A stretch of 64,000 bases of DNA from Thiobacillaceae bacterium. Its GTDB lineage: Bacteria; Pseudomonadota; Gammaproteobacteria; Burkholderiales; Thiobacillaceae. Position 1 is the stretch's first letter; each line of letters begins with the position of its first letter. The notes below the pieces were generated by a model that worked only from the letters and a program-made list of their open reading frames with translations, did not search any database and was not told where the DNA came from. The DNA lies in the NCBI GenBank assembly GCA_049578545.1, contig JBAUMF010000093.1, positions 31,117-95,116 of the forward strand, given 5' to 3'. Below are positions 1 through 64,000 of this stretch, piece after piece. A program made the translations under genes and the position numbers.

Positions 1-876
1 GCCAATGCGGTATTGCACGACGTCAACCTGACCTTGCAGCAAGGCCAGATTTACGGCTTGCTTGGCCCGAACGGGGCGGGGAAGAGTACTACCCTTTCCG
101 TCATGACCGGTCTGCGGGCGCCTGCAGCTGGATCCGTTCGGGTGCTGGGCCTCGACCCCGCCAGCGAAGCGTTGCAGCTGCACCGCCGGATTGGTGTGCT
201 CGCTGAACAGGCCGGATTTTATGACTGGATGAGCGCCGGTGATTATCTGCGCTGGGTTGCCAGCCTTTATCAGATTAGTCTGGACCGATCCAAAGTCGCC
301 CGCCTGCTGGGCCAGGTTGGCCTGGAAGGAAAAAGTCAAGCCCCGATCAGCAGCTATTCCCGCGGCATGCGGCAGCGACTCGGCCTGGCCCGTGCGCTTA
401 TCAACCAGCCCGAACTGCTGATCCTGGATGAGCCCACCAATGGGCTGGATCCGCGCGGACGCCGGGAAATCCACGATGTACTGCTGGACTTGAGCACAAA
501 TCATGGCGTCGGCATTCTCCTGTGTACGCACCTGCTCGATGATGTGGATCGACTCTGCACCCGAATCGGCATCCTTGCGCAAGGCACTACGGTGCTGCAA
601 GGCTCCCTCGCCGAGCTGCTTGCCAACCCACGGGCCGCAGTGCGCTATCGACTGCGCGTCGAGCCCGGCGAGACAACGGAGCAACTGCCTGCCGACATCA
701 CCTTGCTGGCCCGCTCCGGCGACTGGTGGCATGTTGAGATCGCAACTCATATCGAACCGTCCAGCGCATGGCGCAAGCTGCTGGACGCCGGCCTGCGCAT
801 CGCTGAAATTCAGCGCGAGGGCGGGGGGCTGGAGGAACTGTATCTGGCGGTAACCGAAGCGAAGGAGGCAGCCTGA
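1..876 (+). CDS. ABC transporter ATP-binding protein (5' end cut by window edge)
   Basis: Walker A GPNGAGKST, signature-like SRGMRQRLGLA and Walker B LLILDEPTNGLD. The frame is open back to base 1. The stop TGA (874-876) overlaps the next ATG (876). Confidence 0.9.
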   Translation, partial: ANAVLHDVNLTLQQGQIYGLLGPNGAGKSTTLSVMTGLRAPAAGSVRVLGLDPASEALQLHRRIGVLAEQAGFYDWMSAGDYLRWVASLYQISLDRSKVARLLGQVGLEGKSQAPISSYSRGMRQRLGLARALINQPELLILDEPTNGLDPRGRREIHDVLLDLSTNHGVGILLCTHLLDDVDRLCTRIGILAQGTTVLQGSLAELLANPRAAVRYRLRVEPGETTEQLPADITLLARSGDWWHVEIATHIEPSSAWRKLLDAGLRIAEIQREGGGLEELYLAVTEAKEAA

Positions 877-1628
877 TGAACCCCATCAACCTGATCGCCC
901 GCAAGGAAGGTGGGGAACTCCTCATGAGCGGACGCGGCCTGGCCTGGCTGCTTGCGCTCTCAGTCATCATGTCGGTGCTGAGCCTGCTGCTGGTCAGCAA
1001 CACCGAACTCAGCCTGCTGGACAATGCCCAGGTAGTCTACATGGTAATGGGTACCGTCACTGCCTTGGGCGCGCTGCTCGCGGTCGTGCTGGGCAGCGAT
1101 ACCGTAGCCGGTGAGCGGGAGCGTGGCAGTCTGATGCCGCTGCTGCTCGCGCCGGTCACCCCTTCCCAGATCGTATTCGGCAAGATGGGCGGCCAGGTGG
1201 CAGGGTGGGTCGTCATGTACCTGCTTAGTCTGCCCTATGTCTGGGCGGTCGGATCGAGCGGCCAGAACCTCACCCAGGCCGTGGCCTATCTGGCGTTGTT
1301 CGGCACGCCGGTGGTGCTGGGCTTCGGCTTTCTCGGCATTGCGCTGTCGGCACGTCTGCGCAGCGTGCGCTCCGCCCTGCTGACCTCGCTCATCCTCCTC
1401 ATGCTGCTGACCAGCCCGCTGCTGCTGGGGCCAAGCCTGCGCCAGAGCAGCATCGGCAAGTTGTTCGACGCGGTGAATCCGTTCTCCGCCGCCGTCAACA
1501 CCTTTGACAGCGTGGTGATCGACTCGCAGCCGCTTTCTATGCAGGTCACCCGTCTTGCCATCACGCTGGCGTGGCTCGTGATGATGACGGTGTTCGCCAT
1601 CCGCAGCGTGCGCAAGATGGAAATATGA
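876..1628 (+). CDS. ABC-2 type transporter permease
   Basis: 250-aa polytopic hydrophobic protein, translationally coupled to the upstream ATPase. Its topology resembles NosY/ABC-2 permeases. Confidence 0.75.
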   Translation: MNPINLIARKEGGELLMSGRGLAWLLALSVIMSVLSLLLVSNTELSLLDNAQVVYMVMGTVTALGALLAVVLGSDTVAGERERGSLMPLLLAPVTPSQIVFGKMGGQVAGWVVMYLLSLPYVWAVGSSGQNLTQAVAYLALFGTPVVLGFGFLGIALSARLRSVRSALLTSLILLMLLTSPLLLGPSLRQSSIGKLFDAVNPFSAAVNTFDSVVIDSQPLSMQVTRLAITLAWLVMMTVFAIRSVRKMEI

Positions 1629-1641
1629 AGGGGATCCAATC

Positions 1642-2172
1642 ATGAAGAAAATTGTTGTGCGCCTGCTGTTCGGCCTGTCGCTCCTGGGGCTGGGCAACGC
1701 CCGCGCAGCCGATTCACTGAGTATCTCCCTTGCACCGGATCGGGCCAACTCGTCTTCGCCACAAATGGGAGACTGGCTTGAATTCCACAGCGTCATCGTC
1801 AACTCCAGCCCTCAGGCCGCCCACGGTATTGTGGCGTGGATCAGCCTGGTGCAGGTTGATCCTGGACATGAGCAGCCGGTCGACCTGGAAGACTGGAGCG
1901 CACACAAGGCGGTGACGGAGGCCATGCTGCAGCCTGGTCAACAGGTAACGGTCGACTGGCCCATGCGGCTCATTCAGGCTGGCGCATACCGGGTGGTAAT
2001 CAGCGCAGTGGATCGCGAAACAGGTCATGTGATGACCAGCCCATTCGTTGATTTCCAGGTGCGGCGCAAGCCCGTGGTGGAATCAGGACGCATCTTGCCG
2101 GTGGCCTTCGGCGTTCCCGCCCTCGTGCTTGGCATGATGCTCTGGCGCGGCTACCGCCACCGCGTCAGCTGA
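1642..2172 (+). CDS. Secreted, C-terminally membrane-anchored hypothetical protein (third gene of the ABC-2 operon)
   Basis: Signal peptide MKKIVVRLLFGLSLLGLGNARA and a C-terminal TM segment (ILPVAFGVPALVLGMMLW). It starts 14 bp after the permease stop. No family recognised. Confidence 0.55.
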   Translation: MKKIVVRLLFGLSLLGLGNARAADSLSISLAPDRANSSSPQMGDWLEFHSVIVNSSPQAAHGIVAWISLVQVDPGHEQPVDLEDWSAHKAVTEAMLQPGQQVTVDWPMRLIQAGAYRVVISAVDRETGHVMTSPFVDFQVRRKPVVESGRILPVAFGVPALVLGMMLWRGYRHRVS

Positions 2173-2324
2173 CGCGGGTCATTGTGGATTTGGGTATTTG
2201 CCGAGAAAACGTTCTGTTCCAGAACAATCCAAAGCCTGCCGCCATTGGGTGTTCGCCGCGGCGGGGAATATACTGAATCCACGCGTTGCGCGGAAAACGT
2301 TGGACAAAATAAGGGGGAACACGC

Positions 2325-2771
2325 ATGTATCGACATATTCTCGTTGCCACTGACGGCAGCCATACTTCAGCCATCGCCTTGCAGGAAGGGCTCAAGCTCG
2401 CGCGTGAACTGCGCGGGCAGTTGCTTATCCTGCATGTAGTCGAGACAGTGAACCTCAATCTGGATAGCGAGTTTATTGACCCGAGCGACAACTGGGATGC
2501 CGTGCGCAAAAGCGGTGAGGCCGTTCTCGCCAGGGCAGAGGCCGCTGCCCGCGAAGCCGGCATCAATGCCAGATCCAAGCTGGTCGAAATTGACACCATG
2601 GACCGCCGCATCCCCGAAGTAATCGCAGATGAAGCGAAAGCATGGCCCGCTGATGTGATTGTCATCGGTACCCATGGCCGTCGCGGAATCAGTCATCTCT
2701 TCCTGGGCAGCGTCGCCGAGGGCGTGGTCCGGGTAGCAACCAAACCGGTGTTGCTGATCAGGGGAAAGTGA
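2325..2771 (+). CDS. Universal stress protein (UspA family)
   Basis: 148 aa. N-terminus MYRHILVATDGS and ATP-binding motif GTHGRRGISHLFLGSVAEGVVR. Confidence 0.85.
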   Translation: MYRHILVATDGSHTSAIALQEGLKLARELRGQLLILHVVETVNLNLDSEFIDPSDNWDAVRKSGEAVLARAEAAAREAGINARSKLVEIDTMDRRIPEVIADEAKAWPADVIVIGTHGRRGISHLFLGSVAEGVVRVATKPVLLIRGK

Positions 2772-2945
2772 GTTCGCCTGCATGACCAGCTGCAGTGCCG
2801 AGTCCGGCTATGTGCTCAACCGCTTGAGTGCAGCCGAGCGTCGCGGTGCACGCTTTATGGACCCAAGGAAGCTGGGGAAGAAAAGCCTCATCCGGCAGCG
2901 GCCTTTTTGCACGGGGTCTGGTCGCCGCTGCCATGGATACTGGAA

Positions 2946-3203
2946 ATGACCATCCGTCTTCAGCTTGTTCCTGACAAGCGGGACGAGTCGGCCGCGCTCG
3001 CACTTCTGCTCGTTGCTGGGTTTCCTTCACGGAGGCCGTGCGAACAAGGCGATGGACCTGGTTTACCTGGTCATGCTGGACTCCCTCAAGATACCCATTT
3101 CTATCTGCATCGGATTGACATGAAAGCTTCGGACGACGATCGCTTTCAGGAGGTGACAGCCGGCGCACCAAACGCAGGCCGGATGGCTTCACACCCGCCA
3201 TGA
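2946..3203 (+). pseudogene. Possible decayed or truncated response-regulator receiver remnant
   Basis: Translation is MTIRLQLVPDKRDESAALALLLVAGF...GLPGHAGL...IDMKASDDDRFQEVTAGA. This loosely follows the receiver pattern (M-IR-L-LV-D, LPG-x-x-GL, LTARD-x-DR-x-GL-AGA) but is only 85 codons. Its stop overlaps the kinase ATG (ATGA at 3200-3203). Low confidence. Confidence 0.25.
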
Positions 3204-4513
3204 AGAACTCCCTGCAACAGCGTCTTTCCATATGGTTGAGCATCGCCATCGTCGCCACCGGCTTCCTGGCTGCCGGTGTTTCGTTCTGGTTCGCCTACGA
3301 TGAAGCGCAGGAGTTTCAGGACAACTCCCTGCGGCAGATCGCCACATTGGTGGATGCTGATCGATTGCCTTCCGACGGGCAACGGTCCTCGGGAGCGGCA
3401 GACAGCGATCCTGAGGCGCGCATCATCGTTGAGCGGCTGGCGACGTCTCCCGCAATTCATCCGCAACGGCTTGCGCTTCCAGCACATCTGACGACAGGGT
3501 TCCACACACTGGATGTCGCTGGTAACCGCTGGCGCCTCTATGTGCGTGCGTTGAAATCCGGCGAACGCATTGCTGTCGCGCAGGAGATTCAGGTCCGTGC
3601 CGAGGCCGCCCGGGACAGTGCCTTGCGAACCTTGTTGCCGTTGCTCGCGTTGATACCGCTTCTGGTGTTTCTTTCCCGACGGCTGGTCAGCGCCAGCCTG
3701 GCGCCGATTCGCGCCCTCGCTCAGGTGACCGATGCCCAGCAGGAAGATCGTCCGTCTGCACTACCCACTGCGCAGGTGCCTGAAGAGGTTGCTCCCTTCG
3801 TACATTCAATCAATCGACTGCTTGAACGGATTACCCGCCTGATGGGACAGCAGCGACGCTTCATCGCCGATGCGGCCCATGAACTCAGGAGTCCGCTCAC
3901 TGCGTTATCGTTGCAAGCGCAGAATCTGCGACAGGCGGATTCAACCGAAGCCATGCGCGAACGCGTGGTTCCGTTGATGGCGGGCATCGAACGGGCCCGG
4001 CACCTGACCGAACAACTGCTGAGCCTTGCCAGAACCCAGGCCGCAACCGCAAGCCAATCGAATATAGACGTCTCGGCAATGGTCCGTGAGTTGATTGCGG
4101 ATTACCTGCCCATGGCCGAGGCCAAGAAGATCGATCTCGGACTTGAGGAAATGGCGCCGCTTTCCATTCTTGCTAACCCCGAAGTACTGCGATTGATCGT
4201 CAGGAATGCGCTGGAGAATGCATTGAAGTACACGCCGGTTGGCGGTGAAGTGACGCTTCGGCTTCGGACCATGGACGATGACGCCGTCATCGAAGTCATC
4301 GACAACGGCCCCGGAATACCCGTTGCCGAACGCGAACGAGTATTCGATTCGTTCTACCGCTTGCCGGAAACAACCGGTGAGGGCAGTGGCCTCGGTTTGG
4401 CAATTGCACGGGAGGCGGCAATTCGCCTGGGCGGAAGGGTGAGCCTGCATGAGCGGCAGGCGGGCCCCGGCCTCATCTTCCGCTATCAGCATGGAAGGCC
4501 GACCATTGATTAG
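3200..4513 (+). CDS. Two-component sensor histidine kinase (QseC/PhoQ-like architecture)
   Basis: Two TM segments, H-box AAHELRSPLT, N-box RNALENALKYTP, G1 VIDNGPGI and G2 GSGLGLAI. Confidence 0.9.
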   Translation: MKNSLQQRLSIWLSIAIVATGFLAAGVSFWFAYDEAQEFQDNSLRQIATLVDADRLPSDGQRSSGAADSDPEARIIVERLATSPAIHPQRLALPAHLTTGFHTLDVAGNRWRLYVRALKSGERIAVAQEIQVRAEAARDSALRTLLPLLALIPLLVFLSRRLVSASLAPIRALAQVTDAQQEDRPSALPTAQVPEEVAPFVHSINRLLERITRLMGQQRRFIADAAHELRSPLTALSLQAQNLRQADSTEAMRERVVPLMAGIERARHLTEQLLSLARTQAATASQSNIDVSAMVRELIADYLPMAEAKKIDLGLEEMAPLSILANPEVLRLIVRNALENALKYTPVGGEVTLRLRTMDDDAVIEVIDNGPGIPVAERERVFDSFYRLPETTGEGSGLGLAIAREAAIRLGGRVSLHERQAGPGLIFRYQHGRPTID

Positions 4514-4621
4514 CATGATTCTTACATTCCATGCTTACCTCGCCGTTTCCATCGTCACACGGTTTGCAGGGGAGGGCATCCCAATCGCTTTCGGATTGAA
4601 CGCCCGGCCGGGGCCCCCTGA

Positions 4622-6766
4622 TTGGCTGCGTGTCGTTGCAATGGCCAGGACGTCTGCCACGTTGTGCAAGCAACTGGCTTTTCTTCCCGGGCTCGCAGGC
4701 GGGCAGTAGTGGACATCGCCCACTTCAGCGCTTTAATCGACTGGATTGCCCAACACCCTCACTGGGCATATGCAACGATTTTTCTCGCCGCGTTAGGCGA
4801 GTCTCTCGTTGTCGTGGGACTGTTCGTCCCTGGCGCGATCGTCATGTTTGGCGTAGGTGCTCTGGTAGCGGTTGGGTCCCTGAACCTGTGGCCCAGTTTG
4901 CTATGGGCTACCGCAGGTGCGATCGCCGGCGACGCAAGCAGCTACTGGCTGGGCCGTTATTACCGTGACGAACTGCACAATTTCTGGCCCTTCAGCCGCC
5001 ACCCGGGACTGCTGGTAAGGGGGACGACATTTTTTCATCGGCACGGAGGCAAGAGCATCTTCCTGGGGCGCTTCGTCGGACCCATGCGTCCAGTCATTCC
5101 GGCAGTGGCCGGCATGCTTGGCATGCCCCCGGCGCACTTCTACGCAGCTAACATCCTGTCTGCACTTGTCTGGGCACCGGCCCATATCTTGCCAGGTGTC
5201 GTCTTCGGTGCCTCACTGGAACTGGCAGGAGCGGTGGCAATGCGTCTCGCTCTGACCCTTGTGCTGCTGTTGGTCCTGGTCTGGAGCGGCATCTGGATTG
5301 TCAGCCGCGGCGTGATCTGGCTGCAATCGCATGCCGGCGAGGGCCTGCTTAGACTTCAGGCCTGGACAGGCAGTGCGCGGCCAGCGAGAACCTGGTCATT
5401 GCGAGGGATGGTCAGAACACTGCTCGATCCTGCGCTTCCGGAATCCCGTGCACTGCTGGTATTCGCGGCGATACTGATTGCTGCCGCCTGGATGTTTTTC
5501 GGAGTCATCGAAGACGTGCTTAAAGGCGACCCGCTGGTGGTGGTGGACAAGACGGTCTATCACTTGCTGCAGGGGTTGCGCACGCCCTTTGCCGACAGCG
5601 TAATGATTACCCTCACCCAACTTGGCGATGCCGCCGTGACGCTGCCCGTCGTCGCGGCAGTGCTGCTGTGGCTGGCATGGAAACGCGCCTGGCGGCCGGC
5701 AGCCTACTGGCTCGCTGCCGCAAGTTTTGGCGCTGCGCTTACCGTCATTCTTAAAGCGGGATTCGGCCTGCCGCGGCCGCTGCCCATGTACGAGGGCAGT
5801 AACGCGTTCGGCTTCCCCAGCGGCCACGCCGCCATGAGCATCGTCGTTTTTGGCTTTCTTGCAGTGCTTGCTGCGCGCGAATTGTCCTTGCGCGCCCAAC
5901 TCATTGTGTACAGCGTGATGGCCTTGCTTGCGGGTCTCATCGCATTCTCGCGCATCTATCTGGGTGCGCACTGGCTTTCTGACGTGCTGGGCGGCTTGAG
6001 TTTCGGCGTCGGGTGGGTGGCGCTGCTGAGCATTGCCTATCTGCGGCGTCCTGCTCCTTCGCTGTCAGCACGTGGTCTGCTGGGTGTGGCGGCGATTACA
6101 CTCATCGTTGGCGCAGTTGTTCATGCTGCATACCAGCGCAACGCTGATACGGCACGCTACGCAATTCAGTATCGACCCACTCTGCTGGCCCAGCAGGCTT
6201 GGTGGAACCAGGACTGGAAAACCCTTCCCGCCTGGCGTATCGACATCGAAGGCGAGCACGAGGAACCGCTTGCCGTTCAGTGGGCAGGATCGCTCGACTA
6301 CCTTCGCACCAGATTGACGATGCAAGGCTGGCGCGAAACGGTACCGCTTGCCGGAAAGAACCTGTTGCTTTGGCTCGATACCCGGCGCCCGGCCATGCAA
6401 TTGCCCTTGCTGCCGCATGCGCACGATGGGCGCCACGAAAAGCTGGCTTTGGCCTACCCGGTGAAGGACGCGCCAGACCAGCGCCTGGTGTTGCGCCTGT
6501 GGCCAACGGATAGACTATTGCAGAGTACGCGCACACCGATATGGGTCGGAACGGTGACACAGGAACACATTCGTCGTCCGCTGGACTGGTTTAACCTGCC
6601 GCAGGACAGCCATGATTTCAATACACCGCTGCGAACCCTGCTTGAAAGTCTTCCGGTCTTGCCAATGCGGCTTGTCAGGCGCAACAGTGCAATGGGTTCG
6701 ACCAGCGATAAAATTGTCTGGGACAAGACCGTGCTGCTGATTCACGAACCGGAGTTGTTACGATGA
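4622..6766 (+). CDS. Fusion protein: DedA-family membrane domain + PAP2 lipid phosphatase + C-terminal soluble (LssY-C-like) domain
   Basis: DedA motifs ESLVVVGLFVPG and GRFVGPMRPVIPAVAG. PAP2 motifs KAGFGLPRP, PSGH and SRIYLGAHWLSD, followed by about 190 aa of extra C-terminal domain. The start is uncertain; a GTG at 4709 (VDIAHFSALIDW) is plausible. Confidence 0.85.
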   Translation: MAACRCNGQDVCHVVQATGFSSRARRRAVVDIAHFSALIDWIAQHPHWAYATIFLAALGESLVVVGLFVPGAIVMFGVGALVAVGSLNLWPSLLWATAGAIAGDASSYWLGRYYRDELHNFWPFSRHPGLLVRGTTFFHRHGGKSIFLGRFVGPMRPVIPAVAGMLGMPPAHFYAANILSALVWAPAHILPGVVFGASLELAGAVAMRLALTLVLLLVLVWSGIWIVSRGVIWLQSHAGEGLLRLQAWTGSARPARTWSLRGMVRTLLDPALPESRALLVFAAILIAAAWMFFGVIEDVLKGDPLVVVDKTVYHLLQGLRTPFADSVMITLTQLGDAAVTLPVVAAVLLWLAWKRAWRPAAYWLAAASFGAALTVILKAGFGLPRPLPMYEGSNAFGFPSGHAAMSIVVFGFLAVLAARELSLRAQLIVYSVMALLAGLIAFSRIYLGAHWLSDVLGGLSFGVGWVALLSIAYLRRPAPSLSARGLLGVAAITLIVGAVVHAAYQRNADTARYAIQYRPTLLAQQAWWNQDWKTLPAWRIDIEGEHEEPLAVQWAGSLDYLRTRLTMQGWRETVPLAGKNLLLWLDTRRPAMQLPLLPHAHDGRHEKLALAYPVKDAPDQRLVLRLWPTDRLLQSTRTPIWVGTVTQEHIRRPLDWFNLPQDSHDFNTPLRTLLESLPVLPMRLVRRNSAMGSTSDKIVWDKTVLLIHEPELLR

Positions 6767-7125
6767 AGAACGGTGGAATGAGGCTACGACTCGGCTACGC
6801 CTGGCAGGGCATTGTTGTGGCATGGCGGAAGGAACGCAGTTTCCGCACCCAGACAGGATTCGCCATCGCCTTGCCAATCGCGCTCCTGCTGCTGCGCGCA
6901 TCTCCCGTATGGTGGGCGATCTGCCTGATTGTTGCGCTTCTGGTGCTGGCTGCAGAGCTGTTCAATACCGCGCTGGAGTCGCTTATCGACCATCTCCATC
7001 CCGAGATACATCCGGCAATCAAAATCGCCAAGGACTGCGCCGCAGGAGCCGTTCTTTTGCTTAGTGCGGGCGCTGTGATCGTGGGCATCATCGTTGTGCT
7101 GGTGGCACTGGGTGTCTGGTCTTGA
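6763..7125 (+). CDS. dgkA: Diacylglycerol kinase family lipid kinase
   Basis: 120 aa with 3 TM segments and DgkA signature AELFNTALESLIDHLHPEIHPAIKIAKDCAAGAVLL. Its ATG overlaps the upstream stop (ATGA). Confidence 0.85.
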   Translation: MKNGGMRLRLGYAWQGIVVAWRKERSFRTQTGFAIALPIALLLLRASPVWWAICLIVALLVLAAELFNTALESLIDHLHPEIHPAIKIAKDCAAGAVLLLSAGAVIVGIIVVLVALGVWS

Positions 7126-7482
7126 TGCATGCCTGTTCAGCGGGTAGCCAGGTGCGGCTTCCAGGCGGGCATTTTCCACCGGAGACGTTTCATTCTTGAT
7201 TGCGGTGGCCCGATACGTCGCCCCATATGCAGGGGCAGGTCGCGACGTGGCACACAGGTCTTGCACTCAACCCAGCAGTAGCCTCGCCCAAGGACCAATT
7301 TCTGCCACCCCACCTTGAACGAAACAGTGGGGGCATATGGCTGAAGGCGATTATCCTCAGCTGGGGGACGAGGTGATGAAGCTGGAAGTTGCGCAAGAGA
7401 CGATTGAGCAATGCCTTACAGCGTGGCGATGGATGAGTTTGTCGAGCGGGGTGACTCAAGCCTGCTGCAGGAACGCAGCAGA

Positions 7483-8679
7483 TCAGTGCTTCTGGCCCGG
7501 TTGCAGGACCATGAACGCCGCCAGCGCCGCAAAGGCCAGGCATGCAGCCACAAGGAAGGCACTGGCCGGATGCAGCAGCCACAAGGCGCCGGCGATCAGC
7601 GAGGCCGGAAGGTAGATGAGGCCGGTGACAAAATTATAGAGACCGATCGCCGACGCGCGTCGCTCCATCTCGATATCTGCGATAAACGCCTTGCTTTGGG
7701 CTTCGTCGATCGCATAGAACACGCCATAGATGATGAACAGGACGATGACCTGCCATTGAGACGTTGCGAATGCGAAGCCAAGGCTCATCAGCAGATAGAT
7801 CAGGTAGCCCAGCATGATCATTCGCGCCCTGCCAAATATATCGCCGATCTTGCCTATCAGCGGTGCTGCAACCACGAACGCAATATTGAACAAGGCATAA
7901 AGCAAGACAATGTCCTTGACTGCAAAACCGACGCCTCGTGCACGCAGGAGCAGAAAGCCGAAACTGAAATAGGCCAGAGAAAAGATTCCTGCTACGACAA
8001 GGTAGCGCTTGAATTCCGGGCTAAGGGTCTTCCATGTTTCGAACATGTTCTCGCGCCGGTGATGAACACTGGGCTGATCCCTGACGAGACTCAAGACGAT
8101 GATGCTTAGCACCGCTGGAACGAAGGCGACCCAGAACAGGAGCCGATATGTCGAGGCTCCATCCCCAAGCCATGAAAGCAGCCCGTATGCCACAAGCGGG
8201 CCGAGGACGGCCCCGGACTTGTCGAGTGCCTTGTGCACGCCAAACGAGTACCCCCTTATGTCTTTCGCAGCCACTGCCGAAAGCCATGCATCGCGCGGTG
8301 GTCCGCGGAAGCCCTTGCCCAGCCTCTCGATGACACGAAAGACACCGAGGCCCGCAATCGAAGTGGAAATCAGCAGAATAGTCTTGGCCAGCGTAGAGAA
8401 ACCGTAACCCGCCAGCGCGAAGACCTTACGCTTTCCAGTTCGGTCTGATAACCAGCCAGCGATGTAATTCAACGAGGATGCGGACAGGTCGGCAAGTCCC
8501 TCGACCATGCCAAGCAAAGCGGCCGATGCCCCTGCGATCGTGGTAAAGAAAATCGCAAAAACCGAAAAAATCATCTCGGAGCTAAGGTCAGTCAGGAAGC
8601 TCACCAGTCCCAGCTTGAGCACGTCCGGATGCACGCCAAACTTCTTTTCTGCAGAATCAGGTGGCATCGGATCCTTCAT
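7483..8679 (-). CDS. MFS transporter
   Basis: 398 aa, about 12 TM, with an MFS motif-A-like GWLSDRTGKRKV. Confidence 0.85.
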   Translation of the reverse strand: MKDPMPPDSAEKKFGVHPDVLKLGLVSFLTDLSSEMIFSVFAIFFTTIAGASAALLGMVEGLADLSASSLNYIAGWLSDRTGKRKVFALAGYGFSTLAKTILLISTSIAGLGVFRVIERLGKGFRGPPRDAWLSAVAAKDIRGYSFGVHKALDKSGAVLGPLVAYGLLSWLGDGASTYRLLFWVAFVPAVLSIIVLSLVRDQPSVHHRRENMFETWKTLSPEFKRYLVVAGIFSLAYFSFGFLLLRARGVGFAVKDIVLLYALFNIAFVVAAPLIGKIGDIFGRARMIMLGYLIYLLMSLGFAFATSQWQVIVLFIIYGVFYAIDEAQSKAFIADIEMERRASAIGLYNFVTGLIYLPASLIAGALWLLHPASAFLVAACLAFAALAAFMVLQPGQKH

Positions 8680-8782
8680 TGCTTCAACCCGTGGTCCAGC
8701 TTATGGATCGCGACAGAAGCCCTGGTGAGCGATTGGAACGCAGGGCGCACAGCGCGCAGGAAGCATTGTAAAAGGCGCTGCG

Positions 8783-9979
<1,197 letters not shown>

Positions 9980-10327
9980 TTATTTGCTGAATATTTCCAA
10001 GTATTGATCCGGGGAGAATCCCAGGTGGTAGGCATCGTCTGTTTCGAGCAAGGGACGCTTGATCGCGGACGGCGTTGCCTGCAGAAATTCGAATGCGGTT
10101 TTTTCATTCGTGATCGATCCCTTCAGGTCGTCCGGCTGCTTGCGCCAGGTCGGCCCGTTCTTGTTGATGAGCGCTTGCCAGCCCAGTTGCCTGGCTGCCT
10201 TTCTCAGTACCTCCAGCGGTACGCCCTGTTTCTTGTAATCGTGGAATTCGGCTTCGATGCCGTGTTCGTTCAGCCAGGCGCGGGCTTTTTTCACCGTGTC
10301 ACAGTTGGGAATGCCGTAAATATGCAT
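9980..10327 (-). CDS. ArsC/Spx-family reductase (YffB-like)
   Basis: MHIYGIPNCDTVKKARAWL...TWRK...IKRPLL. The yffB-dapE adjacency matches E. coli. Trimmed to the internal ATG at 10327. Confidence 0.85.
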   Translation of the reverse strand: MHIYGIPNCDTVKKARAWLNEHGIEAEFHDYKKQGVPLEVLRKAARQLGWQALINKNGPTWRKQPDDLKGSITNEKTAFEFLQATPSAIKRPLLETDDAYHLGFSPDQYLEIFSK

Positions 10328-10355
10328 AAGGGAAAGCGGTAGAATATTGCGATGA

Positions 10356-12185
10356 ATGCAGCATTTTACCCCCAGAGCGCAGATGGCCCACGTTAGCAAA
10401 CATTCTCCTCCCGGCCCTGCCGACTGGAAAACACTGCTCAAGGTGACGCCCTATCTGTGGGAACACCGGGGCCGGGTGCTGGTCGCCATTGCATGTCTGG
10501 TGCTGGCCAAGCTTGCCACCGTTGCCGTTCCCATTACCCTGAAATACGTGGTCGATGATCTCGACCCCACAAAGGGACCACTGGCCGTCCCGGTCTTTCT
10601 GGTGGTGGCCTATGGCGTGCTGCGCCTGATGACCACGCTGTTCAACGACCTGCGCGACATCGTGTTCGCCCGGGTGACCCAGGGTACGATCCGTCGCGTG
10701 GGACTAGAGGTGTTTCGCCACCTGCACAACCTGTCGCTGCGTTTTCACCTGGATCGCCAGACCGGCGGCATTACCCGTGACGTTGAGCGGGGTGCCCAGG
10801 GGATCTCCGCTCTGGTCAATTATTTCCTGTTCCGAATTGCACCGACATTGCTGGAAATTGCATTGGTGGGCGGCATCCTGCTGGTGAAATTTGACTGGGT
10901 GTTTGCCGCAATTACAGTGGGCGTGCTGCTGCTGTATATCGCCATGACCATCGGGGTGACGGAATGGCGCACCCAGTTCCGGCGCAGGATGAACGAACTC
11001 GATTCCCAGGCCAATACGCGGGCGGTCGACAGTCTGATCAACTACGAAACGGTCAAGTACTTTGGTAATGAAAAGTTTGAGGTGGACCGCTATGACAATA
11101 GTCTGAAGCAATGGGAGGAAGCGTCGGTCAAGAGCCAGACGTCACTATCACTGCTGAATGTCGGGCAGGCGGCAATCATTGCCCTGGGCATGACGCTGAT
11201 CCTGCTCAAGGCGGCCAGCGGGGTGGCGGACAAGACGCTGACCCTGGGTGACCTGGTGATGATCAACGCCTTTCTCATCCAGCTCTTTATACCGCTCAAT
11301 TTCCTCGGCGTGATGTATCGGGAAATCAAGCAGTCGCTGACCGACATCGAGCGCATGTTCAAGCTTCTGCGCAGTGAACTTGAAATAAGGGATAAGCCTG
11401 ATGCACCGGCTCTGAAACTCAAAGGCGGCGTGGTCCGGTTTGAAAATGTCAGCTTTGCCTACGATACCGAGCGACCGATCCTGCATGAGGTGAGTTTCGA
11501 AATTCCTGCCGGGCATAATATCGCAGTGGTGGGTACCAGTGGCGCCGGCAAGTCCACTTTGGCTCGTCTGCTGTTTCGTTTTTACGATGTGACCGGTGGC
11601 CGGGTGACGGTGGACGGCCAAGATATACGCAACGTCACCCAGGATTCATTGCGAGCTGCAATCGGCATCGTGCCGCAGGACACCGTGCTGTTCAACGACA
11701 CGCTTTATTACAACGTGGCTTATGGCCGGCCTGACGCGGCGCGTGAAGAAGTGATGGCCGCTGCCCGTTCTGCCCACCTGCAGCACTTTATCGAATCCTT
11801 GCCCAGGCAGTGGGATACGGTGGTAGGAGAACGTGGCCTCAAACTCTCCGGAGGTGAAAAGCAGCGCGTGGCCATTGCCCGTACCCTGTTGAAGAATCCC
11901 AAGATACTGGTGCTGGACGAAGCGACCTCTGCCCTGGATACGCGCACAGAACGCATCATTCAGGGCGAACTGCGAGAGATTGCTGGCGGCCGCACCACCC
12001 TGACCATCGCCCACCGGTTGTCCACGATTGTGGATGCTGATGAAATTCTGGTCATGGAATATGGTCGGATCGTCGAACGCGGACGCCATGCCGAGCTTCT
12101 TGTCCTGGGCGGCATCTATGCACGGCTGTGGGCGCTGCAACTGCAAGAGGAACGTAACAAACCGCCGGAAGCCGTTGCCGCATGA
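10356..12185 (+). CDS. ABCB/Atm1-type ABC exporter (fused permease + ATPase)
   Basis: 6-TM N-terminal domain plus an NBD with GTSGAGKST, LSGGEKQRVAIAR and ILVLDEATSALD. An alternative start is at 10383. Confidence 0.9.
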   Translation: MQHFTPRAQMAHVSKHSPPGPADWKTLLKVTPYLWEHRGRVLVAIACLVLAKLATVAVPITLKYVVDDLDPTKGPLAVPVFLVVAYGVLRLMTTLFNDLRDIVFARVTQGTIRRVGLEVFRHLHNLSLRFHLDRQTGGITRDVERGAQGISALVNYFLFRIAPTLLEIALVGGILLVKFDWVFAAITVGVLLLYIAMTIGVTEWRTQFRRRMNELDSQANTRAVDSLINYETVKYFGNEKFEVDRYDNSLKQWEEASVKSQTSLSLLNVGQAAIIALGMTLILLKAASGVADKTLTLGDLVMINAFLIQLFIPLNFLGVMYREIKQSLTDIERMFKLLRSELEIRDKPDAPALKLKGGVVRFENVSFAYDTERPILHEVSFEIPAGHNIAVVGTSGAGKSTLARLLFRFYDVTGGRVTVDGQDIRNVTQDSLRAAIGIVPQDTVLFNDTLYYNVAYGRPDAAREEVMAAARSAHLQHFIESLPRQWDTVVGERGLKLSGGEKQRVAIARTLLKNPKILVLDEATSALDTRTERIIQGELREIAGGRTTLTIAHRLSTIVDADEILVMEYGRIVERGRHAELLVLGGIYARLWALQLQEERNKPPEAVAA

Positions 12186-13498
12186 GCCTGTCGATCCCTG
12201 TCAAGGCTCTTTCCTGGGCCGAAGGTGAGCCTGTCCTATCCGCTCTGCGCCGCGCAGTTTTTATCGAAGAACAAGGAGTTCCCGAAGAACTGGAATGGGA
12301 CGGCGCGGATCGCCATGCCCTGCATTTCCTCGCCACGGTTGATAACAAACCGGTGGGCTGCGCCCGCCTGCTGCCTGATGGACATGTCGGCCGCATGGCG
12401 GTATTGAACGAGTGGCGGGGCAGGGGAGTTGGACGGCGGCTAATGAAAGTCATCCTGATGGAGGCAGAAAAGCTCAGGCTCGGCCATCTTTTCCTCAACG
12501 CCCAGGCCCGGGCTGCGGGGTTTTATTTGAAATATGGTTTTAATCTGGTGGGCGGAGAATTTCCCGACGCCAACATCCCGCACGTACGCATGGAGAAAAC
12601 TTTGGACAATTTCAGCGAAACCCTCAATGCCCGCTTTGGGCTGCCCGGCCAACTGCGCATCCAGGATGCCGCCCCCGGGATCCCGGTCATCGAAGTAACC
12701 ACGCCGGATGCCATGGCACGTATTGCCGTGCAGGGAGGCCAGGTACTGGAATGGCAACCCAGGGGGCACAAGCCCGTGATCTGGATTTCCAGGGCGGCGG
12801 TGTATCAGGCCGGCAAAGGCGTAAGGGGTGGTGTGCCCGTCTGCTGGCCCTGGTTTGGCGCAGGTGAGCAGGGCACGCCTGCCCATGGCTTTGTCCGCAC
12901 CCGCATGTGGGAAGTACGCGAAACCCGGGAAGATCTGGCAGCTACGGTGCTGGTGCGACTGGGCATCAAGGATGACGAATCGACCCGGGCAATCTGGAAT
13001 CATGCCTTTGACCTGGAACTGATCGTGACTGTGGGCGCAGCGCTGAAGATTGAACTCGTGACGCGCAATACCGGAACGTCCCCGTTTACCATCACCGATG
13101 CTTTGCACACGTATTTGCGCGTCGGCGATATCCACCAGACCCAGGTTACGGGACTGGAAGACACAAGCTACCTGGACAAGGTGGGGGACGTCAGACGTGC
13201 ACAGCAGACCGGACCAATTGCATTCACCGGCGAAACCGATCGGGTTTACCAGAACACGACAGCGGACTGCCTGATCCATGACGTTGCATTGAGCCGCAAG
13301 ATACGAATCGCGAAATCAGGCAGCACTTCAACTGTGGTCTGGAACCCATGGATCGACAAGGAAAAAACCTTTTCAGACATGGCGCCGGGCGAATATCGGG
13401 AAATGCTGTGCGTTGAAACCACCAATGCCGGCGAAGACGAGATCACGATCCCTGTCGGGGGCAAGCATAGCCTCGTTGCGTTTATCGGCGTCGAGTAA
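12182..13498 (+). CDS. Fusion protein: GNAT N-acetyltransferase + D-hexose-6-phosphate mutarotase (YeaD/aldose-1-epimerase-like)
   Basis: N-terminal part has the GNAT motif NEWRGRGVGRRLM. C-terminal part has GGVPVCWPWFG, AHGFVRTRMWEV, ALHTYLRV, DRVY and VVWNPW, as in YeaD. It is a single uninterrupted frame, and its ATG overlaps the exporter stop (ATGA). Confidence 0.8.
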   Translation: MSLSIPVKALSWAEGEPVLSALRRAVFIEEQGVPEELEWDGADRHALHFLATVDNKPVGCARLLPDGHVGRMAVLNEWRGRGVGRRLMKVILMEAEKLRLGHLFLNAQARAAGFYLKYGFNLVGGEFPDANIPHVRMEKTLDNFSETLNARFGLPGQLRIQDAAPGIPVIEVTTPDAMARIAVQGGQVLEWQPRGHKPVIWISRAAVYQAGKGVRGGVPVCWPWFGAGEQGTPAHGFVRTRMWEVRETREDLAATVLVRLGIKDDESTRAIWNHAFDLELIVTVGAALKIELVTRNTGTSPFTITDALHTYLRVGDIHQTQVTGLEDTSYLDKVGDVRRAQQTGPIAFTGETDRVYQNTTADCLIHDVALSRKIRIAKSGSTSTVVWNPWIDKEKTFSDMAPGEYREMLCVETTNAGEDEITIPVGGKHSLVAFIGVE

Positions 13499-13705
13499 GT
13501 GAAACTGCGCGCTCGGCGGAGTGCTTCTCCAGAGCTCCATAACCATGAGCCGTTTGGGACGCCAAGTCGCAGGATGGGCGCCTTTCCTGTCTTGTCGAAA
13601 GATCGTCATCTTCGCCTTCATCTCCCAAGTTTATTGCCGATATCCCATGGGAGGGGCCGGACTCCTGTCCAGTCCGGTGTAATCATTTTCTAAAAGCCAA
13701 AGAAC

Positions 13706-16700
13706 GTGCTCAAAACTGACCAGGGCATCACCAAAGCCTCAGGTTCATCAGAATCCGACCTTGATCGGGCTTCAAACATTGTTGTTCCGCTCCCTGCTCA
13801 AACTATATCGGAGCTATTCCATCGTGAGCTGATTGACAGTATCGCCGACGCCATTTATATCCAGGACGAGCAGGGCCGTTTCCTGGATGTCAATGCGGGG
13901 GCGGTGGCCATGTACGGTTATCCCCGCGAGTATTTTATTGGCAAGACCCCGGGTCATCTGGCTGCACCTGGACGTAATGATTTGAACGCCTTGGCCCAGT
14001 TACATCAGAAAGCGCTAACCGGACAACCTCAACACCTGGAATTTTGGGGAATGCGGGCAAACGGCGAGCAGTTCCCCAAAGATGTAAGCCTCATGCCTAC
14101 AACCTACGCGGGACACGCCGCAGTAGTCGCAGTAGGTCGAGATATCAGCAAACAGAAGCAGGCCGAGATGCAGGTTCACCGGCTTAACCGGTTGTATGCA
14201 GTCCTTGGCGGAATCAACGAAATCATTGTTCGTTGTCATGATGCAAAGACCCTGTTCAGGGAGGCTTGCCGAATCGCTGTGGAAGAGGGCGGGTTCCGCA
14301 TGGCCTGGGTCGGGCTGGCAGATCCGGCCACAAAGAAAATCGTTCCTGAGGCTTACAGCGGCACCGCCGGCGACTATCTTGATCACCTGCATATTTCCAG
14401 AACAGCGGATGCACGGGGACGTGGCCCCACAGGGCAGGCCTTCCGTCTGGGAAGATCTGTGGTGTGTAATGACATCGCAACGGATGAGCGCATGGCCCCG
14501 TGGCGCGAGGATGCCCTGCATCTGGGTTATCGGGCATCCGCCGCGTTTCCAATTCGTGTTCGAGAAGATCTGCGCGCGATCTTTTCCCTCTATTCCGATA
14601 TGGTGGATTTTTTCGACACAGAGGAAGTCCGCCTTCTTGAACGACTCACGCAAAACATAGGCTTTGCTCTGGAGGTCATTGACATGGAATCTCGGCGTCT
14701 CGAAGCCGAGGAAATGCTCCTGATCAAGGAACGAGCGCTGTCGACCTCCATCAATGGCATTGCCATGGCCAACCTGGAAGGTCATCTGACTTATGTAAAC
14801 CAGGCTTTTCTTGACCTTTGGGGGTACGAAGGCGAGAAGGAGGTGTTGGGCCGGTCAACCCTTGAATTCTGGGCGTCACCCGAGCAGGCCAGTAAGGTCA
14901 TTCAACAAATTTTCCTGACGGGGTCCGCCAGAGGCGATCTGACAGGCAGGCGCAAGGATGGAAACACCTTTACTGCACAAATGTCGGCAAACATGGTTAC
15001 TGATCCCGCTGGCAAACCAATATGCATGCTGGGTGCGTTCATTGATATCTCAGAGCACAAGACGTCAGAAAGAATGATTCAGCGCGATCGGGAGCAACAG
15101 TCGATCTTGCGGGGGATGTTGGAAGCCGTGCTGAAGGGGGGAGCATTTGAGCAAACGCTGGATTATTGCCTGAAGCAGGTACTGGCCGTGTCCTGGCTTT
15201 CTCTCTTGCCCAAAGGGGGCATCTTCCTGATCGATGAAAATCGACAATCCCTGCGATTGACGGTGTCGCGGGACCTTTCCCCAAAGATCATGTCTCTTTG
15301 CGATCGCGTGCCCCTTGGCAAGTGCCACTGCGGGCGCGCGGCGGCGACCCGCCAGCTGCAATTCTCCCATTGTGTGGATGGGGGTCATGAGATCAGCTAT
15401 CCAGGCATGGTCGACCATGGGCACTACAACATGCCCCTCCTGTCTGAGGGAGAGGTGCTCGGCGTGATGGTTCTTTATCTACCCCACGGCTTCAAGCGCG
15501 ATCCAGCCAAGGAACAGTTTCTTTCCTCCGTAACCGATATTCTGGCTGGTTTCGTCAGGCGCAAACGGCATGAAGACAGTTTGCGGCTGTCTTCAGCTGT
15601 CATCAAGAGTACCCATGATGCGGTAATGATTACCGATCTCAATCGCCGCATTCTGAGCATCAACCCTTCATTCACGGAGATTACCGGCTACACCGAGGCA
15701 GAAGCGATTGGACAGACGCCAAAGCTGCTCTACTCACAGCGGCACGACGATTCGTTCTATAGGCAAATGTGGACATCCATCGCCGACGCAGGCTACTGGC
15801 AGGGAGAAATATGGAATCGCCGCAAGAACGGTGAGTTATATCCCGAATGGCTAACCCTGAGCACGGTACGTGACGAGAAAGGGGAAGTCGTCAACTATGT
15901 AGGTGTGTTCAGCGACATCAGCCAGGTCAAGCAGGTTGAAGAGAGGCTGGAACGTCTTGCGCACTATGATGCCCTCACCGACTTGCCCAATCGTCTGCTC
16001 CTGCAGTCGCGTCTCAAGCACGCCGTCGAGCAGGCTCGGCGCGATCATCGAAGCCTGGCGGTGTTATTTCTGGATCTTGATCGGTTCAAACACGTCAATG
16101 ACAGCCTCGGCCACCCGGCTGGAGACGAATTACTCCAGATCGTGGCCAAGCGCCTTCTTAGCCGCTTGCGCGAAGTGGACACCCTCGCTCGTGTAGGAGG
16201 TGACGAGTTCGTTGTCCTGCTCGAATCTCTCGTTGATCCCAATGACGCAGCCAATCTCGCTCAAGCCCTGATCAAGTTGATCAAGGAACCCATCTATCTA
16301 AATGGAGGCAGGGAGGTCTATGTCGGGGCGAGTGTAGGCATCAGTATCTTTCCGGAAGATGGCAGCAGTGCAGAACAGCTGATCCGCAACGCCGATACGG
16401 CGATGTACCAGGCCAAGGAGGGCGGACGCGGCACTTTCCATTACTACACGGAGGCCATGACCCGCCGGGTCGAGCACAGACTCGACCTGGAAGCTCGATT
16501 GCGTCGCGCATTGACGCAGAACGAATTCATTCTCCACTATCAACCCTTGATATCGCTAGCCGATGGCCGGTGCAAGGGGGTAGAGGCTCTGGTGCGCTGG
16601 AATGATGCAGATGCCGGCCTGGTCTCACCCGGTCAGTTTATTCCCCTTGCTGAGGAAACCGGGCTTATTCTGCCGCTGGGGGAATGGGTATTGCAAACGG

Positions 16701-17272
16701 CCTGTCGGCAGTTCAAAGCCTGGCGCGATGCGGGTCTGTACCTGGAAACCATCGCAATCAACCTGTCTCCCACCCAGTTCAAGCAATCGGACATACGCAA
16801 GCGCATAGCCGCTTGTCTGGCCGAAAGTGGATTGCCCCCTTCCTGCCTTGAGCTGGAAATAACCGAGAGCGCAATTATGGAACAGGGACCTGGTGCCATC
16901 CTGAAACTCGCCGCGCTCAAGGATTTGGGGGTACGTATTGCCATTGACGACTTCGGCACCGGTTATTCCTCACTTGCCTATTTGAAGGATTTCCCTATCG
17001 ATAAACTCAAGATTGACCAAAGCTTTGTCAGGGACATTCCAAAGAATTCTGCAACGGCTGAAATTGCAGCCATCATTATCGCCATGGCCAAGACCTTGAA
17101 GCTCGAGTCATTGGCTGAGGGCGTTGAACTGCAGGAACAACTCCTGTTTCTCAAGAGCAAGGGTTGTGATTCCTGCCAGGGATACCTGTTCAGCCGGCCG
17201 GTTCCAGCAGAAACGATACCGGTCCTCCTGAAATACGGGAGAAAAGGTCTTGTTCTCGCACCGAATAACTGA
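13706..17272 (+). CDS. Multidomain c-di-GMP signalling protein (PAS-GAF-PAS-GAF-PAS-GGDEF-EAL)
   Basis: 1188 aa. GGDEF site RVGGDEFVV with an upstream RxxD (REVD). EAL motifs EALVRW and DDFGTGYSSL. Several PAS-like blocks. GTG start as given in the ORF track. Confidence 0.9.
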   Translation: MLKTDQGITKASGSSESDLDRASNIVVPLPAQTISELFHRELIDSIADAIYIQDEQGRFLDVNAGAVAMYGYPREYFIGKTPGHLAAPGRNDLNALAQLHQKALTGQPQHLEFWGMRANGEQFPKDVSLMPTTYAGHAAVVAVGRDISKQKQAEMQVHRLNRLYAVLGGINEIIVRCHDAKTLFREACRIAVEEGGFRMAWVGLADPATKKIVPEAYSGTAGDYLDHLHISRTADARGRGPTGQAFRLGRSVVCNDIATDERMAPWREDALHLGYRASAAFPIRVREDLRAIFSLYSDMVDFFDTEEVRLLERLTQNIGFALEVIDMESRRLEAEEMLLIKERALSTSINGIAMANLEGHLTYVNQAFLDLWGYEGEKEVLGRSTLEFWASPEQASKVIQQIFLTGSARGDLTGRRKDGNTFTAQMSANMVTDPAGKPICMLGAFIDISEHKTSERMIQRDREQQSILRGMLEAVLKGGAFEQTLDYCLKQVLAVSWLSLLPKGGIFLIDENRQSLRLTVSRDLSPKIMSLCDRVPLGKCHCGRAAATRQLQFSHCVDGGHEISYPGMVDHGHYNMPLLSEGEVLGVMVLYLPHGFKRDPAKEQFLSSVTDILAGFVRRKRHEDSLRLSSAVIKSTHDAVMITDLNRRILSINPSFTEITGYTEAEAIGQTPKLLYSQRHDDSFYRQMWTSIADAGYWQGEIWNRRKNGELYPEWLTLSTVRDEKGEVVNYVGVFSDISQVKQVEERLERLAHYDALTDLPNRLLLQSRLKHAVEQARRDHRSLAVLFLDLDRFKHVNDSLGHPAGDELLQIVAKRLLSRLREVDTLARVGGDEFVVLLESLVDPNDAANLAQALIKLIKEPIYLNGGREVYVGASVGISIFPEDGSSAEQLIRNADTAMYQAKEGGRGTFHYYTEAMTRRVEHRLDLEARLRRALTQNEFILHYQPLISLADGRCKGVEALVRWNDADAGLVSPGQFIPLAEETGLILPLGEWVLQTACRQFKAWRDAGLYLETIAINLSPTQFKQSDIRKRIAACLAESGLPPSCLELEITESAIMEQGPGAILKLAALKDLGVRIAIDDFGTGYSSLAYLKDFPIDKLKIDQSFVRDIPKNSATAEIAAIIIAMAKTLKLESLAEGVELQEQLLFLKSKGCDSCQGYLFSRPVPAETIPVLLKYGRKGLVLAPNN

Positions 17273-17559
17273 GGGATGTTTTCCAAATCGGTCGAAGCGA
17301 AGGCATGACCGCCTGGTTCGGACAGATGGATACTCTGCTTGAAGGACGATGCTGTTCCTATAGGGCCTGGTCCATGGGTCAAGGCGGGGAATTCAACGAC
17401 GCAACGAACCCGTGAGGCTTCGCCAAGACTGGAAACCTGTGCAGTCTCTCTCAGCCGAAGAGGCACAATTACGCAGCTGTGAGCCAGCGACAGCACGTTC
17501 TGAATCAAGCCGGGATGGGGGGATAACCCACGCCGCCCGAGCGTAAGGTAATCGTATTC

Positions 17560-18648
17560 ATGCGTTTCATCCTGGTCTTTCTCCTGTACGGCGGCATTCA
17601 GATCTACTTTGCGACCAAGGCCGTTCATGCCTTCAATCTCGCAAGGTGGGGCTGGGTGCTGGCCATGGCCTGGGCATTGTTAATGACAGCCGGTCCGCTA
17701 TTGCAATGGCGACTGGAACGTTGCGCAAATTGCCATATTCTCGCCGTCAGCAGCGCCTGGATAGTGTTCGGCTGGATGGGGTTTTCCTTTCTCTTCATCT
17801 GGCTCGGCCTGGCGATGGATCTTTATAGCTTGGCAGCGCGCGTGGCAATCCTGCCGGTGCCAGCGGCTCGCCCTGCATTCCTGGTAGTAGCGTCGCTGAC
17901 CATGTTGTTGTGGAGTGCCGGTTTCTATTCCGCAAGGCATCCCAGAGTGGAGCGGGTAACGATCTACTCGGACAAACTTCCTCCTGGTCAAAGCCTGCGA
18001 ATTGCGCAGATTTCTGACCTGCATCTGGGCATACTTATCGGGAAACAACGGCTCGACTCCATCCTGCAGCAGCTCAAGGAACTTCAACCCGATATACTGG
18101 TTTCTACAGGCGATCTGGTTGACGCTGAAGCCCATTATCTGGATGGCCTGTCGTCGCGTTTTGCAGCCTACCGCCCTCGTTATGGCAAATTTGCCATCAC
18201 AGGAAACCATGAGCGCTACGCGGGGCTGGAGCACGCACTGGATTTCCATGTTCGCTCCGGCTTTAAAGTGCTGCGATGGAAATCTGTGGATGTGACTGAA
18301 GCAGTCACACTGGTCGGTGTTGACGACCCGGCCGTGCGCGCAAGTAAAACAGACGAAGTGAACATACTGTCCACTATTCCTGCCAACCGCTTTGTTGTAC
18401 TGCTCAAGCACCAGCCTGTCATCAACCCTCAGTCCCGCTTTGACCTGCAACTCTCTGGACACACTCACAATGGCCAGATCTTTCCTTTTGGACTGTTGGT
18501 CAAGACAATTTATCCCATGAATAACGGCCGCTATGACTTACCTAATGGCAGCCAGCTCTATGTCAGTCGTGGAACCGGTACCTGGGGACCGCCTATCCGC
18601 ATTCTGTCTCCGCCTGAAATCACCCTGATCGAATTGAAAAGTCGGTAG
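17560..18648 (+). CDS. Membrane-anchored metallophosphoesterase
   Basis: N-terminal TM bundle, then calcineurin-like motifs QISDLHLG, GDLVD, GNHE and GHTHNG. Confidence 0.85.
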   Translation: MRFILVFLLYGGIQIYFATKAVHAFNLARWGWVLAMAWALLMTAGPLLQWRLERCANCHILAVSSAWIVFGWMGFSFLFIWLGLAMDLYSLAARVAILPVPAARPAFLVVASLTMLLWSAGFYSARHPRVERVTIYSDKLPPGQSLRIAQISDLHLGILIGKQRLDSILQQLKELQPDILVSTGDLVDAEAHYLDGLSSRFAAYRPRYGKFAITGNHERYAGLEHALDFHVRSGFKVLRWKSVDVTEAVTLVGVDDPAVRASKTDEVNILSTIPANRFVVLLKHQPVINPQSRFDLQLSGHTHNGQIFPFGLLVKTIYPMNNGRYDLPNGSQLYVSRGTGTWGPPIRILSPPEITLIELKSR

Positions 18649-18819
18649 GGCCGGTTCAAGGCGCTCAGCGTTTGGTTGGCGCTTATGCTGGCGATGAGGT
18701 GCCACTGATTAAGGGCATCACATGAACAAGACGAAAGTGACCGGAAAAGCGCATTTCCGGCCCGCAACAAATATGCTTCGTGTGAACCTTCATGCAACTT
18801 TACTCAGACATAATGAATC

Positions 18820-19716
18820 ATGGCTTTTGACTTGAATCACGCTGGTCGTCGTTGCAGGGTGCTAGGTGCGGCATCCGGATTGGGTTTTACCGACCACGGT
18901 TGTGCCTTGGCCCCGGACAGGCTTCGGCAGGCAGGCAGCAAGCTCTTGTTGAGCGCTGGCGGAACCCTCGATTGGGAAGGGATCATCCGGGTTAGTGATA
19001 CGGTGGATGGCACACCACTTGGAGCCGTGTCCCGTTTCAACCATCGTCTTGCCCAGCGGGTCGACACCGTTGCGCAGGATAGCAATCTGCTCACCGTGAT
19101 TGGCGGCGATCATTCCATTGCACCCGGGACCTGGGCCGGCGTGCGTCATGCACTCGGCGGGCCGCTGGGCCTGATCTGGATCGATGCCCACCCCGATGCA
19201 CAAACTCCGGAGACCACACACACCGGAAATATTCACGGCATGCCACTGGCCGCTCTGCTGGGCCAGGGGCCAGGACAGCTGATCGACGTACTGGGCGATG
19301 TACCGATCGTCAACCCCGCCCACGTCATCGTAATCGGGGTGCGCGCGGTTGAACCGGAGGAGATGGCATTGCTCAGCAAGCTGGGTGTTCGGGTGGTTGA
19401 AATGGGTAAGGTCGTACAACGCGGGTTGGCGAGTGTGCTGATGGAAGCGGTGGAGATTGTCACCCGGGGCACAGCAGGATTCGGCATCAGTCTCGACATG
19501 GATGTAATTGATCCTTCAGCTGCGCCGGGCGTAAACAAGCCGGTACCTGGTGGCATCCTGGCAGACGGCTTGATTGAGGTCCTGCGTGTCGTGCGCCGCG
19601 ATGTTCGGCTCAAGGCAGTGGAGATTGTCGAATTCAACCCGAGCCTGGATCGCGACGGGCGCACTCTGCATTTGCTGCTCAATCTGCTGGCCGCGCTCGT
19701 GTCCGATGTGGATTGA
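18820..19716 (+). CDS. Arginase-family ureohydrolase (arginase/agmatinase/formimidoylglutamase)
   Basis: Mn-binding motifs GGDHSIA, DAHPD and SLDMDVIDP. Substrate class not resolvable by eye. Confidence 0.85.
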   Translation: MAFDLNHAGRRCRVLGAASGLGFTDHGCALAPDRLRQAGSKLLLSAGGTLDWEGIIRVSDTVDGTPLGAVSRFNHRLAQRVDTVAQDSNLLTVIGGDHSIAPGTWAGVRHALGGPLGLIWIDAHPDAQTPETTHTGNIHGMPLAALLGQGPGQLIDVLGDVPIVNPAHVIVIGVRAVEPEEMALLSKLGVRVVEMGKVVQRGLASVLMEAVEIVTRGTAGFGISLDMDVIDPSAAPGVNKPVPGGILADGLIEVLRVVRRDVRLKAVEIVEFNPSLDRDGRTLHLLLNLLAALVSDVD

Positions 19717-19808
19717 GCGGATTCGCTCCTGCTGGAACAGCGATTCTGCCCCCGCATATGAGATCCGCGGGCGATGCTGCGCAGACTCGATCTGACTACT
19801 TGGGCGCG

Positions 19809-20342
19809 CTATTTTAGATAGTTGCCCACCAGTTCAGCATGAGCAAGGACATGTCCCTTCATCGCCTGTTCCAGCCTGGCCTTGCTTACCTTGCCCAGAT
19901 CCGGCAGGGCGACGTCCAGTGCATAAAGCTTGTGAAAATAGCGGTGGCGTCCAATCGGAGGGCAAGGGCCGCCATAGCCGGTACGCCCCCAGTCATTCAA
20001 ACCTTCCAGCGTGCCAGGGGGCAGATTCCTCACTCCTTCAGCCAATCCGAGAGTGGTTGGCGGAAGATTGTAGAGAACCCAATGTACCCAGGTCATGCGC
20101 GGAGCCGCTGGATCGGGTGCATCCGGATCGTCCACGATGAGTGCCAGACTTTTTGTACCAGCTGGCATTCCCGACCAGGACAGGGGAGGGGAGACATCCT
20201 GGCCCGTACAGGTGTGCTTGGCAGGGATGGGGCTGTTGTGCGCAAAGGCATTCGATGTGATCTGCATCCTGTTTACCTCCTGTGCTGAAAAGGCTGAGCC
20301 AAAGACGACGCAAGCGATAGGAAACCAACGAAATCTGCTCAT
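19809..20342 (-). CDS. YbhB/YbcL-family (PEBP/Raf kinase inhibitor-like) periplasmic protein
   Basis: Signal peptide, VDDPDAPDP, WVHWVLYN and GPCPPIGRHRYFHKLYAL. Confidence 0.85.
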   Translation of the reverse strand: MSRFRWFPIACVVFGSAFSAQEVNRMQITSNAFAHNSPIPAKHTCTGQDVSPPLSWSGMPAGTKSLALIVDDPDAPDPAAPRMTWVHWVLYNLPPTTLGLAEGVRNLPPGTLEGLNDWGRTGYGGPCPPIGRHRYFHKLYALDVALPDLGKVSKARLEQAMKGHVLAHAELVGNYLK

Positions 20343-20703
20343 CTGTCATGTCTCTGCGAACAAAACTCTCTACCCAGTTTAGCCGATAGGAGAGACGAAG
20401 ACTGGATGGGTTGCTTCAAGCGCAAGAACTTAAATGAAGTGGATTTGGATGAATCCGGGAAAGGGGGTAACCACTCGGACCTGATCGTTTTCTCACCCGA
20501 ACTCGTGCCGGACTGATCGCCTTGAAGGCCAGAAAAATTGGGGACGAGCCGCGGCAGCATCTGCACGGGCTGCCGATCGATCCAATTTCAGACTGCCATA
20601 GGCAGGAATGCAAGGAGCAAGTTCTGCGGGCGGGTCTTCTCTGAATCACCCGCTTTTGCAGACGTGGCCCACCTGGAGGGGCGGCACGTCTGCTCTTGTC
20701 ACA

Positions 20704-21000
20704 TTATTTCTTTTTTGCAGCTTTCTTGCCGGCGACGGCGGCTTTGAAGCCAGCACCTGCGGTGAAGCGGGGCACGGTGGTGGCAGGAATCTTGAGCTCT
20801 TTACCGGTCTGCGGGTTGCGGCCTGTGCGTGCGGCGCGCTTGGAAGACTTGAAGGTGCCAAAGCCGACGAGGGTAACGTTATCACCCTTGGCGACAGCCT
20901 TGACCACAGCGTTGATCATTGCATCGAGTGCCTTGCCTGCCGCGGCTTTGCTGATATCTGCTTCCTTGGCTGCGACTTCAATCATTTCAGATTTGTTCAT
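20704..21000 (-). CDS. HU-family nucleoid protein with short Lys/Ala-rich C-terminal tail
   Basis: MNKSEMIE...[28 protein letters not shown]..., ending [11 protein letters not shown]. Trimmed to the ATG at 21000; the longer ORF (21132) adds non-HU sequence. Confidence 0.85.
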
Positions 21001-21162
21001 AAATACCCCTTTGGTTGGTTGCGGAATCGTGATGCTACCAGTGTTTGGCGACTTTGTGCCCAGAAAATTGTGTATCTGTTCCAGTTTTTTTGAGGCCAGT
21101 GTAGCCTGAGTCAAAACATGGCGGCCCCGCACAGAGGCCGGCTGATATAGTGCGTCAAACCG

Positions 21163-21669
21163 TCAGGGAAACGCCGGAATGCTTGGTTCCGTGCCACCGC
21201 ATTCAGCATCAGGGTGGTGACTCTTGACCAGTGCCTCGATTTCCTCGACGCGATGCTTGGGAACATCGATCATGAACAGGAACTGACCTTTCTCCATGGC
21301 CTCCTCGAACTGCTTGAGCCGGCGGTTCCCAACGCTGCTTCCGAGCATACTCGATATCCATGCGCCGAAGCCGGCTCCCGCAAGGGATATCCCCAGAACT
21401 GCTCCACCGGCGAGCACCAGCCCCCCCGGCAATGCCACCGCGACAAGCCCGGCGAGGATTCCCATGAGACCGCCCACGGCCAGGCCTTGCTCTAGCGCAG
21501 GAATGAAATCAGTCTTTTGCAGATACGTTGCCTTGGGCAAATCTTCCAGCGCCGTGCCTCGCTTCGCCATAACATGGATGTGGCGTTCCTCGATTCTTGC
21601 CAGCAATAGCTCATCGACGATCTTCTTGGAGATCTCAATATTCGGTGCCAGGAAATAGATCCGTCTCAT
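21163..21669 (-). CDS. Hypothetical membrane protein with central glycine-zipper segment (DUF1269-like topology)
   Basis: 168 aa. Soluble N- and C-terminal halves flank GLAVGGLMGILAGLVAVALPGGLVLAGGAVLGISLAGAGFGAW. The family assignment is tentative. Confidence 0.55.
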   Translation of the reverse strand: MRRIYFLAPNIEISKKIVDELLLARIEERHIHVMAKRGTALEDLPKATYLQKTDFIPALEQGLAVGGLMGILAGLVAVALPGGLVLAGGAVLGISLAGAGFGAWISSMLGSSVGNRRLKQFEEAMEKGQFLFMIDVPKHRVEEIEALVKSHHPDAECGGTEPSIPAFP

Positions 21670-21957
21670 GGTTGTTCCTCCGTCGTTGATTTGAGTGATG
21701 CAATCGAATCAGGGGCCTTGTCGAACCCGATGGGGAATTAGGCTACATCTTCTCAGCCAATGCCGCTAGTGTCAGTTGAGGAACGTGAAGGGCACAGTCG
21801 GGCCACGGACCGAGCGCTGCCACCCCAACTGTTGTCAGATGCATTGGGGCTGCGCAGCCAGCAGCAGGTCATCCTTGCGCAAACTTGGGCTATCCAACAA
21901 GCGGTCATCCATGGCAAACAGCGGTTCCATGAGCCCTGGAAACTGGAACTTGCAGCC

Positions 21958-22185
21958 ATGATCACTGCGCAGAATGCCATCTACCCTCTATCCCTGATGC
22001 CGCAGTGGCTGAAGATCCTGGCCAGCGTAAACCCGCTGACCTATCTGGTCGATGCGTTGCGCATGCTGATGATTGAAGGCGGGCAGGGCGCACACAGTCT
22101 GGTCGTGAACTTCACGGTGCCGGGTGCGGTTTTCGTCGTCTTCGTCGCCATTGCGACGCGACTTTATCCGACATTAATCGAGTAG
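21958..22185 (+). pseudogene. C-terminal relic of an ABC-2 permease gene
   Basis: Only the last ~75 codons (AIYPLSLMPQWLKILASVNPLTYLVDALRMLMIEGG...) match the conserved ABC-2 permease C-terminus. No upstream permease body or ATPase gene is present. Confidence 0.5.
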
Positions 22186-22285
22186 GGGACGAGCCATGAG
22201 GCGAGCTATAGCCATCCGTCATCAAAGGGTTCGTCAAATGATCCAGCGCCAATCACCAATTCGCACGAGCGCGCTCTTCATGCGT

Positions 22286-22675
22286 TCAGTCATTCTGGTC
22301 ATCGGTTTGAACGGGTGATGATGGAGTGGACAGATGACCGGCTAAAAGAAAAAATGCCAGGGCCAACCCTATGGAAAGTATGGCGAGGGTGTATGCCAGC
22401 TGCCTTCCGTGCCATAGGCTGGCAAACCAGCGATCGAGGTCATCGGCAAGGACCGCTGCCTTCCCGCCATAGAGCTCCAGGTCGTGGATGTAGCGCTTGG
22501 AATCATCCGGCTGGGTTGGATAAACATTCCCGCCCACGAATTCATAGCCAAGGGCGTCGCTACTGTCATCCGTTGCTGTAAGGTAAATCAGGGTGGCCCC
22601 TCCCAAGCCAGCGAGCAGAATGAGAGTGCCTGCAAGGTAAAGGCGAATTCGGAGACTTGAGTGCTTCCAGCCCAT
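22286..22675 (-). CDS. Hypothetical two-TM membrane protein
   Basis: 129 aa. TM segments at both ends flank a ~70-aa loop. It starts 20 bp after the dienelactone hydrolase stop on the same strand. No family recognised. Confidence 0.5.
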   Translation of the reverse strand: MGWKHSSLRIRLYLAGTLILLAGLGGATLIYLTATDDSSDALGYEFVGGNVYPTQPDDSKRYIHDLELYGGKAAVLADDLDRWFASLWHGRQLAYTLAILSIGLALAFFLLAGHLSTPSSPVQTDDQND

Positions 22676-22694
22676 GGTTGTTCAATCGTGCCGA

Positions 22695-23522
22695 TTACAT
22701 CCCGTGGCTTGCGAGCCAGCCCTGCAGTCGTTTCCAGCCATCCTCTGCAGCTTCCTCGCGGTAACTTGGGCGGTAATCGGCGAAAAAAGCGTGAGGCGCA
22801 TCAGCATATACGCGAATATCCGATCCGCTGTCTCCTGTTGCCAGCAATTTCTTCATGTGCTCAATGCTGTCGAGGGAGATGCTGTTGTCCTTGCCACCAT
22901 AGAACCCGAGTACCGGCACCTTAAGCTGGGCCGCAATATCGATCGGATGTCTGTGCTGCAGTCCACTGGTTGGGCCGGTGAGCTTGCCATACCAGGCAAT
23001 TCCCGCCTTGACCTGAGGATTGTGTGCACAGTAAAGCCAGGTTATACGACCGCCCCAGCAGAATCCTGTGATGGCCAGACGGTCAACGTCCGCTTTGGGG
23101 TGTTTGCCGACGAAACCTACCGCGGAATCAATATCCGCAATGAGCTGCGGATCGGAAACCTTGCTCACCACATTGGCAACAATCTCATTGATGTCCGTCA
23201 TGGAGGAAACATTGCCAAAGCGGGCGAACAGGTCTGGAGCAACGGCCAGATAGCCAAGCTTGGCTAAACGGCGACAGACATCCTTGATGTGCTCATGCAC
23301 CCCGAAAATTTCCTGAATGACCAGCACAACCGGAAAGCGGCTGCCCTCCGCTGGATGGGCCAGGTAGGCGGGCATTTCGCCGTGCGTCAAGGGAACGTTG
23401 ACCTCCCGGGTCAGGAGCGAACTGCTGTCTGTGGTGATGGTTGCCGCCGCGACCGGATGCACTGCCAGCGCGAAACCGGTTGCCAACTGCGTCACGGCGA
23501 CGTCCTGACGGAACGGCACCAA
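22695..23522 (-). CDS. Dienelactone hydrolase family protein
   Basis: Motifs PVVLVIQEIFG and the nucleophile motif ITGFCWGGR, plus a C-terminal His region. N-terminal signal-like segment. Confidence 0.85.
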   Translation of the reverse strand: MVPFRQDVAVTQLATGFALAVHPVAAATITTDSSSLLTREVNVPLTHGEMPAYLAHPAEGSRFPVVLVIQEIFGVHEHIKDVCRRLAKLGYLAVAPDLFARFGNVSSMTDINEIVANVVSKVSDPQLIADIDSAVGFVGKHPKADVDRLAITGFCWGGRITWLYCAHNPQVKAGIAWYGKLTGPTSGLQHRHPIDIAAQLKVPVLGFYGGKDNSISLDSIEHMKKLLATGDSGSDIRVYADAPHAFFADYRPSYREEAAEDGWKRLQGWLASHGM

Positions 23523-23726
23523 GGATCGAAGTTATTCATCAGCAGATTTATAGAACTGTTCTGACCACTACACAAGTTCACCTTGCCCCATTAAACTTGA
23601 AAATTCCATCCAAGCCGATCACCTTGAATCTTAAGCCGGAGGGGTGCTCATAGGCCCGCGGATTCCGGGTCGTAGCCCGTCACGCTGCGGACACTGTATG
23701 GAACCCTGGCCAGAAAGGGGGGCTCA

Positions 23727-24548
23727 ATGAATACCGTGTGGGGATCACTCATGCTTGTGTTGTCGGCCGCAATGGTAACCCTGGACGTAGCGGCGGCAGA
23801 ACCAGCAGCGAATGCTGGACACAGCGGGACGTCCGCATTCCCTGCCAACTGTGGAACCTCGCCTGATTGTGTGAGCGCAAGCCCGAACCGTGGAGCGGAG
23901 ACGGCCATGGAAATGGCCAAGGCAGCCCTGGACAAGGTGGTCGCCACCTACCAGGTCGATCGCGGCAAGATCAGGGATCTGGTAAAAGACAGTGCAGGTT
24001 TCGCGGTGTTGCAGGATTTGGTCAAGGAGGGCTTTATCTTCGCCGGGATACATGGCCATGGGTTTCTGGTTTATCACCAGGCCGATGGCCGCTGGGGACC
24101 ACCGCTGATGCTGGAGGTATCCGGGACGAGTCTTGGCCCGCAGATCGGCGCGCGGGTCAGCGATGTACTGGTGGTATTCAAGACCGCCGAAAGTATCCAG
24201 AAGCTGATGACAGGACAAATGCCACAGGGTCTGATGACCCCTAGCGGATCAGTTCTCTACGGAGGCTCCGATACCGCCAGCCTGCCTTTTGGCATTGTCA
24301 CATACAGCCTGCACCGGGGATTGATGCTGGGCCAGTCGGTGGATGAGTACCACTTCCGTCTGCAGGACCAGGCCAACCTGACCCTGTACGGCGAGCCATT
24401 GAAAAGCGGCGAAATCGTCAACATCAAGCAGTTCGGGCCGCGCCTGCCAGCGCCGGTGGAGATGTTTGTCGATCATGTCAATACACAGCTGGGCGAGCCA
24501 CCCCATGAAGTGGAGTGGAAGGTGGGTGGTCCGAGCGCCAAACCTTGA
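23727..24548 (+). CDS. Secreted SYLF (Ysc84/DUF500) lipid-binding-domain protein
   Basis: Signal peptide, then GFAVLQDLVKEGFIFAGIHGHGFLVY...WGPPLMLEVSGTSLGPQIGA, typical of the SYLF domain. Confidence 0.7.
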   Translation: MNTVWGSLMLVLSAAMVTLDVAAAEPAANAGHSGTSAFPANCGTSPDCVSASPNRGAETAMEMAKAALDKVVATYQVDRGKIRDLVKDSAGFAVLQDLVKEGFIFAGIHGHGFLVYHQADGRWGPPLMLEVSGTSLGPQIGARVSDVLVVFKTAESIQKLMTGQMPQGLMTPSGSVLYGGSDTASLPFGIVTYSLHRGLMLGQSVDEYHFRLQDQANLTLYGEPLKSGEIVNIKQFGPRLPAPVEMFVDHVNTQLGEPPHEVEWKVGGPSAKP

Positions 24549-24816
24549 TCGATCATATACACGCAGGAATCCGAGCGGTATCTTGCGCGACAATGCAGGG
24601 GACGCAAATATCAAGCCGGCCGTTGAATCTGAGCCTGCCGGGGCGACCTCGTCGGATCTGGGTGGGACAGACTTTGGAATCAGTGATGCAGACAGCGGGA
24701 ATGAGGATTCCCCAGATCGGGGTTCAATGTGGACCCCGGTACGTCAAAATGGCGGCAAGGGATCATAATCGCGGCTGAAACACTCTGAGCAACCAAACAC
24801 GAGGCTGGCATACCCC

Positions 24817-25677
24817 ATGACATTTCTGCAAATACTTGTCCTCGCGGTTGTACAAGGCGCCTGCGAGCTGCTGCCTGTTTCCAGTTCAGCGCATGTCATC
24901 CTGGCAGAAAAGCTGATGGGGCTCGATCCCACGGCACCCGAAATGACGCTGCTGCTGGTCATGCTGCACACCGGAACGATGTTTGCCGTCATCGTCTATT
25001 TCTGGAAGCCATGGCGGGACCGATATTTCGTCTCCAGTGCGGCGTTCTGGTCCTTTGCCAGGCTGCTCGTCGTGGCAACCGTGCTGACCGGGATAATAGG
25101 ACTCGCCCTAATGCTGTTTATTGAGCATGTCATCCTCCGTGGTTCGGCACATGCCGAAATCGAGCAGCTATTCGGCAATGCCTATGTGATCGCGGCAGGT
25201 CTCGCCACCGTGGGCGTTATGATTGTTGTTTCCGGAACGCGAATGCGACCTGGGAATGGACAAACTCCTCTCGGCTTGGGCCAGTCCATCTGGATTGGCG
25301 CCATCCAGGGCCTGTGCCTTCCGTTCCGTGGCTTCTCCCGTTCCGGTTCCACCATTTCGACCGGTCTGCTTCTGGGCGTGAACAAGGAACGGCTGGAGGA
25401 ATTCAGCTTTGCCCTTGCCGTCATCCTGACCCCGGCGGTCATCGTGAAAGAAGGCTACAGGCTGCTGAAGGCTCAGGGCGGTACACTCGCCCACGCCGCT
25501 GGCTTCTTCCATCTTGCCTGGCCCAGCCTGGTGGGCATGGGATGCAGTTTCGTCGCCGGTCTGGTGGCGTTGAAATGGCTCTCGCGCTGGCTTGAGAATG
25601 GCCGCTGGCATCTGTTCGGTTATTACTGTCTGTTCGCAGCGGTCATGATGCTGGCAATCGATAGGCTGATGCGCTAG
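24817..25677 (+). CDS. uppP: Undecaprenyl-diphosphate phosphatase
   Basis: BacA/UppP motifs QGACELLPVSSSAHV and PFRGFSRSGSTI; 8 TM. Confidence 0.9.
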   Translation: MTFLQILVLAVVQGACELLPVSSSAHVILAEKLMGLDPTAPEMTLLLVMLHTGTMFAVIVYFWKPWRDRYFVSSAAFWSFARLLVVATVLTGIIGLALMLFIEHVILRGSAHAEIEQLFGNAYVIAAGLATVGVMIVVSGTRMRPGNGQTPLGLGQSIWIGAIQGLCLPFRGFSRSGSTISTGLLLGVNKERLEEFSFALAVILTPAVIVKEGYRLLKAQGGTLAHAAGFFHLAWPSLVGMGCSFVAGLVALKWLSRWLENGRWHLFGYYCLFAAVMMLAIDRLMR

Positions 25678-25744
25678 ACGCAAGAATAGCCTCGCCATGT
25701 ATGGCTGAAGAAATGGCCCAACACTGCAAATGCAGGAGATCACC

Positions 25745-26341
25745 ATGCCCAAAATCCAGGAGTCAGCGATCAGCAGTCTCCATCCCACCCAGCTCACAGT
25801 CGGCATGATTGAGGTTCAGGACAAGAAAACGCACCTGGCCTCACTCAAGCCCCAGGGCCAGCAGGATTTCATGCAGGCCCACCCCATGCCTGCGGTAATC
25901 GGCCCGGGCGGCAAGCTGTACATCACCGACCACCATCACCTGGGACGGGCCGCATTCGAGGCAGGGGTAACTACTGGCTTCTTCCTGGTCGAGGCCGATC
26001 TATCCTCCCGCGGTCCGGACGATTTCTGGCAAGAGATGGACAGGAACCTTTGGGTCCACCCGCTGGATCAAAACGGGGTACGTCACTATTACGCTGCCAT
26101 TCCCCAGCACCTGGAAAAACTGGTCGACGACGTTTACCGCTCCCTGGCCGGATACGTGCGTAACGCCGGCGGTTTTGACAAGACGCCCACTGCCTTCGCC
26201 GAATTTGTCTGGGCCGATTTCTTCCGCCGTTCCATTCCCATTGAGGACGTCACAGCCGACTTTCATGCGGCAGTTCGGGTGGCCCTGTCGCTTGCACAGG
26301 GTAAGCTGGCCAGGGGATTGCCGGGATACACAGGAAAGTAG
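25745..26341 (+). CDS. ParB-like nuclease-domain protein (stand-alone, ParBc_2-like)
   Basis: ISSLHPTQLTVG and YITDHHHLGRA. AGGAG lies 6 nt before the ATG at 25745. No parA or parS nearby. Confidence 0.65.
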   Translation: MPKIQESAISSLHPTQLTVGMIEVQDKKTHLASLKPQGQQDFMQAHPMPAVIGPGGKLYITDHHHLGRAAFEAGVTTGFFLVEADLSSRGPDDFWQEMDRNLWVHPLDQNGVRHYYAAIPQHLEKLVDDVYRSLAGYVRNAGGFDKTPTAFAEFVWADFFRRSIPIEDVTADFHAAVRVALSLAQGKLARGLPGYTGK

Positions 26342-26612
26342 GGCTGGTGCGAATTGAGCCTTCGCCCACGTTTGCTGGGGGTTAGTAACCACGGCACATT
26401 CAATTCCCATTCTTTAGCCATCGCCTTGTTCCTGCAAGGTGGTCTTCTTGCAATCACCACTGACGGCTGCACGGAACGAGTCCGCGCACATCAGCACAAA
26501 TTATCTCGGCCGGCTGGGCTGTTGCGTAAAGGCGTGTAAATTTCATCAAAAAGGATCGCTCATGTGGGAATAACACCTACCCCATTATTCAACACTCAAA
26601 GGAGATCAGGTC

Positions 26613-27242
26613 ATGACTATCGATTCAATTGGAACCAGCAGCGTGTCCGCCACAGCCCCAATCCCCCCCAATCCTGCCGTTCAGAATCCGGGCGGGGACA
26701 GCGACGGCGATAATGATGGCAGTAGCGGCCGTGTCTCGGGTGGTCACCACCGGCACGGCGGCGGCGGGGCATTCATGAAAAGCGTCATGCAGGCTCTGGG
26801 CCAGTCCGGAGTTGCCTCAACTGATCAGTCTTCATCCAGTTCCAGCGTCAGCCAGGCCATGCATGCCTTCATGCATTCATTGTTTTCTGCCATGCAATCC
26901 ATGAATGGCAGCCAGACCGGGGGTGGCACGGATAGCGACGGGGATAATGACGGAAGCAGCACTGCCAGCAGCGTACCGTCAGGTTACAGTTCCCTCTCCA
27001 CCAACCTGCAGAACCTGATGCAGGCGGTCGGAAGCAGCCAGGGCGGTACCCAGAACAGTGCGGTTTCAAATCTGCAGAGTGCCTTCCAGAATCTGGTAAC
27101 GGCAATGGATGGAAGTTCAGCAACTACCAGCGGGACGCCGCCCACCCTGCAGTCATTCCTGCAGAACCTGCTGCCCGACCTCGCTTCACAACAAAGTATT
27201 TCCTCTGCCGCAGTGGGCGCCCTGGCAAATACTTCTGCCTGA
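26613..27242 (+). CDS. Low-complexity Ser/Gly/Gln-rich protein with duplicated DSDGDNDGSS motif
   Basis: Good RBS (AAAGGAG, 8 nt spacing). 209 aa with no signal peptide or TM. GGDSDGDNDGSSG and GGTDSDGDNDGSST are about 90 aa apart. Repeated SxLQxxxQNL segments near the C-terminus. Confidence 0.6.
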   Translation: MTIDSIGTSSVSATAPIPPNPAVQNPGGDSDGDNDGSSGRVSGGHHRHGGGGAFMKSVMQALGQSGVASTDQSSSSSSVSQAMHAFMHSLFSAMQSMNGSQTGGGTDSDGDNDGSSTASSVPSGYSSLSTNLQNLMQAVGSSQGGTQNSAVSNLQSAFQNLVTAMDGSSATTSGTPPTLQSFLQNLLPDLASQQSISSAAVGALANTSA

Positions 27243-27385
27243 CGGGTTGAGTCTGCTGACGAATCGGCCCGCCGGAATATCCGTCGGCGGCGGCTGGCTT
27301 TGATGTTTGATACTGCTGCTGGCCTACTTGCATCCTTGCATGCCCGGTTGATGAGGTGAAGAGACGGCGCCCGCAGGCGCTACGC

Positions 27386-27402
27386 GTTAAGTTATCGTGT
27401 TG
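27386..27402. repeat. Left copy of a 17-bp perfect inverted repeat (GTTAAGTTATCGTGTTG)
   Basis: Exact reverse complement of 33344-33360. Weaker similarity continues a few bases inward. Confidence 0.6.
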
Positions 27403-27410
27403 TCAATTTA

Positions 27411-27440
27411 CGCCTCCGGAGAAATCCGGGGGCGTTTATA
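27411..27440 (+). terminator. Hairpin terminator (possibly bidirectional)
   Basis: CGCCTCCGGA-gaaa-TCCGGGGGCG (10-bp stem with one G-U pair), followed by TTTAT. It lies between the converging 26613 gene and the MFS gene. Confidence 0.5.
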
Positions 27441-27618
27441 CGTGACCGGTAGGCGTTTCAGAATAAGTCACGGCCAGCAGCCCGAAATCGACCCAAGTCG
27501 TCTGACGACCTCTGAATCATCAATGGCTGGTTACCGCCATCAAGCTGCCAATCGCTTTTATCTCCAGACGGTCGGGAGTTCGCCTCAATGGCCGTTCGCG
27601 CTAAGGTGTCCAAGGTAA

Positions 27619-28842
27619 TCAGGACTGGCGGGGCGACTGTCTTCCTTCACCTCGGTAGCACCGGAACGCGACAAACAGCGCCAAGTCGTAGGCAATCTTT
27701 AATACTCCGCAAGCTACCAGAGGCACAGCCAGCCAGCCGGCAGCAAACAGGGCTCCACCCAGCGACGGGCTCAAGGCTGAAGCGAGACTGCGCGGCACGG
27801 CGGTGAAGCTCGCCGCCGCCGCTCGCTCCGGTGGTGTAACCACGGCCATGACGAAAGCCGAACGAGTTGGCACATCCATCTGTGAGAGGGAGCTACGGGT
27901 CAACAGCAAGCCTAGCGCGACAGGCAGGCTGGATGCGAACGCAGCCAGGATCAGGCAGACGTTGGCCAGCATGTGGGTGAAAACCATGGTGCTGAGCAGA
28001 CCGATGCGTCTAGCCACCCAGGGCGCAGCGAGTTGCGACAGAGCGGTGAGCAGCCCAGCCCAGAAGAAGAACGAGCCCGCCGCGGCCAGCGACAGGTCGA
28101 AGCGCTGGAACAGCCATAGCGCGAGCAGCGAGTTGACCACCAGGCCGCCAGCGAACGCGTCTACCGAAAACAAGCCGGCCAGTCGGACCACAATGCCGCG
28201 CGAGGCGCTCAGTGGCAAAGGCGGTGCGGGCCGTTCGTGGGGCGGCGGTTCGGACAGCTTCCGGTACATCAGCCAGACTGCCAGGCCGACTCCACCATAG
28301 GCCACAAACATACCGCGTAAGGCAGCGAGCCGGTCGATGCCTTGCCCCATCAACACGTCCGGGACGGCGGCGGCCAGCGAGCCTACCGCTGCGCACAGCG
28401 CCCCGGTCAGGCTATAGCGCGCGAACAGCTCGGTGCGGGCATCACCCTGCGCCGCCTCCGCCAGACGCGCATGTTCCAGGGGCAGGAACACGCTCACATC
28501 GCCCGAACTGGGATTCAGGGTGCCTACAAAGGCCACCAGTAGCAGCGGCCAATAGGTGGAAACGCTGGCAAAGGCAAAACCGGTGGCCGCCATCAGCAAC
28601 GCTGCCGCCAGCAACAAACGGCGATGATGGAAACGATGGCCCCAGGCGCCCACTGCCAGTGTGGCGAGCGCCGAACCCAGTAGAGTGGCGGTGCTAAGCA
28701 GCCCTACCTCCCAAGTGCCGAACCCCAATGCCAGCAGATAGGCAGGAAGCAACACGGCGACGTAGCCATCGACGCCAGCGCGCAGCGCTCGCCCGATTAG
28801 GAGCAGGCGCGCTTCGGGCGCCACGCCAGCGGGCAGAATCAT
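27619..28842 (-). CDS. MFS transporter
   Basis: 407 aa, about 12 TM, very GC-rich. Its start overlaps the upstream stop (ATGA). Confidence 0.85.
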   Translation of the reverse strand: MILPAGVAPEARLLLIGRALRAGVDGYVAVLLPAYLLALGFGTWEVGLLSTATLLGSALATLAVGAWGHRFHHRRLLLAAALLMAATGFAFASVSTYWPLLLVAFVGTLNPSSGDVSVFLPLEHARLAEAAQGDARTELFARYSLTGALCAAVGSLAAAVPDVLMGQGIDRLAALRGMFVAYGGVGLAVWLMYRKLSEPPPHERPAPPLPLSASRGIVVRLAGLFSVDAFAGGLVVNSLLALWLFQRFDLSLAAAGSFFFWAGLLTALSQLAAPWVARRIGLLSTMVFTHMLANVCLILAAFASSLPVALGLLLTRSSLSQMDVPTRSAFVMAVVTPPERAAAASFTAVPRSLASALSPSLGGALFAAGWLAVPLVACGVLKIAYDLALFVAFRCYRGEGRQSPRQS

Positions 28843-29294
28843 TTGATGCCTACAAGCCGCGGGATCTTATTCAGCGGCGCCTCGGCACACCAGGCGTAAA
28901 ACGCATCGTAGATGACCATGCCATGCTTGAGCATCTCTTGGTCGTCAGCAAAGTTCAACGACAGGCCCTTGGAGATTGCCAACAGACCGGCGGCTTCCTT
29001 CGCCAGTTGCGGTGCGCCAAAGTCTACGGCACGAACGATCAGGGCAAGCTTGTCGAGCGGAGCGTCCCGCAGTTCATACTTTGCGATGAAGGCGTCGAAG
29101 CTGCACATGGCACCGTCGTGACCAAGTTCGGCCCCCGGCACATCATAAGGAATGGCGCTGGTTTGGGCGGCGACCTTCGTGACATCGCTACTTGGCACAT
29201 AGAGAAATTCCGGCGTTGGGTCGATGAACCTCGCCACCAACCACGGGCAGGCGATGCGGTCGATCTTGGGACGTTCGCGGGGAATCCATTTCAT
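28839..29294 (-). CDS. ChrB C-terminal-domain (chromate-resistance-associated) protein
   Basis: MKWIPRERPKIDRIACPWLVARFID...EFLYVP matches the conserved start of the Chrom_res/ChrB_C domain. 151 aa, stand-alone. Confidence 0.7.
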   Translation of the reverse strand: MKWIPRERPKIDRIACPWLVARFIDPTPEFLYVPSSDVTKVAAQTSAIPYDVPGAELGHDGAMCSFDAFIAKYELRDAPLDKLALIVRAVDFGAPQLAKEAAGLLAISKGLSLNFADDQEMLKHGMVIYDAFYAWCAEAPLNKIPRLVGIK

Positions 29295-29367
29295 GTTGGC
29301 CCCTTAGCTCACAAATGAAAGAACCGGCCGCAGCACGGCACAGATGCAGGATACTTGAAATCTCCAA

Positions 29368-29613
29368 TCAGTGGCCGTGCCGATGATGAGCGTCGGGAAA
29401 ATGCGAGTGAAGGGCGCGTAATGGAGCATGTACGTGCGGATGGTCGTGGGGTTCGGTCCCATCCCAAGAGAAGGCATGGGCATGCTGATGGTGTTTGTCA
29501 TGGATGTTCGCATGGGCATGGCTTATCGGCAAATGCTCGTGCTCATGTGCGTGACGTTCCATCAGGTGCAGCCAGGTGCCAAGCGCCATTATGGATGGGG
29601 CCCTCAAATAGAT
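29368..29613 (-). pseudogene. 3' remnant of a DMT/EamA-type transporter gene with His-rich tail
   Basis: ALGTWLHLMERHAHEHEHLPISHAHANIHDKHHQHAHAFSWDGTEPHDHPHVHAPLRALHSHFPDAHHRH. This is a last-TM fragment plus a histidine-rich tail of a kind I recall at the C-terminus of some EamA transporters. The reading frame begins directly at the IS630 fragment. Confidence 0.4.
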
Positions 29614-30171
29614 TCAAGCGGCATAGCGCACGCAAGGGCATCGAAAGTAGGCTTTGACGCGCTCCGGCTGGCGAGCGATCACGGCCATGTGCTCTTCAAT
29701 GGCCGCCAGCAGCTTGGCCTGGGTGCGCGCCGGGACTTTCTTGCGGATGATCTGTGTCAAGTCGGCGTTCAGGCGTTCCTCTGGGTTGAGCTGCGGGCTG
29801 TAGCTGGGCAGGTAGAACACCTCCATGGCCTCCTTGTGCTTGGCTAGCCACTGCTTGACCGGTTTGCCATGATGCACGCCAAGGTTATCCAGAATGAGAA
29901 ACACCTTGCATCCAGCGTCCTCGATGAGGGCCTCGAAGAACTCGATGAGCCGTTCATGATTGAATGCCCCGTCAATGATCATCCAGCGAGCCTTGCCTTG
30001 GTTGGTTACGCTGGCGATCATCGACAGCTTGTATGGTTGAGGGGGGCTCTTGGCGACCCACAATGGACTGTCTCCCCCACTTACTGAGCGCCTCCTTTCA
30101 CCCCAAACTGAGTCATCTGTAGCTGATTGACCCTGGTAGATCTGGTTTACTCCGTCTCCAGGAAATATCAT
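29614..30171 (-). mobile_element. IS630-family transposase, C-terminal fragment only (inactive)
   Basis: KLSMIASVTNQGKARWMI, FLILDNLGVHH and YLPSYSPQLNPEERLNADL (DDE region), ending ...YFRCPCVRYAA. Recognisable similarity starts about residue 40 of the ORF (~30060). The N-terminal HTH half is missing. Confidence 0.8.
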
Positions 30172-30317
30172 TTCCCACTACGAAGTTTTTCTTCTTTTCA
30201 ATATTTTTAATATTGTTCAATTGGTTATGCGCATTTGACTTGCTCCCAGCAGGAAATTTAAACCGTTGGAGAGCGCACGGCAGTACCTAACCAATTGTTT
30301 TACCAGTATTTATTGTT

Positions 30318-30333
30318 TGGCATGAGGATTGCT
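30318..30333 (+). promoter_or_regulatory. Sigma-54 (-24/-12) promoter
   Basis: TGGCATgaggaTTGCT fits TGGCAC-N5-TTGCW with exact GG/GC spacing. It sits 117 bp upstream of the ATG at 30450, in an AT-rich spacer, with a sigma-54 activator gene in the same cluster. Confidence 0.6.
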
Positions 30334-30370
30334 TGAGACGTGTGCGGGGTAGAAACCCGTGATTAATCCT

Positions 30371-30411
30371 CTTGGGCTGCGAATGGAGACAGAGAAGTTA
30401 AGCAGCCCAAG
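30371..30411 (+). promoter_or_regulatory. Leader-region hairpin (10-bp perfect stem)
   Basis: CTTGGGCTGC (30371-30380) pairs with GCAGCCCAAG (30402-30411) around a 21-nt loop. It lies between the sigma-54 promoter and the GAGGAG RBS. Confidence 0.4.
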
Positions 30412-30449
30412 GGATTCTAATTTTGTAGCCTATTAACGAGGAGATCAAA

Positions 30450-31103
30450 ATGACCACTCTCAAAGAGCAATTGAGCACACACGTCGCGGCGTACGATCAC
30501 TGGGCAACCCGCCGTCGCTATGGGCCGGATGGGCATAACAACCGTAGTCTGTGGGTTCTTGCGTGCATGGACGAGCGGCTACCAGTGGACGAAGCGCTTG
30601 GCATACACGTCGACACTCCGGCTGGAGGGGGCGATGCGCATTGCTTCCGAAACGCCGGTGGAATCGTCACCGACGACGCAGTTCGCTCGGCGATGCTTAC
30701 ATGCAATTTCTTTGGCACCAAGGAAATTGTCATCGTGCAACATACGCAATGTGGCATGTTATCAGCGAACGCAGCCGATCTCGAAAAACATTTCCGCGAC
30801 AAGGGGATCGATACGGACAACATCGCATTGGACCCGACGCTGCCTGAAATGAAGCTAGGGAGCGGCGCCTTCGCCAAGTGGATCGGAATGATGGACGACG
30901 TGGACGAAACCTGCATGAAGACAATTGAGGCATTCAAGAACCATCCCCTCATTCCCAAGGATGTGGTCATCAGCGGTTGGGTCTGGGAAGTCGAAACACG
31001 CCGTCTGCGGGCGCCGACCCGCGATCCAGAGAAACGGGCAAGAACTGATGTCACGTCTGGCCAATTCGGTGTCAAAGGGAAGCAGCCACCGCGCTGGAGC
31101 TAA
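30450..31103 (+). CDS. Beta-carbonic-anhydrase-family enzyme (clade D-like; size of COS/CS2 hydrolases)
   Basis: Zinc and catalytic residues C39-x-D41-x-R43 (ACMDERL) and H98-x-x-C101 (HTQCG), plus FRNAGGIVTDDAVRS. 217 aa with a 38-aa N-terminal arm and a long C-terminal extension. Confidence 0.85.
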   Translation: MTTLKEQLSTHVAAYDHWATRRRYGPDGHNNRSLWVLACMDERLPVDEALGIHVDTPAGGGDAHCFRNAGGIVTDDAVRSAMLTCNFFGTKEIVIVQHTQCGMLSANAADLEKHFRDKGIDTDNIALDPTLPEMKLGSGAFAKWIGMMDDVDETCMKTIEAFKNHPLIPKDVVISGWVWEVETRRLRAPTRDPEKRARTDVTSGQFGVKGKQPPRWS

Positions 31104-31205
31104 CCACCCCTTAAGGAAAACCCAGAAACGTGGGCGCCTCATACGACGGCGTCCGCGTCTCTGCGTTTCTGAGGAATGCAGCATCCAAGGATTAGGGAGT
31201 TCAAT

Positions 31206-31457
31206 ATGCCTACTTATGATTATCAATGCACACACTGCAAGCTTCAGTTTGAAGCACATCATGCGATCAACGCATTCAGCCCGGTTTGCCCGGCGTGTGG
31301 GGGCGTGACCGAAAAAGTGATCCTCTCGGCTCCTGCGACGCATGGCAGCATGGCGCGAGGTCGTGATCTCGCAATGCGCTCACTTCAGCCGAAACTGGGC
31401 CAGGAACAACACGTACACGGACCTGGGTGCGGATGCGGGCGTCACCACCATTCCTAA
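31206..31457 (+). CDS. FmdB-family zinc-ribbon protein
   Basis: MPTYDYQCTHCKLQFE...SPVCPACGG (CxxC...CxxC) with a C-terminal GCGCGRHHH. GGGAG RBS before the ATG at 31206. Confidence 0.8.
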   Translation: MPTYDYQCTHCKLQFEAHHAINAFSPVCPACGGVTEKVILSAPATHGSMARGRDLAMRSLQPKLGQEQHVHGPGCGCGRHHHS

Positions 31458-31579
31458 ACGCAACCAGTTTTTTTGGCGTAGCCTTGCATGATAGTCACCG
31501 CGGAGCGCTGGATTGACTATGCCCAGCGCGCAACAGCGCCCGACTTGCGATAGCGGTGTCAGACTTGAGGAGAACAAAT

Positions 31580-33202
31580 ATGCCCGATAAGTTTTTTTCC
31601 CATCTTAATCCCATCCTGTTCTTGCAAACCTTTGTTGCCCAGAGCGTTGAGGTTGGCGCCAAGATAGGGGGTGGCAAGGGGGATGATCGCCTAAATTACA
31701 TCGAGCAGCTCGGTCTCACTGCGAGCAGTTGCTTCGAGACCGCATATCGCCAAGAGTTGGCGCAAGACGGACCCTTGGATCATAACAAGTACGCGGAAAT
31801 GATTGTCGGGATCAAGAATAAGATTGGCGGAAATTTTTCGCGTGAATCAAGCGAACCGGACATGGTGCGAGTGGTCAACACGCGCTGCCCTTTCGGGGAA
31901 GCTGTCATGCAGGCCCCGGGGCTCTGCAAAATGACCTCCAGTGTCTTCGGCGGGATTGCGGCACGCAACTTCGGCTATGCGAAGGTTATCCTGGACAAAC
32001 GCATTGCGACGGGAGACGGGATGTGCGAGGTACGCATTTATACCGATCCCAAGAAAGCAGCAGCCCTTGAGGGGGACGAATATCACCGGGAAGAGGGAAC
32101 CATCCGCGGTCGGGCGACTACAGTCAAAGCGCACCTTGCTAGGGAGCTGCGCCACGGGAAAGCATGGTGCGGTATCAGCGCGACCGAGGATGGCGACAGC
32201 CCTCCCATCGTGGCGAAGTCTCCGCCCATGCTCAACGCCCTGAAGATAGTAAAGGTAGTAGCACCGACCACAGCGACCGTGCTGATCACCGGTGAGACCG
32301 GGGTTGGCAAAGAGGTCATTGCCCGTCGCATCCACGCGATGAGTGAACGTTGGAACAGGAATTTCGTTGCCGTGAACTGCGGCGCAATACCAGAAAATCT
32401 AGTCGAGACGACACTATTCGGACATGAGCGCGGCGCATTTACCGGCGCCTACGAAGTCCATCACGGACTGTTTGAGCAGGCAGAGGGCGGAAGTCTGTTT
32501 CTTGACGAGATCGATTCGTTGCCTCTCGCCGCGCAAGCGCGTCTGTTACGGGTGCTCCAGGGAGGTGAGTTCGAGCGGGTCGGGGGGAAACAGCGCCTAT
32601 CGACGAATGTACGCGTGATCGCCGCGGCCAGTATGCGGTTGGACAAGTTCATAGCGGACGGTACGTTCCGGATGGATCTCTACTATCGGCTAAACGTGGT
32701 ACCCATCCATCTCCCTCCGCTGCGCGAACGACGCGACGATCTCTTGCCCCTGGTGAACCACATCCTTGCGCACCTCTCCGTGAGGTACAACAAAGTCATC
32801 AAAGAATTGAGCGAGAACGCGATGGCGTGGGTGATGCAGTATGATTGGCCCGGAAATGTGCGTGAACTAGAAAACATACTGGAGCGCTCGTTCCTGTTCT
32901 CAGCCGGCCCAATCATGTCCGAACTACTGCTTCCCCAAATCAGCGGCGGCGCGCCAGTAAGTGTCGGACAACCCCTTGATTTGTCGCTCAAGGTCGCGAA
33001 ACAGCAGGCGGCTGAACAGGTGGAAGCTCTAATCATCAAGGAAGCGCTTACGCGTTTCCACGGCAATGTCAGCGAGGTCGCGAAATCTTTGGGACTTACG
33101 CCGAGGGCTATCCATCAGAAGATCAATTCGCACAGCATAGATCCGAACAATTATCGCTCCCGGGCAAGACTCAAGGTCGTGCATCTGGGTAAGGGGAAGT
33201 AG
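31580..33202 (+). CDS. Sigma-54-dependent transcriptional activator with V4R-like sensory N-domain
   Basis: N-domain CPFGEAVMQAPGLCKMTSSVFGGIA...ATGDGMCEVRIY. AAA+ core with GETGVGKE, GAFTGA and LFLDEID. C-terminal Fis-type HTH NVSEVAKSLGLTPRAIHQKI. GAGGAG RBS before the ATG at 31580. Confidence 0.9.
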   Translation: MPDKFFSHLNPILFLQTFVAQSVEVGAKIGGGKGDDRLNYIEQLGLTASSCFETAYRQELAQDGPLDHNKYAEMIVGIKNKIGGNFSRESSEPDMVRVVNTRCPFGEAVMQAPGLCKMTSSVFGGIAARNFGYAKVILDKRIATGDGMCEVRIYTDPKKAAALEGDEYHREEGTIRGRATTVKAHLARELRHGKAWCGISATEDGDSPPIVAKSPPMLNALKIVKVVAPTTATVLITGETGVGKEVIARRIHAMSERWNRNFVAVNCGAIPENLVETTLFGHERGAFTGAYEVHHGLFEQAEGGSLFLDEIDSLPLAAQARLLRVLQGGEFERVGGKQRLSTNVRVIAAASMRLDKFIADGTFRMDLYYRLNVVPIHLPPLRERRDDLLPLVNHILAHLSVRYNKVIKELSENAMAWVMQYDWPGNVRELENILERSFLFSAGPIMSELLLPQISGGAPVSVGQPLDLSLKVAKQQAAEQVEALIIKEALTRFHGNVSEVAKSLGLTPRAIHQKINSHSIDPNNYRSRARLKVVHLGKGK

Positions 33203-33343
33203 CGAGTGCCAGGGTCTGCTGCAAGCTTTGAAGCGCTTGTGTGGCAGGCTACGGTAGTGGGGGTCATACATTTATTCCAGTGCTAATGATGGCGTGATAT
33301 CCACATGGCAGTGCGGGTCTGCTGGAAGCTCGGGTTAACTTTG

Positions 33344-33360
33344 CAACACGATAACTTAAC
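33344..33360. repeat. Right copy of the 17-bp perfect inverted repeat (CAACACGATAACTTAAC)
   Basis: Exact reverse complement of 27386-27402. Confidence 0.6.
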
Positions 33361-33364
33361 CCCT

Positions 33365-33385
33365 AGCGGCAGGCGCCGCTTTTTC
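33365..33385 (+). terminator. Rho-independent terminator
   Basis: AGCGGC-aggc-GCCGCT followed by TTTTT, downstream of the activator gene. Confidence 0.6.
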
Positions 33386-33388
33386 TTG

Positions 33389-34786
33389 TTACAAATTGGT
33401 GTCTCGCCAGTTACCGCCTAGCGCCTTGAGCAGGGCGACGCTGGCGAGCAGTCTGCGCCCAGCGATGTTAAGCCTGCTGCTGTCGGCAGCAAGGAAGCTT
33501 GCCTCGGCCGTGACGACGTTCAGGTAGCTGACGGTGCCGGCTTTGTACTGGTTGTTGGCCTGCTCCAGCGAATCTGCGGCCGCTTTTGTTGCCTGTTCCT
33601 GGACTTCAGCTTCCTCGGCCAGCACCCGCAGGGCCGCCAGATTGTCCTCGACATCCTGAAAGGCACCGAGAACGGTCTGCCGATACGTGGCGACGCTCTG
33701 GTCGTATGCAGCGACCGCCTGTTCCTTCTGGGCTGTGCGGGCACCCGCATCGAACAGGGTCAGAGCCAGGGCCGGGCCAAGGGACCAGAAGCGATTGGGC
33801 AGGGTCAGCAGATTGTCAAAGCTGGAATTCTGGAAGCCGCCCGTGCCGGAAAGAGTCAGGGTCGGGTAGAAGGCCGCCTGCGCAACGCCGATTCCGGCGT
33901 TGGCTGCCGCAACGCGGCGTTCTGCGCCGGCGATGTCAGGGCGCCGCTCCAGCAGCGTCGACGGAACCGTGGCCGGAATGTCGGGCAGTGCCGGCAAGCC
34001 GCTAACGATCCCGATATTCAGCTGGCTGGGAGGCTTGCCGATCAGGATCGCAATGGCGTGTTCGAGCTGGGCTCGCGCGACCTCGAGGTCTATGGCCTGG
34101 GCCTGCGTCGACTTCAGCTGCGTTTCAGCCTGGGTCACGTCGAGACGCGCAGCAACGCCAGCCTGATAGCGATTGCGGGTGATTTCAAGCGAGCGTTGGT
34201 AGACTTCAACATTGCGCTCAAGCAGCTGCTTCTGGGCGTCAGTGACGCGAAGTTGCAGGTAGGACTGGACCAGGGTTGCCTGGGCGCTGAGCAGCGCTGC
34301 CCCAAGGTCGGCGGCACTGGCTTCGGCCGTCGCCTGGCCCGACTCGACCTTGCGCCGGATGCCGCCCCAGACGTCGGCTTCCCAGCTTGCACTGAGCGAC
34401 AGGCGGTCAATGGTGGCACTTCCCGTTGTTCCTGCGGCCCCATTCCCCCGGGTCGCCGACAGCGCCGTGCCGAGCGTTGGATAGTAGGCGGCCCGCGCTG
34501 TACCAAGCAAGGCCAACGCCTGGCGGTACTGCGCCTCGGCAGCCCTTACATTCTGGTTTGAAACTTCCACCTGGCTGACCAGGGCGTTGAGCTCGGGATC
34601 GCGATAGATTTCCCACCAGTGGCCCCTGTTGGTCAATTCCTTCGGCTCGGCCGGTTTCCAGTTGCCAGCTTCCTTGAAGGCTGCTGGCACCTCAACGGCA
34701 GGTTTGTGGTAGTCGGGCCCCACGGCACATCCACCGAGGATGGCCGTCGTCAGGGCAAAGGCCAGCAGGCCCGGTTTGTTGCTCAT
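33389..34786 (-). CDS. RND efflux outer-membrane factor lipoprotein (NodT family)
   Basis: Lipobox in MSNKPGLLAFALTTAILGGC, and two OEP repeats. Trimmed from 34864 to the ATG at 34786. Confidence 0.9.
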   Translation of the reverse strand: MSNKPGLLAFALTTAILGGCAVGPDYHKPAVEVPAAFKEAGNWKPAEPKELTNRGHWWEIYRDPELNALVSQVEVSNQNVRAAEAQYRQALALLGTARAAYYPTLGTALSATRGNGAAGTTGSATIDRLSLSASWEADVWGGIRRKVESGQATAEASAADLGAALLSAQATLVQSYLQLRVTDAQKQLLERNVEVYQRSLEITRNRYQAGVAARLDVTQAETQLKSTQAQAIDLEVARAQLEHAIAILIGKPPSQLNIGIVSGLPALPDIPATVPSTLLERRPDIAGAERRVAAANAGIGVAQAAFYPTLTLSGTGGFQNSSFDNLLTLPNRFWSLGPALALTLFDAGARTAQKEQAVAAYDQSVATYRQTVLGAFQDVEDNLAALRVLAEEAEVQEQATKAAADSLEQANNQYKAGTVSYLNVVTAEASFLAADSSRLNIAGRRLLASVALLKALGGNWRDTNL

Positions 34787-34832
34787 TGCTTTGCTCCCGG
34801 AGTCCTGCGGACCCCTATCTGGATAATTGAAA

Positions 34833-37800
34833 TCATGGCCGGGCCGGATCGGTGGCGACGTCACCTGTTGTTGAGTAGTGACGCTTGCCCAATGCCCAGA
34901 GTCGCATGCGATCGAGGTAAAGATATACCACCGGTGTTGTATACAGCGTCAGCATCTGGCTCAGGATCAGGCCACCGACGATGGAAATGCCCAGTGGCCG
35001 CCGCAGTTCCGAGCCGTCGGAAAAGCCGATGGCCAGGGGCAAGGCTCCGAACAGCGCAGCCATGGTTGTCATCATGATCGGGCGGAAGCGTATAAGGCAG
35101 GCTTGAAAGATGGCGTCGCGCGGACTGAGGTCGTGCTGACGCTCGGCGTCCAGCGCGAAATCCACCATCATGATGGCGTTCTTCTTGACGATGCCGATCA
35201 GCAGGATGATCCCGATCAGGGCCATGATGGAAAATTCGCTGCCGACTGCGAGCAGGGCCAGCAGAGCGCCAACCCCGGCAGAGGGCAGGGTCGACAGAAT
35301 GGTGATGGGATGCACCAGACTCTCGTACAGTATGCCCAGAACCAGATACACCGCGAGCAGAGCGGTAAGGATCAGCAGCGGCATGCTCTGCAGGGAGGCC
35401 TGGAACGCCTTGGCCGTGCCCTGAAAGCTGCCATGCACCGAGGTTGGCACCCCGATCCGTGCCATGGCGCCTTCGATCGCCTTGGTGGCGGCAGACAATG
35501 AAACACGGACCGGGAGGTTGAACGAAATGGTCGAGGCGACGAACTGGCTCTGGTGATTGACCGCTAGGGGTGTGCGGGTCGGCTCGATGTGGGCGATGGA
35601 AGCGAGGGGCACCTGCTGGCCGGTCGCCGTGATGAGGTAAACGTCCTTGAGCGTTTCCGGACTTTGCAAGTAAGGCGGCGCGGCTTCCATGATGACGTGA
35701 TACTGGTTCAGGGGGTTGTAGATGGTTGACACCTGGCGCTGGCCGAACAGGTCGTTCAATGTGGCATCGATGGTGAGCTGATTGATGCCCAGGCGCGCAG
35801 CGGCATCGTGGTCCACCACGATGGTTGTCTGCTGGCCTTTGTCCTGCTCATCGGTGTTCACGTCGGTAAGTTCCGGGAGGGCGGCAAGAGCGCGGCGGAT
35901 GCGCGGTTCCCACGCGCGCAGCTCGTCAATGCGGTCAGCCTGCAATGTGTACTGGTACAGGGCACCGCTTGAGCGGCCGCCGACCCGGATGTCCTGAACC
36001 GGTTGCAGAAACAGGCTGGCACCGGGTTCGCGGGCGAGTTGGCGGCGCAGGCGGGCCATGACCTGGTCCACCGAAACCTTCCGCTCGGCAATGGGTTTCA
36101 GGGCGACGAACATGAAGCCGGAATTGAGCTGGCCGCCGCCGGTGAAGCCGACGACATTGTTGACGGCTGGATCGCTGCCGACGGTCTTGACGAATTGGCT
36201 CAGTTTGGTTCGCATGGCCTGGAAGGAAATGCTCTGGTCCGCCTGAATGCTGCCGATCATGAGACCGGTGTCCTGCTGCGGGAAAAATCCCTTGGGCACA
36301 ATAACGAAGAGATAAATATTGAGACCTACGGTGGCGAGCAGCAGCAGCAGCATCAAGCGGCTATGCGCGAGAGCCCAGTCGAGGCTGGTTTGGTAACCCC
36401 GCAACATGGCATTAAAGATCCACTCGCTGGCGTGAAAAAAGCGGCCATGGGACGCCTCTGATTCCGGGAGCAACAGGCGGGCGCACATCATTGGCGTCGT
36501 CGTCAGCGAGATCAGCAACGAAATGAGAATGGCGGAGGAAAGGGTGACGGCGAATTCACGAAAGAGGCGGCCGATGATGCCACCCATCAGCAGGATTGGC
36601 ACAAACACGGCGATCAGCGAAAGGCTCATGGAAAGCACTGTGAAGCCGACTTCCCTGGCCCCTTTCAGCGCAGCCTGGAAAGGCGCCATGCCGTTCTCGA
36701 TATGGCGCGAGACGTTCTCCAGCACCACGACCGCATCATCCACGACGAAGCCGGTGGCGACGATAAGGGCAATAAGCGAGATGTTGTTGAGGCTGAAGCC
36801 GGCCAGGTACATAACCCCGAAGGTCCCGACCAGCGATACCGGAACGGCGACGCTGGGAATCAGTGCGGCTCGCCCATGGCGCAGAAAGAGGAAGACCACG
36901 AGGATGACCAGGCTAACGGAGATGCCCAGAGTGCGTTCAACCTCGTGGAGGGAAGCGCGAATGGTGGTGGTGCGATCCATAACGACCTGCAGATCGATGG
37001 CCGCCGGGATCGAGGCACGCAATTGCGGCAACAGGGCCCTGACGCGGTCCACGGTATCGATAATGTTGGCGCCCGGCTGGCGGTTAAGGATCAGCATGAC
37101 AGCCGGTCTGCCGTTGGCCAGGCCCGCATTGCGGATGTCCTGCTCGCCGTCCACAACGCTGGCGACATCGCCGAGACGAATGGCCGAGCCATTGCGATAG
37201 GCGACGACGATGGGGATATAGTCAGCTGCTTTCTTGGCCTGATCGTTGGCCAGGATCTGCCAGTGGCGAGTGTCGTCCTCGATGGCGCCCTTGGGACGGT
37301 TGACGTTGGTGGTGGCAATGGCTGAACGTATGGTCTCGGGCGCGATCGCGAGCTTGCTCAGCGCCGTCGGATTGAGTTCGACCCGCACCGCCGGCAGCGA
37401 GCTGCCGCCCACGGTCACCTGGCCGATTCCGTCAACCTGGGCGATCTTCTGCGCCAGGATAGTCGAGCCGGCATCGTACATCTGGCCCCGGCTCATCGTG
37501 TCCGAAGTCATCGACAGGATCATGATGGGTGCATCGGCCGGATTGACCTTGCGATAGATCGGATTGCTAGGCATCCCGGTTGGCAGCAGCGAGCGCGCGG
37601 CGTTCAACGCCGCCTGCACGTCGCGGGCGGCACCATCGATGTTGCGATTAAGATCAAACTGCAAGGTGATCCGCGTGCTGCCCAGGGAACTGCTGGAGGT
37701 GATTTCAGTGACGCCGGCGATCAGGCCCAGGGAGCGCTCCAGGGGTGTCGCCACCGTTGTCGCCATGGTGTCCGGGCTCGCGCCTGGCAGCGAGGCCTGC

Positions 37801-37940
37801 ACCGAGATGGTCGGAAAATCCACCTGTGGCAACGGCGCCACGGGCAACTGGGTAAACGCCATGATACCGGCCAGGGCAATCCCCAGGGTCAATAGCGTGG
37901 TCGCCACGGGCCGGTTGATGAAGGTGGCAGAAATGTTCAT
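34833..37940 (-). CDS. mdtC: RND multidrug efflux permease, MdtC-like
   Basis: 1035 aa, 12-TM RND architecture, N-terminus [11 protein letters not shown]. It is the second of two tandem RND permeases, as in mdtABC. Confidence 0.85.
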
Positions 37941-37958
37941 CGCGCGGCGATAACGTTG

Positions 37959-40900
37959 TTACGGGGTTTGCCGGACAATCCTGCTTCCCCAGCCAGACAC
38001 CCTTTGCGCCAGGCGATCAAAGGCGAGATAGATTACGGGCGTGGTGAACAGGGTCATGACCTGGCTGAATATCAGACCACCAACCATGACGATGCCAAGC
38101 GGATGGCGGATTTCAGAACCGACCCCGGTACCCAGCATCAGCGGCAGGGCACCGAGCATGGCCGAAAGGGTGGTCATCAGGATGGGCCGGAAGCGCAGCA
38201 GACAGGCTTCGAAGATGGCATCGCGCGGCGATTTGCCGTGATTGCGCTCGGCGTCGAGGGCAAAGTCGATCATCATGATGGCGTTCTTCTTGACGATGCC
38301 GATGAGCAGGATGATGCCGATGATGGCGATGATGCCAAGGTCGCTGCCCGAAACCATCAGGGCCAGCAATGCCCCGACGCCGGCCGAGGGGAGCGTGGAG
38401 AGAATCGTCACCGGATGGATATAACTCTCATAAAGCACGCCGAGGACGATGTACATGGTGCACACGGCCGCAAGGATCAGCAGCAGCGTATTGTTCAGCG
38501 ATGCCTGGAAGGCCAGTGCGGCACCCTGGAAACTTGTTTGCACGCTGGCTGGCAGACCGATGTTGAGGCTGGCGTCGCCGATCGCCTTGACGGCCTGACC
38601 GAGGGAAACGCCCGGAGCCAGGTTGAAGGAGATCGTCGTCGCCGGGAACTGGGCAATGTGGTTGATGGCAAGCTGAGTCGTTTTTTCGGTGACGCGGACG
38701 ATGGACAACAGGGGGACATGCGTGCCGCTCGGTGACACGATGTAGATGCTGTTCAGGGCATCGAGGCCGCGCTTGAACTCCGGCTTCACTTCCAGCACGA
38801 CGCGGTAAAGGTTGGACTGGGTGAAGATCGTGGAAACCAGGCGCTGGCCAAAGGCGTTATAGAGCGCGTTGTCGATCATCGCCGGTGTGATGCCGAGGCG
38901 CCCGGCCGTGTCGCGGTCGAACTCGACATAGGCTTGCAGCCCCTGGTCCTGCATGTCGCTGGCTACATCAGCCAGCTCCGGCAACTGGCGCAGGCGCTCC
39001 ACCAGCCTGTTGGCCCACATCGCCAGTTCCTCCGGACTGGCATCCTCAACGCTGAACTGATATTGGGTGCGGCTCACCCGATCCTCGATGGTGAGATCCT
39101 GGACCGGCTGCATGTACATCGAGATCCCGGGAATCCGGGCAAGCTCTGGCTGCAAGCGGCGGATTACGCCGACGGCGTCGGTGTCCCGGTCCGCCTTGGG
39201 CACCAGATTGATCAGCAAGCGGCCGCTGTTCAGCGTGGTGTTGGTGCCGTCGACACCAATGAAAGAGGATACGCTTTCGACTGCCGGATCCTGCAGCACG
39301 GCATCGGCCATGGCCTGTTGCCGCTCGGCCATGCCCGCGAAGGACACCGATTGCGGCGCCTCGGTTATGCCCTGGATGAGGCCGGTGTCCTGTATCGGGA
39401 AGAATCCCTTGGGCACGACGATGTAGAGAATGACGGTGAGCGCCAGAGTGCCGATGGCCACCAGCAGAGTGGCGCCCTGGCGATCGAGCACCCAGTTGAG
39501 CCACACGCCGTAGCGGCGGATCACCGCCGCGATGAAGTCACCGCTGGCACGGAAGAAGCGACCCTGCTCGGCCTCCGGCGTATGGTGAAGCAGGCGGGCG
39601 CACATCATCGGTGTCAGGGTCAGGGACACCACCGCAGAGATCAGGATCGATACCGCCAGGGTAATGGCGAACTCGCGGAACAGGCGGCCGACCACATCGC
39701 CCATGAACAGCAGCGGGATCAGCACGGCGATCAGCGAGAAGGTCAGCGAAATGATGGTGAAGCCGATCTGCTCGGCCCCTTTGAGCGCCGCCTGCAGGGG
39801 CGGATCGCCGGCCTCGACGTAGCGGGAGATGTTCTCGATCATGACGATCGCATCGTCGACAACGAAGCCGGTGGCAATCGTCAATGCCATCAGCGTCAGG
39901 TTGTTGATGGAGAAGCCCGCCAGGTACATGACGCCGAATGTGCCCACCAACGACAGCGGCACGGCAACGCTGGGGATGATGGTCGCCGGCACGTTGCGCA
40001 GGAAAACGAATATGACCATGACCACCAGGGCCACCGACAACAGCAGTTCGAACTGGACGTCATGCACCGACGCCCGGATCGTGGTGGTGCGGTCGGTCAG
40101 CATCCTGACCTGGACCGAGCCGGGGAGGGCGGCCTGCAGCTCGGGCAGCAGTTTCTTGATGCGGTCCACCGTCTCGATGACGTTGACCCCGGGTTGGCGC
40201 TGGATGTTGAGGATGATGGCTGGTGTCTGGCGTTTGCCCACCCCTGCCCAGGCGGCCAGGCGATTATTCTCGGCACCGTCCACGGTGTCGGCGATATCGC
40301 TGATGCGAATGGGGGCGCCGTTTCTGTATGCGACTACCAGCTGTTGGTAATCAACTGCCGACTTCAACTGATCGTTCGCATCCAGGGTTGAGGCCCGCAT
40401 CGGACCATCGAAGCTGCCCTTGGGCATGTTGACGTTGGCATTGCCGATCGCAGTGCGAATATCGTCGAGGTTAAGGCCATAGCTGGCCAGCGCCCTGGGG
40501 TTGACCTGGACCCGCACTGCCGGCCGCTGGCCACCCCCTATGCTGACCAGGCCCACACCCGGCAGCTGCGACAGTTTCGGCGCCAGCCGGGTGTCCACCA
40601 GGTCCTCGACCTGGGGCAGCGGCAAGGTGTCGGAAGTGACCGCCAGCGTGATAATGGGTGCGTCGGCCGGATTCACCTTGCTGTATATGGGCGGCATCGG
40701 CAGGTCGGTTGGCAGGAACGACGAGGCGGCATTGATCGCTGCCTGGACTTCCTGCTCGGCGATGTCGAGGCCGAGGTTAAGGCTGAACTGCAACGTGATT
40801 ACCGATGCGCCACCGGAACTGGTTGACGACATCTGGTTCAAACCCGGCATCTGGCCAAACTGGCGTTCCAGCGGCGCGGTAATCGACGAGGTCGTGACGT

Positions 40901-41069
40901 CGGGACTGGCGCCCGGATAGAGCGTGGTGACCTGGATCGTCGGGAAGTCCACCTCGGGCAATGCCGAGATGGACAACACCTTGTAGCCCACCAGTCCGGC
41001 CAGCAGGATCGCGACCATCAGCAAGGAAGTTGCCACCGGCCGCTCAATGAACGGGCGGGAAGGGTTCAT
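37959..41069 (-). CDS. mdtB: RND multidrug efflux permease, MdtB-like
   Basis: 1036 aa, N-terminus [11 protein letters not shown]. It is the first of the tandem RND permeases, and its start overlaps the mdtA stop. Confidence 0.85.
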
Positions 41070-42328
41070 GAACCTTTCCGGCCTGCCGGCGCCGCCTTGC
41101 CGCTGCCTGGCGCGGAAGCACCCGCCGCCGGCGGGCGCTTCGCATGGCCGGCCTGACCCGGTCCCTGGTTCCCCCGCTGATTGCCGGCCGTCGCCAGGTC
41201 GACCTTGGCCCCCTCGCGCAGCTTGTCGGTGCCATCGGTCACCACTTGCTCGCCTGGCGCAAGGCCCTTGTCCACCGCGACGGTCTCGCCCGAGGTGGGA
41301 CCGAGCACCACCGGCCGCACGCTGACCGTGCGATCGGCACCAACGACATAGAAGTAGGTGCCCTTGGTTCCACGCTGAATCGCAGCGGTCGGAACGAGAG
41401 TGGCACCATGCCGCGTTTCGACGTGCAGACGCGCATTGACAAACTGGTTGGGGAATAGAACATTGTCGGTGTTGGCGAATTCGGCCTTGAGCTTGACGGT
41501 ACCGGTAGTGGTATCGATCTGGTTGTCGACCGCCAGCAGCTTGCCTGTAGCCAGTTTTGTCTTGCCGTCGCGGTCAAGGGCGTCGACGCTCAGCGTGGCC
41601 CCGCCGCGCATATGTGACAGCACCGTGCCGAGATTATCCGAAGGAATGGCGAAGATGACGGCGATTGGCTGGGTCTGGGTGATGACCACGAGGCCAGTGC
41701 TATCGGCAGCGTGGATCATGTTGCCTGTGTCCAGCTGACGCAGACCAAGCAGGCCGGAGACCGGCGCAGTGATCCGGGTGAACTCCAGCTGCAGTTTGTC
41801 GCTTTCGACCTGGGCCTGGTCCGCTTTGACCGTGCCATCGTACTGCTGCACCAGAGCCGCCTGGTCATCCACCTGCTGGCCGGCGATGGAGTCCTTGGCC
41901 AGCAGGTCGCGATAGCGCTTGAGGTCGAGCCGGGCGCTGGCCAGCAAGGCCTGGTCGCGCAGCAGTTGACCGATGGCCTGGTCGAGCTGGGCCTGAAAGG
42001 TGCGGGGATCGATCTCGGCCAACACCTGGCCCTGATGCGCAAATTGGCCTTCGCCGAAATTGACCCGGATCAGTTGACCGTCCACCCTGGATTTGACCGT
42101 CGTGGTGGTGCGGGCGGTAACAGTACCCAGGGCATCGATGACCACGTCGATGTCACCGCTGCGGGCGGCGGCAGCCGCCACCGGCACCGGCCGGTCGGCG
42201 GCATCCTTGCCGCCATGCCCTGCGCCTTGCGGCGTCTGGGTATTGGACCTGCCATGGAAAACAAAGGCGGCGATTCCGGCTGCCACAATCAGGCCAAGCG
42301 CCAAGCGCACCATCATTCTTCTTGTCAT
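41066..42328 (-). CDS. mdtA: RND efflux periplasmic adaptor (membrane fusion protein), MdtA-like
   Basis: N-terminal anchor, lipoyl/beta-barrel MFP pattern and a Gly/Pro/Ala-rich C-terminal tail. Heads the mdtABC-OMF operon. Confidence 0.85.
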
Positions 42329-42952
42329 CTAAGCTTTATTCCTTCCGGCCCAACAATATGTGCGCCACTCCCGCAGTTGGGGCGGCCGATCGCGAAAGTG
42401 TATCCGATTTCACCGAGTTCGCGTCGTGCCCAGATCGGCTGCAAATCCAGATATGGCTGCATCAGGCAAGGAAGAAAGGCTGCATTTTCTGTCACTGAAG
42501 ACGGTCCCTGCTGTTGACGATTAAATGGATTCACTAACGCAAGACAGGAAAGCGGAACTGGAAAGCCTCGTGCATGGCTGCAGCCTGTAACCGAAAACCA
42601 ATCTACCTTGGGTGTGTTAACCGCCCTGGTTATTTCGATATCGACTCGGCCGATTCACCCAGACCAGACAGATACGTCACCAGCGGAATGCCATGGTGCC
42701 TTGAGGCATCAGCATGCTGACCTCAACCGTGTCGGCACCCAAGGTCCAGCTTTCCCCATTTGGAGGTCATGGCAAATTTGTGCTCAGTCAGATAGCCCGG
42801 CCTGCTGGTTCGATGAACGTCGTTTTCGCCATCCTCCTTTGCGGACAACAGCATTATTGCGTATGTCATGATTTGACTCTATGCGTTGCCGCACGGTTGT
42901 TGCATCCTGTTCCCTTCGATGAGTATGCTTTGTCAGGGTTTTGCAAGCGAAC

Positions 42953-42977
42953 GTAAAGGTAGGTAAACCCGCGTGAA
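42953..42977 (+). promoter_or_regulatory. CpxR-box array
   Basis: GTAAA-ggtag-GTAAA-cccgc-GTGAA. The first two half-sites fit the CpxR consensus GTAAA-N5-GTAAA perfectly, and a third degenerate half-site is in phase. It ends 30 bp upstream of the cpxR ATG. Confidence 0.55.
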
Positions 42978-43006
42978 AGTTGAATCGTCATATTTAGCAT
43001 TGTCAT

Positions 43007-43723
43007 ATGTACACGAACGTTGACCGCCCAACCCCGCGTCTCCTCCTGGCTGATGACGATGTCGAATTGTGCTTGATGCTCAAGGACTACCTTCTGCGCG
43101 AAGCCCTGGAGGTGGAAATAACCCATGATGGGCAATCTGCCCTCAACAAGGCATTGAACGAGGACTTCGATATCATTCTGATGGATGTAATGATGCCCAG
43201 GATGTCAGGCCTGGATGCACTTCGCGCCCTCCGGGCGCAAAAACAAACCCCGGTACTCATGCTCACCGCCCGCGGCGAGGACATGGACACCGTTCTTGGC
43301 CTGGAGCTCGGTGCAGACGATTACCTGCCCAAGCCTTGCAATCCCAAGGTGCTGCTCGCCCGCATTCGGGCAGTCTTGCGCCGCAGCGAGCCACACCTCA
43401 CAGAGTCGGGCACCCCGGCCACAATCCTCCAAATTGGCGATTTGACCCTGAACTCGGGGGCCCGCAGTGTGAAACTGAAAGGCAATGAGGTTCCGATGAC
43501 CAGCACCGAGTTCAGCATTCTGGAGATCCTGTTGCGTGAGGCCGGCCACTTGGTCACCAAGGGGCAGCTGTCTGAGCAGGTACTGGGCCGTCCCCTGGGC
43601 CGCTTTGACCGAAGCCTGGACATGCATGTCAGCAATTTGCGTCAGAAGCTTGGCCCCTCTCGGGATGGAGGCTCTCGTATCAAGACTATCCGTGGAAGCG
43701 GTTTTCAGTACGTGCTGGCCTAG
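43007..43723 (+). CDS. cpxR: OmpR-family response regulator, CpxR-like
   Basis: Close resemblance to E. coli CpxR along its length: DIILMDVMMP, VLMLTARGEDMD, LGLELGADDYLPKP, FDRSLDMHVSNLRQKL. Confidence 0.85.
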   Translation: MYTNVDRPTPRLLLADDDVELCLMLKDYLLREALEVEITHDGQSALNKALNEDFDIILMDVMMPRMSGLDALRALRAQKQTPVLMLTARGEDMDTVLGLELGADDYLPKPCNPKVLLARIRAVLRRSEPHLTESGTPATILQIGDLTLNSGARSVKLKGNEVPMTSTEFSILEILLREAGHLVTKGQLSEQVLGRPLGRFDRSLDMHVSNLRQKLGPSRDGGSRIKTIRGSGFQYVLA

Positions 43724-43730
43724 CGTCATC

Positions 43731-45089
43731 ATGTCCATGAACAGGCTGTTCTGGAAGTTGTTCCTTTCCTATTGGGCGGCACTCATCCTGTTTGCGGCAG
43801 GAACCCTGATTGCCGCGTCTCTATATCTCGAACACACCCGGGCTGGACAGGATCGCTCTGAACCCCAGCAAAGATTTCAGTCACATTTGCAGGATGCGCG
43901 GGCAGCGGCAGCGGGCGGCATTGATAGCCTCAAGCGCTGGGCAAGCCGCATGGACGCGCACGAGTTGGTCCCGCTTCTGGTGCTCGATCGGGATGGCCAT
44001 GATTTGCTTGGTAGAGATACCCCGGAACGAACCCTGGTCAGGCTGCAGCGTTTGCAAATACGCGAGCAGTTGAATGCAGGTGTTTCCAGGCACGCCATCC
44101 ACATGGCAAACGGCGATGAATTCTGGCTGGTCCCTGACCTAGAGGGTGTAACACTGCGGCGCTTCCTGTCACGGCCTCGAGTCATGGCTGTGCCTTTGGT
44201 GCTGGCCGCGCTGATAGGTGGACTTGTCTGCCTGCTGCTTGCCCGTTACCTCGCTTCGCCGATGGAACGCCTGCGCAAGGCAACACAAGACTATGCGTCT
44301 GGCGATTTCAGTCAGCGCGTCAGTCCTGGCCTGGGCAACCGGCGCGATGAGATCGCCGATCTGGCTCATGCGATGGACCACATGGCCGAGCGTCTGGACA
44401 TCATGCTGAAGTCCCAGCAGGCACTTTTGCGTGATGTCTCCCATGAATTGCGTTCGCCTCTGGCAAGGGTCCAGGCTGCGCTCGGCCTGGCGCGCCAGCG
44501 GGGGGGCGCTGAAACCGAACTGGACCGCATTGAAAGGGAAACCGAGCGACTCAACGAACTTATTGGTGCAATCCTGTCTTTTTCCCGCCTGGAGTCAGGC
44601 GTCCGCACTCCTGCGTGGGAGGCGGTTGAGCTGGATCAACTGCTGATGGAGGTCGTGCATAACGCCAATCTGGAGGCGGGCCAACGCCATATCACCGTGC
44701 AAGCAGGACACGTCCCACCGGCACCCTTTCTCGGTGACCCCTTGCTCCTGCACAGCGCACTCGACAACATTCTGCGCAACGCTGTCTGCCATGCGCCGGA
44801 AAACAGCTCTATCGAAGTCTCGCTCAAAATGGATGCGGAAAAAGGCACCCAGGAGAGCTATGTTGTCCGGGTCCGGGACAAGGGACCGGGAGTGCCCGAT
44901 GACATGCTGGAGCGAATCTTTCAGCCGTTTGTGCGTGCGAATACGCCACAAACTGGTCAAAGCGGGGGGATCGGTTTGGGGCTAGCCATCGCGCGGCGTG
45001 CAGTCCAGGCCCATAACGGCAGCATCCGCGCGGAAAACCATCCGGATGGCGGTCTAGTAGTCACGATTCGCCTCCCACGAAGTGCGTGA
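43731..45089 (+). CDS. cpxA: Envelope-stress sensor histidine kinase, CpxA-like
   Basis: MSMNRLFWKLF TM1, periplasmic domain, HAMP, H-box VSHELRSPLA, N-box NILRNAVCHAP, VRDKGPGV and GGIGLGLAI. The ATG at 43731 was chosen over the overlapping 43536 ORF start. Confidence 0.8.
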   Translation: MSMNRLFWKLFLSYWAALILFAAGTLIAASLYLEHTRAGQDRSEPQQRFQSHLQDARAAAAGGIDSLKRWASRMDAHELVPLLVLDRDGHDLLGRDTPERTLVRLQRLQIREQLNAGVSRHAIHMANGDEFWLVPDLEGVTLRRFLSRPRVMAVPLVLAALIGGLVCLLLARYLASPMERLRKATQDYASGDFSQRVSPGLGNRRDEIADLAHAMDHMAERLDIMLKSQQALLRDVSHELRSPLARVQAALGLARQRGGAETELDRIERETERLNELIGAILSFSRLESGVRTPAWEAVELDQLLMEVVHNANLEAGQRHITVQAGHVPPAPFLGDPLLLHSALDNILRNAVCHAPENSSIEVSLKMDAEKGTQESYVVRVRDKGPGVPDDMLERIFQPFVRANTPQTGQSGGIGLGLAIARRAVQAHNGSIRAENHPDGGLVVTIRLPRSA

Positions 45090-45963
45090 GTTCCGTTTCA
45101 TGTCTGGGCAGCAATACGTTTCGACAACTGCTTCCAGGGCATTGACCTATCTTGCGGTTGTCCTTGGCTTGATTGCTGTCGGCATGCTGGATTACATCAC
45201 GGGGCTGGAGGTTCATGTGGTGTCGCTCTACTTCATTCCGCTCGCACTGGCCGGATGGCGCCTCGGCCGGCTGGGTGCGGCAATTTCCTCATTGCTGTCG
45301 ACAGTTGTCTGGCTTGCCATGCTCTACGCCAACGGTGCTCATTACGTACATCCCTACATCTGGCTAGTGAACTTCCTCACTCAGGGCGCCGCATTTCTTG
45401 TTGTCTCCATGCTCATTGCATTGCTAAGCGAAGCCCTGCGCAAGGAACAATCTCATAGCAGGACGGACTACCTGACCGGCCTCAGGAATCGGTTGGCGTT
45501 TGTCGAACAGGCAAGACTCACCTTGTCGCTCTGCAGGCGAAACGCGCGACCCGTGGCGCTGGCCTATATCGATCTCGATAACTTCAAGAGCGTCAATGAT
45601 TCGTTGGGGCACGCACGCGGAGATGCCTTGCTGCAGAAATGCGGCACAGTCATCGCCGAGTCCCTGCGTGCGACTGATATTGCCGCGAGGATCGGCGGCG
45701 ATGAGTTCGTCGTGTTCCTGCCAGAGACCAAAGCCGAGGATGCAGAGACACTCCTGGAACGCCTTCTCCATGCACTGGAGGCGTGCAGCGACTTTCGATC
45801 CGTGGGCGTAACGGCCAGTATTGGCATTGTCGCTGAAGCAGCAGCGAATTCAGACATTGACCAGCTGCTCAAGGAGGCTGACATTCGAATGTACCGTGCC
45901 AAAAGAGAGGGCAGGAACCGCATCGGAATGCATCACTTGCAGAATGACCTAGGTCGGCGTTGA
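45082..45963 (+). CDS. Membrane-bound diguanylate cyclase (GGDEF)
   Basis: N-terminal TM sensor region, GGDEF site RIGGDEFVV and I-site RATD five residues upstream. Its start overlaps the cpxA stop; an alternative ATG is at 45100. Confidence 0.85.
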   Translation: MREFRFMSGQQYVSTTASRALTYLAVVLGLIAVGMLDYITGLEVHVVSLYFIPLALAGWRLGRLGAAISSLLSTVVWLAMLYANGAHYVHPYIWLVNFLTQGAAFLVVSMLIALLSEALRKEQSHSRTDYLTGLRNRLAFVEQARLTLSLCRRNARPVALAYIDLDNFKSVNDSLGHARGDALLQKCGTVIAESLRATDIAARIGGDEFVVFLPETKAEDAETLLERLLHALEACSDFRSVGVTASIGIVAEAAANSDIDQLLKEADIRMYRAKREGRNRIGMHHLQNDLGRR

Positions 45964-46321
45964 AGACTGAAGCAGCAACGCTGCCATGAGCATGCGCTAA
46001 TCGAGACTCGTTCCTGTCCACGTCGACGCAGCTTGCCATATAACATGGCCAGGGCAGGGTGGAGCAAGGCGGTCGTCAAGCCGGGACAGAGTTTGTTGTG
46101 GCGGCACGATATAGTTCGAGGCCAATGACGCTGTCCACGTTCTTGCCCAGGGCGTTGTGCATCAGTCGGTGTCGGCTTCTTGCGCAGCCTGGACACAACA
46201 CATCCAGGTCGGTTGGGCCTGGTTGAAATGATTGATATCCGGAAGATCATCAGTTCCAGATTCCTCCTCCAGCGATCTATTGAGGCCGTTCTGGCCATAT
46301 CGATAACTGGCTTCTTTCACC

Positions 46322-46347
46322 TTTACACAACTTTGCTCAGCGTTTAC
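46322..46347 (-). promoter_or_regulatory. CpxR-box-like half-site array
   Basis: Plus strand reads TTTAC-acaac-TTTGC-tcagcg-TTTAC, i.e. GTAAA-N6-GCAAA-N5-GTAAA on the other strand. It lies 77-102 bp upstream of the CpxP-like gene. Confidence 0.4.
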
Positions 46348-46423
46348 ATCCATTGACCTGCTCCGGGCCTACGATGACATCACAGTTGGCATTGGATGTT
46401 TAGACACTTGTAAGGAGTAGCAC

Positions 46424-46906
46424 ATGCATACTTTCAGGACCTTGGTTGCCGGGAGTTTTGTCGCTCTGGGCCTTTTCAGCCACCCTGTTCTGTCTCAGGC
46501 GTTCGATGGCGATCGGTCTTATCGCTCGGGCCATCATTGCTGGAGATCCAACCATGCCTTCGGCCGGCATGAGTGGAGGCGCCTGGCTGATCGTCTGAAT
46601 CTGACCCAGGAGCAGCGCCAGTCGCTGTATGCCATCAAGCACAAATATCGGCCCGAGCAGCGCGATTTGAGGCAGTTGCTGTCGGATAACCGCAAAGCCC
46701 TGGCAAAGATGGACGCATCGGATCCCAAGCTGCAGGAGTTGGCTGAGGCCCAGGGCACGACTGTCACCGACATGATTATTCTGCGCAAGAAAATGCGGGC
46801 TGAAATGGAGGCGGTCCTGACTGAGGACCAGCGCAAGACGTTGCATGAGATGTTCGAACGTCGCAGGCATCACCGCGGTTGGAATAGTGACGCGGACCAT
46901 GGCTGA
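46424..46906 (+). CDS. cpxP: Periplasmic CpxP/Spy-family (LTXXQ) protein
   Basis: Signal peptide, two LTXXQ motifs (LTQEQRQSL and LTEDQRKTL) and a helical charged composition. The symbol is given at family level only. Confidence 0.7.
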   Translation: MHTFRTLVAGSFVALGLFSHPVLSQAFDGDRSYRSGHHCWRSNHAFGRHEWRRLADRLNLTQEQRQSLYAIKHKYRPEQRDLRQLLSDNRKALAKMDASDPKLQELAEAQGTTVTDMIILRKKMRAEMEAVLTEDQRKTLHEMFERRRHHRGWNSDADHG

Positions 46907-46966
46907 ATGCCGCCTGAACTAATAACTGGGATTGCAGGTCATACTGGCGTGAATTAGGAGTAAAAG

Positions 46967-47500
46967 ATGAATAAGACTATTGCTTCAGCTCTGATCATGG
47001 CTCCCGCACTGATCCTGCTTAGCCTGCCTGTGACGGCGGATGAGCGGGGCAGGGGGTGGGGCGCACATGGTGGCGGATGGCACGGCGATATAAGGCACTT
47101 TGACCGCCATGACCTGGATCACTGGCGGTATGACGGGCGCTGGCGGCATGGCTGGCATGACGGTCGGATCGGCTGGTGGTGGGTGGTAGGCGGAATCTGG
47201 TACTTCTACCCTGCGCCTCTGTACCCCTATCCTGACCCGTATGTGCCGCCGGTCGTAGTCCAGCAGCAAGCGCCCGTCGTGGTGCAGCAGCCGCCGCCGG
47301 TCGTGGTACAAGACCAGCCGCCAGTGGAAATGCAGCAGCAGTCGCAGGGGACCGCTCCTCCATCCGCTCAGGCGGCCCCGCCGCAGCCAACTCAGAACTG
47401 GTACTACTGCGAGCCGTCGAAGGCCTATTATCCCTATGTCAGCACCTGTCCGGCTGACTGGAAACTGGTACCCGCAACGCCGCCTGGAGCGCCACAGTAA
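46967..47500 (+). CDS. Secreted Trp/His/Arg-rich, Pro-rich protein with C-terminal WYYC...YYPYV...CP..W motif
   Basis: Signal peptide ...LPVTA, a WH/WR-rich block, GWWWVVGGIWYFYPAPLYPYPDPY, a PVVVQQ repeat linker and WYYCEPSKAYYPYVSTCPADWKLVPATPPG. Good RBS (AGGAG). Confidence 0.7.
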   Translation: MNKTIASALIMAPALILLSLPVTADERGRGWGAHGGGWHGDIRHFDRHDLDHWRYDGRWRHGWHDGRIGWWWVVGGIWYFYPAPLYPYPDPYVPPVVVQQQAPVVVQQPPPVVVQDQPPVEMQQQSQGTAPPSAQAAPPQPTQNWYYCEPSKAYYPYVSTCPADWKLVPATPPGAPQ

Positions 47501-47515
47501 CTCTTGGAGATGATG

Positions 47516-48091
47516 ATGAAGAAGATGATTAAAATCCCTGCATTGATGCTGCTCCTGCTTGCGGGTTGTGCGAACGTGCCCCAAGGGCCAAATGTTGCCG
47601 TCATGCCCGGCCCGGGCAAGAGCTTTGAGCAGTTCGCAGCGGATGACAGAACCTGCAGGACTTATGCGGACCAATCCATAGGCACCAATGTCAATGAGGT
47701 CGGGGCGAACAACGTCGTGACTGGTGCGGCTGTGGGAACGGCGGTAGGGGCTGCCGCGGGAGCCCTGCTCGGCGGCCACCACGGGGCCGAGGGTGGAGCC
47801 GGCGCCGGCCTGCTGATGGGCACGGCTGTCGGCGCGGGTAACGCTGGTTCCTCCCAATATGATGCGCAGCGCCGCTACGATATCGCTTATGAGCAGTGCA
47901 TGTATGCCAAAGGCAACCAGTTGCCGGCCGCTTCCACTACGACGACCTATTACGGGGGATATCGGCATCGTCCCGTAACCATTATCTATGAGGCGCCTCC
48001 CCCACAGACCGTGATCATGCAGAATCCTCCTGCTCAGATGATGCCCCCGCCGCCTCCGGGAGCAGCTCCGCCTCCGCCGCCTGGAAACTAA
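47516..48091 (+). CDS. Glycine-zipper lipoprotein
   Basis: Lipobox LLLLAGC, Gly-zipper GAAVGTAVGAAAGALLGG...GAGLLMGTAVGAG, RRYDIAYEQCMYAKGNQLP and a Pro-rich tail. Starts at 47504 or 47510 are also possible. Confidence 0.75.
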   Translation: MKKMIKIPALMLLLLAGCANVPQGPNVAVMPGPGKSFEQFAADDRTCRTYADQSIGTNVNEVGANNVVTGAAVGTAVGAAAGALLGGHHGAEGGAGAGLLMGTAVGAGNAGSSQYDAQRRYDIAYEQCMYAKGNQLPAASTTTTYYGGYRHRPVTIIYEAPPPQTVIMQNPPAQMMPPPPPGAAPPPPPGN

Positions 48092-48180
48092 CAGCCGGTG
48101 GGTAATTTGCCAGACCAGCCCATCAACTTCATCAACTGGTGAAATGTGTGGCGGTCATTGATTGTAAGGAGAAGATTGAA

Positions 48181-48666
48181 ATGAAAAAGATTAGAGTTTT
48201 GCTCCCACTGATGGCTGCGTTGTTCGTCGCTGTTCCCCAGATTTCCGTTGCGGCTCCTGGTGGCGGGCATGGTGGTGGTGGTTACCACGGTGGTGGTGGT
48301 TATCGCGGCGGTGGTGGTTATCACGGCGGTGGCGGCTATCACGGTGGTGGATATTATGGTGGACACTACTATGGTGGCGGGTACTTCCCCTGGTGGTGGA
48401 TTCTTCCTCCACTGATCTATCCATACTATGGTTATCCCGAGTATGCTTATCCTGACCCTCAGCCGGTCATCATTCAGCAGCCCGCACCTACTACGGTAGT
48501 TGTGCCGCCGCCAACAACAGTGGCACCCAGCCCCCAGGTTGCCATGCCGCAGCCGTCGCAATTCTGGTATTACTGCACGGACTCAAATGGCTATTATCCG
48601 TATGTCACGGATTGTCCAGGTGGCTGGAAGCAGGTGCCGAGCACGCCGCCGGGCGTGGCGCCGTAG
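48181..48666 (+). CDS. Secreted Gly/Tyr/His-rich paralogue of the 46967 protein
   Basis: AAGGAG RBS, signal peptide ...ISVA, (GGGGYH)n block, FPWWWILPPLIYPYYGYPEYAYPDP, a Pro-rich linker and WYYCTDSNGYYPYVTDCPGGWKQVPSTPPG. Confidence 0.7.
   Translation: MKKIRVLLPLMAALFVAVPQISVAAPGGGHGGGGYHGGGGYRGGGGYHGGGGYHGGGYYGGHYYGGGYFPWWWILPPLIYPYYGYPEYAYPDPQPVIIQQPAPTTVVVPPPTTVAPSPQVAMPQPSQFWYYCTDSNGYYPYVTDCPGGWKQVPSTPPGVAP
48259..48384 (+). repeat. In-frame tandem repeat (about eight 12-18-bp units) encoding GGGGY(H/R)
   Basis: ggtggtggtggttaccac / ggtggtggtggttatcgc / ggcggtggtggttatcac / ggcggtggcggctatcac ..., inside the 48181 gene. Confidence 0.8.
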
Positions 48667-48704
48667 AAGCTGCTGATTCCCGAACTGGTTTGGTTGCGTA
48701 ACGT

Positions 48705-48733
48705 GTGATCCATACATAAAGCGTATGGATCAC
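48705..48733 (+). terminator. 11-bp perfect hairpin downstream of the 48181 gene (no U-tract)
   Basis: GTGATCCATAC-ataaagc-GTATGGATCAC, 38 nt after the stop at 48666. It could be a terminator or a protein-binding palindrome. Confidence 0.35.
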
Positions 48734-48964
48734 GAGCGGCCAAAGCCAGCAAGGCCTGAGCTGTCAACGGGTGTCGATGGATGTTGGCGCTGTCGCAGTC
48801 GTCCCGCCGCCCTGTTTGTACTCCAGGGTTCTCAAGCGAATTTCACTCTTCTGAATTTCCTGACCGCCGGTTTGTTATTTGGCAACCCATCAACCAACAG
48901 GCAAGCAGCAGATCACCATGGACGGCCACAAGACGGTCAGCCCATACAGTTGGCAGAATCCCGC

Positions 48965-49294
48965 ATGACCGATCAACCAAACTCTGTCAGCTGGCGCCGC
49001 GAGGAGTTGCTCAGCCTGCTCTCCACTTCGGGAGCGTTGGCGGGTCTCTGCATTACGGTCGTCGCACTGATGAACACCTTCGACAAGACCAGAGCCTCTG
49101 TTTCCATCGTTGACGACATGTTTGGTGTTTGCGCAGCTGGCTTTCTGGGATGCATTTACCTCATATTCTGGGCGCTTCGTTCAGGCAAGGCCAGCATATC
49201 TGTGGTGTTGATCAAGGCGGTAGAGGGGGTGTTCCTGTTGGCAATAACGGCCATGACCATCGCTGCATTCATCATGATCTATACAATCTGGTAG
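48965..49294 (+). CDS. Hypothetical small membrane protein (3 TM)
   Basis: Only the C-terminal 109 codons of the 48725 ORF look protein-like (three hydrophobic helices). The start is placed at the ATG at 48965. No family recognised. Confidence 0.4.
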   Translation: MTDQPNSVSWRREELLSLLSTSGALAGLCITVVALMNTFDKTRASVSIVDDMFGVCAAGFLGCIYLIFWALRSGKASISVVLIKAVEGVFLLAITAMTIAAFIMIYTIW

Positions 49295-49648
49295 CGACCG
49301 GCTCGATGCCAGGCCGATTCACATTTATCTTGCATGACGCGTGGCGGGCGTAGGGATGCTGCAGGCCAGAGGATTTCATGACCAACCCGGATTCCGGATG
49401 GATCAATTTCACCGAGATCTCTCAAAGCGCCGCACGATAGGAATGAAGTCTTGCGCCGGCTTCACTCATGCTATAGCCTTCACCCTCGTGCTGTAAGGGC
49501 ACTGGGTGCGCCACGCATTCCCTGTTGTCTTCTCGCTGCTGGATCGATGTCAGGAAGACACATCGGGTGAAAAGCAAGGCCACTCATGCTCAATATTGAG
49601 ATGGCTCGTCATCATCCTGTCGACTGTCCGACCCCCAAGGGAAATACC

Positions 49649-50323
49649 ATGAAAAATTCGATTTTGGTCCTGGTTGCGCTTCTGTCGCTGGCAGGCTGTG
49701 CGACGCAACGTGCTGTGGACGACAAGGCAGCCGAGGCATCCGCCTGCCGGAAAGATCTTGATGCCTGCATGGCGGCGCGCAGGGAACTCCAGGCAACGCT
49801 CGACAAGGATACCGCGGCCTCGACCCAGCAGGCGGAGGCCATGAAGGCCATGGAAAGTGAGTTGCGCGACCGCCTAAAATCGGAGATTGCGGCCAAGGAT
49901 GTGGAGATCGAGCGGCTCCGTTCGCAGCTATCGGTGCGTGTGCTGGACAGAATCCTCTTCAGCACGGGCAGCGCTGACATCCTGCCCGCTGGCCTTCAGG
50001 TGCTGGACAAGGTGGCCGGGGTAGTCGGCGCAGGCAAGGAAACCATTCGGGTGGAGGGACATACGGACGACCTGCCCATCGGACAGGAGCTCAAGAAGAA
50101 ATATTTCTCCAACTGGGAGCTTTCCGGTGCCAGAGCATCCAGCGTTGTCCGCTACTTTCAATTTCGCCACGGTATTGACCCGACGCGCATGGAGGTCGTC
50201 GGGTTCTCGAAATACCGGTCAGTTGCACCAAACGACAGCGAGGCGGACCGGCAGCGCAACCGTCGTGTGGAAATCGTCCTGACCCCCTGGAAACCCGAGG
50301 CGGCGAATTCCCCATCACCATAG
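49649..50323 (+). CDS. OmpA-family lipoprotein with coiled-coil linker
   Basis: Lipobox LLSLAGC, a helical linker, and an OmpA-like domain VEGHTDDLPIG...NWELSGARASSVVRYF...NRRVEIV. Confidence 0.85.
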   Translation: MKNSILVLVALLSLAGCATQRAVDDKAAEASACRKDLDACMAARRELQATLDKDTAASTQQAEAMKAMESELRDRLKSEIAAKDVEIERLRSQLSVRVLDRILFSTGSADILPAGLQVLDKVAGVVGAGKETIRVEGHTDDLPIGQELKKKYFSNWELSGARASSVVRYFQFRHGIDPTRMEVVGFSKYRSVAPNDSEADRQRNRRVEIVLTPWKPEAANSPSP

Positions 50324-50719
50324 CCGGTCCTTGGCAAGGCAAGACGGCCATGGATCGGGCGTTTTGCGATGGCGATCATTCCGTCAGCACTGCCTTCACC
50401 ACTTTCAACCGTGAGCGCAGAAAATCCGCGCCCTTCGTCGCCCTGCGACGGCCCTCGCAGGAACCTTGTTTTCGCCGGCGATCGGGTTCGCCTTGGCGGG
50501 GGCAGTCTGCGCAAGTTCAACCTTGCCGACGATCGCCGATGGGCTCCGATGATTTCTGGGCCTTGACACGCGTGCGTGAATACCATTCTGCTCGCCCGAC
50601 CAGCTAACGGTGGGCGCCGGAAGACAATATTTTTTGCTTCCCGGGATCCCTGATTTAGTTATTTGTTTGCATTTTCAGCTAGGCTACATTCAATCTGGAT
50701 CGATTTAAGGAGTGCAATC

Positions 50720-51403
50720 ATGGAGGCGGTGACAACTGGTTTTGTGGCTTCGTCTGGAAGTGCCAAGGCTTCCGGCACGATGATCAACCTGCAAGGGTTT
50801 GCGTCGACGCCCCTGGTCCACGATCCGTACGATCACATGGTCGTGCAGGATTTCGTCAGGCCGGAGTGGCAACAGATCATTGCAAAAGATTTCCCGCAAA
50901 TTGACAAGGCAGGCAGTTTTCCGCTCGCCACGCTGAGTTATGGCCCCGAGTTTGCGAGATTTATCGCCGAGCTCGAAGGAGAAACATTCCGTCACTATGT
51001 CGAAGAAAAATTCGGCCTCGACCTGACCGGCCGGCCGACCATGGTGACCGTGCGGGGGCAGACTGATGAAACGGATGGTCGCATCCATACGGATAGTCGT
51101 ACCAAGATCATTACCATGCTGGTTTATTTCAATGAATCCTGGGCGAACCAGGGCGGCAAGCTGCGTCTGCTGCGCTCTGCTACAGACCTGGAGGATTACG
51201 CCGCAGAAGTCGAACCGCGCATCGGTACCCTGATCGCGTTTCGTCGGAGCGAAAATTCCTGGCATGGCCACCATCCATATGTCGGTCCGCGCCGCGCCAT
51301 CCAGCTCAACTGGGTGGTGAGTGATGCGGTCAAGCGCAGGGAGCAGAAGCGGCACAAGGTTTCTGCATTTTTCAAGAAGCTGTTCGGCGTCTACGCGGGA
51401 TAA
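50720..51403 (+). CDS. 2OG-Fe(II) oxygenase superfamily protein
   Basis: HxD in RIHTDSR, a distal His in NSWHGH and a double-stranded beta-helix pattern. AAGGAG RBS before the ATG at 50720. Confidence 0.7.
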   Translation: MEAVTTGFVASSGSAKASGTMINLQGFASTPLVHDPYDHMVVQDFVRPEWQQIIAKDFPQIDKAGSFPLATLSYGPEFARFIAELEGETFRHYVEEKFGLDLTGRPTMVTVRGQTDETDGRIHTDSRTKIITMLVYFNESWANQGGKLRLLRSATDLEDYAAEVEPRIGTLIAFRRSENSWHGHHPYVGPRRAIQLNWVVSDAVKRREQKRHKVSAFFKKLFGVYAG

Positions 51404-51439
51404 ATGCCGGCCAAGTTGAGGCCGCAGCAGACCGCGCGG

Positions 51440-52963
51440 TCAGTGTGCACCGCTACTCGCAACACTGATGCCATGTTTGGGCGGTCTGGCCAGCCAGACC
51501 AGAATCATCAGGGCGACAAAGAAGCAGCCTGACAGCCAGAAGATGTCGTTGGTGGCCAGCAGTACCGCCTGCTGGTTGATTATCTGTTCGAGCATGGCCG
51601 GGTCTGTTGCCGGGCTGGACAGGCTGCCAAGGTAATCGCTTGAGGCTGGATCGAAGGCCGAGATGTGCGTGGCCAGGATGCTGTGGTGATAGTCGCTGCG
51701 CCGGTCCCACAGGGTGATGCTCAGCGAGGTGCCGAAACTCCCGGCGAGAATGCGAAAGAAATTGGACAGGCCGGTAGCCCCTGGCAGCATCTGGGGTGGG
51801 ATGCCCGACAGCGTCAACGCGGTCAGCGGCACGAAAAAGGTGGCGACGCCGAACCCCATGAGCAGGCGCGGGATCACGATCTGCTGGAAGGTGACGTCGG
51901 TGTTGAAATGGCTGTTCCAGAACGACACCGCGGCAAACACGGCAAAGCTGAACGTGGCCCAGAAACGCAGGTCGATCTTGTGCATGTTCTTGCCCACGAA
52001 GGCGGACAGGAATATTGGCAGGATGCCGATGGGTGCCGCGGCCATCCCGGCCCAGGTCGCGGTATAGCCCATGTTGATTTGCAGCCATAAGGGCAGGATC
52101 ACCACGTTGCCGAAGAACACCAGATAGCCAAAACTGAGCATGACGGTGCCAACCAGGAAGTTGCGCTGGCTGAAGTAGTGAAGGTCCACGACCGGATGCC
52201 GGTCGGTCAGTTCCCAGATAACCAGAATGCTTAGCGCAAGCACCGAAACAACAGCCAGGGCTGCGATCGTATTCGATTCGAACCAGTCCAGTTCGTTGCC
52301 CTTGTCCAGCAATATCTGCAGCGCACCCACGCCCAGCACCAGCAGCACCAGTCCCACTTTGTCGATCGGCACCACCTGGGTCACGCTGGAACGCTTGCCG
52401 AGAATCGTCCAGGTCACGACGGCAGACAGCATGCCCACCGGCAGGTTGATGTAAAAGATCCACGGCCAGCTGATATTGTCGGTAATCCAGCCGCCCATGA
52501 TTGGGCCCAGGATGGGCGCGACGATCACCGTCATGGACCAGAGCGCCAATGCCAGGCCCTTCTTCTCTGGTGGATAGTTGTTCAGCAGCAGGCTTTGCGA
52601 CAAGGGGATCATGGGACCCGCCACCGCGCCTTGCAGCACGCGGGCGCTGATCAGCAGCGGCAGGCTGGGCGCCAGGCCACACACCAATGAGGCCAAGGTG
52701 AAGAGCAGGGTGGAAACGACAAACAGTCGTGCATCGCCGAAACGGCGAGACAGCCAGCCCGTCAAGGGCAAGGTGATGGCGTTGCTTACGGCAAAGGAGG
52801 TGATGACCCAGGTACCCTGATTCGGGCTCACGGCCAGGTCGCCCGATATCGCCGGCAGCGATACGTTGGCGATGGAGGTGTCCAGCACCTGCATGAAGGT
52901 GCCCAGGCTCAGCCCCAGGGTCAACAGGATAAGGGTGGGGCCGTGCAGGGGCTGGTGGTCCAT
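51440..52963 (-). CDS. emrB: DHA2-family MFS efflux permease (EmrB/QacA type, 14 TM)
   Basis: 507 aa. N-terminal LDTSIANVSLPAISGDL motif. Follows an EmrA-type adaptor. Confidence 0.85.
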   Translation of the reverse strand: MDHQPLHGPTLILLTLGLSLGTFMQVLDTSIANVSLPAISGDLAVSPNQGTWVITSFAVSNAITLPLTGWLSRRFGDARLFVVSTLLFTLASLVCGLAPSLPLLISARVLQGAVAGPMIPLSQSLLLNNYPPEKKGLALALWSMTVIVAPILGPIMGGWITDNISWPWIFYINLPVGMLSAVVTWTILGKRSSVTQVVPIDKVGLVLLVLGVGALQILLDKGNELDWFESNTIAALAVVSVLALSILVIWELTDRHPVVDLHYFSQRNFLVGTVMLSFGYLVFFGNVVILPLWLQINMGYTATWAGMAAAPIGILPIFLSAFVGKNMHKIDLRFWATFSFAVFAAVSFWNSHFNTDVTFQQIVIPRLLMGFGVATFFVPLTALTLSGIPPQMLPGATGLSNFFRILAGSFGTSLSITLWDRRSDYHHSILATHISAFDPASSDYLGSLSSPATDPAMLEQIINQQAVLLATNDIFWLSGCFFVALMILVWLARPPKHGISVASSGAH

Positions 52964-52972
52964 GCTCAGACC

Positions 52973-54115
52973 TCAGCCCTTGCGCAGCTTGTTTGCCTGC
53001 AGGATCGAGCGGATCAGTGCATCTGCGCCATTCGCGTTTTCCACGGGGGTTTCATAGCGCGTCATCGGAAGGTTCTCCGCTTTGCCCGCGACCCCGGTAT
53101 TCACTTCCACCTTCATCGACAGGCCGACGCGCAGGGGATGCTCAGTCAGCTCTTTCGGATCGAGAGCGATGCGAACCGGCAGGCGCTGGACGATCTTGAT
53201 CCAGTTGCCACTGGCATTCTGCGGCGGCAGCAGAGAGAAAACGCTTCCCGTTCCCGGCGACAGACCGGCCACCGTGCCGTGTAAAGTGACGCCGCCGCCG
53301 TAGAGGTCGGAGATCAGTTGAACGGGTTGGCCAACGGTCATTCCCTTCAGCTGGTCTTCCTTGAAATTGGCCTCCACCCACAGCTGGGTCATGGGCACGA
53401 TGGCCATGAGCGCCGTGCCGGAGGTGACCTGCTGACCGATCTGGATTGATCGCCGCGCCACCTGGCCGTCCGACGGCGCCCGGATCTCACACCGGTTCAG
53501 GGCCAGCCAGGCTTCACGCAGACGGGCCTCGGCCTGCTTCACGGCCGGGTGGGTTTCCACTGAGGTGCGGGCCACTTCGGCGTTTGAAGCCGCCAACTGG
53601 GCCACGGCCAGCTTCAGTTCAGACCTGGCCTTGTCACGCGTGATGCGCGCGTGGTCAGCTTCTTCCCTGGACACAGCCTGAGCGACGACTGCCTTTTCGC
53701 GACGTGCCAGGTCCGCTTCGGCCTGTTCGAGGTTGTGCCGCTGCACCGCAAGGTTCGCGGTCTGCTGGTCGCGGGATTCAAAGGTCTGGCTGATCCGGCG
53801 CACGGTCTCGCCCAAGTCCGCTTTGGCCTTGTCCAATGCAAGACGGGCGTCGGTCGGATCCAGTTTCACCAGCACCTGGCCCTGCTTCACGTGATCGGTA
53901 TCATCGGCCAGCACAGCCACTACCGTGCCCGAGATGCGTGGGGTAACCCGGATCAGATTGCCGGCCACATACGCATCGTCAGTGCTTTCATGATTGCGCC
54001 CATGGATGAACCAATGGATGCCCCATCCAAGACCCGCGGCGATGAAGATCAGACCCAGAATGGTCAGCAGGCGCTTGCGTTTGGCGGGGTTGGCTTCGGG
54101 AGTGTGGAGGGTCAT
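52973..54115 (-). CDS. emrA: HlyD-family efflux adaptor (EmrA type)
   Basis: Single N-terminal TM, a long coiled-coil hairpin and a beta-barrel C-terminus. Its start overlaps the OMF stop. Confidence 0.85.
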   Translation of the reverse strand: MTLHTPEANPAKRKRLLTILGLIFIAAGLGWGIHWFIHGRNHESTDDAYVAGNLIRVTPRISGTVVAVLADDTDHVKQGQVLVKLDPTDARLALDKAKADLGETVRRISQTFESRDQQTANLAVQRHNLEQAEADLARREKAVVAQAVSREEADHARITRDKARSELKLAVAQLAASNAEVARTSVETHPAVKQAEARLREAWLALNRCEIRAPSDGQVARRSIQIGQQVTSGTALMAIVPMTQLWVEANFKEDQLKGMTVGQPVQLISDLYGGGVTLHGTVAGLSPGTGSVFSLLPPQNASGNWIKIVQRLPVRIALDPKELTEHPLRVGLSMKVEVNTGVAGKAENLPMTRYETPVENANGADALIRSILQANKLRKG

Positions 54116-55536
54116 GGTGTCGGGTCCTTGCCATAGACGTCGCCACCCAGGGCTTTAAACAGTGCCACACGGGCACGCAGGCGGGCGGCCTGAGTTTCGA
54201 TGTCATTCAGCTGCTGGCCGCGTACGGCACTGTCCGCTTCCAGAGTGTCCAGCAGGCCGGCCAAGCCGAACTCCTGACGCTGCTGCGCGAGGGCATAGGT
54301 CTGCCGGGTTTCCTTCAGGGCATGTTGCAGGGCCAGGCTGCGACGCTCCAGGCTGGCAATCAGGGCATAGGCATCCACGGCCTGGCGTGCGGCCTCCAGA
54401 ATGGTGTGGTTGTATGTCGCCACGGCCGAGGCGTAATCCGCTTCCCGCATGCCCAGTTTTGCTCTCAAGGTATTGGTGTTGAAGATCGGCAGATGCAATG
54501 CGGGGCCGACCGAAGCGGACAGGCTGTTGGCATGCAGCAGCGTACCCAGGTCCAGAGTTTCCAGACCGACCATCAGGCGCAGGTCAAGGTTTGGATAGAA
54601 ATCTGCCTTCGCTGCGTCGCTTTGATCAGCCGTGGCCTCCACCCGACTGCGCAGGGCAGCCACGTCCGGACGATGCGCCAGCCAGCCCAGGGGGAGGTTG
54701 GCGGGCAGGTGCGGGAGGTGGGCATTAAGGCTGGGAGTGGGCAAATCCGCGGCATGGTCCGGGTCGGACCCGATCAACGCGCTCATGCGGTAGCGCCACG
54801 AACGATCCAGATACTCCAGCCCTTGAACCAGGTTCTCGTCCAGATCCAGCTTCATCCGGGCGTCGATCAGTGGCTGCGCGGAATCCAGGCCCAGATCGAA
54901 ACGGGCCTTGAGCAGATCATGTTCCCTGCGGTGATCCTGTTCCAGCTCGCGCGCCACGTTCAAACGCGTGCCGATATCGGCCCAGGCGAAATAGGCATCG
55001 GCAACGGCGGCGGCCACAGCCAGGCGGGCCGCTGCTGCCTCCTGCTGCTGTGCCTGAGTTTCGTTGCCCGCCGCTTTCACCAAAGCGCGGTTCCTGTCCC
55101 ACCAGTCCAGGTTGTACGAGGCGTTCTGGGTGATGTCGGTCTGGGTAAACGTGCTGCCACCGATCGGCGGCGGAAACAGGCCGTTCTCGCTATAGTGTTC
55201 GCGGACCATGGAGGCATCCGTTCCATAGTGCACCTGGGTGTCCAGACGGGCCAGACGCTCGGCCTGTTCAGCCATGCGCAGCCGGGCCTGGGCGGCTGCC
55301 AGGTCGGGGTGGTCCTTCAGCGCGGTTTCAATCAGGTGATCAAGGTCAGCCAGGCCGAAGGCCTGCCACCACTGTTCCGACTCGATTGGCTTGGCAGTCT
55401 GCTTGAAGCTGCTCGCCAACGCCTTTATCGTGGCATCGGCTTCAGGTGTCTTCAGCACCGGACGGGGCGGCAGGTCATGGGGCAATGACGCGCATCCGCT
55501 CAGGACCAACAGCAGGCCGGGCAGCAATCGCTTCAT
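54112..55536 (-). CDS. Efflux outer-membrane factor lipoprotein (NodT family)
   Basis: MKRLLPGLLLVLSGC lipobox and OEP repeats. Trimmed from 55626 to the ATG at 55536, which overlaps the MarR stop (ATGA). Confidence 0.85.
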   Translation of the reverse strand: MKRLLPGLLLVLSGCASLPHDLPPRPVLKTPEADATIKALASSFKQTAKPIESEQWWQAFGLADLDHLIETALKDHPDLAAAQARLRMAEQAERLARLDTQVHYGTDASMVREHYSENGLFPPPIGGSTFTQTDITQNASYNLDWWDRNRALVKAAGNETQAQQQEAAAARLAVAAAVADAYFAWADIGTRLNVARELEQDHRREHDLLKARFDLGLDSAQPLIDARMKLDLDENLVQGLEYLDRSWRYRMSALIGSDPDHAADLPTPSLNAHLPHLPANLPLGWLAHRPDVAALRSRVEATADQSDAAKADFYPNLDLRLMVGLETLDLGTLLHANSLSASVGPALHLPIFNTNTLRAKLGMREADYASAVATYNHTILEAARQAVDAYALIASLERRSLALQHALKETRQTYALAQQRQEFGLAGLLDTLEADSAVRGQQLNDIETQAARLRARVALFKALGGDVYGKDPTP

Positions 55537-56063
55537 GATGGCTCCCTGAATTGGCTTAGTCCCGCCAGCATCTTTCGCAGCAGGCGATCGAATTCCGCCA
55601 CCTCTGCGGGGCTGAAATCGGCCCACTGCTGCTCGATCAGCTTCCAGATTACCGGCAGCACTTTCAGGATCAGCTTGTGGCCGGCTTTGGTCAGCGACAA
55701 GTCCACCCGGCGCCGGTCTTCCGTGCTCGGCTTGCGGCCGACCCAGCCGGCGTTGACCAGTTCATCAGTCAGGCGCGTTACGTTGGTGGGGGAGGCAATC
55801 AGGGCACCGCTCAGATGGCTGGGATTAAGCCGGTTGTCCTCGCTGCTGAGCAGCATGGCGAGCGCGAGAAAGGATGAACTGTTTAGACCGAACTCGGCAA
55901 GGTGCCGGTTGTAGACCTCGTCCAGTTCACTGAAGACGAAGAAAAACAGGCGGTTGAGCACGACCCGATCCTGCGGCATGCCGGGAAGCTGGCGGGCGAT
56001 GAGGTCGATGCCTTGTTCGAAAAAGGAGAAATCCTGGTTCATGCCGATGACTGGGGGTCGCAT
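55533..56063 (-). CDS. MarR-family transcriptional regulator (EmrR-like position)
   Basis: Winged-helix MarR pattern (LNSSSFLALAMLL...PTNVTRLTDELVNAGWVGRKPSTEDRRRVDLSLT). First gene of the efflux operon. An alternative start is at 56042. Confidence 0.8.
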   Translation of the reverse strand: MRPPVIGMNQDFSFFEQGIDLIARQLPGMPQDRVVLNRLFFFVFSELDEVYNRHLAEFGLNSSSFLALAMLLSSEDNRLNPSHLSGALIASPTNVTRLTDELVNAGWVGRKPSTEDRRRVDLSLTKAGHKLILKVLPVIWKLIEQQWADFSPAEVAEFDRLLRKMLAGLSQFREPS

Positions 56064-56080
56064 GAGATATCATAACATTG

Positions 56081-56107
56081 GTAATTATTACATTCGTAAT
56101 TATTTAG
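56081..56107. promoter_or_regulatory. Candidate MarR operator
   Basis: Palindrome GTAAT-T-ATTAC (56081-56091), followed by a second GTAATTATT (56096-56104). It lies in the AT-rich divergent spacer between marR and the ybhG-like gene. Confidence 0.3.
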
Positions 56108-56254
56108 TATCTTGGTATGCAAAGCAATATGAAATCTGGCAAAGCGTTGGGAAAAATAAGCGGAATGCGTCCCGTGCGAATTCGCAAAGCTTTCCCGCGA
56201 CTGGTCCAGCAGAATTGATTAACATACAAAAGGGGCAAACGTGAAGGACGTGAC

Positions 56255-57286
56255 TTGAAAAACAAAATTATTCCGATCATCGCCATCGTCGTTGTTGTTC
56301 TCGTGGCCGGGATCGGGTGGCTCCGTCACGACGGCAAGACGGTGCAAACCGATCTGACCCTGCACGGCAACGTGGACATCCGCCAGGTGGAACTGGCCTT
56401 CAACGCCAGCGGCCGCATCGACCAGATACTGGTGCGGGAAGGCGACCGGGTGAAGCAGGGGCAGCTGCTGGCCGTTCTGGATACCGAGCGGCTGCGCCGC
56501 ACCAAGGCTCAGGCAGAGGCCGAGGTTGCGGTGCAACACCAGGTGGTTGCCCGCTATCTGGCCGGTTCCCGGCCCGAGGAAATCGCCCAGGCCCGGGCCC
56601 AGCGGAACGCCGCCAAGGTGGCGGTGGCGGACGCCCAGGCCTCCTATCAGCGCCAGGTAGATCTGGTGGCCCGGCACTTCGTATCCCAGCAGCAGGCGGA
56701 CAGCGCGAAATTCGCCCTGGACAGGGCGCGGGCCGATCTGCAGGCGAGCGAAGACGCCCTGCGTCTGGTGGAACTGGGACCGCGCAAGGAGGACATTGCG
56801 GCGGCCAAGGCCACCCTGGCGGCCAACGAGGCGGCGCTGGCCGTGACCCAGCGCGATATCCAGGAAGGCGAGTTGCGTGCCCCCTCCGACGGCATCATCC
56901 AGAACCGGGTGCTGGAACCGGGGGATATGGCCTCGCCGACCAAATCCGTCTTTACCCTGGCCCTGGTCGATCCGGTCTGGGTGCGAGTCTGGCTGCCGGA
57001 AACCTATCTGGGCCGGGTGCCCATCGGGGCCGGGGCCACGGTCAGCACCGACAGCCATCCGGACAAGCATTACCGCGCCTGGGTGGGTTATGTCTCCCCC
57101 GGCGCCGAGTTCACGCCCAAGTCGGTGGAGACCACCGAGATTCGCTCCAGCCTTGTGTATCAGACCCGCATCTTCGTCTGCGAGGGTGGCGATGAACTGC
57201 GCATGGGCATGCCCGCCGACGTGAGCATTTCCCTGGATCAACCCGCCCCGGCGCCGGGGGCCAATCCCTGCAAAGACGCCAGGTGA
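56255..57286 (+). CDS. HlyD-family secretion adaptor (YbhG-like)
   Basis: N-terminal TM, coiled-coil and beta-barrel. Heads an ABC-2 exporter operon. TTG start as in the ORF track. Confidence 0.85.
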   Translation: MKNKIIPIIAIVVVVLVAGIGWLRHDGKTVQTDLTLHGNVDIRQVELAFNASGRIDQILVREGDRVKQGQLLAVLDTERLRRTKAQAEAEVAVQHQVVARYLAGSRPEEIAQARAQRNAAKVAVADAQASYQRQVDLVARHFVSQQQADSAKFALDRARADLQASEDALRLVELGPRKEDIAAAKATLAANEAALAVTQRDIQEGELRAPSDGIIQNRVLEPGDMASPTKSVFTLALVDPVWVRVWLPETYLGRVPIGAGATVSTDSHPDKHYRAWVGYVSPGAEFTPKSVETTEIRSSLVYQTRIFVCEGGDELRMGMPADVSISLDQPAPAPGANPCKDAR

Positions 57287-59070
57287 GCCAGGCAGGCAGC
57301 GACAAGGGCCAGGCGCCGGTGCTGGAGGCGACGGCTGTGGCCAAGTCCTTCAGCATTGGCCGCCGCCATATTCAGGCCCTGGACGGCGTCAGCTTTGCCA
57401 TCCGTCCCGGTGTGGTGAGCGGGCTGATTGGGCCTGACGGGGCGGGCAAGACCACCCTCATGCGTCTGGCCGCCGGGCTGCTGGTGCCCGATTCCGGTCA
57501 CATCCGGGTGCTGGACATGGACGCCACCCGGGAATCCCTGAAGGTGCAGGCCGCCCTGGGCTACATGCCGCAGCGCTTCGGTCTGTACGAGGATCTTACC
57601 GTGCAGGAGAACCTCGATCTCTATGCCGCGCTCCAGGGTGTGCTCGAGGCGGAGCGGCGGGAGCGCTACGAAGAGCTGATGCACATGACCGGCCTCGCCC
57701 CTTTCACCGGCCGGCTGACGGGGCGACTTTCCGGAGGCATGAAACAGAAGCTTGGACTGGCCTGCACCCTGGTGCGCGCACCGCGCCTGCTGCTGCTGGA
57801 CGAGCCTACAGTGGGTGTGGATCCGGTATCACGCCGCGAGCTTTGGGTCATCATCGAGCGGCTGGTGCGGGACCAGGGCATGAGCGTACTGCTTTCAACC
57901 GCCTATCTGGACGAGGCCGAACGCTGCGACGCGGTCATCCTGCTGCATGAAGGCCGGGTTCTGGACCAGGGGCTGCCCCAGGCCATGAGCGCGCGCATGG
58001 CGGGCCGGACCTGGGCGCTGACCCAGTCAGCAGATCAGCCGGGGCGCCGCAACCGGGATATCCAGGCGGCCCTGGATGGCCGGGAAGGCGTGGTGGATGC
58101 GCTGGTCCAGGGGGATCATGTTCGGCTGGTGACGGCCGCTTCCGCTTCCGCCGAAAACCTGATCCGTCAGGCGGGCCTGAAGGACGTCCAATTGAAGCCG
58201 GTGCCTCCCCGTTTCGAGGACAGCTTTATCGACCTGTTGCGGGCACAGGCGCAATCACCCGCTGCGGCCACACACATGGATGGCCTGGCGGCGGCTAGCG
58301 GCGCCAGGGATGGCCCGGTGATCCAGGTGAACGGGCTGCGCCGCCGCTTCGGCGACTTCTGGGCCGTCGACGATATCAGCTTTGAGGTCCAGCGCGGCGA
58401 GATCTTCGGTCTGTTGGGGGCCAACGGCGCCGGCAAGTCCACGACCTTCCGCATGCTCTGCGGCCTGTTGCCCGCCAGCGCGGGCACCCTGCGGGTCGCG
58501 GGCCTGGACCTGCGCCATGCGGCGGCAGCGGCCCGGGCCCGCATCGGCTACATGTCGCAGAAGTTCTCCCTCTACGGCAACCTGAGCGTGCTGCAGAACC
58601 TGGCCTTCTTCGCCAGCGCCTATGGCCTGGGGCGCATGGAGCAAAAGGAGCGGCTGGCGTGGACTCTGGAAGAGTTCGAACTGGGATCCTATGCCGACCA
58701 GCTTTCCGGCCACTTGCCGCTCGGCTACATGCAACGCCTGGCCATGGCATGCGCCCTCATGCACCGGCCGGAGATCCTGTTCCTCGACGAGCCCACCTCC
58801 GGTGTCGATCCTTTGGCGCGCCGCGAGTTCTGGCAAAGAATCAATGCCCTGGCCCGCAGCGGCGTGACCATTCTGGTCACCACCCATTTCATGGAGGAGG
58901 CGGAATACTGCGATCACCTGGCCATCATGGCGGCCGGGCGCATCCTGGCCATGGACGAACCTGCCGCCATCAAGGCGCTGGCGCGCACTGCGGACAATCC
59001 CGCACCCAGCATGGAAGACGCCTTCATCCGCCTGGTGGAAAGCGACCTGCCTCAGGAGCGGGCGGCTTGA
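57283..59070 (+). CDS. Tandem-NBD ABC transporter ATPase (YbhF-like)
   Basis: Two complete NBDs: GLIGPDGAGKTT/LSGGMKQKL/LLLLDEPT and GLLGANGAGKST/LPLGYMQRL/ILFLDEPT. Confidence 0.9.
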   Translation: MSQAGSDKGQAPVLEATAVAKSFSIGRRHIQALDGVSFAIRPGVVSGLIGPDGAGKTTLMRLAAGLLVPDSGHIRVLDMDATRESLKVQAALGYMPQRFGLYEDLTVQENLDLYAALQGVLEAERRERYEELMHMTGLAPFTGRLTGRLSGGMKQKLGLACTLVRAPRLLLLDEPTVGVDPVSRRELWVIIERLVRDQGMSVLLSTAYLDEAERCDAVILLHEGRVLDQGLPQAMSARMAGRTWALTQSADQPGRRNRDIQAALDGREGVVDALVQGDHVRLVTAASASAENLIRQAGLKDVQLKPVPPRFEDSFIDLLRAQAQSPAAATHMDGLAAASGARDGPVIQVNGLRRRFGDFWAVDDISFEVQRGEIFGLLGANGAGKSTTFRMLCGLLPASAGTLRVAGLDLRHAAAAARARIGYMSQKFSLYGNLSVLQNLAFFASAYGLGRMEQKERLAWTLEEFELGSYADQLSGHLPLGYMQRLAMACALMHRPEILFLDEPTSGVDPLARREFWQRINALARSGVTILVTTHFMEEAEYCDHLAIMAAGRILAMDEPAAIKALARTADNPAPSMEDAFIRLVESDLPQERAA

Positions 59071-59105
59071 GCGACTCCAACCCGTCGCGCCGCGGCGGCG
59101 GCGCC

Positions 59106-60212
59106 ATGCGCCTCAGGAGCCTGGTGCACAAGGAGTTCCTGCAGATCGTGCGGGACCCCAGCAGCATCGCCATTGCCTTCGTCATGCCCGTTTTCCTGCT
59201 GCTGTTGTTCGGCTACGGCGTGTCCCTGGACGCGGACCACGTGCCGGTGGCTCTGGTGGCGGAGGAACCCAGCGCCGATACCGCTGATTTCCTCGCCGCG
59301 CTGGAGGCCAGCCATTATTTCTCGCCGGTGCACGCCCGCACCCTGGCCGAGGCCGAGCAGGCACTGCGTCAGGGCCAGGTCAATGCCATCGTGCATTTGC
59401 GCGCCAACTTCGCCGAGCGCCTGCGGCGGCCGGACGGCGCCCCGATCCAGCTTATCGTCAACGGCGTGGACGCCAATACCGCGCGGCTGGCCCAGGGTTA
59501 CGTGCAAGGCGCATGGGGCGCCTGGCTGACGCGCCGCGCAGCCCAGCAGGGACAGGAACTGAATACGCCAGTGCACATGGAACAGCGGATCTGGTTCAAC
59601 AGCGAGCTGAAGAGCCGCAACTATCTGGTGCCCGGTCTGGTGGCCATCATCATGACCCTGATCGGCGCCCTGCTGACAGCCCTAGTCATGGCGCGGGAAT
59701 GGGAGCGCGGCACCATGGAAGCCCTGATGGTGACTCCGACCAGCATGAGCGAGATCCTGCTGGGCAAACTCATCGCCTACTTCACCCTGGGCACCGGCGG
59801 CATGCTGATCACCGTCGGCATGGCGGTGGGGCTGTTCGAGGTGCCCCTGCGCGGTTCCTTCTGGGTGCTGTGGGCCTGCGCGTCCCTGTTCCTGCTGGCC
59901 GCCCTGGGCATGGGGCTGACCATCTCCACCCTGGCCCGGAGTCAGTTTGTCGCGGGTCAGATCGCCATCATCGGCACCTTCCTGCCGGCCTTCCTGCTGT
60001 CCGGCTTCATCTTCGACATCGACAGCATGCCGGCCGTGGTTCAGGTCATCACCCATGTCATTGTCGCCCGCTATTTCGTGGCCATCGTCCAGACCCTGTT
60101 CCTGGCGGGGGACGTCTGGGCCGTCGTGCTGCCCAATGCCCTGGCCCTGCTGATCATGGCGGCCATCTTCCTCGGCATCACCTGGCGCAAATCAAGGAAG
60201 CGGCTCGAATGA
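59106..60212 (+). CDS. ABC-2 permease (YbhS-like)
   Basis: MRLRSLVHKEFLQIVRDPSS N-terminus, a large first loop, then 5 TM. The 58659 ORF start lies inside the ATPase gene and was rejected. Confidence 0.85.
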   Translation: MRLRSLVHKEFLQIVRDPSSIAIAFVMPVFLLLLFGYGVSLDADHVPVALVAEEPSADTADFLAALEASHYFSPVHARTLAEAEQALRQGQVNAIVHLRANFAERLRRPDGAPIQLIVNGVDANTARLAQGYVQGAWGAWLTRRAAQQGQELNTPVHMEQRIWFNSELKSRNYLVPGLVAIIMTLIGALLTALVMAREWERGTMEALMVTPTSMSEILLGKLIAYFTLGTGGMLITVGMAVGLFEVPLRGSFWVLWACASLFLLAALGMGLTISTLARSQFVAGQIAIIGTFLPAFLLSGFIFDIDSMPAVVQVITHVIVARYFVAIVQTLFLAGDVWAVVLPNALALLIMAAIFLGITWRKSRKRLE

Positions 60213-60225
60213 GGGTGAAGACGTC

Positions 60226-61335
60226 ATGCTGATTCGCCTCCTGGCCCTGATCCACAAGGAGTTCCTCGCCCTGCTCAAGGATCCAAAGAGCCGCATGGTG
60301 CTCATCGTTCCCCCCATGATCCAGATTCTTGTGTTCGGGTATGCCGCGACCTTCGACCTGAAGGACATCCCCTATGCCATCTACAACGAGGATCGGGGCG
60401 CCGTGTCGCGTGACCTGGAGGCGGCCTTCGCCGGGGCCCCGGCCTTTCACCGGGTGGCGGTGCTGAATGCAGAAGGCGAGATCGCGCCCCTGGTGGACGC
60501 GCGCAAGGTACTGGCGGTGATCCACATCGGTCCCCGTTTCGGCGCCGACTTGCTGTCGGGTGGCAGCGCTCCCCTGCAGGTCATCATCGACGGACGCAAT
60601 TCCAACACCGCCATGGTCGCCCTGAACTACGTGAGCAGCATCGTGGATCGCTACAACCAGGAATGGATCGAAGCCCATGGTCAGCAAGCCCCGCCCGCCC
60701 ACCTGGAAACCCGGGCCTGGTTCAACCCCAACCTGGAGAGCCGCTGGTTCTTCATCCCCGGCATCATCGGCATGCTCACGCTGGTGACCACCATGCTGGT
60801 AACGGCACTTACGGTGGCGCGGGAACGGGAGCAGGGCACCTTCGACCAGTTGCTGGTCACGCCCCTGCGACCCGGCGAGATCCTGCTGGGCAAGGCCCTG
60901 CCGGGTTTTATCATTGGCATTGTTCAGGGTACGGTGATCCTGCTGGTCGCCACCCTGTGGTTCAAGGTACCCCTGCTGGGCAGCCTGCCCGCCCTGTACA
61001 GCGGACTGGCCCTGTTCCTGCTCTCGGGCGTAGGCGCCGGGCTGCTTATATCCTCGCTGGCGGTGACCCAGCAGCAGGGACTGCTGGGCGCCTTCCTGTT
61101 CATGGTGCCGGCGGTGATCCTGTCCGGTTTTGCCACGCCCATTGCCAACATGCCCAAGCTGGTTCAGACCATTACCCTGATCGACCCGCTGCGCTATTTC
61201 CTCGTGATTCTGCGCAAGGTTTTTCTGGAAGGGGCCGGTTTCGATGTCCTGACCAATCAACTGTGGCCCATGGCCGTGATTGGGGCGGTGACCCTGAGCC
61301 TGGCCAGCTGGCTGTTCCGGCATCGCATGTATTAA
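60226..61335 (+). CDS. ABC-2 permease (YbhR-like)
   Basis: MLIRLLALIHKEFLALLKDPKS, the same architecture as the preceding paralogue. Confidence 0.85.
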   Translation: MLIRLLALIHKEFLALLKDPKSRMVLIVPPMIQILVFGYAATFDLKDIPYAIYNEDRGAVSRDLEAAFAGAPAFHRVAVLNAEGEIAPLVDARKVLAVIHIGPRFGADLLSGGSAPLQVIIDGRNSNTAMVALNYVSSIVDRYNQEWIEAHGQQAPPAHLETRAWFNPNLESRWFFIPGIIGMLTLVTTMLVTALTVAREREQGTFDQLLVTPLRPGEILLGKALPGFIIGIVQGTVILLVATLWFKVPLLGSLPALYSGLALFLLSGVGAGLLISSLAVTQQQGLLGAFLFMVPAVILSGFATPIANMPKLVQTITLIDPLRYFLVILRKVFLEGAGFDVLTNQLWPMAVIGAVTLSLASWLFRHRMY

Positions 61336-61439
61336 CCCGAAGAGCGCTCTGCTGAGCCAGATCGTCCGCGACTTGAAGCGAGAAATAACATGAGAATTAC
61401 AAGGCAAGCAAATGACAAATAATGACTTGTTAAGCGCAT

Positions 61440-62102
61440 TTACGCCAGCAATACCGCAATCAGTCCAGTGACAAACACCCCATCGAAGGTGCCGGCACCG
61501 CCGATCGAAGCAATGGGAGCACCCAGCTTGCGGATGTCCTTGAGACGCACCAGGTCGGCACCAATCAGCACGCCCAGGGTGCCACTGATATAGGCCAGCG
61601 GCGCACGCTGTTGCGGATCAAGAAAGGTTGCGATCAGTGCGGCGGCAATCGGCGCGATCAGCATCGGCATGCCGATACCGATACCGGCGATGGGCCGGCT
61701 GATTGAGCGGGCGATGAGGGCGACGACTATCACTGCGACCGCAACCTGCAACGGGTTCAGCGGGTTGTGGGCAATGAGGAAAAGCGAGAAACAGACGGGC
61801 ACCACTGCACCGCCGACATTGACGGCGACCACGGTCTTGCCGGTGAACGGCAGCGGCTTGAAAAAGGGCAATCGCGCCAGCTCCGGCGGTATTTTCGGTG
61901 GTACCACATCACGATCGGCCTTGAGGCTGAACAGCGGCAGGTTGATCAGGCTGCCGGTTAGCGTGCACAGCAGGAGCAGGTAGGCCGATGCCGGTGAAAG
62001 TCCCAGCTTGTCGAAGGCGATGGTGATCAGTCCGATCTGGACGAAACTGATCAGGAAGACCAGGGCCAGGAAGAACAGCAGCATGCGCAGTGGCGATGGC
62101 AT
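61440..62102 (-). CDS. DUF1614-family membrane protein
   Basis: MPSPLRMLLFFLALVFLISFVQIGLITIAFDKLGL, polytopic. Trimmed to the ATG at 62102. The family is recalled from the N-terminal pattern. Confidence 0.65.
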   Translation of the reverse strand: MPSPLRMLLFFLALVFLISFVQIGLITIAFDKLGLSPASAYLLLLCTLTGSLINLPLFSLKADRDVVPPKIPPELARLPFFKPLPFTGKTVVAVNVGGAVVPVCFSLFLIAHNPLNPLQVAVAVIVVALIARSISRPIAGIGIGMPMLIAPIAAALIATFLDPQQRAPLAYISGTLGVLIGADLVRLKDIRKLGAPIASIGGAGTFDGVFVTGLIAVLLA

Positions 62103-62125
62103 TGGTGACTCCAGTCGGCAGTAGC

Positions 62126-62488
62126 TCAGCAGGTGACGTGAAACAGGCCAATGGTCCTGGCCTTGCCCCTGGTGTTGTTGTAAGTCTTGATGGCATCGGG
62201 CGTAGGCAGCAGGGTCACCTTGCAATCATGCTGCTGGAAGAATTTGGCTGCCTCCGGCGACAGTGTCACGTTGCCGTACTGCCCGCTCCCCAGCACCAGG
62301 GCGTCGCAGCCCTTCTCGTAAATGAACTCCGCCTCCTCGGACGAAATGATGTGGGAGGTGCCATAATATTTTTTCGAGAGTTTCTTCTTGCGCTTTTCCA
62401 CCTCGCCCGACAGGCGGATGAGGACGTCGTGATCATAGGTGGTGCCGTCGATGGTGATGCTGCCGAATTCGGTGGAATCGATTTTCAT
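62126..62488 (-). CDS. Mth938-like (DUF498) domain protein
   Basis: MKIDSTEFGSITIDGTTYDHDVLI...LVLGSGQYG...; GGAGA RBS. Trimmed to the ATG at 62488. Confidence 0.65.
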   Translation of the reverse strand: MKIDSTEFGSITIDGTTYDHDVLIRLSGEVEKRKKKLSKKYYGTSHIISSEEAEFIYEKGCDALVLGSGQYGNVTLSPEAAKFFQQHDCKVTLLPTPDAIKTYNNTRGKARTIGLFHVTC

Positions 62489-62862
62489 GGCAGTTCTCCA
62501 GTCGCAATCGCTGTTTATATCACTGGCGAAGTCGGACTTCAATTTGGAGTGCAGCGAATGACCCGCGTTCCCTGAAGATGCTATCGGCGGGCGCTATATA
62601 ATGAGTTCAACGCCGCTTGTCCAGGATGAGAAAACCGCATGGCACGCTTCCAAAACTGCAACTGTGACCAGGGCAGGCTTCTTCCCATCTCTTTCTCCCG
62701 GCGATTTTTTCCCGGCAGCTTCGCCTGCACCCACGACCCCATCTTCATCCAGGAATTGGATCGATCGATGTTCGCGGCCCGCCATGATAATGACCGGCCT
62801 GCCACGCCTGCATGCGACCCCGCCATGCCGCTGAAGCTCGTGCTGCACGCCGGCGCGCGCGC

Positions 62863-63447
62863 ATGAAAAAGATCACGATTGCGCCTGGCGACGCGCTGAT
62901 CATCGTGGATGTGCAGAAGGATTTTCTGCCTGGCGGCAAGCTGGCGGTGAAGCACGGCGACGAAGTGGTTCCCGTGCTCAATCGATATATTGATCTGTTC
63001 CAGGCCAGAGGCTTGCCGATCTTTGCCACCCGGGACTGGCATCCGGCCAATCACTGTTCCTTCCATGAGCAGGGCGGCATCTGGCCTCCGCACTGTGTCG
63101 CGCAAACGGCGGGCGCCGCCTTTCCATCCCAGCTGGCGTTGCCGCCAGCGACCCGTGTCATTTCCAAGGCCACCACGACAGAGAAGGACGCCTATTCCGG
63201 CTTCGAGGGCACCGAACTCGAAAGTCTGCTTCGCGCCGCCAGGGTTCAGCGTCTGTTTGTGGGCGGCTTGGCGACGGACTATTGCGTGCTCAACACAGTC
63301 AGGGACGCCCGCCTGCACAATTATGAAACCTTCCTGCTGGCCGATGCGGTGCGTGCGGTAAACGTCCACCCCGAGGATCAGCGGGAAGCGATGGAGGAAA
63401 TGATGCGCCTGGGAGTCGAACTGACCGAAATCGAAGCGCTTGCATGA
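62863..63447 (+). CDS. pncA: Nicotinamidase (isochorismatase family)
   Basis: IIVDVQKDFLPGG, ATRDWHPANHCSF and GGLATDYCV (D-K-C triad context). Trimmed to the ATG at 62863. Confidence 0.85.
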   Translation: MKKITIAPGDALIIVDVQKDFLPGGKLAVKHGDEVVPVLNRYIDLFQARGLPIFATRDWHPANHCSFHEQGGIWPPHCVAQTAGAAFPSQLALPPATRVISKATTTEKDAYSGFEGTELESLLRAARVQRLFVGGLATDYCVLNTVRDARLHNYETFLLADAVRAVNVHPEDQREAMEEMMRLGVELTEIEALA

Positions 63448-64000
63448 TCAATCCGCTTTCCAGCCCGCTGCTGGCAGATCTGTATGAATACACCATGCTG
63501 CAAAGTTACATTGAGTATGGACTGGAAGAGACTGCCGTATTTGAGTTTTTTGTGCGCCGGCTCCCGCCGGGGCGCAATTTTCTGGTCGCCGCAGGCCTTG
63601 AACAGGCGCTGGAATTCCTCGATCAACTGGCCTTCTCCGCCCAGGAACTGGATTGGCTTTCGCAGCGATTCCCCCCGCATGTCATTCGCTACCTGAAAGA
63701 CTTTCGCTTTACTGGCGATGTCCACGCCATGCAGGAAGGAACGCTGTTCTTTGCTGACGAGCCAATTCTGCGGGTGACGGCTCCTTTGCCGCAGGCACAG
63801 CTGGTGGAGTCGCGCCTGATGAACCTGCTCAACTTCGAAACGCTGATTGCCACCAAGGCGGCGCGCTCGGTGCTGGCTGCGCCCGACAAGCTGCTGGTTG
63901 ATTTCGGCATGCGCCGGGCGCATGGAGCCGAGGCCGGCCTGCTCGCTGCACGCGCGAGCTATCTGGCTGGATTTGGCGGCACGGCTACCGTACTGGCGGG
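63444..64000 (+). CDS. pncB: Nicotinate phosphoribosyltransferase (3' end cut by window edge)
   Basis: This gene is absent from the ORF track because there is no stop in the window. My translation from the ATG at 63444 (overlapping the pncA stop, ATGA) is MINPLSSPLLADLYEYTMLQSYIEYGL...VDFGMRRAHGAEAG..., typical of NAPRTase. Confidence 0.85.
   Translation, partial: MINPLSSPLLADLYEYTMLQSYIEYGLEETAVFEFFVRRLPPGRNFLVAAGLEQALEFLDQLAFSAQELDWLSQRFPPHVIRYLKDFRFTGDVHAMQEGTLFFADEPILRVTAPLPQAQLVESRLMNLLNFETLIATKAARSVLAAPDKLLVDFGMRRAHGAEAGLLAARASYLAGFGGTATVLA

Follow-up and report, generated by a model that had tools for sequence, protein, structure and literature searches.

The CS2 hydrolase of the archaeon Acidianus A1-3 (PDB 3TEN/3TEO) is a clade D relative of the beta-carbonic anhydrases that assembles as an octamer/hexadecamer catenane, and we know of no FmdB or sigma-54 context for it. 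A second CS2 hydrolase, that of Acidithiobacillus thiooxidans S1p, was reportedly characterised by Smeulders et al. in 2013 and is likewise said to be a clade D beta-carbonic-anhydrase homologue. It reportedly differs from the Acidianus enzyme by the insertions PD at 26–27 and TPAGGG at 56–61 and by a C-terminal tail longer by nine residues, and the insertions and longer tail reportedly were proposed to stop catenane formation. The COSase of Thiobacillus thioparus THI115 (PDB 3VQJ) also belongs to clade D, but hydrolyses COS through a tunnel narrowed by a different loop.

Within the window, the 64,000-nucleotide stretch of Thiobacillaceae DNA that we analysed, a self-contained module of ~3.2 kb carries genes for a homologue of these enzymes, for a dedicated FmdB-type protein and for a sigma-54 activator, and apparently sets a known kind of enzyme inside an undescribed regulatory module. 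We think it likely that this module is horizontally mobile and serves the inducible hydrolysis of CS2 and/or COS.

The 217-residue enzyme

The enzyme gene (30450–31103, forward strand) encodes a 217-residue protein that is, by sequence, a clade D beta-carbonic-anhydrase homologue. The same sequence is deposited at NCBI as MGA7181107.1 under the name 'carbonic anhydrase [Thiobacillaceae bacterium]', and its orthologues in our survey are labelled carbonic anhydrases throughout the databases. The full zinc and catalytic set that the earlier note had read from the sequence is present, comprising the zinc ligands C39, H98 and C101 and the Asp-Arg dyad D41/R43, and Pfam Pro_CA matches above its cut-off.

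Among PDB entries, the Acidianus CS2 hydrolase 3TEN scores highest (E 8.9e-52, 179 bits), and residues 6–191 align with 4–187 over 186 residues that include both terminal arms; the two proteins are 49% identical over 192 aligned positions, nearly the full length. They have in common the zinc site, both arms and an inserted helical region, whereas the arms and inserted region are absent from ordinary clade D carbonic anhydrases, which reach 84 bits or less (E 7e-23 or weaker). With the T. thioparus COSase the zinc ligands are the same, but only the core aligns (residues 31–106; 62 bits, E 4e-16). This ranking supports the earlier proposal of a COS/CS2-hydrolase-type protein rather than a housekeeping carbonic anhydrase. 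Compared with its Acidianus counterpart, the protein adds PD at 26–27, TPAGGG at 56–61 and a C-terminal tail longer by nine residues, which together with clade D membership presumably constitute the signature of the S1p CS2 hydrolase. An enzyme of this S1p type would convert CS2 to COS and H2S, and COS to CO2 and H2S, with little or no hydration of CO2.

Promoter, transcript and activator

Upstream of the enzyme gene lies the conserved -24/-12 element TGGCATgaggaTTGCT (30318–30333, forward strand). While TGGCATGAGGATTGCT is the sole match to TGGCAYN5TTGCW in the window, such a match alone is weak evidence (0.30 expected; at least one match in 23 of 100 shuffles). Among loci with enough upstream DNA, however, 69 of 77 carry a -24/-12 element before the orthologous enzyme gene, and it is absent exactly in those without the activator, so that the sigma-54 promoter suspected at this position is confirmed.

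A candidate enhancer (UAS) palindrome, GAAGTTTTTCTTC (30182–30194), precedes the -24 element by 136 bp. Of 59 non-redundant upstream regions, 42 contain the strict GAAG-N5-CTTC motif, with a fixed spacing of -78/-97 or -136/-157, compared with 1.3% of 200-bp segments from elsewhere and 0.4% of shuffled sequences. The whole window contains 4 such motifs, where 0.94 would be expected. The palindrome GGAAATATCATTTCC (30161–30175), a degenerate first site overlapping the start of an IS630-remnant ORF, departs from the strict motif, but lines up with AAGCAATATCACTTCC, a block conserved among close relatives, and may likewise bind the activator. The AT-rich stretch between enhancer and promoter (30195–30317) retains conserved blocks in the alignment, including an IHF-like TTCAAT..GGTTATG, and probably supplies a DNA bend, in which IHF could take part. 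In our model, the activator would occupy paired GAAG-N5-CTTC sites ~80–160 bp upstream, act across this bend and be required for transcription of the enzyme gene from the sigma-54 promoter.

The 5' leader is structured (30345–30416, forward strand), with a hairpin P1 (30345–30359) and a long hairpin P2 (30365–30416) giving an MFE of -36.1 kcal/mol (z = -4.1). The same two-hairpin layout is seen in Sulfuriferula- and Nitrosomonas-type loci, where the stem sequences are different. Behind the enzyme gene, an intercistronic stem-loop lacking a U-run (31123–31170, forward strand; core stem 31129–31158) occurs in almost every locus. Across 48 such spacers, the consensus structure contains 10 pairs that are 79–96% canonical, and several of these covary, alternating between GC, AU, CG and UA. 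This hairpin is probably a 3'-end stabiliser or a partial terminator that reduces expression of the downstream genes; together with the leader, it would favour a stable, abundant enzyme mRNA and smaller amounts of the two downstream products.

The first of these (31206–31457, forward strand) is an 83-residue FmdB-type zinc-ribbon protein, as Zn_ribbon_8 and TIGR02605 (48.7 bits, cut-off 31.3) confirm for what had been recognised from its CxxC..CxxC pattern. The subfamily is a dedicated one, in which we found only 94 relatives, each at least 53% identical, and has a conserved helix HGxMARGRDxAMRSLQP and a C-terminal HxHGPGCxC; in the structural model the ribbon is well defined (pLDDT ~88) and the tail disordered. 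The conserved metal-type motifs suggest a dedicated accessory, most likely for zinc handling or maturation of the enzyme, or alternatively a modulator of the activator. ZIP or Nramp transporter genes lie near the module in a few loci only.

The activator gene (31580–33202, forward strand) most likely starts at ATG 31580, with GAGGAG six bases upstream, GTG 31556 being the alternative; no promoter of its own was found in the present gene arrangement. The 540-residue product combines a MetOD1 sensor domain (~31700–32038; Pfam PF18546, 1.8e-14), an AAA+ domain (32207–32710; Sigma54_activat, 4e-66) with Walker A at 32291–32311 and GAFTGA at 32432–32449, and a C-terminal HTH_8 (33014–33124; Pfam). 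The earlier description as a sigma-54 enhancer-binding protein with GAFTGA therefore stands, but its sensor is MetOD1 rather than V4R, albeit of the same fold superfamily and with the same three-Cys cluster. Indeed, the model of the N-domain (pLDDT 84) matches the fold of Bet3, H-NOX and the phenol sensor PoxR (TM 0.52 to the PoxR sensor domain). The cysteines C103, C116 and C149 are invariant across all MetOD1 architectures, actinobacterial kinase fusions included, and are the counterparts of the zinc-cluster cysteines in the PoxR/MopR sensors (PMC5847659), pointing to a structural metal site. The sensor family is not tied to one ligand, since paralogous activators with this domain regulate unrelated DUF938-SDR-cupin operons. 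We suggest that the MetOD1 (V4R/H-NOX-fold) domain would detect a signal, namely the hydrophobic gas or else sulfide/sulfane sulfur derived from it, and thereby release the activator ATPase.

Distribution, boundaries and alternative readings

Across 80 genome loci, an FmdB gene adjoins the enzyme gene in 73 and a MetOD1 activator gene in 69, the latter lying either downstream or upstream, and in the upstream position either divergent or co-directional. Of the 77 loci that could be tested, 66 combine activator, FmdB gene and -24/-12 promoter, and 5 have none of the three. The survey thus bears out both the conserved triad and the dedicated activator that the earlier note had postulated. The locus of a haloarchaeal homologue has neither FmdB nor sigma-54 context. 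Ammonia oxidisers, methanotrophs and sulfur oxidisers make up most of the hosts, and Acidithiobacillus contigs carry the same triad with an enzyme 87% identical (Acidithiobacillus sp.). Most hosts are autotrophs, where a true carbonic anhydrase would also make sense. In the searchable literature we found no account of the enzyme's switch, its FmdB partner or its wide presence in nitrifiers and methanotrophs, in agreement with the earlier view that no such regulon had been described.

Sulfur genes near the triad include SQR-like genes in 18 loci, TauE in 14, DsrE-like in 12 and PDO in 7, although most loci, the present window included, have no sulfide-oxidation genes nearby. In Nitrosospira and Nitrosovibrio, the enzyme and FmdB genes, divergent from the activator gene, continue into PDO, SQR and TauE genes, which fits H2S as the product; in Pseudonocardia a PDO-rhodanese gene is nearby. 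The H2S would be consumed by the sulfur-oxidation machinery of the host, which in several nitrifiers would include the co-transcribed SQR, persulfide dioxygenase and TauE.

The inducer may be the substrate, CS2/COS, or equally the product, sulfide or sulfane sulfur. A tentative reading retains the module and its enzyme, but has sulfide or sulfane sulfur modify the sensor cysteines, possibly through a DsrE-like carrier, in a feed-forward sulfide-stress response functionally like that of FisR. It would account for the pdo-sqr-tauE genes in the Nitrosospira/Nitrosovibrio operon, an architecture known from the FisR regulon (PMC7315123), for the DsrE-like gene located behind the divergently oriented activator gene at 12 Nitrosomonas loci, and for three invariant sensor cysteines. 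However, all MetOD1 architectures retain those cysteines, which match a zinc cluster, sulfide-oxidation genes are missing from most loci, and FisR from the pdo-sqr-tauE locus of Acinetobacter baumannii lacks MetOD1 and aligns over AAA+ and HTH only. The activator is not a FisR orthologue.

A role as an ordinary CO2-hydrating beta-carbonic anhydrase, supplying bicarbonate/CO2 to autotrophic metabolism under sigma-54 control, is improbable, even though the zinc and catalytic residues of the protein are complete, Pfam Pro_CA matches, its sequence is very strongly conserved and its hosts are mostly chemolithoautotrophs and methanotrophs. Carbonic anhydrase activity is very low in the T. thioparus COSase (PMC12035519) and absent from the characterised CS2 hydrolases (PMC12035519, PMC8209446). 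The protein is far closer to the Acidianus CS2 hydrolase than to any active carbonic anhydrase, down to the extra arms and inserted region. In addition, the gene is co-operonic with SQR, PDO and TauE genes or near a PDO-rhodanese gene, and carboxysome or RuBisCO genes were found in no surveyed locus.

Slightly less probable still is another heterocumulene or thiocarbonyl substrate, for example an isothiocyanate, cyanamide/carbodiimide, or a breakdown product of xanthate or dithiocarbamate, which the sensor would also recognise. In its favour, small tunnel changes shift clade D specificity (PMC12035519). The MetOD1 paralogues on unrelated operons would be compatible with this reading, but the sulfide-handling neighbours indicate H2S as product. 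Likewise, the FmdB name derives from an amide-utilisation operon, yet the two insertions and longer C-terminal tail match those reported for the S1p CS2/COS hydrolase.

The DNA composition bears out the AT-rich spacer and less GC-biased genes noted earlier: the spacer 30172–30449 (41.4% GC; 26.7% at 30181–30240) is the lowest 278-bp stretch of the window (59.2%), and GC3 of the enzyme, FmdB and activator genes is 0.65, 0.55 and 0.66, compared with 0.69–0.82 for their neighbours. The module adjoins, but does not include, an IS630-family transposase remnant (29614–30171, reverse strand) that retains only the C-terminal DDE part (Pfam DDE_3; NCBIfam transpos_IS630 positions 182–296 of 299, below cut-off) and sits outside the conserved enhancer. 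The DNA shared with relatives does not extend past the module edges, and on the right the homology ends at 33200–33316. Because the activator-site palindrome straddles 30172, we place the start near 30122–30161; the end is a terminator-like GC hairpin with a T-run behind it (33365–33380, forward strand), facing a convergent efflux-pump gene whose last position is 33389. The features of the interval 30172–33385 delimited earlier thus lie at or near their positions, but its left edge moves outwards. Mobility is backed by the homology ending at the edges, the lower GC3, the abutting IS630 remnant and a module copy flanked by IS3/IS1 on a Methylobacter plasmid. We reject the suggestion that the triad is the CO2/bicarbonate-supply remnant of a sigma-54 carboxylase cluster (acetone-carboxylase type) truncated at the IS630 junction, a very remote prospect: some carboxylase clusters do use sigma-54 activators and the remnant does adjoin the module, but the triad stands alone with unrelated flanks in ~70 genomes, homology ends at the same edges as here, the IS remnant is outside the enhancer, and 0 of 80 loci have carboxylase genes beside the triad. 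If the preferred reading of inducible CS2/COS hydrolysis is correct, the module would be a portable cassette against toxic sulfur gases with its own sensor switch.

Comparison with known systems

For the S1p enzyme, we know of no described sigma-54/MetOD1/FmdB context and found none; the present host differs in being a neutrophilic Thiobacillaceae-type bacterium, in which the hydrolase function is predicted. The T. thioparus COSase acts downstream of thiocyanate hydrolase, whereas the surveyed module loci are without that enzyme. The FmdB of the Methylophilus methylotrophus formamidase operon (TIGR02605) also has an N-terminal CxxC..CxxC ribbon and is encoded directly after a hydrolase gene, but the present protein belongs to a separate, tight subfamily (the 94 relatives) that occurs only with the present enzyme and adds the conserved helix and the C-terminal HxHGPGCxC.

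In the FisR-pdo-sqr-tauE regulon of Cupriavidus and A. baumannii, a sigma-54 activator is likewise encoded beside its target operon, and Nitrosospira-type loci have pdo-sqr-tauE behind the promoter as well, with an SQR 58–60% identical to Acinetobacter SQRs (58% to A. baumannii). However, neither a hydrolase nor an FmdB gene is part of the FisR operon, pdo and sqr are missing from the window locus, and the regulatory domain of A. baumannii FisR is unrelated to the present sensor, with no match to MetOD1.

The layout of the activator is the same as in XylR, DmpR, PoxR and MopR, where a V4R/H-NOX/Bet3-fold sensor with a three-Cys cluster precedes an AAA+ domain with GAFTGA and a Fis-type HTH. 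Their sensors are XylR_N plus V4R rather than MetOD1, and NCBIfam V4R_TF_MobR matches the activator over the AAA+/HTH part only, far below cut-off. Moreover, while these regulators control aromatic pathways, the target of the present activator is a single hydrolase gene.

The enzyme and its relationship to CS2 hydrolases

The 217-aa enzyme (30450-31103) belongs to the beta-carbonic anhydrase superfamily, where it exhibits the Cys-His-Cys zinc ligands and the Asp-Arg dyad that the earlier note had read from the sequence (C39, D41, R43, H98 and C101, all present), and matches the Pfam Pro_CA profile (PF00484; 35.1 bits, cut-off 25.7). Among all PDB sequences the top match is the CS2 hydrolase of Acidianus A1-3 (3TEN; 179 bits, E 8.9e-52, with residues 6-191 aligned to its 4-187; 49% identity, 94/192, by BLASTP), whereas no clade-D carbonic anhydrase scores above 84 bits and the COS hydrolase of Thiobacillus thioparus (3VQJ) reaches 62 bits, in the core region only. 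The similarity to the CS2 hydrolase subgroup of clade D extends over the full length and includes the N- and C-terminal arms as well as an inserted region that is missing from ordinary clade-D carbonic anhydrases. The initial reading as a COS/CS2-hydrolase-type protein is therefore upheld, and the enzyme itself, judged by its sequence, is a further member of an already known CS2 hydrolase kind. Both archaeal and bacterial CS2 hydrolases fall within clade D and are without carbonic anhydrase activity (PMC12035519, PMC8209446).

Compared with the Acidianus hydrolase, the window enzyme has two extra residues (P26 and D27), six extra residues at T56-G61 (TPAGGG) and a tail that is nine residues longer, with 26 rather than 17 residues past the last aligned position. 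The purified CS2 hydrolase of Acidithiobacillus thiooxidans, S1p, is reportedly set apart by the same features, namely PD at 26-27, TPAGGG at 56-61 and a nine-residue longer C-terminal tail, and is said to form octamers only and to hydrolyse CS2 and COS with no hydration of CO2. With alignment gaps located exactly at those positions, the window enzyme presumably carries this S1p-type signature.

The enzyme appears to be under strong constraint, since protein identity across phyla is 81-89% yet the window gene and those of five fetched loci (L071, L066, L055, L056 and L077) agree at no more than 25-47% of four-fold degenerate sites, with a GC3 of 0.54-0.87 in these genes. The four-fold sites are near saturation and the enzyme evolves very slowly, a constraint that plausibly stems from oligomeric assembly. 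The homologues at hand for structure modelling are all at least 79% identical and so form a shallow alignment. In the databases, the protein family is widespread but labelled carbonic anhydrase: the identical sequence at NCBI is entitled 'MAG: carbonic anhydrase [Thiobacillaceae bacterium]', every named relative bears the same label, and NCBIfam is without a model for the group (top match 31 bits, cut-off 221).

A conserved triad with its promoter and RNA structures

Relatives of the enzyme were sought in one genome per species, which gave 178, and the best 80 loci were fetched (proteins 81-96% identical). Going by record titles, about 34 of these best 80 are from ammonia oxidisers (Nitrosomonas, Nitrosospira, Nitrosovibrio), about 13 from sulfur oxidisers (Sulfuriferula, Sulfuricella, Thiobacillus, Chromatiaceae) and about eight from methanotrophs (Methylobacter, Methylomonas, Methyloglobulus), together with a few Nitrospirota and one Pseudonocardia. 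The FmdB-type gene (31206-31457 in the window) lies directly 3' of the enzyme gene in 73/80 loci, and 69/80 have, within 2 kb, a gene for an activator whose N-domain is homologous (45-84% identity). This gene is located downstream on the same strand as in the window (31580-33202), upstream and divergent as in most Nitrosomonas, or upstream but in the same orientation as the enzyme gene. Clustering of all ORFs from the 80 loci left only these three genes in common. The neighbourhood survey proposed at the outset thus reveals a conserved triad: activator, FmdB-type gene and -24/-12 element are all present in 66 of the 77 loci with enough upstream DNA and all absent from five, the rest being contig-end truncations or variant promoters. 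The same triad surrounds an 87%-identical enzyme on Acidithiobacillus sp. contigs, and the locus of a haloarchaeal homologue contains neither FmdB-type gene nor activator. The Pseudonocardia orthologue (L071, 1765-8841) is also without FmdB-type gene, sigma-54 promoter and MetOD1 activator; it is flanked by a GntR gene on one side and a GAF histidine kinase/LuxR pair on the other, with genes for DUF202 membrane proteins and a PDO-rhodanese nearby.

Genes for sulfide handling recur beside the enzyme gene, where the best 80 of the 178 relatives include 18 loci with an SQR-like flavoprotein gene, 14 with a TauE sulfite exporter gene, 12 with a DsrE-like gene and seven with a persulfide dioxygenase (PDO)-type metallo-beta-lactamase gene. 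The Nitrosovibrio and Nitrosospira loci follow the order activator ↔ enzyme-FmdB-PDO-SQR-TauE with short gaps, an operon that would encode a full route from CS2/COS to exported sulfite. Co-operonic SQR, PDO and TauE elsewhere are the one indirect indication of the predicted conversion of CS2/COS to H2S by the putative hydrolase.

The element TGGCATGAGGATTGCT at 30318-30333 is the sole sigma-54 consensus match within the window, and taken alone could be chance (0.30 matches expected; at least one in 23 of 100 shuffles). Its reading as a -24/-12 promoter is nevertheless borne out by conservation upstream of orthologues in 69/77 loci, where the element co-occurs with the activator. The element has GG/GC doublets ten bases apart (TGGCAC-N5-TTGCW) and is located upstream of the enzyme gene, in the company of a candidate enhancer and an adjacent activator gene. 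Alignment and motif counting identified the candidate enhancer as a 13-bp palindrome, GAAG-N5-CTTC. It usually occurs twice, with 20 bp between the copies, and its position relative to the -24 element is -78/-97 in the Nitrosomonas type and -136/-157 in the window type. The strict form is found in 42/59 non-redundant upstream regions, the control rates being 1.3% for 200-bp segments from elsewhere in these loci and 0.4% for shuffled sequences. In the window, candidate activator sites are the palindrome GAAGTTTTTCTTC at 30182-30194 and a degenerate copy, GGAAATATCATTTCC, at 30161-30175. The AT-rich stretch between enhancer sites and promoter contains conserved TTCAAT..GGTTATG blocks and may form an IHF-type bending region. 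Further GAAG-N5-CTTC sites within the window, at 4247, 14624 and 62528, are each single, and the one promoter-regex match, TGGCATTGCCATGGC, about 130 bp from the site at 14624, ends in GGC instead of TTGC. A sigma-70 scan returned no promoter, the activator gene included.

Between promoter and start codon, the leader folds into two hairpins, P1 (30345-30359) and P2 (30365-30416), with a fold energy of -36.1 kcal/mol (z = -4.1). The two-hairpin layout recurs with other stem sequences in Sulfuriferula- and Nitrosomonas-type loci, the latter adding a third 5' hairpin; RNAalifold on a plain MAFFT alignment of the leaders recovers P1 only, P2 being obtained from per-sequence folds only, and the leader matches no Rfam family. 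In the leaders of several Nitrosomonas loci (L031-L041; in L031, for example, the leader at 4961-5257), P1 is interrupted by a segment of some 145 nt whose ends are inverted repeats, GGCCGTTGAAAAAC...GTTTTTCAACGGCC. This segment resembles a miniature transposable element and is also present in the hydrolase-FmdB spacer of another fetched locus (L011).

A further, strong hairpin at 31123-31170 in the enzyme/FmdB spacer is present in nearly all loci. The consensus fold of 48 spacers contains ten pairs that are 79-96% canonical, several of which alternate between GC, AU, CG and UA and so reflect compensatory changes, and Rfam returned a chance miRNA-type match only. Since a U-run is lacking, we read the hairpin as probably an mRNA 3'-end stabiliser or a partial terminator (attenuator) that sets the enzyme-to-partner ratio. 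Such an element would leave the enzyme mRNA abundant and the two downstream products scarcer; CS2 hydrolases have been reported to occur in great abundance.

The FmdB-type partner and the MetOD1 activator

The product of 31206-31457 scores above cut-off with both family profiles (TIGR02605, 48.7 bits, cut-off 31.3; PF09723, 46.2 bits, cut-off 34.4), in agreement with its initial description as an FmdB zinc ribbon. C8, C11, C28 and C31 of the CxxC..CxxC ribbon, the only confident part of the structural model, are invariant. The subfamily is narrow, with only 94 relatives found, all at least 53% identical, and is characterised by the conserved helix HGxMARGRDxAMRSLQP together with the motif HxHGPGCxC at the C-terminus. 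A ZIP gene is inserted between the FmdB-type and activator genes on an IS-flanked Methylobacter plasmid (L083), and an Nramp gene directly follows the activator gene in Acidithiobacillus sp. (L092/L093). On the basis of the metal-type motifs and these nearby transporter genes we prefer a zinc-handling role, although that the partner handles zinc for the zinc enzyme is only a guess.

The activator, a 540-aa protein whose start is probably the ATG at 31580, six bases past GAGGAG, is a bacterial enhancer-binding protein (PF00158, 4.4e-66; HTH_8, PF02954, 3.6e-09) with the Walker A motif GETGVGK and, as noted from the outset, the GAFTGA motif of sigma-54 activators (32432-32449). The proposal of a V4R-like, cysteine-containing sensor stands at the superfamily level, where fold and Cys cluster are shared, but not at the family level, where Pfam assigns the N-domain to MetOD1 (PF18546; 54.4 bits, cut-off 23.8) and finds no V4R (PF02830) or XylR_N match in the N-terminal region. 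MetOD1 is related to H-NOX, V4R and ATC-hydrolase domains and has a cluster of three conserved cysteines in common with the PoxR/MopR phenol sensors (PMC5847659). The AlphaFold2 model of residues 1-200 (pLDDT 83.9, pTM 0.84) matches Bet3/TRAPPC3 (E 6e-5), H-NOX domains and, with a TM of ~0.52, the PoxR domain that senses phenol by binding it; the modelled fold is of a kind that buries small hydrophobic ligands. Across 39 aligned relatives, among them actinobacterial MetOD1-kinase fusions, residues C103, C116, C149, E53 and K79 do not vary, nor does the segment SVFGGIAA. Invariance of the cysteines across architectures points to a structural metal site comparable to the zinc cluster of PoxR/MopR more than to a specialised redox switch. 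The sensor fold and this invariance favour a bound ligand, and the DsrE-like gene behind the divergent Nitrosomonas activator gene favours sensing of the product, sulfide. A stand-alone MetOD1 protein adjoins a histidine kinase in Cereibacter, in agreement with a sensor role; the genes around actinobacterial MetOD1-HATPase fusions gave no further clue.

We tentatively put forward a joint reading, to which we give a smaller chance of being right than wrong: the MetOD1 activator would be the first dedicated transcriptional sensor of CS2/COS, using the H-NOX/V4R fold that binds gases and ligands; the inducible hydrolase, sometimes in one operon with SQR-PDO-TauE, would serve ammonia oxidisers and methanotrophs to shield their copper monooxygenases from CS2-type inhibitors; and the FmdB-type protein would be dedicated to inserting zinc into the enzyme. 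Action on another heterocumulene substrate is a less likely reading: paralogous MetOD1 activators (49% N-domain identity; L088 4700-5060, L089 and L090, loci from other genomes) are divergent from a DUF938-SDR-cupin operon and control it via GAAA-N5-TTTC, so that the sensor family is not bound to one ligand. This operon has its own -24/-12 promoter (TTGGCACATAAACTGCTT) with the related palindromes, and in some methanotroph loci the triad, too, has SDR or cupin genes behind it. A true carbonic anhydrase serving autotrophy would suit hosts that are mostly autotrophs, but is a poor fit to the homology pattern and to the sulfide-handling neighbours.

If the enzymes are true CS2/COS hydrolases, genome-based estimates of COS/CS2 consumers in soils, sediments and wastewater overlook nitrifiers and methanotrophs. 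Ammonia monooxygenase is classically inhibited by CS2 (Hyman, Kim and Arp 1990, as cited in PMC7170481); a protective role against CS2 in nitrifiers is an attractive inference, and an inducible hydrolase could explain why strains are not equally sensitive to sulfur-based nitrification inhibitors. The module is a candidate first function for the bacterial MetOD1 domain, and its promoter, 13-bp enhancer palindrome, sensor domain and small metal-binding partner make it an easily testable candidate biosensor of CS2/COS or sulfide. In the searchable literature we found no description of a sigma-54/MetOD1 activator with this enhancer motif, of an obligatory FmdB-type partner, of the RNA features or of the wide occurrence in nitrifiers and methanotrophs, consistent with the statement in the earlier note that no regulon of this kind is described.

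Boundaries of the insert and comparison with FisR

The AT-rich spacer and less GC-biased genes of the initial description are confirmed: at 41.4% GC, 30172-30449 is the lowest 278-bp stretch of the window (mean 59.2%), positions 30181-30240 have 26.7% GC, and the GC3 of the three module genes is 0.65, 0.55 and 0.66 compared with 0.69-0.82 for their neighbours. DNA similarity to the closest loci is limited to 30122/30172 through 33200/33316, with unrelated flanks formed by a truncated IS630 transposase gene on the left and a convergent RND efflux operon on the right, where the module ends in a terminator-like hairpin (33365-33380). On the Methylobacter sp. YRD-M1 plasmid (L083, NZ_CP091425.1) the order is IS3/enzyme/zinc ribbon/ZIP transporter/activator/cupin/IS1. 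Homology edges, IS630 remnant, IS-flanked plasmid copy and lower GC3 together indicate a mobile insert, so that the term 'insert' was well chosen. The alternative from the earlier note, the remnant of a carboxylase cluster truncated at the IS630 element, is contradicted by the neighbourhood survey, by homology that ends at the module edges and by the signs of mobility.

The surrounding DNA encodes two efflux systems, one at 33389-45089 (outer-membrane factor, two RND pumps, membrane-fusion protein and OmpR-type two-component pair) and one at 51440-55626 (MFS pump, membrane-fusion protein and outer-membrane protein), while the left side of the module has an MFS gene and a gene for a ChrB C-terminal domain (28839-29294). 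The second most AT-rich spot (56001-56300, ~42% GC) is the control region from which a MarR-type gene (55533-56063, minus strand) and an HlyD/ABC-2 transporter operon (56255-61335, plus strand) diverge. In a 209-aa Ser/Gly/Asp-rich ORF at 26613-27242 (plus strand) the motif GGxDSDGDNDGSS is repeated, and a run of His/Gly is present as well.

For comparison with the sulfide-responsive activator FisR, the Acinetobacter baumannii locus was taken, via an SQR search, from a chromosome misfiled among plasmids (L095, NZ_CP077849.1, 3.66 Mb). The plasmid collection holds several complete A. baumannii chromosomes, and PDO matches on plasmids were BigR/ArsR-type or unrelated loci. The A. baumannii regulon is arranged as fisR ↔ pdo-sqr-tauE (PMC7315123), and the pdo-sqr-tauE layout of Nitrosovibrio and Nitrosospira is alike; pdo and sqr are absent from the window. 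The 125-residue N-domain of FisR has no MetOD1 match, unlike that of the window activator, and the two proteins can be aligned over AAA+ and HTH only, with 42% identity. Thus, by comparison with A. baumannii FisR, the window activator is not a FisR orthologue: the N-domains are not homologous, and the window lacks pdo/sqr.
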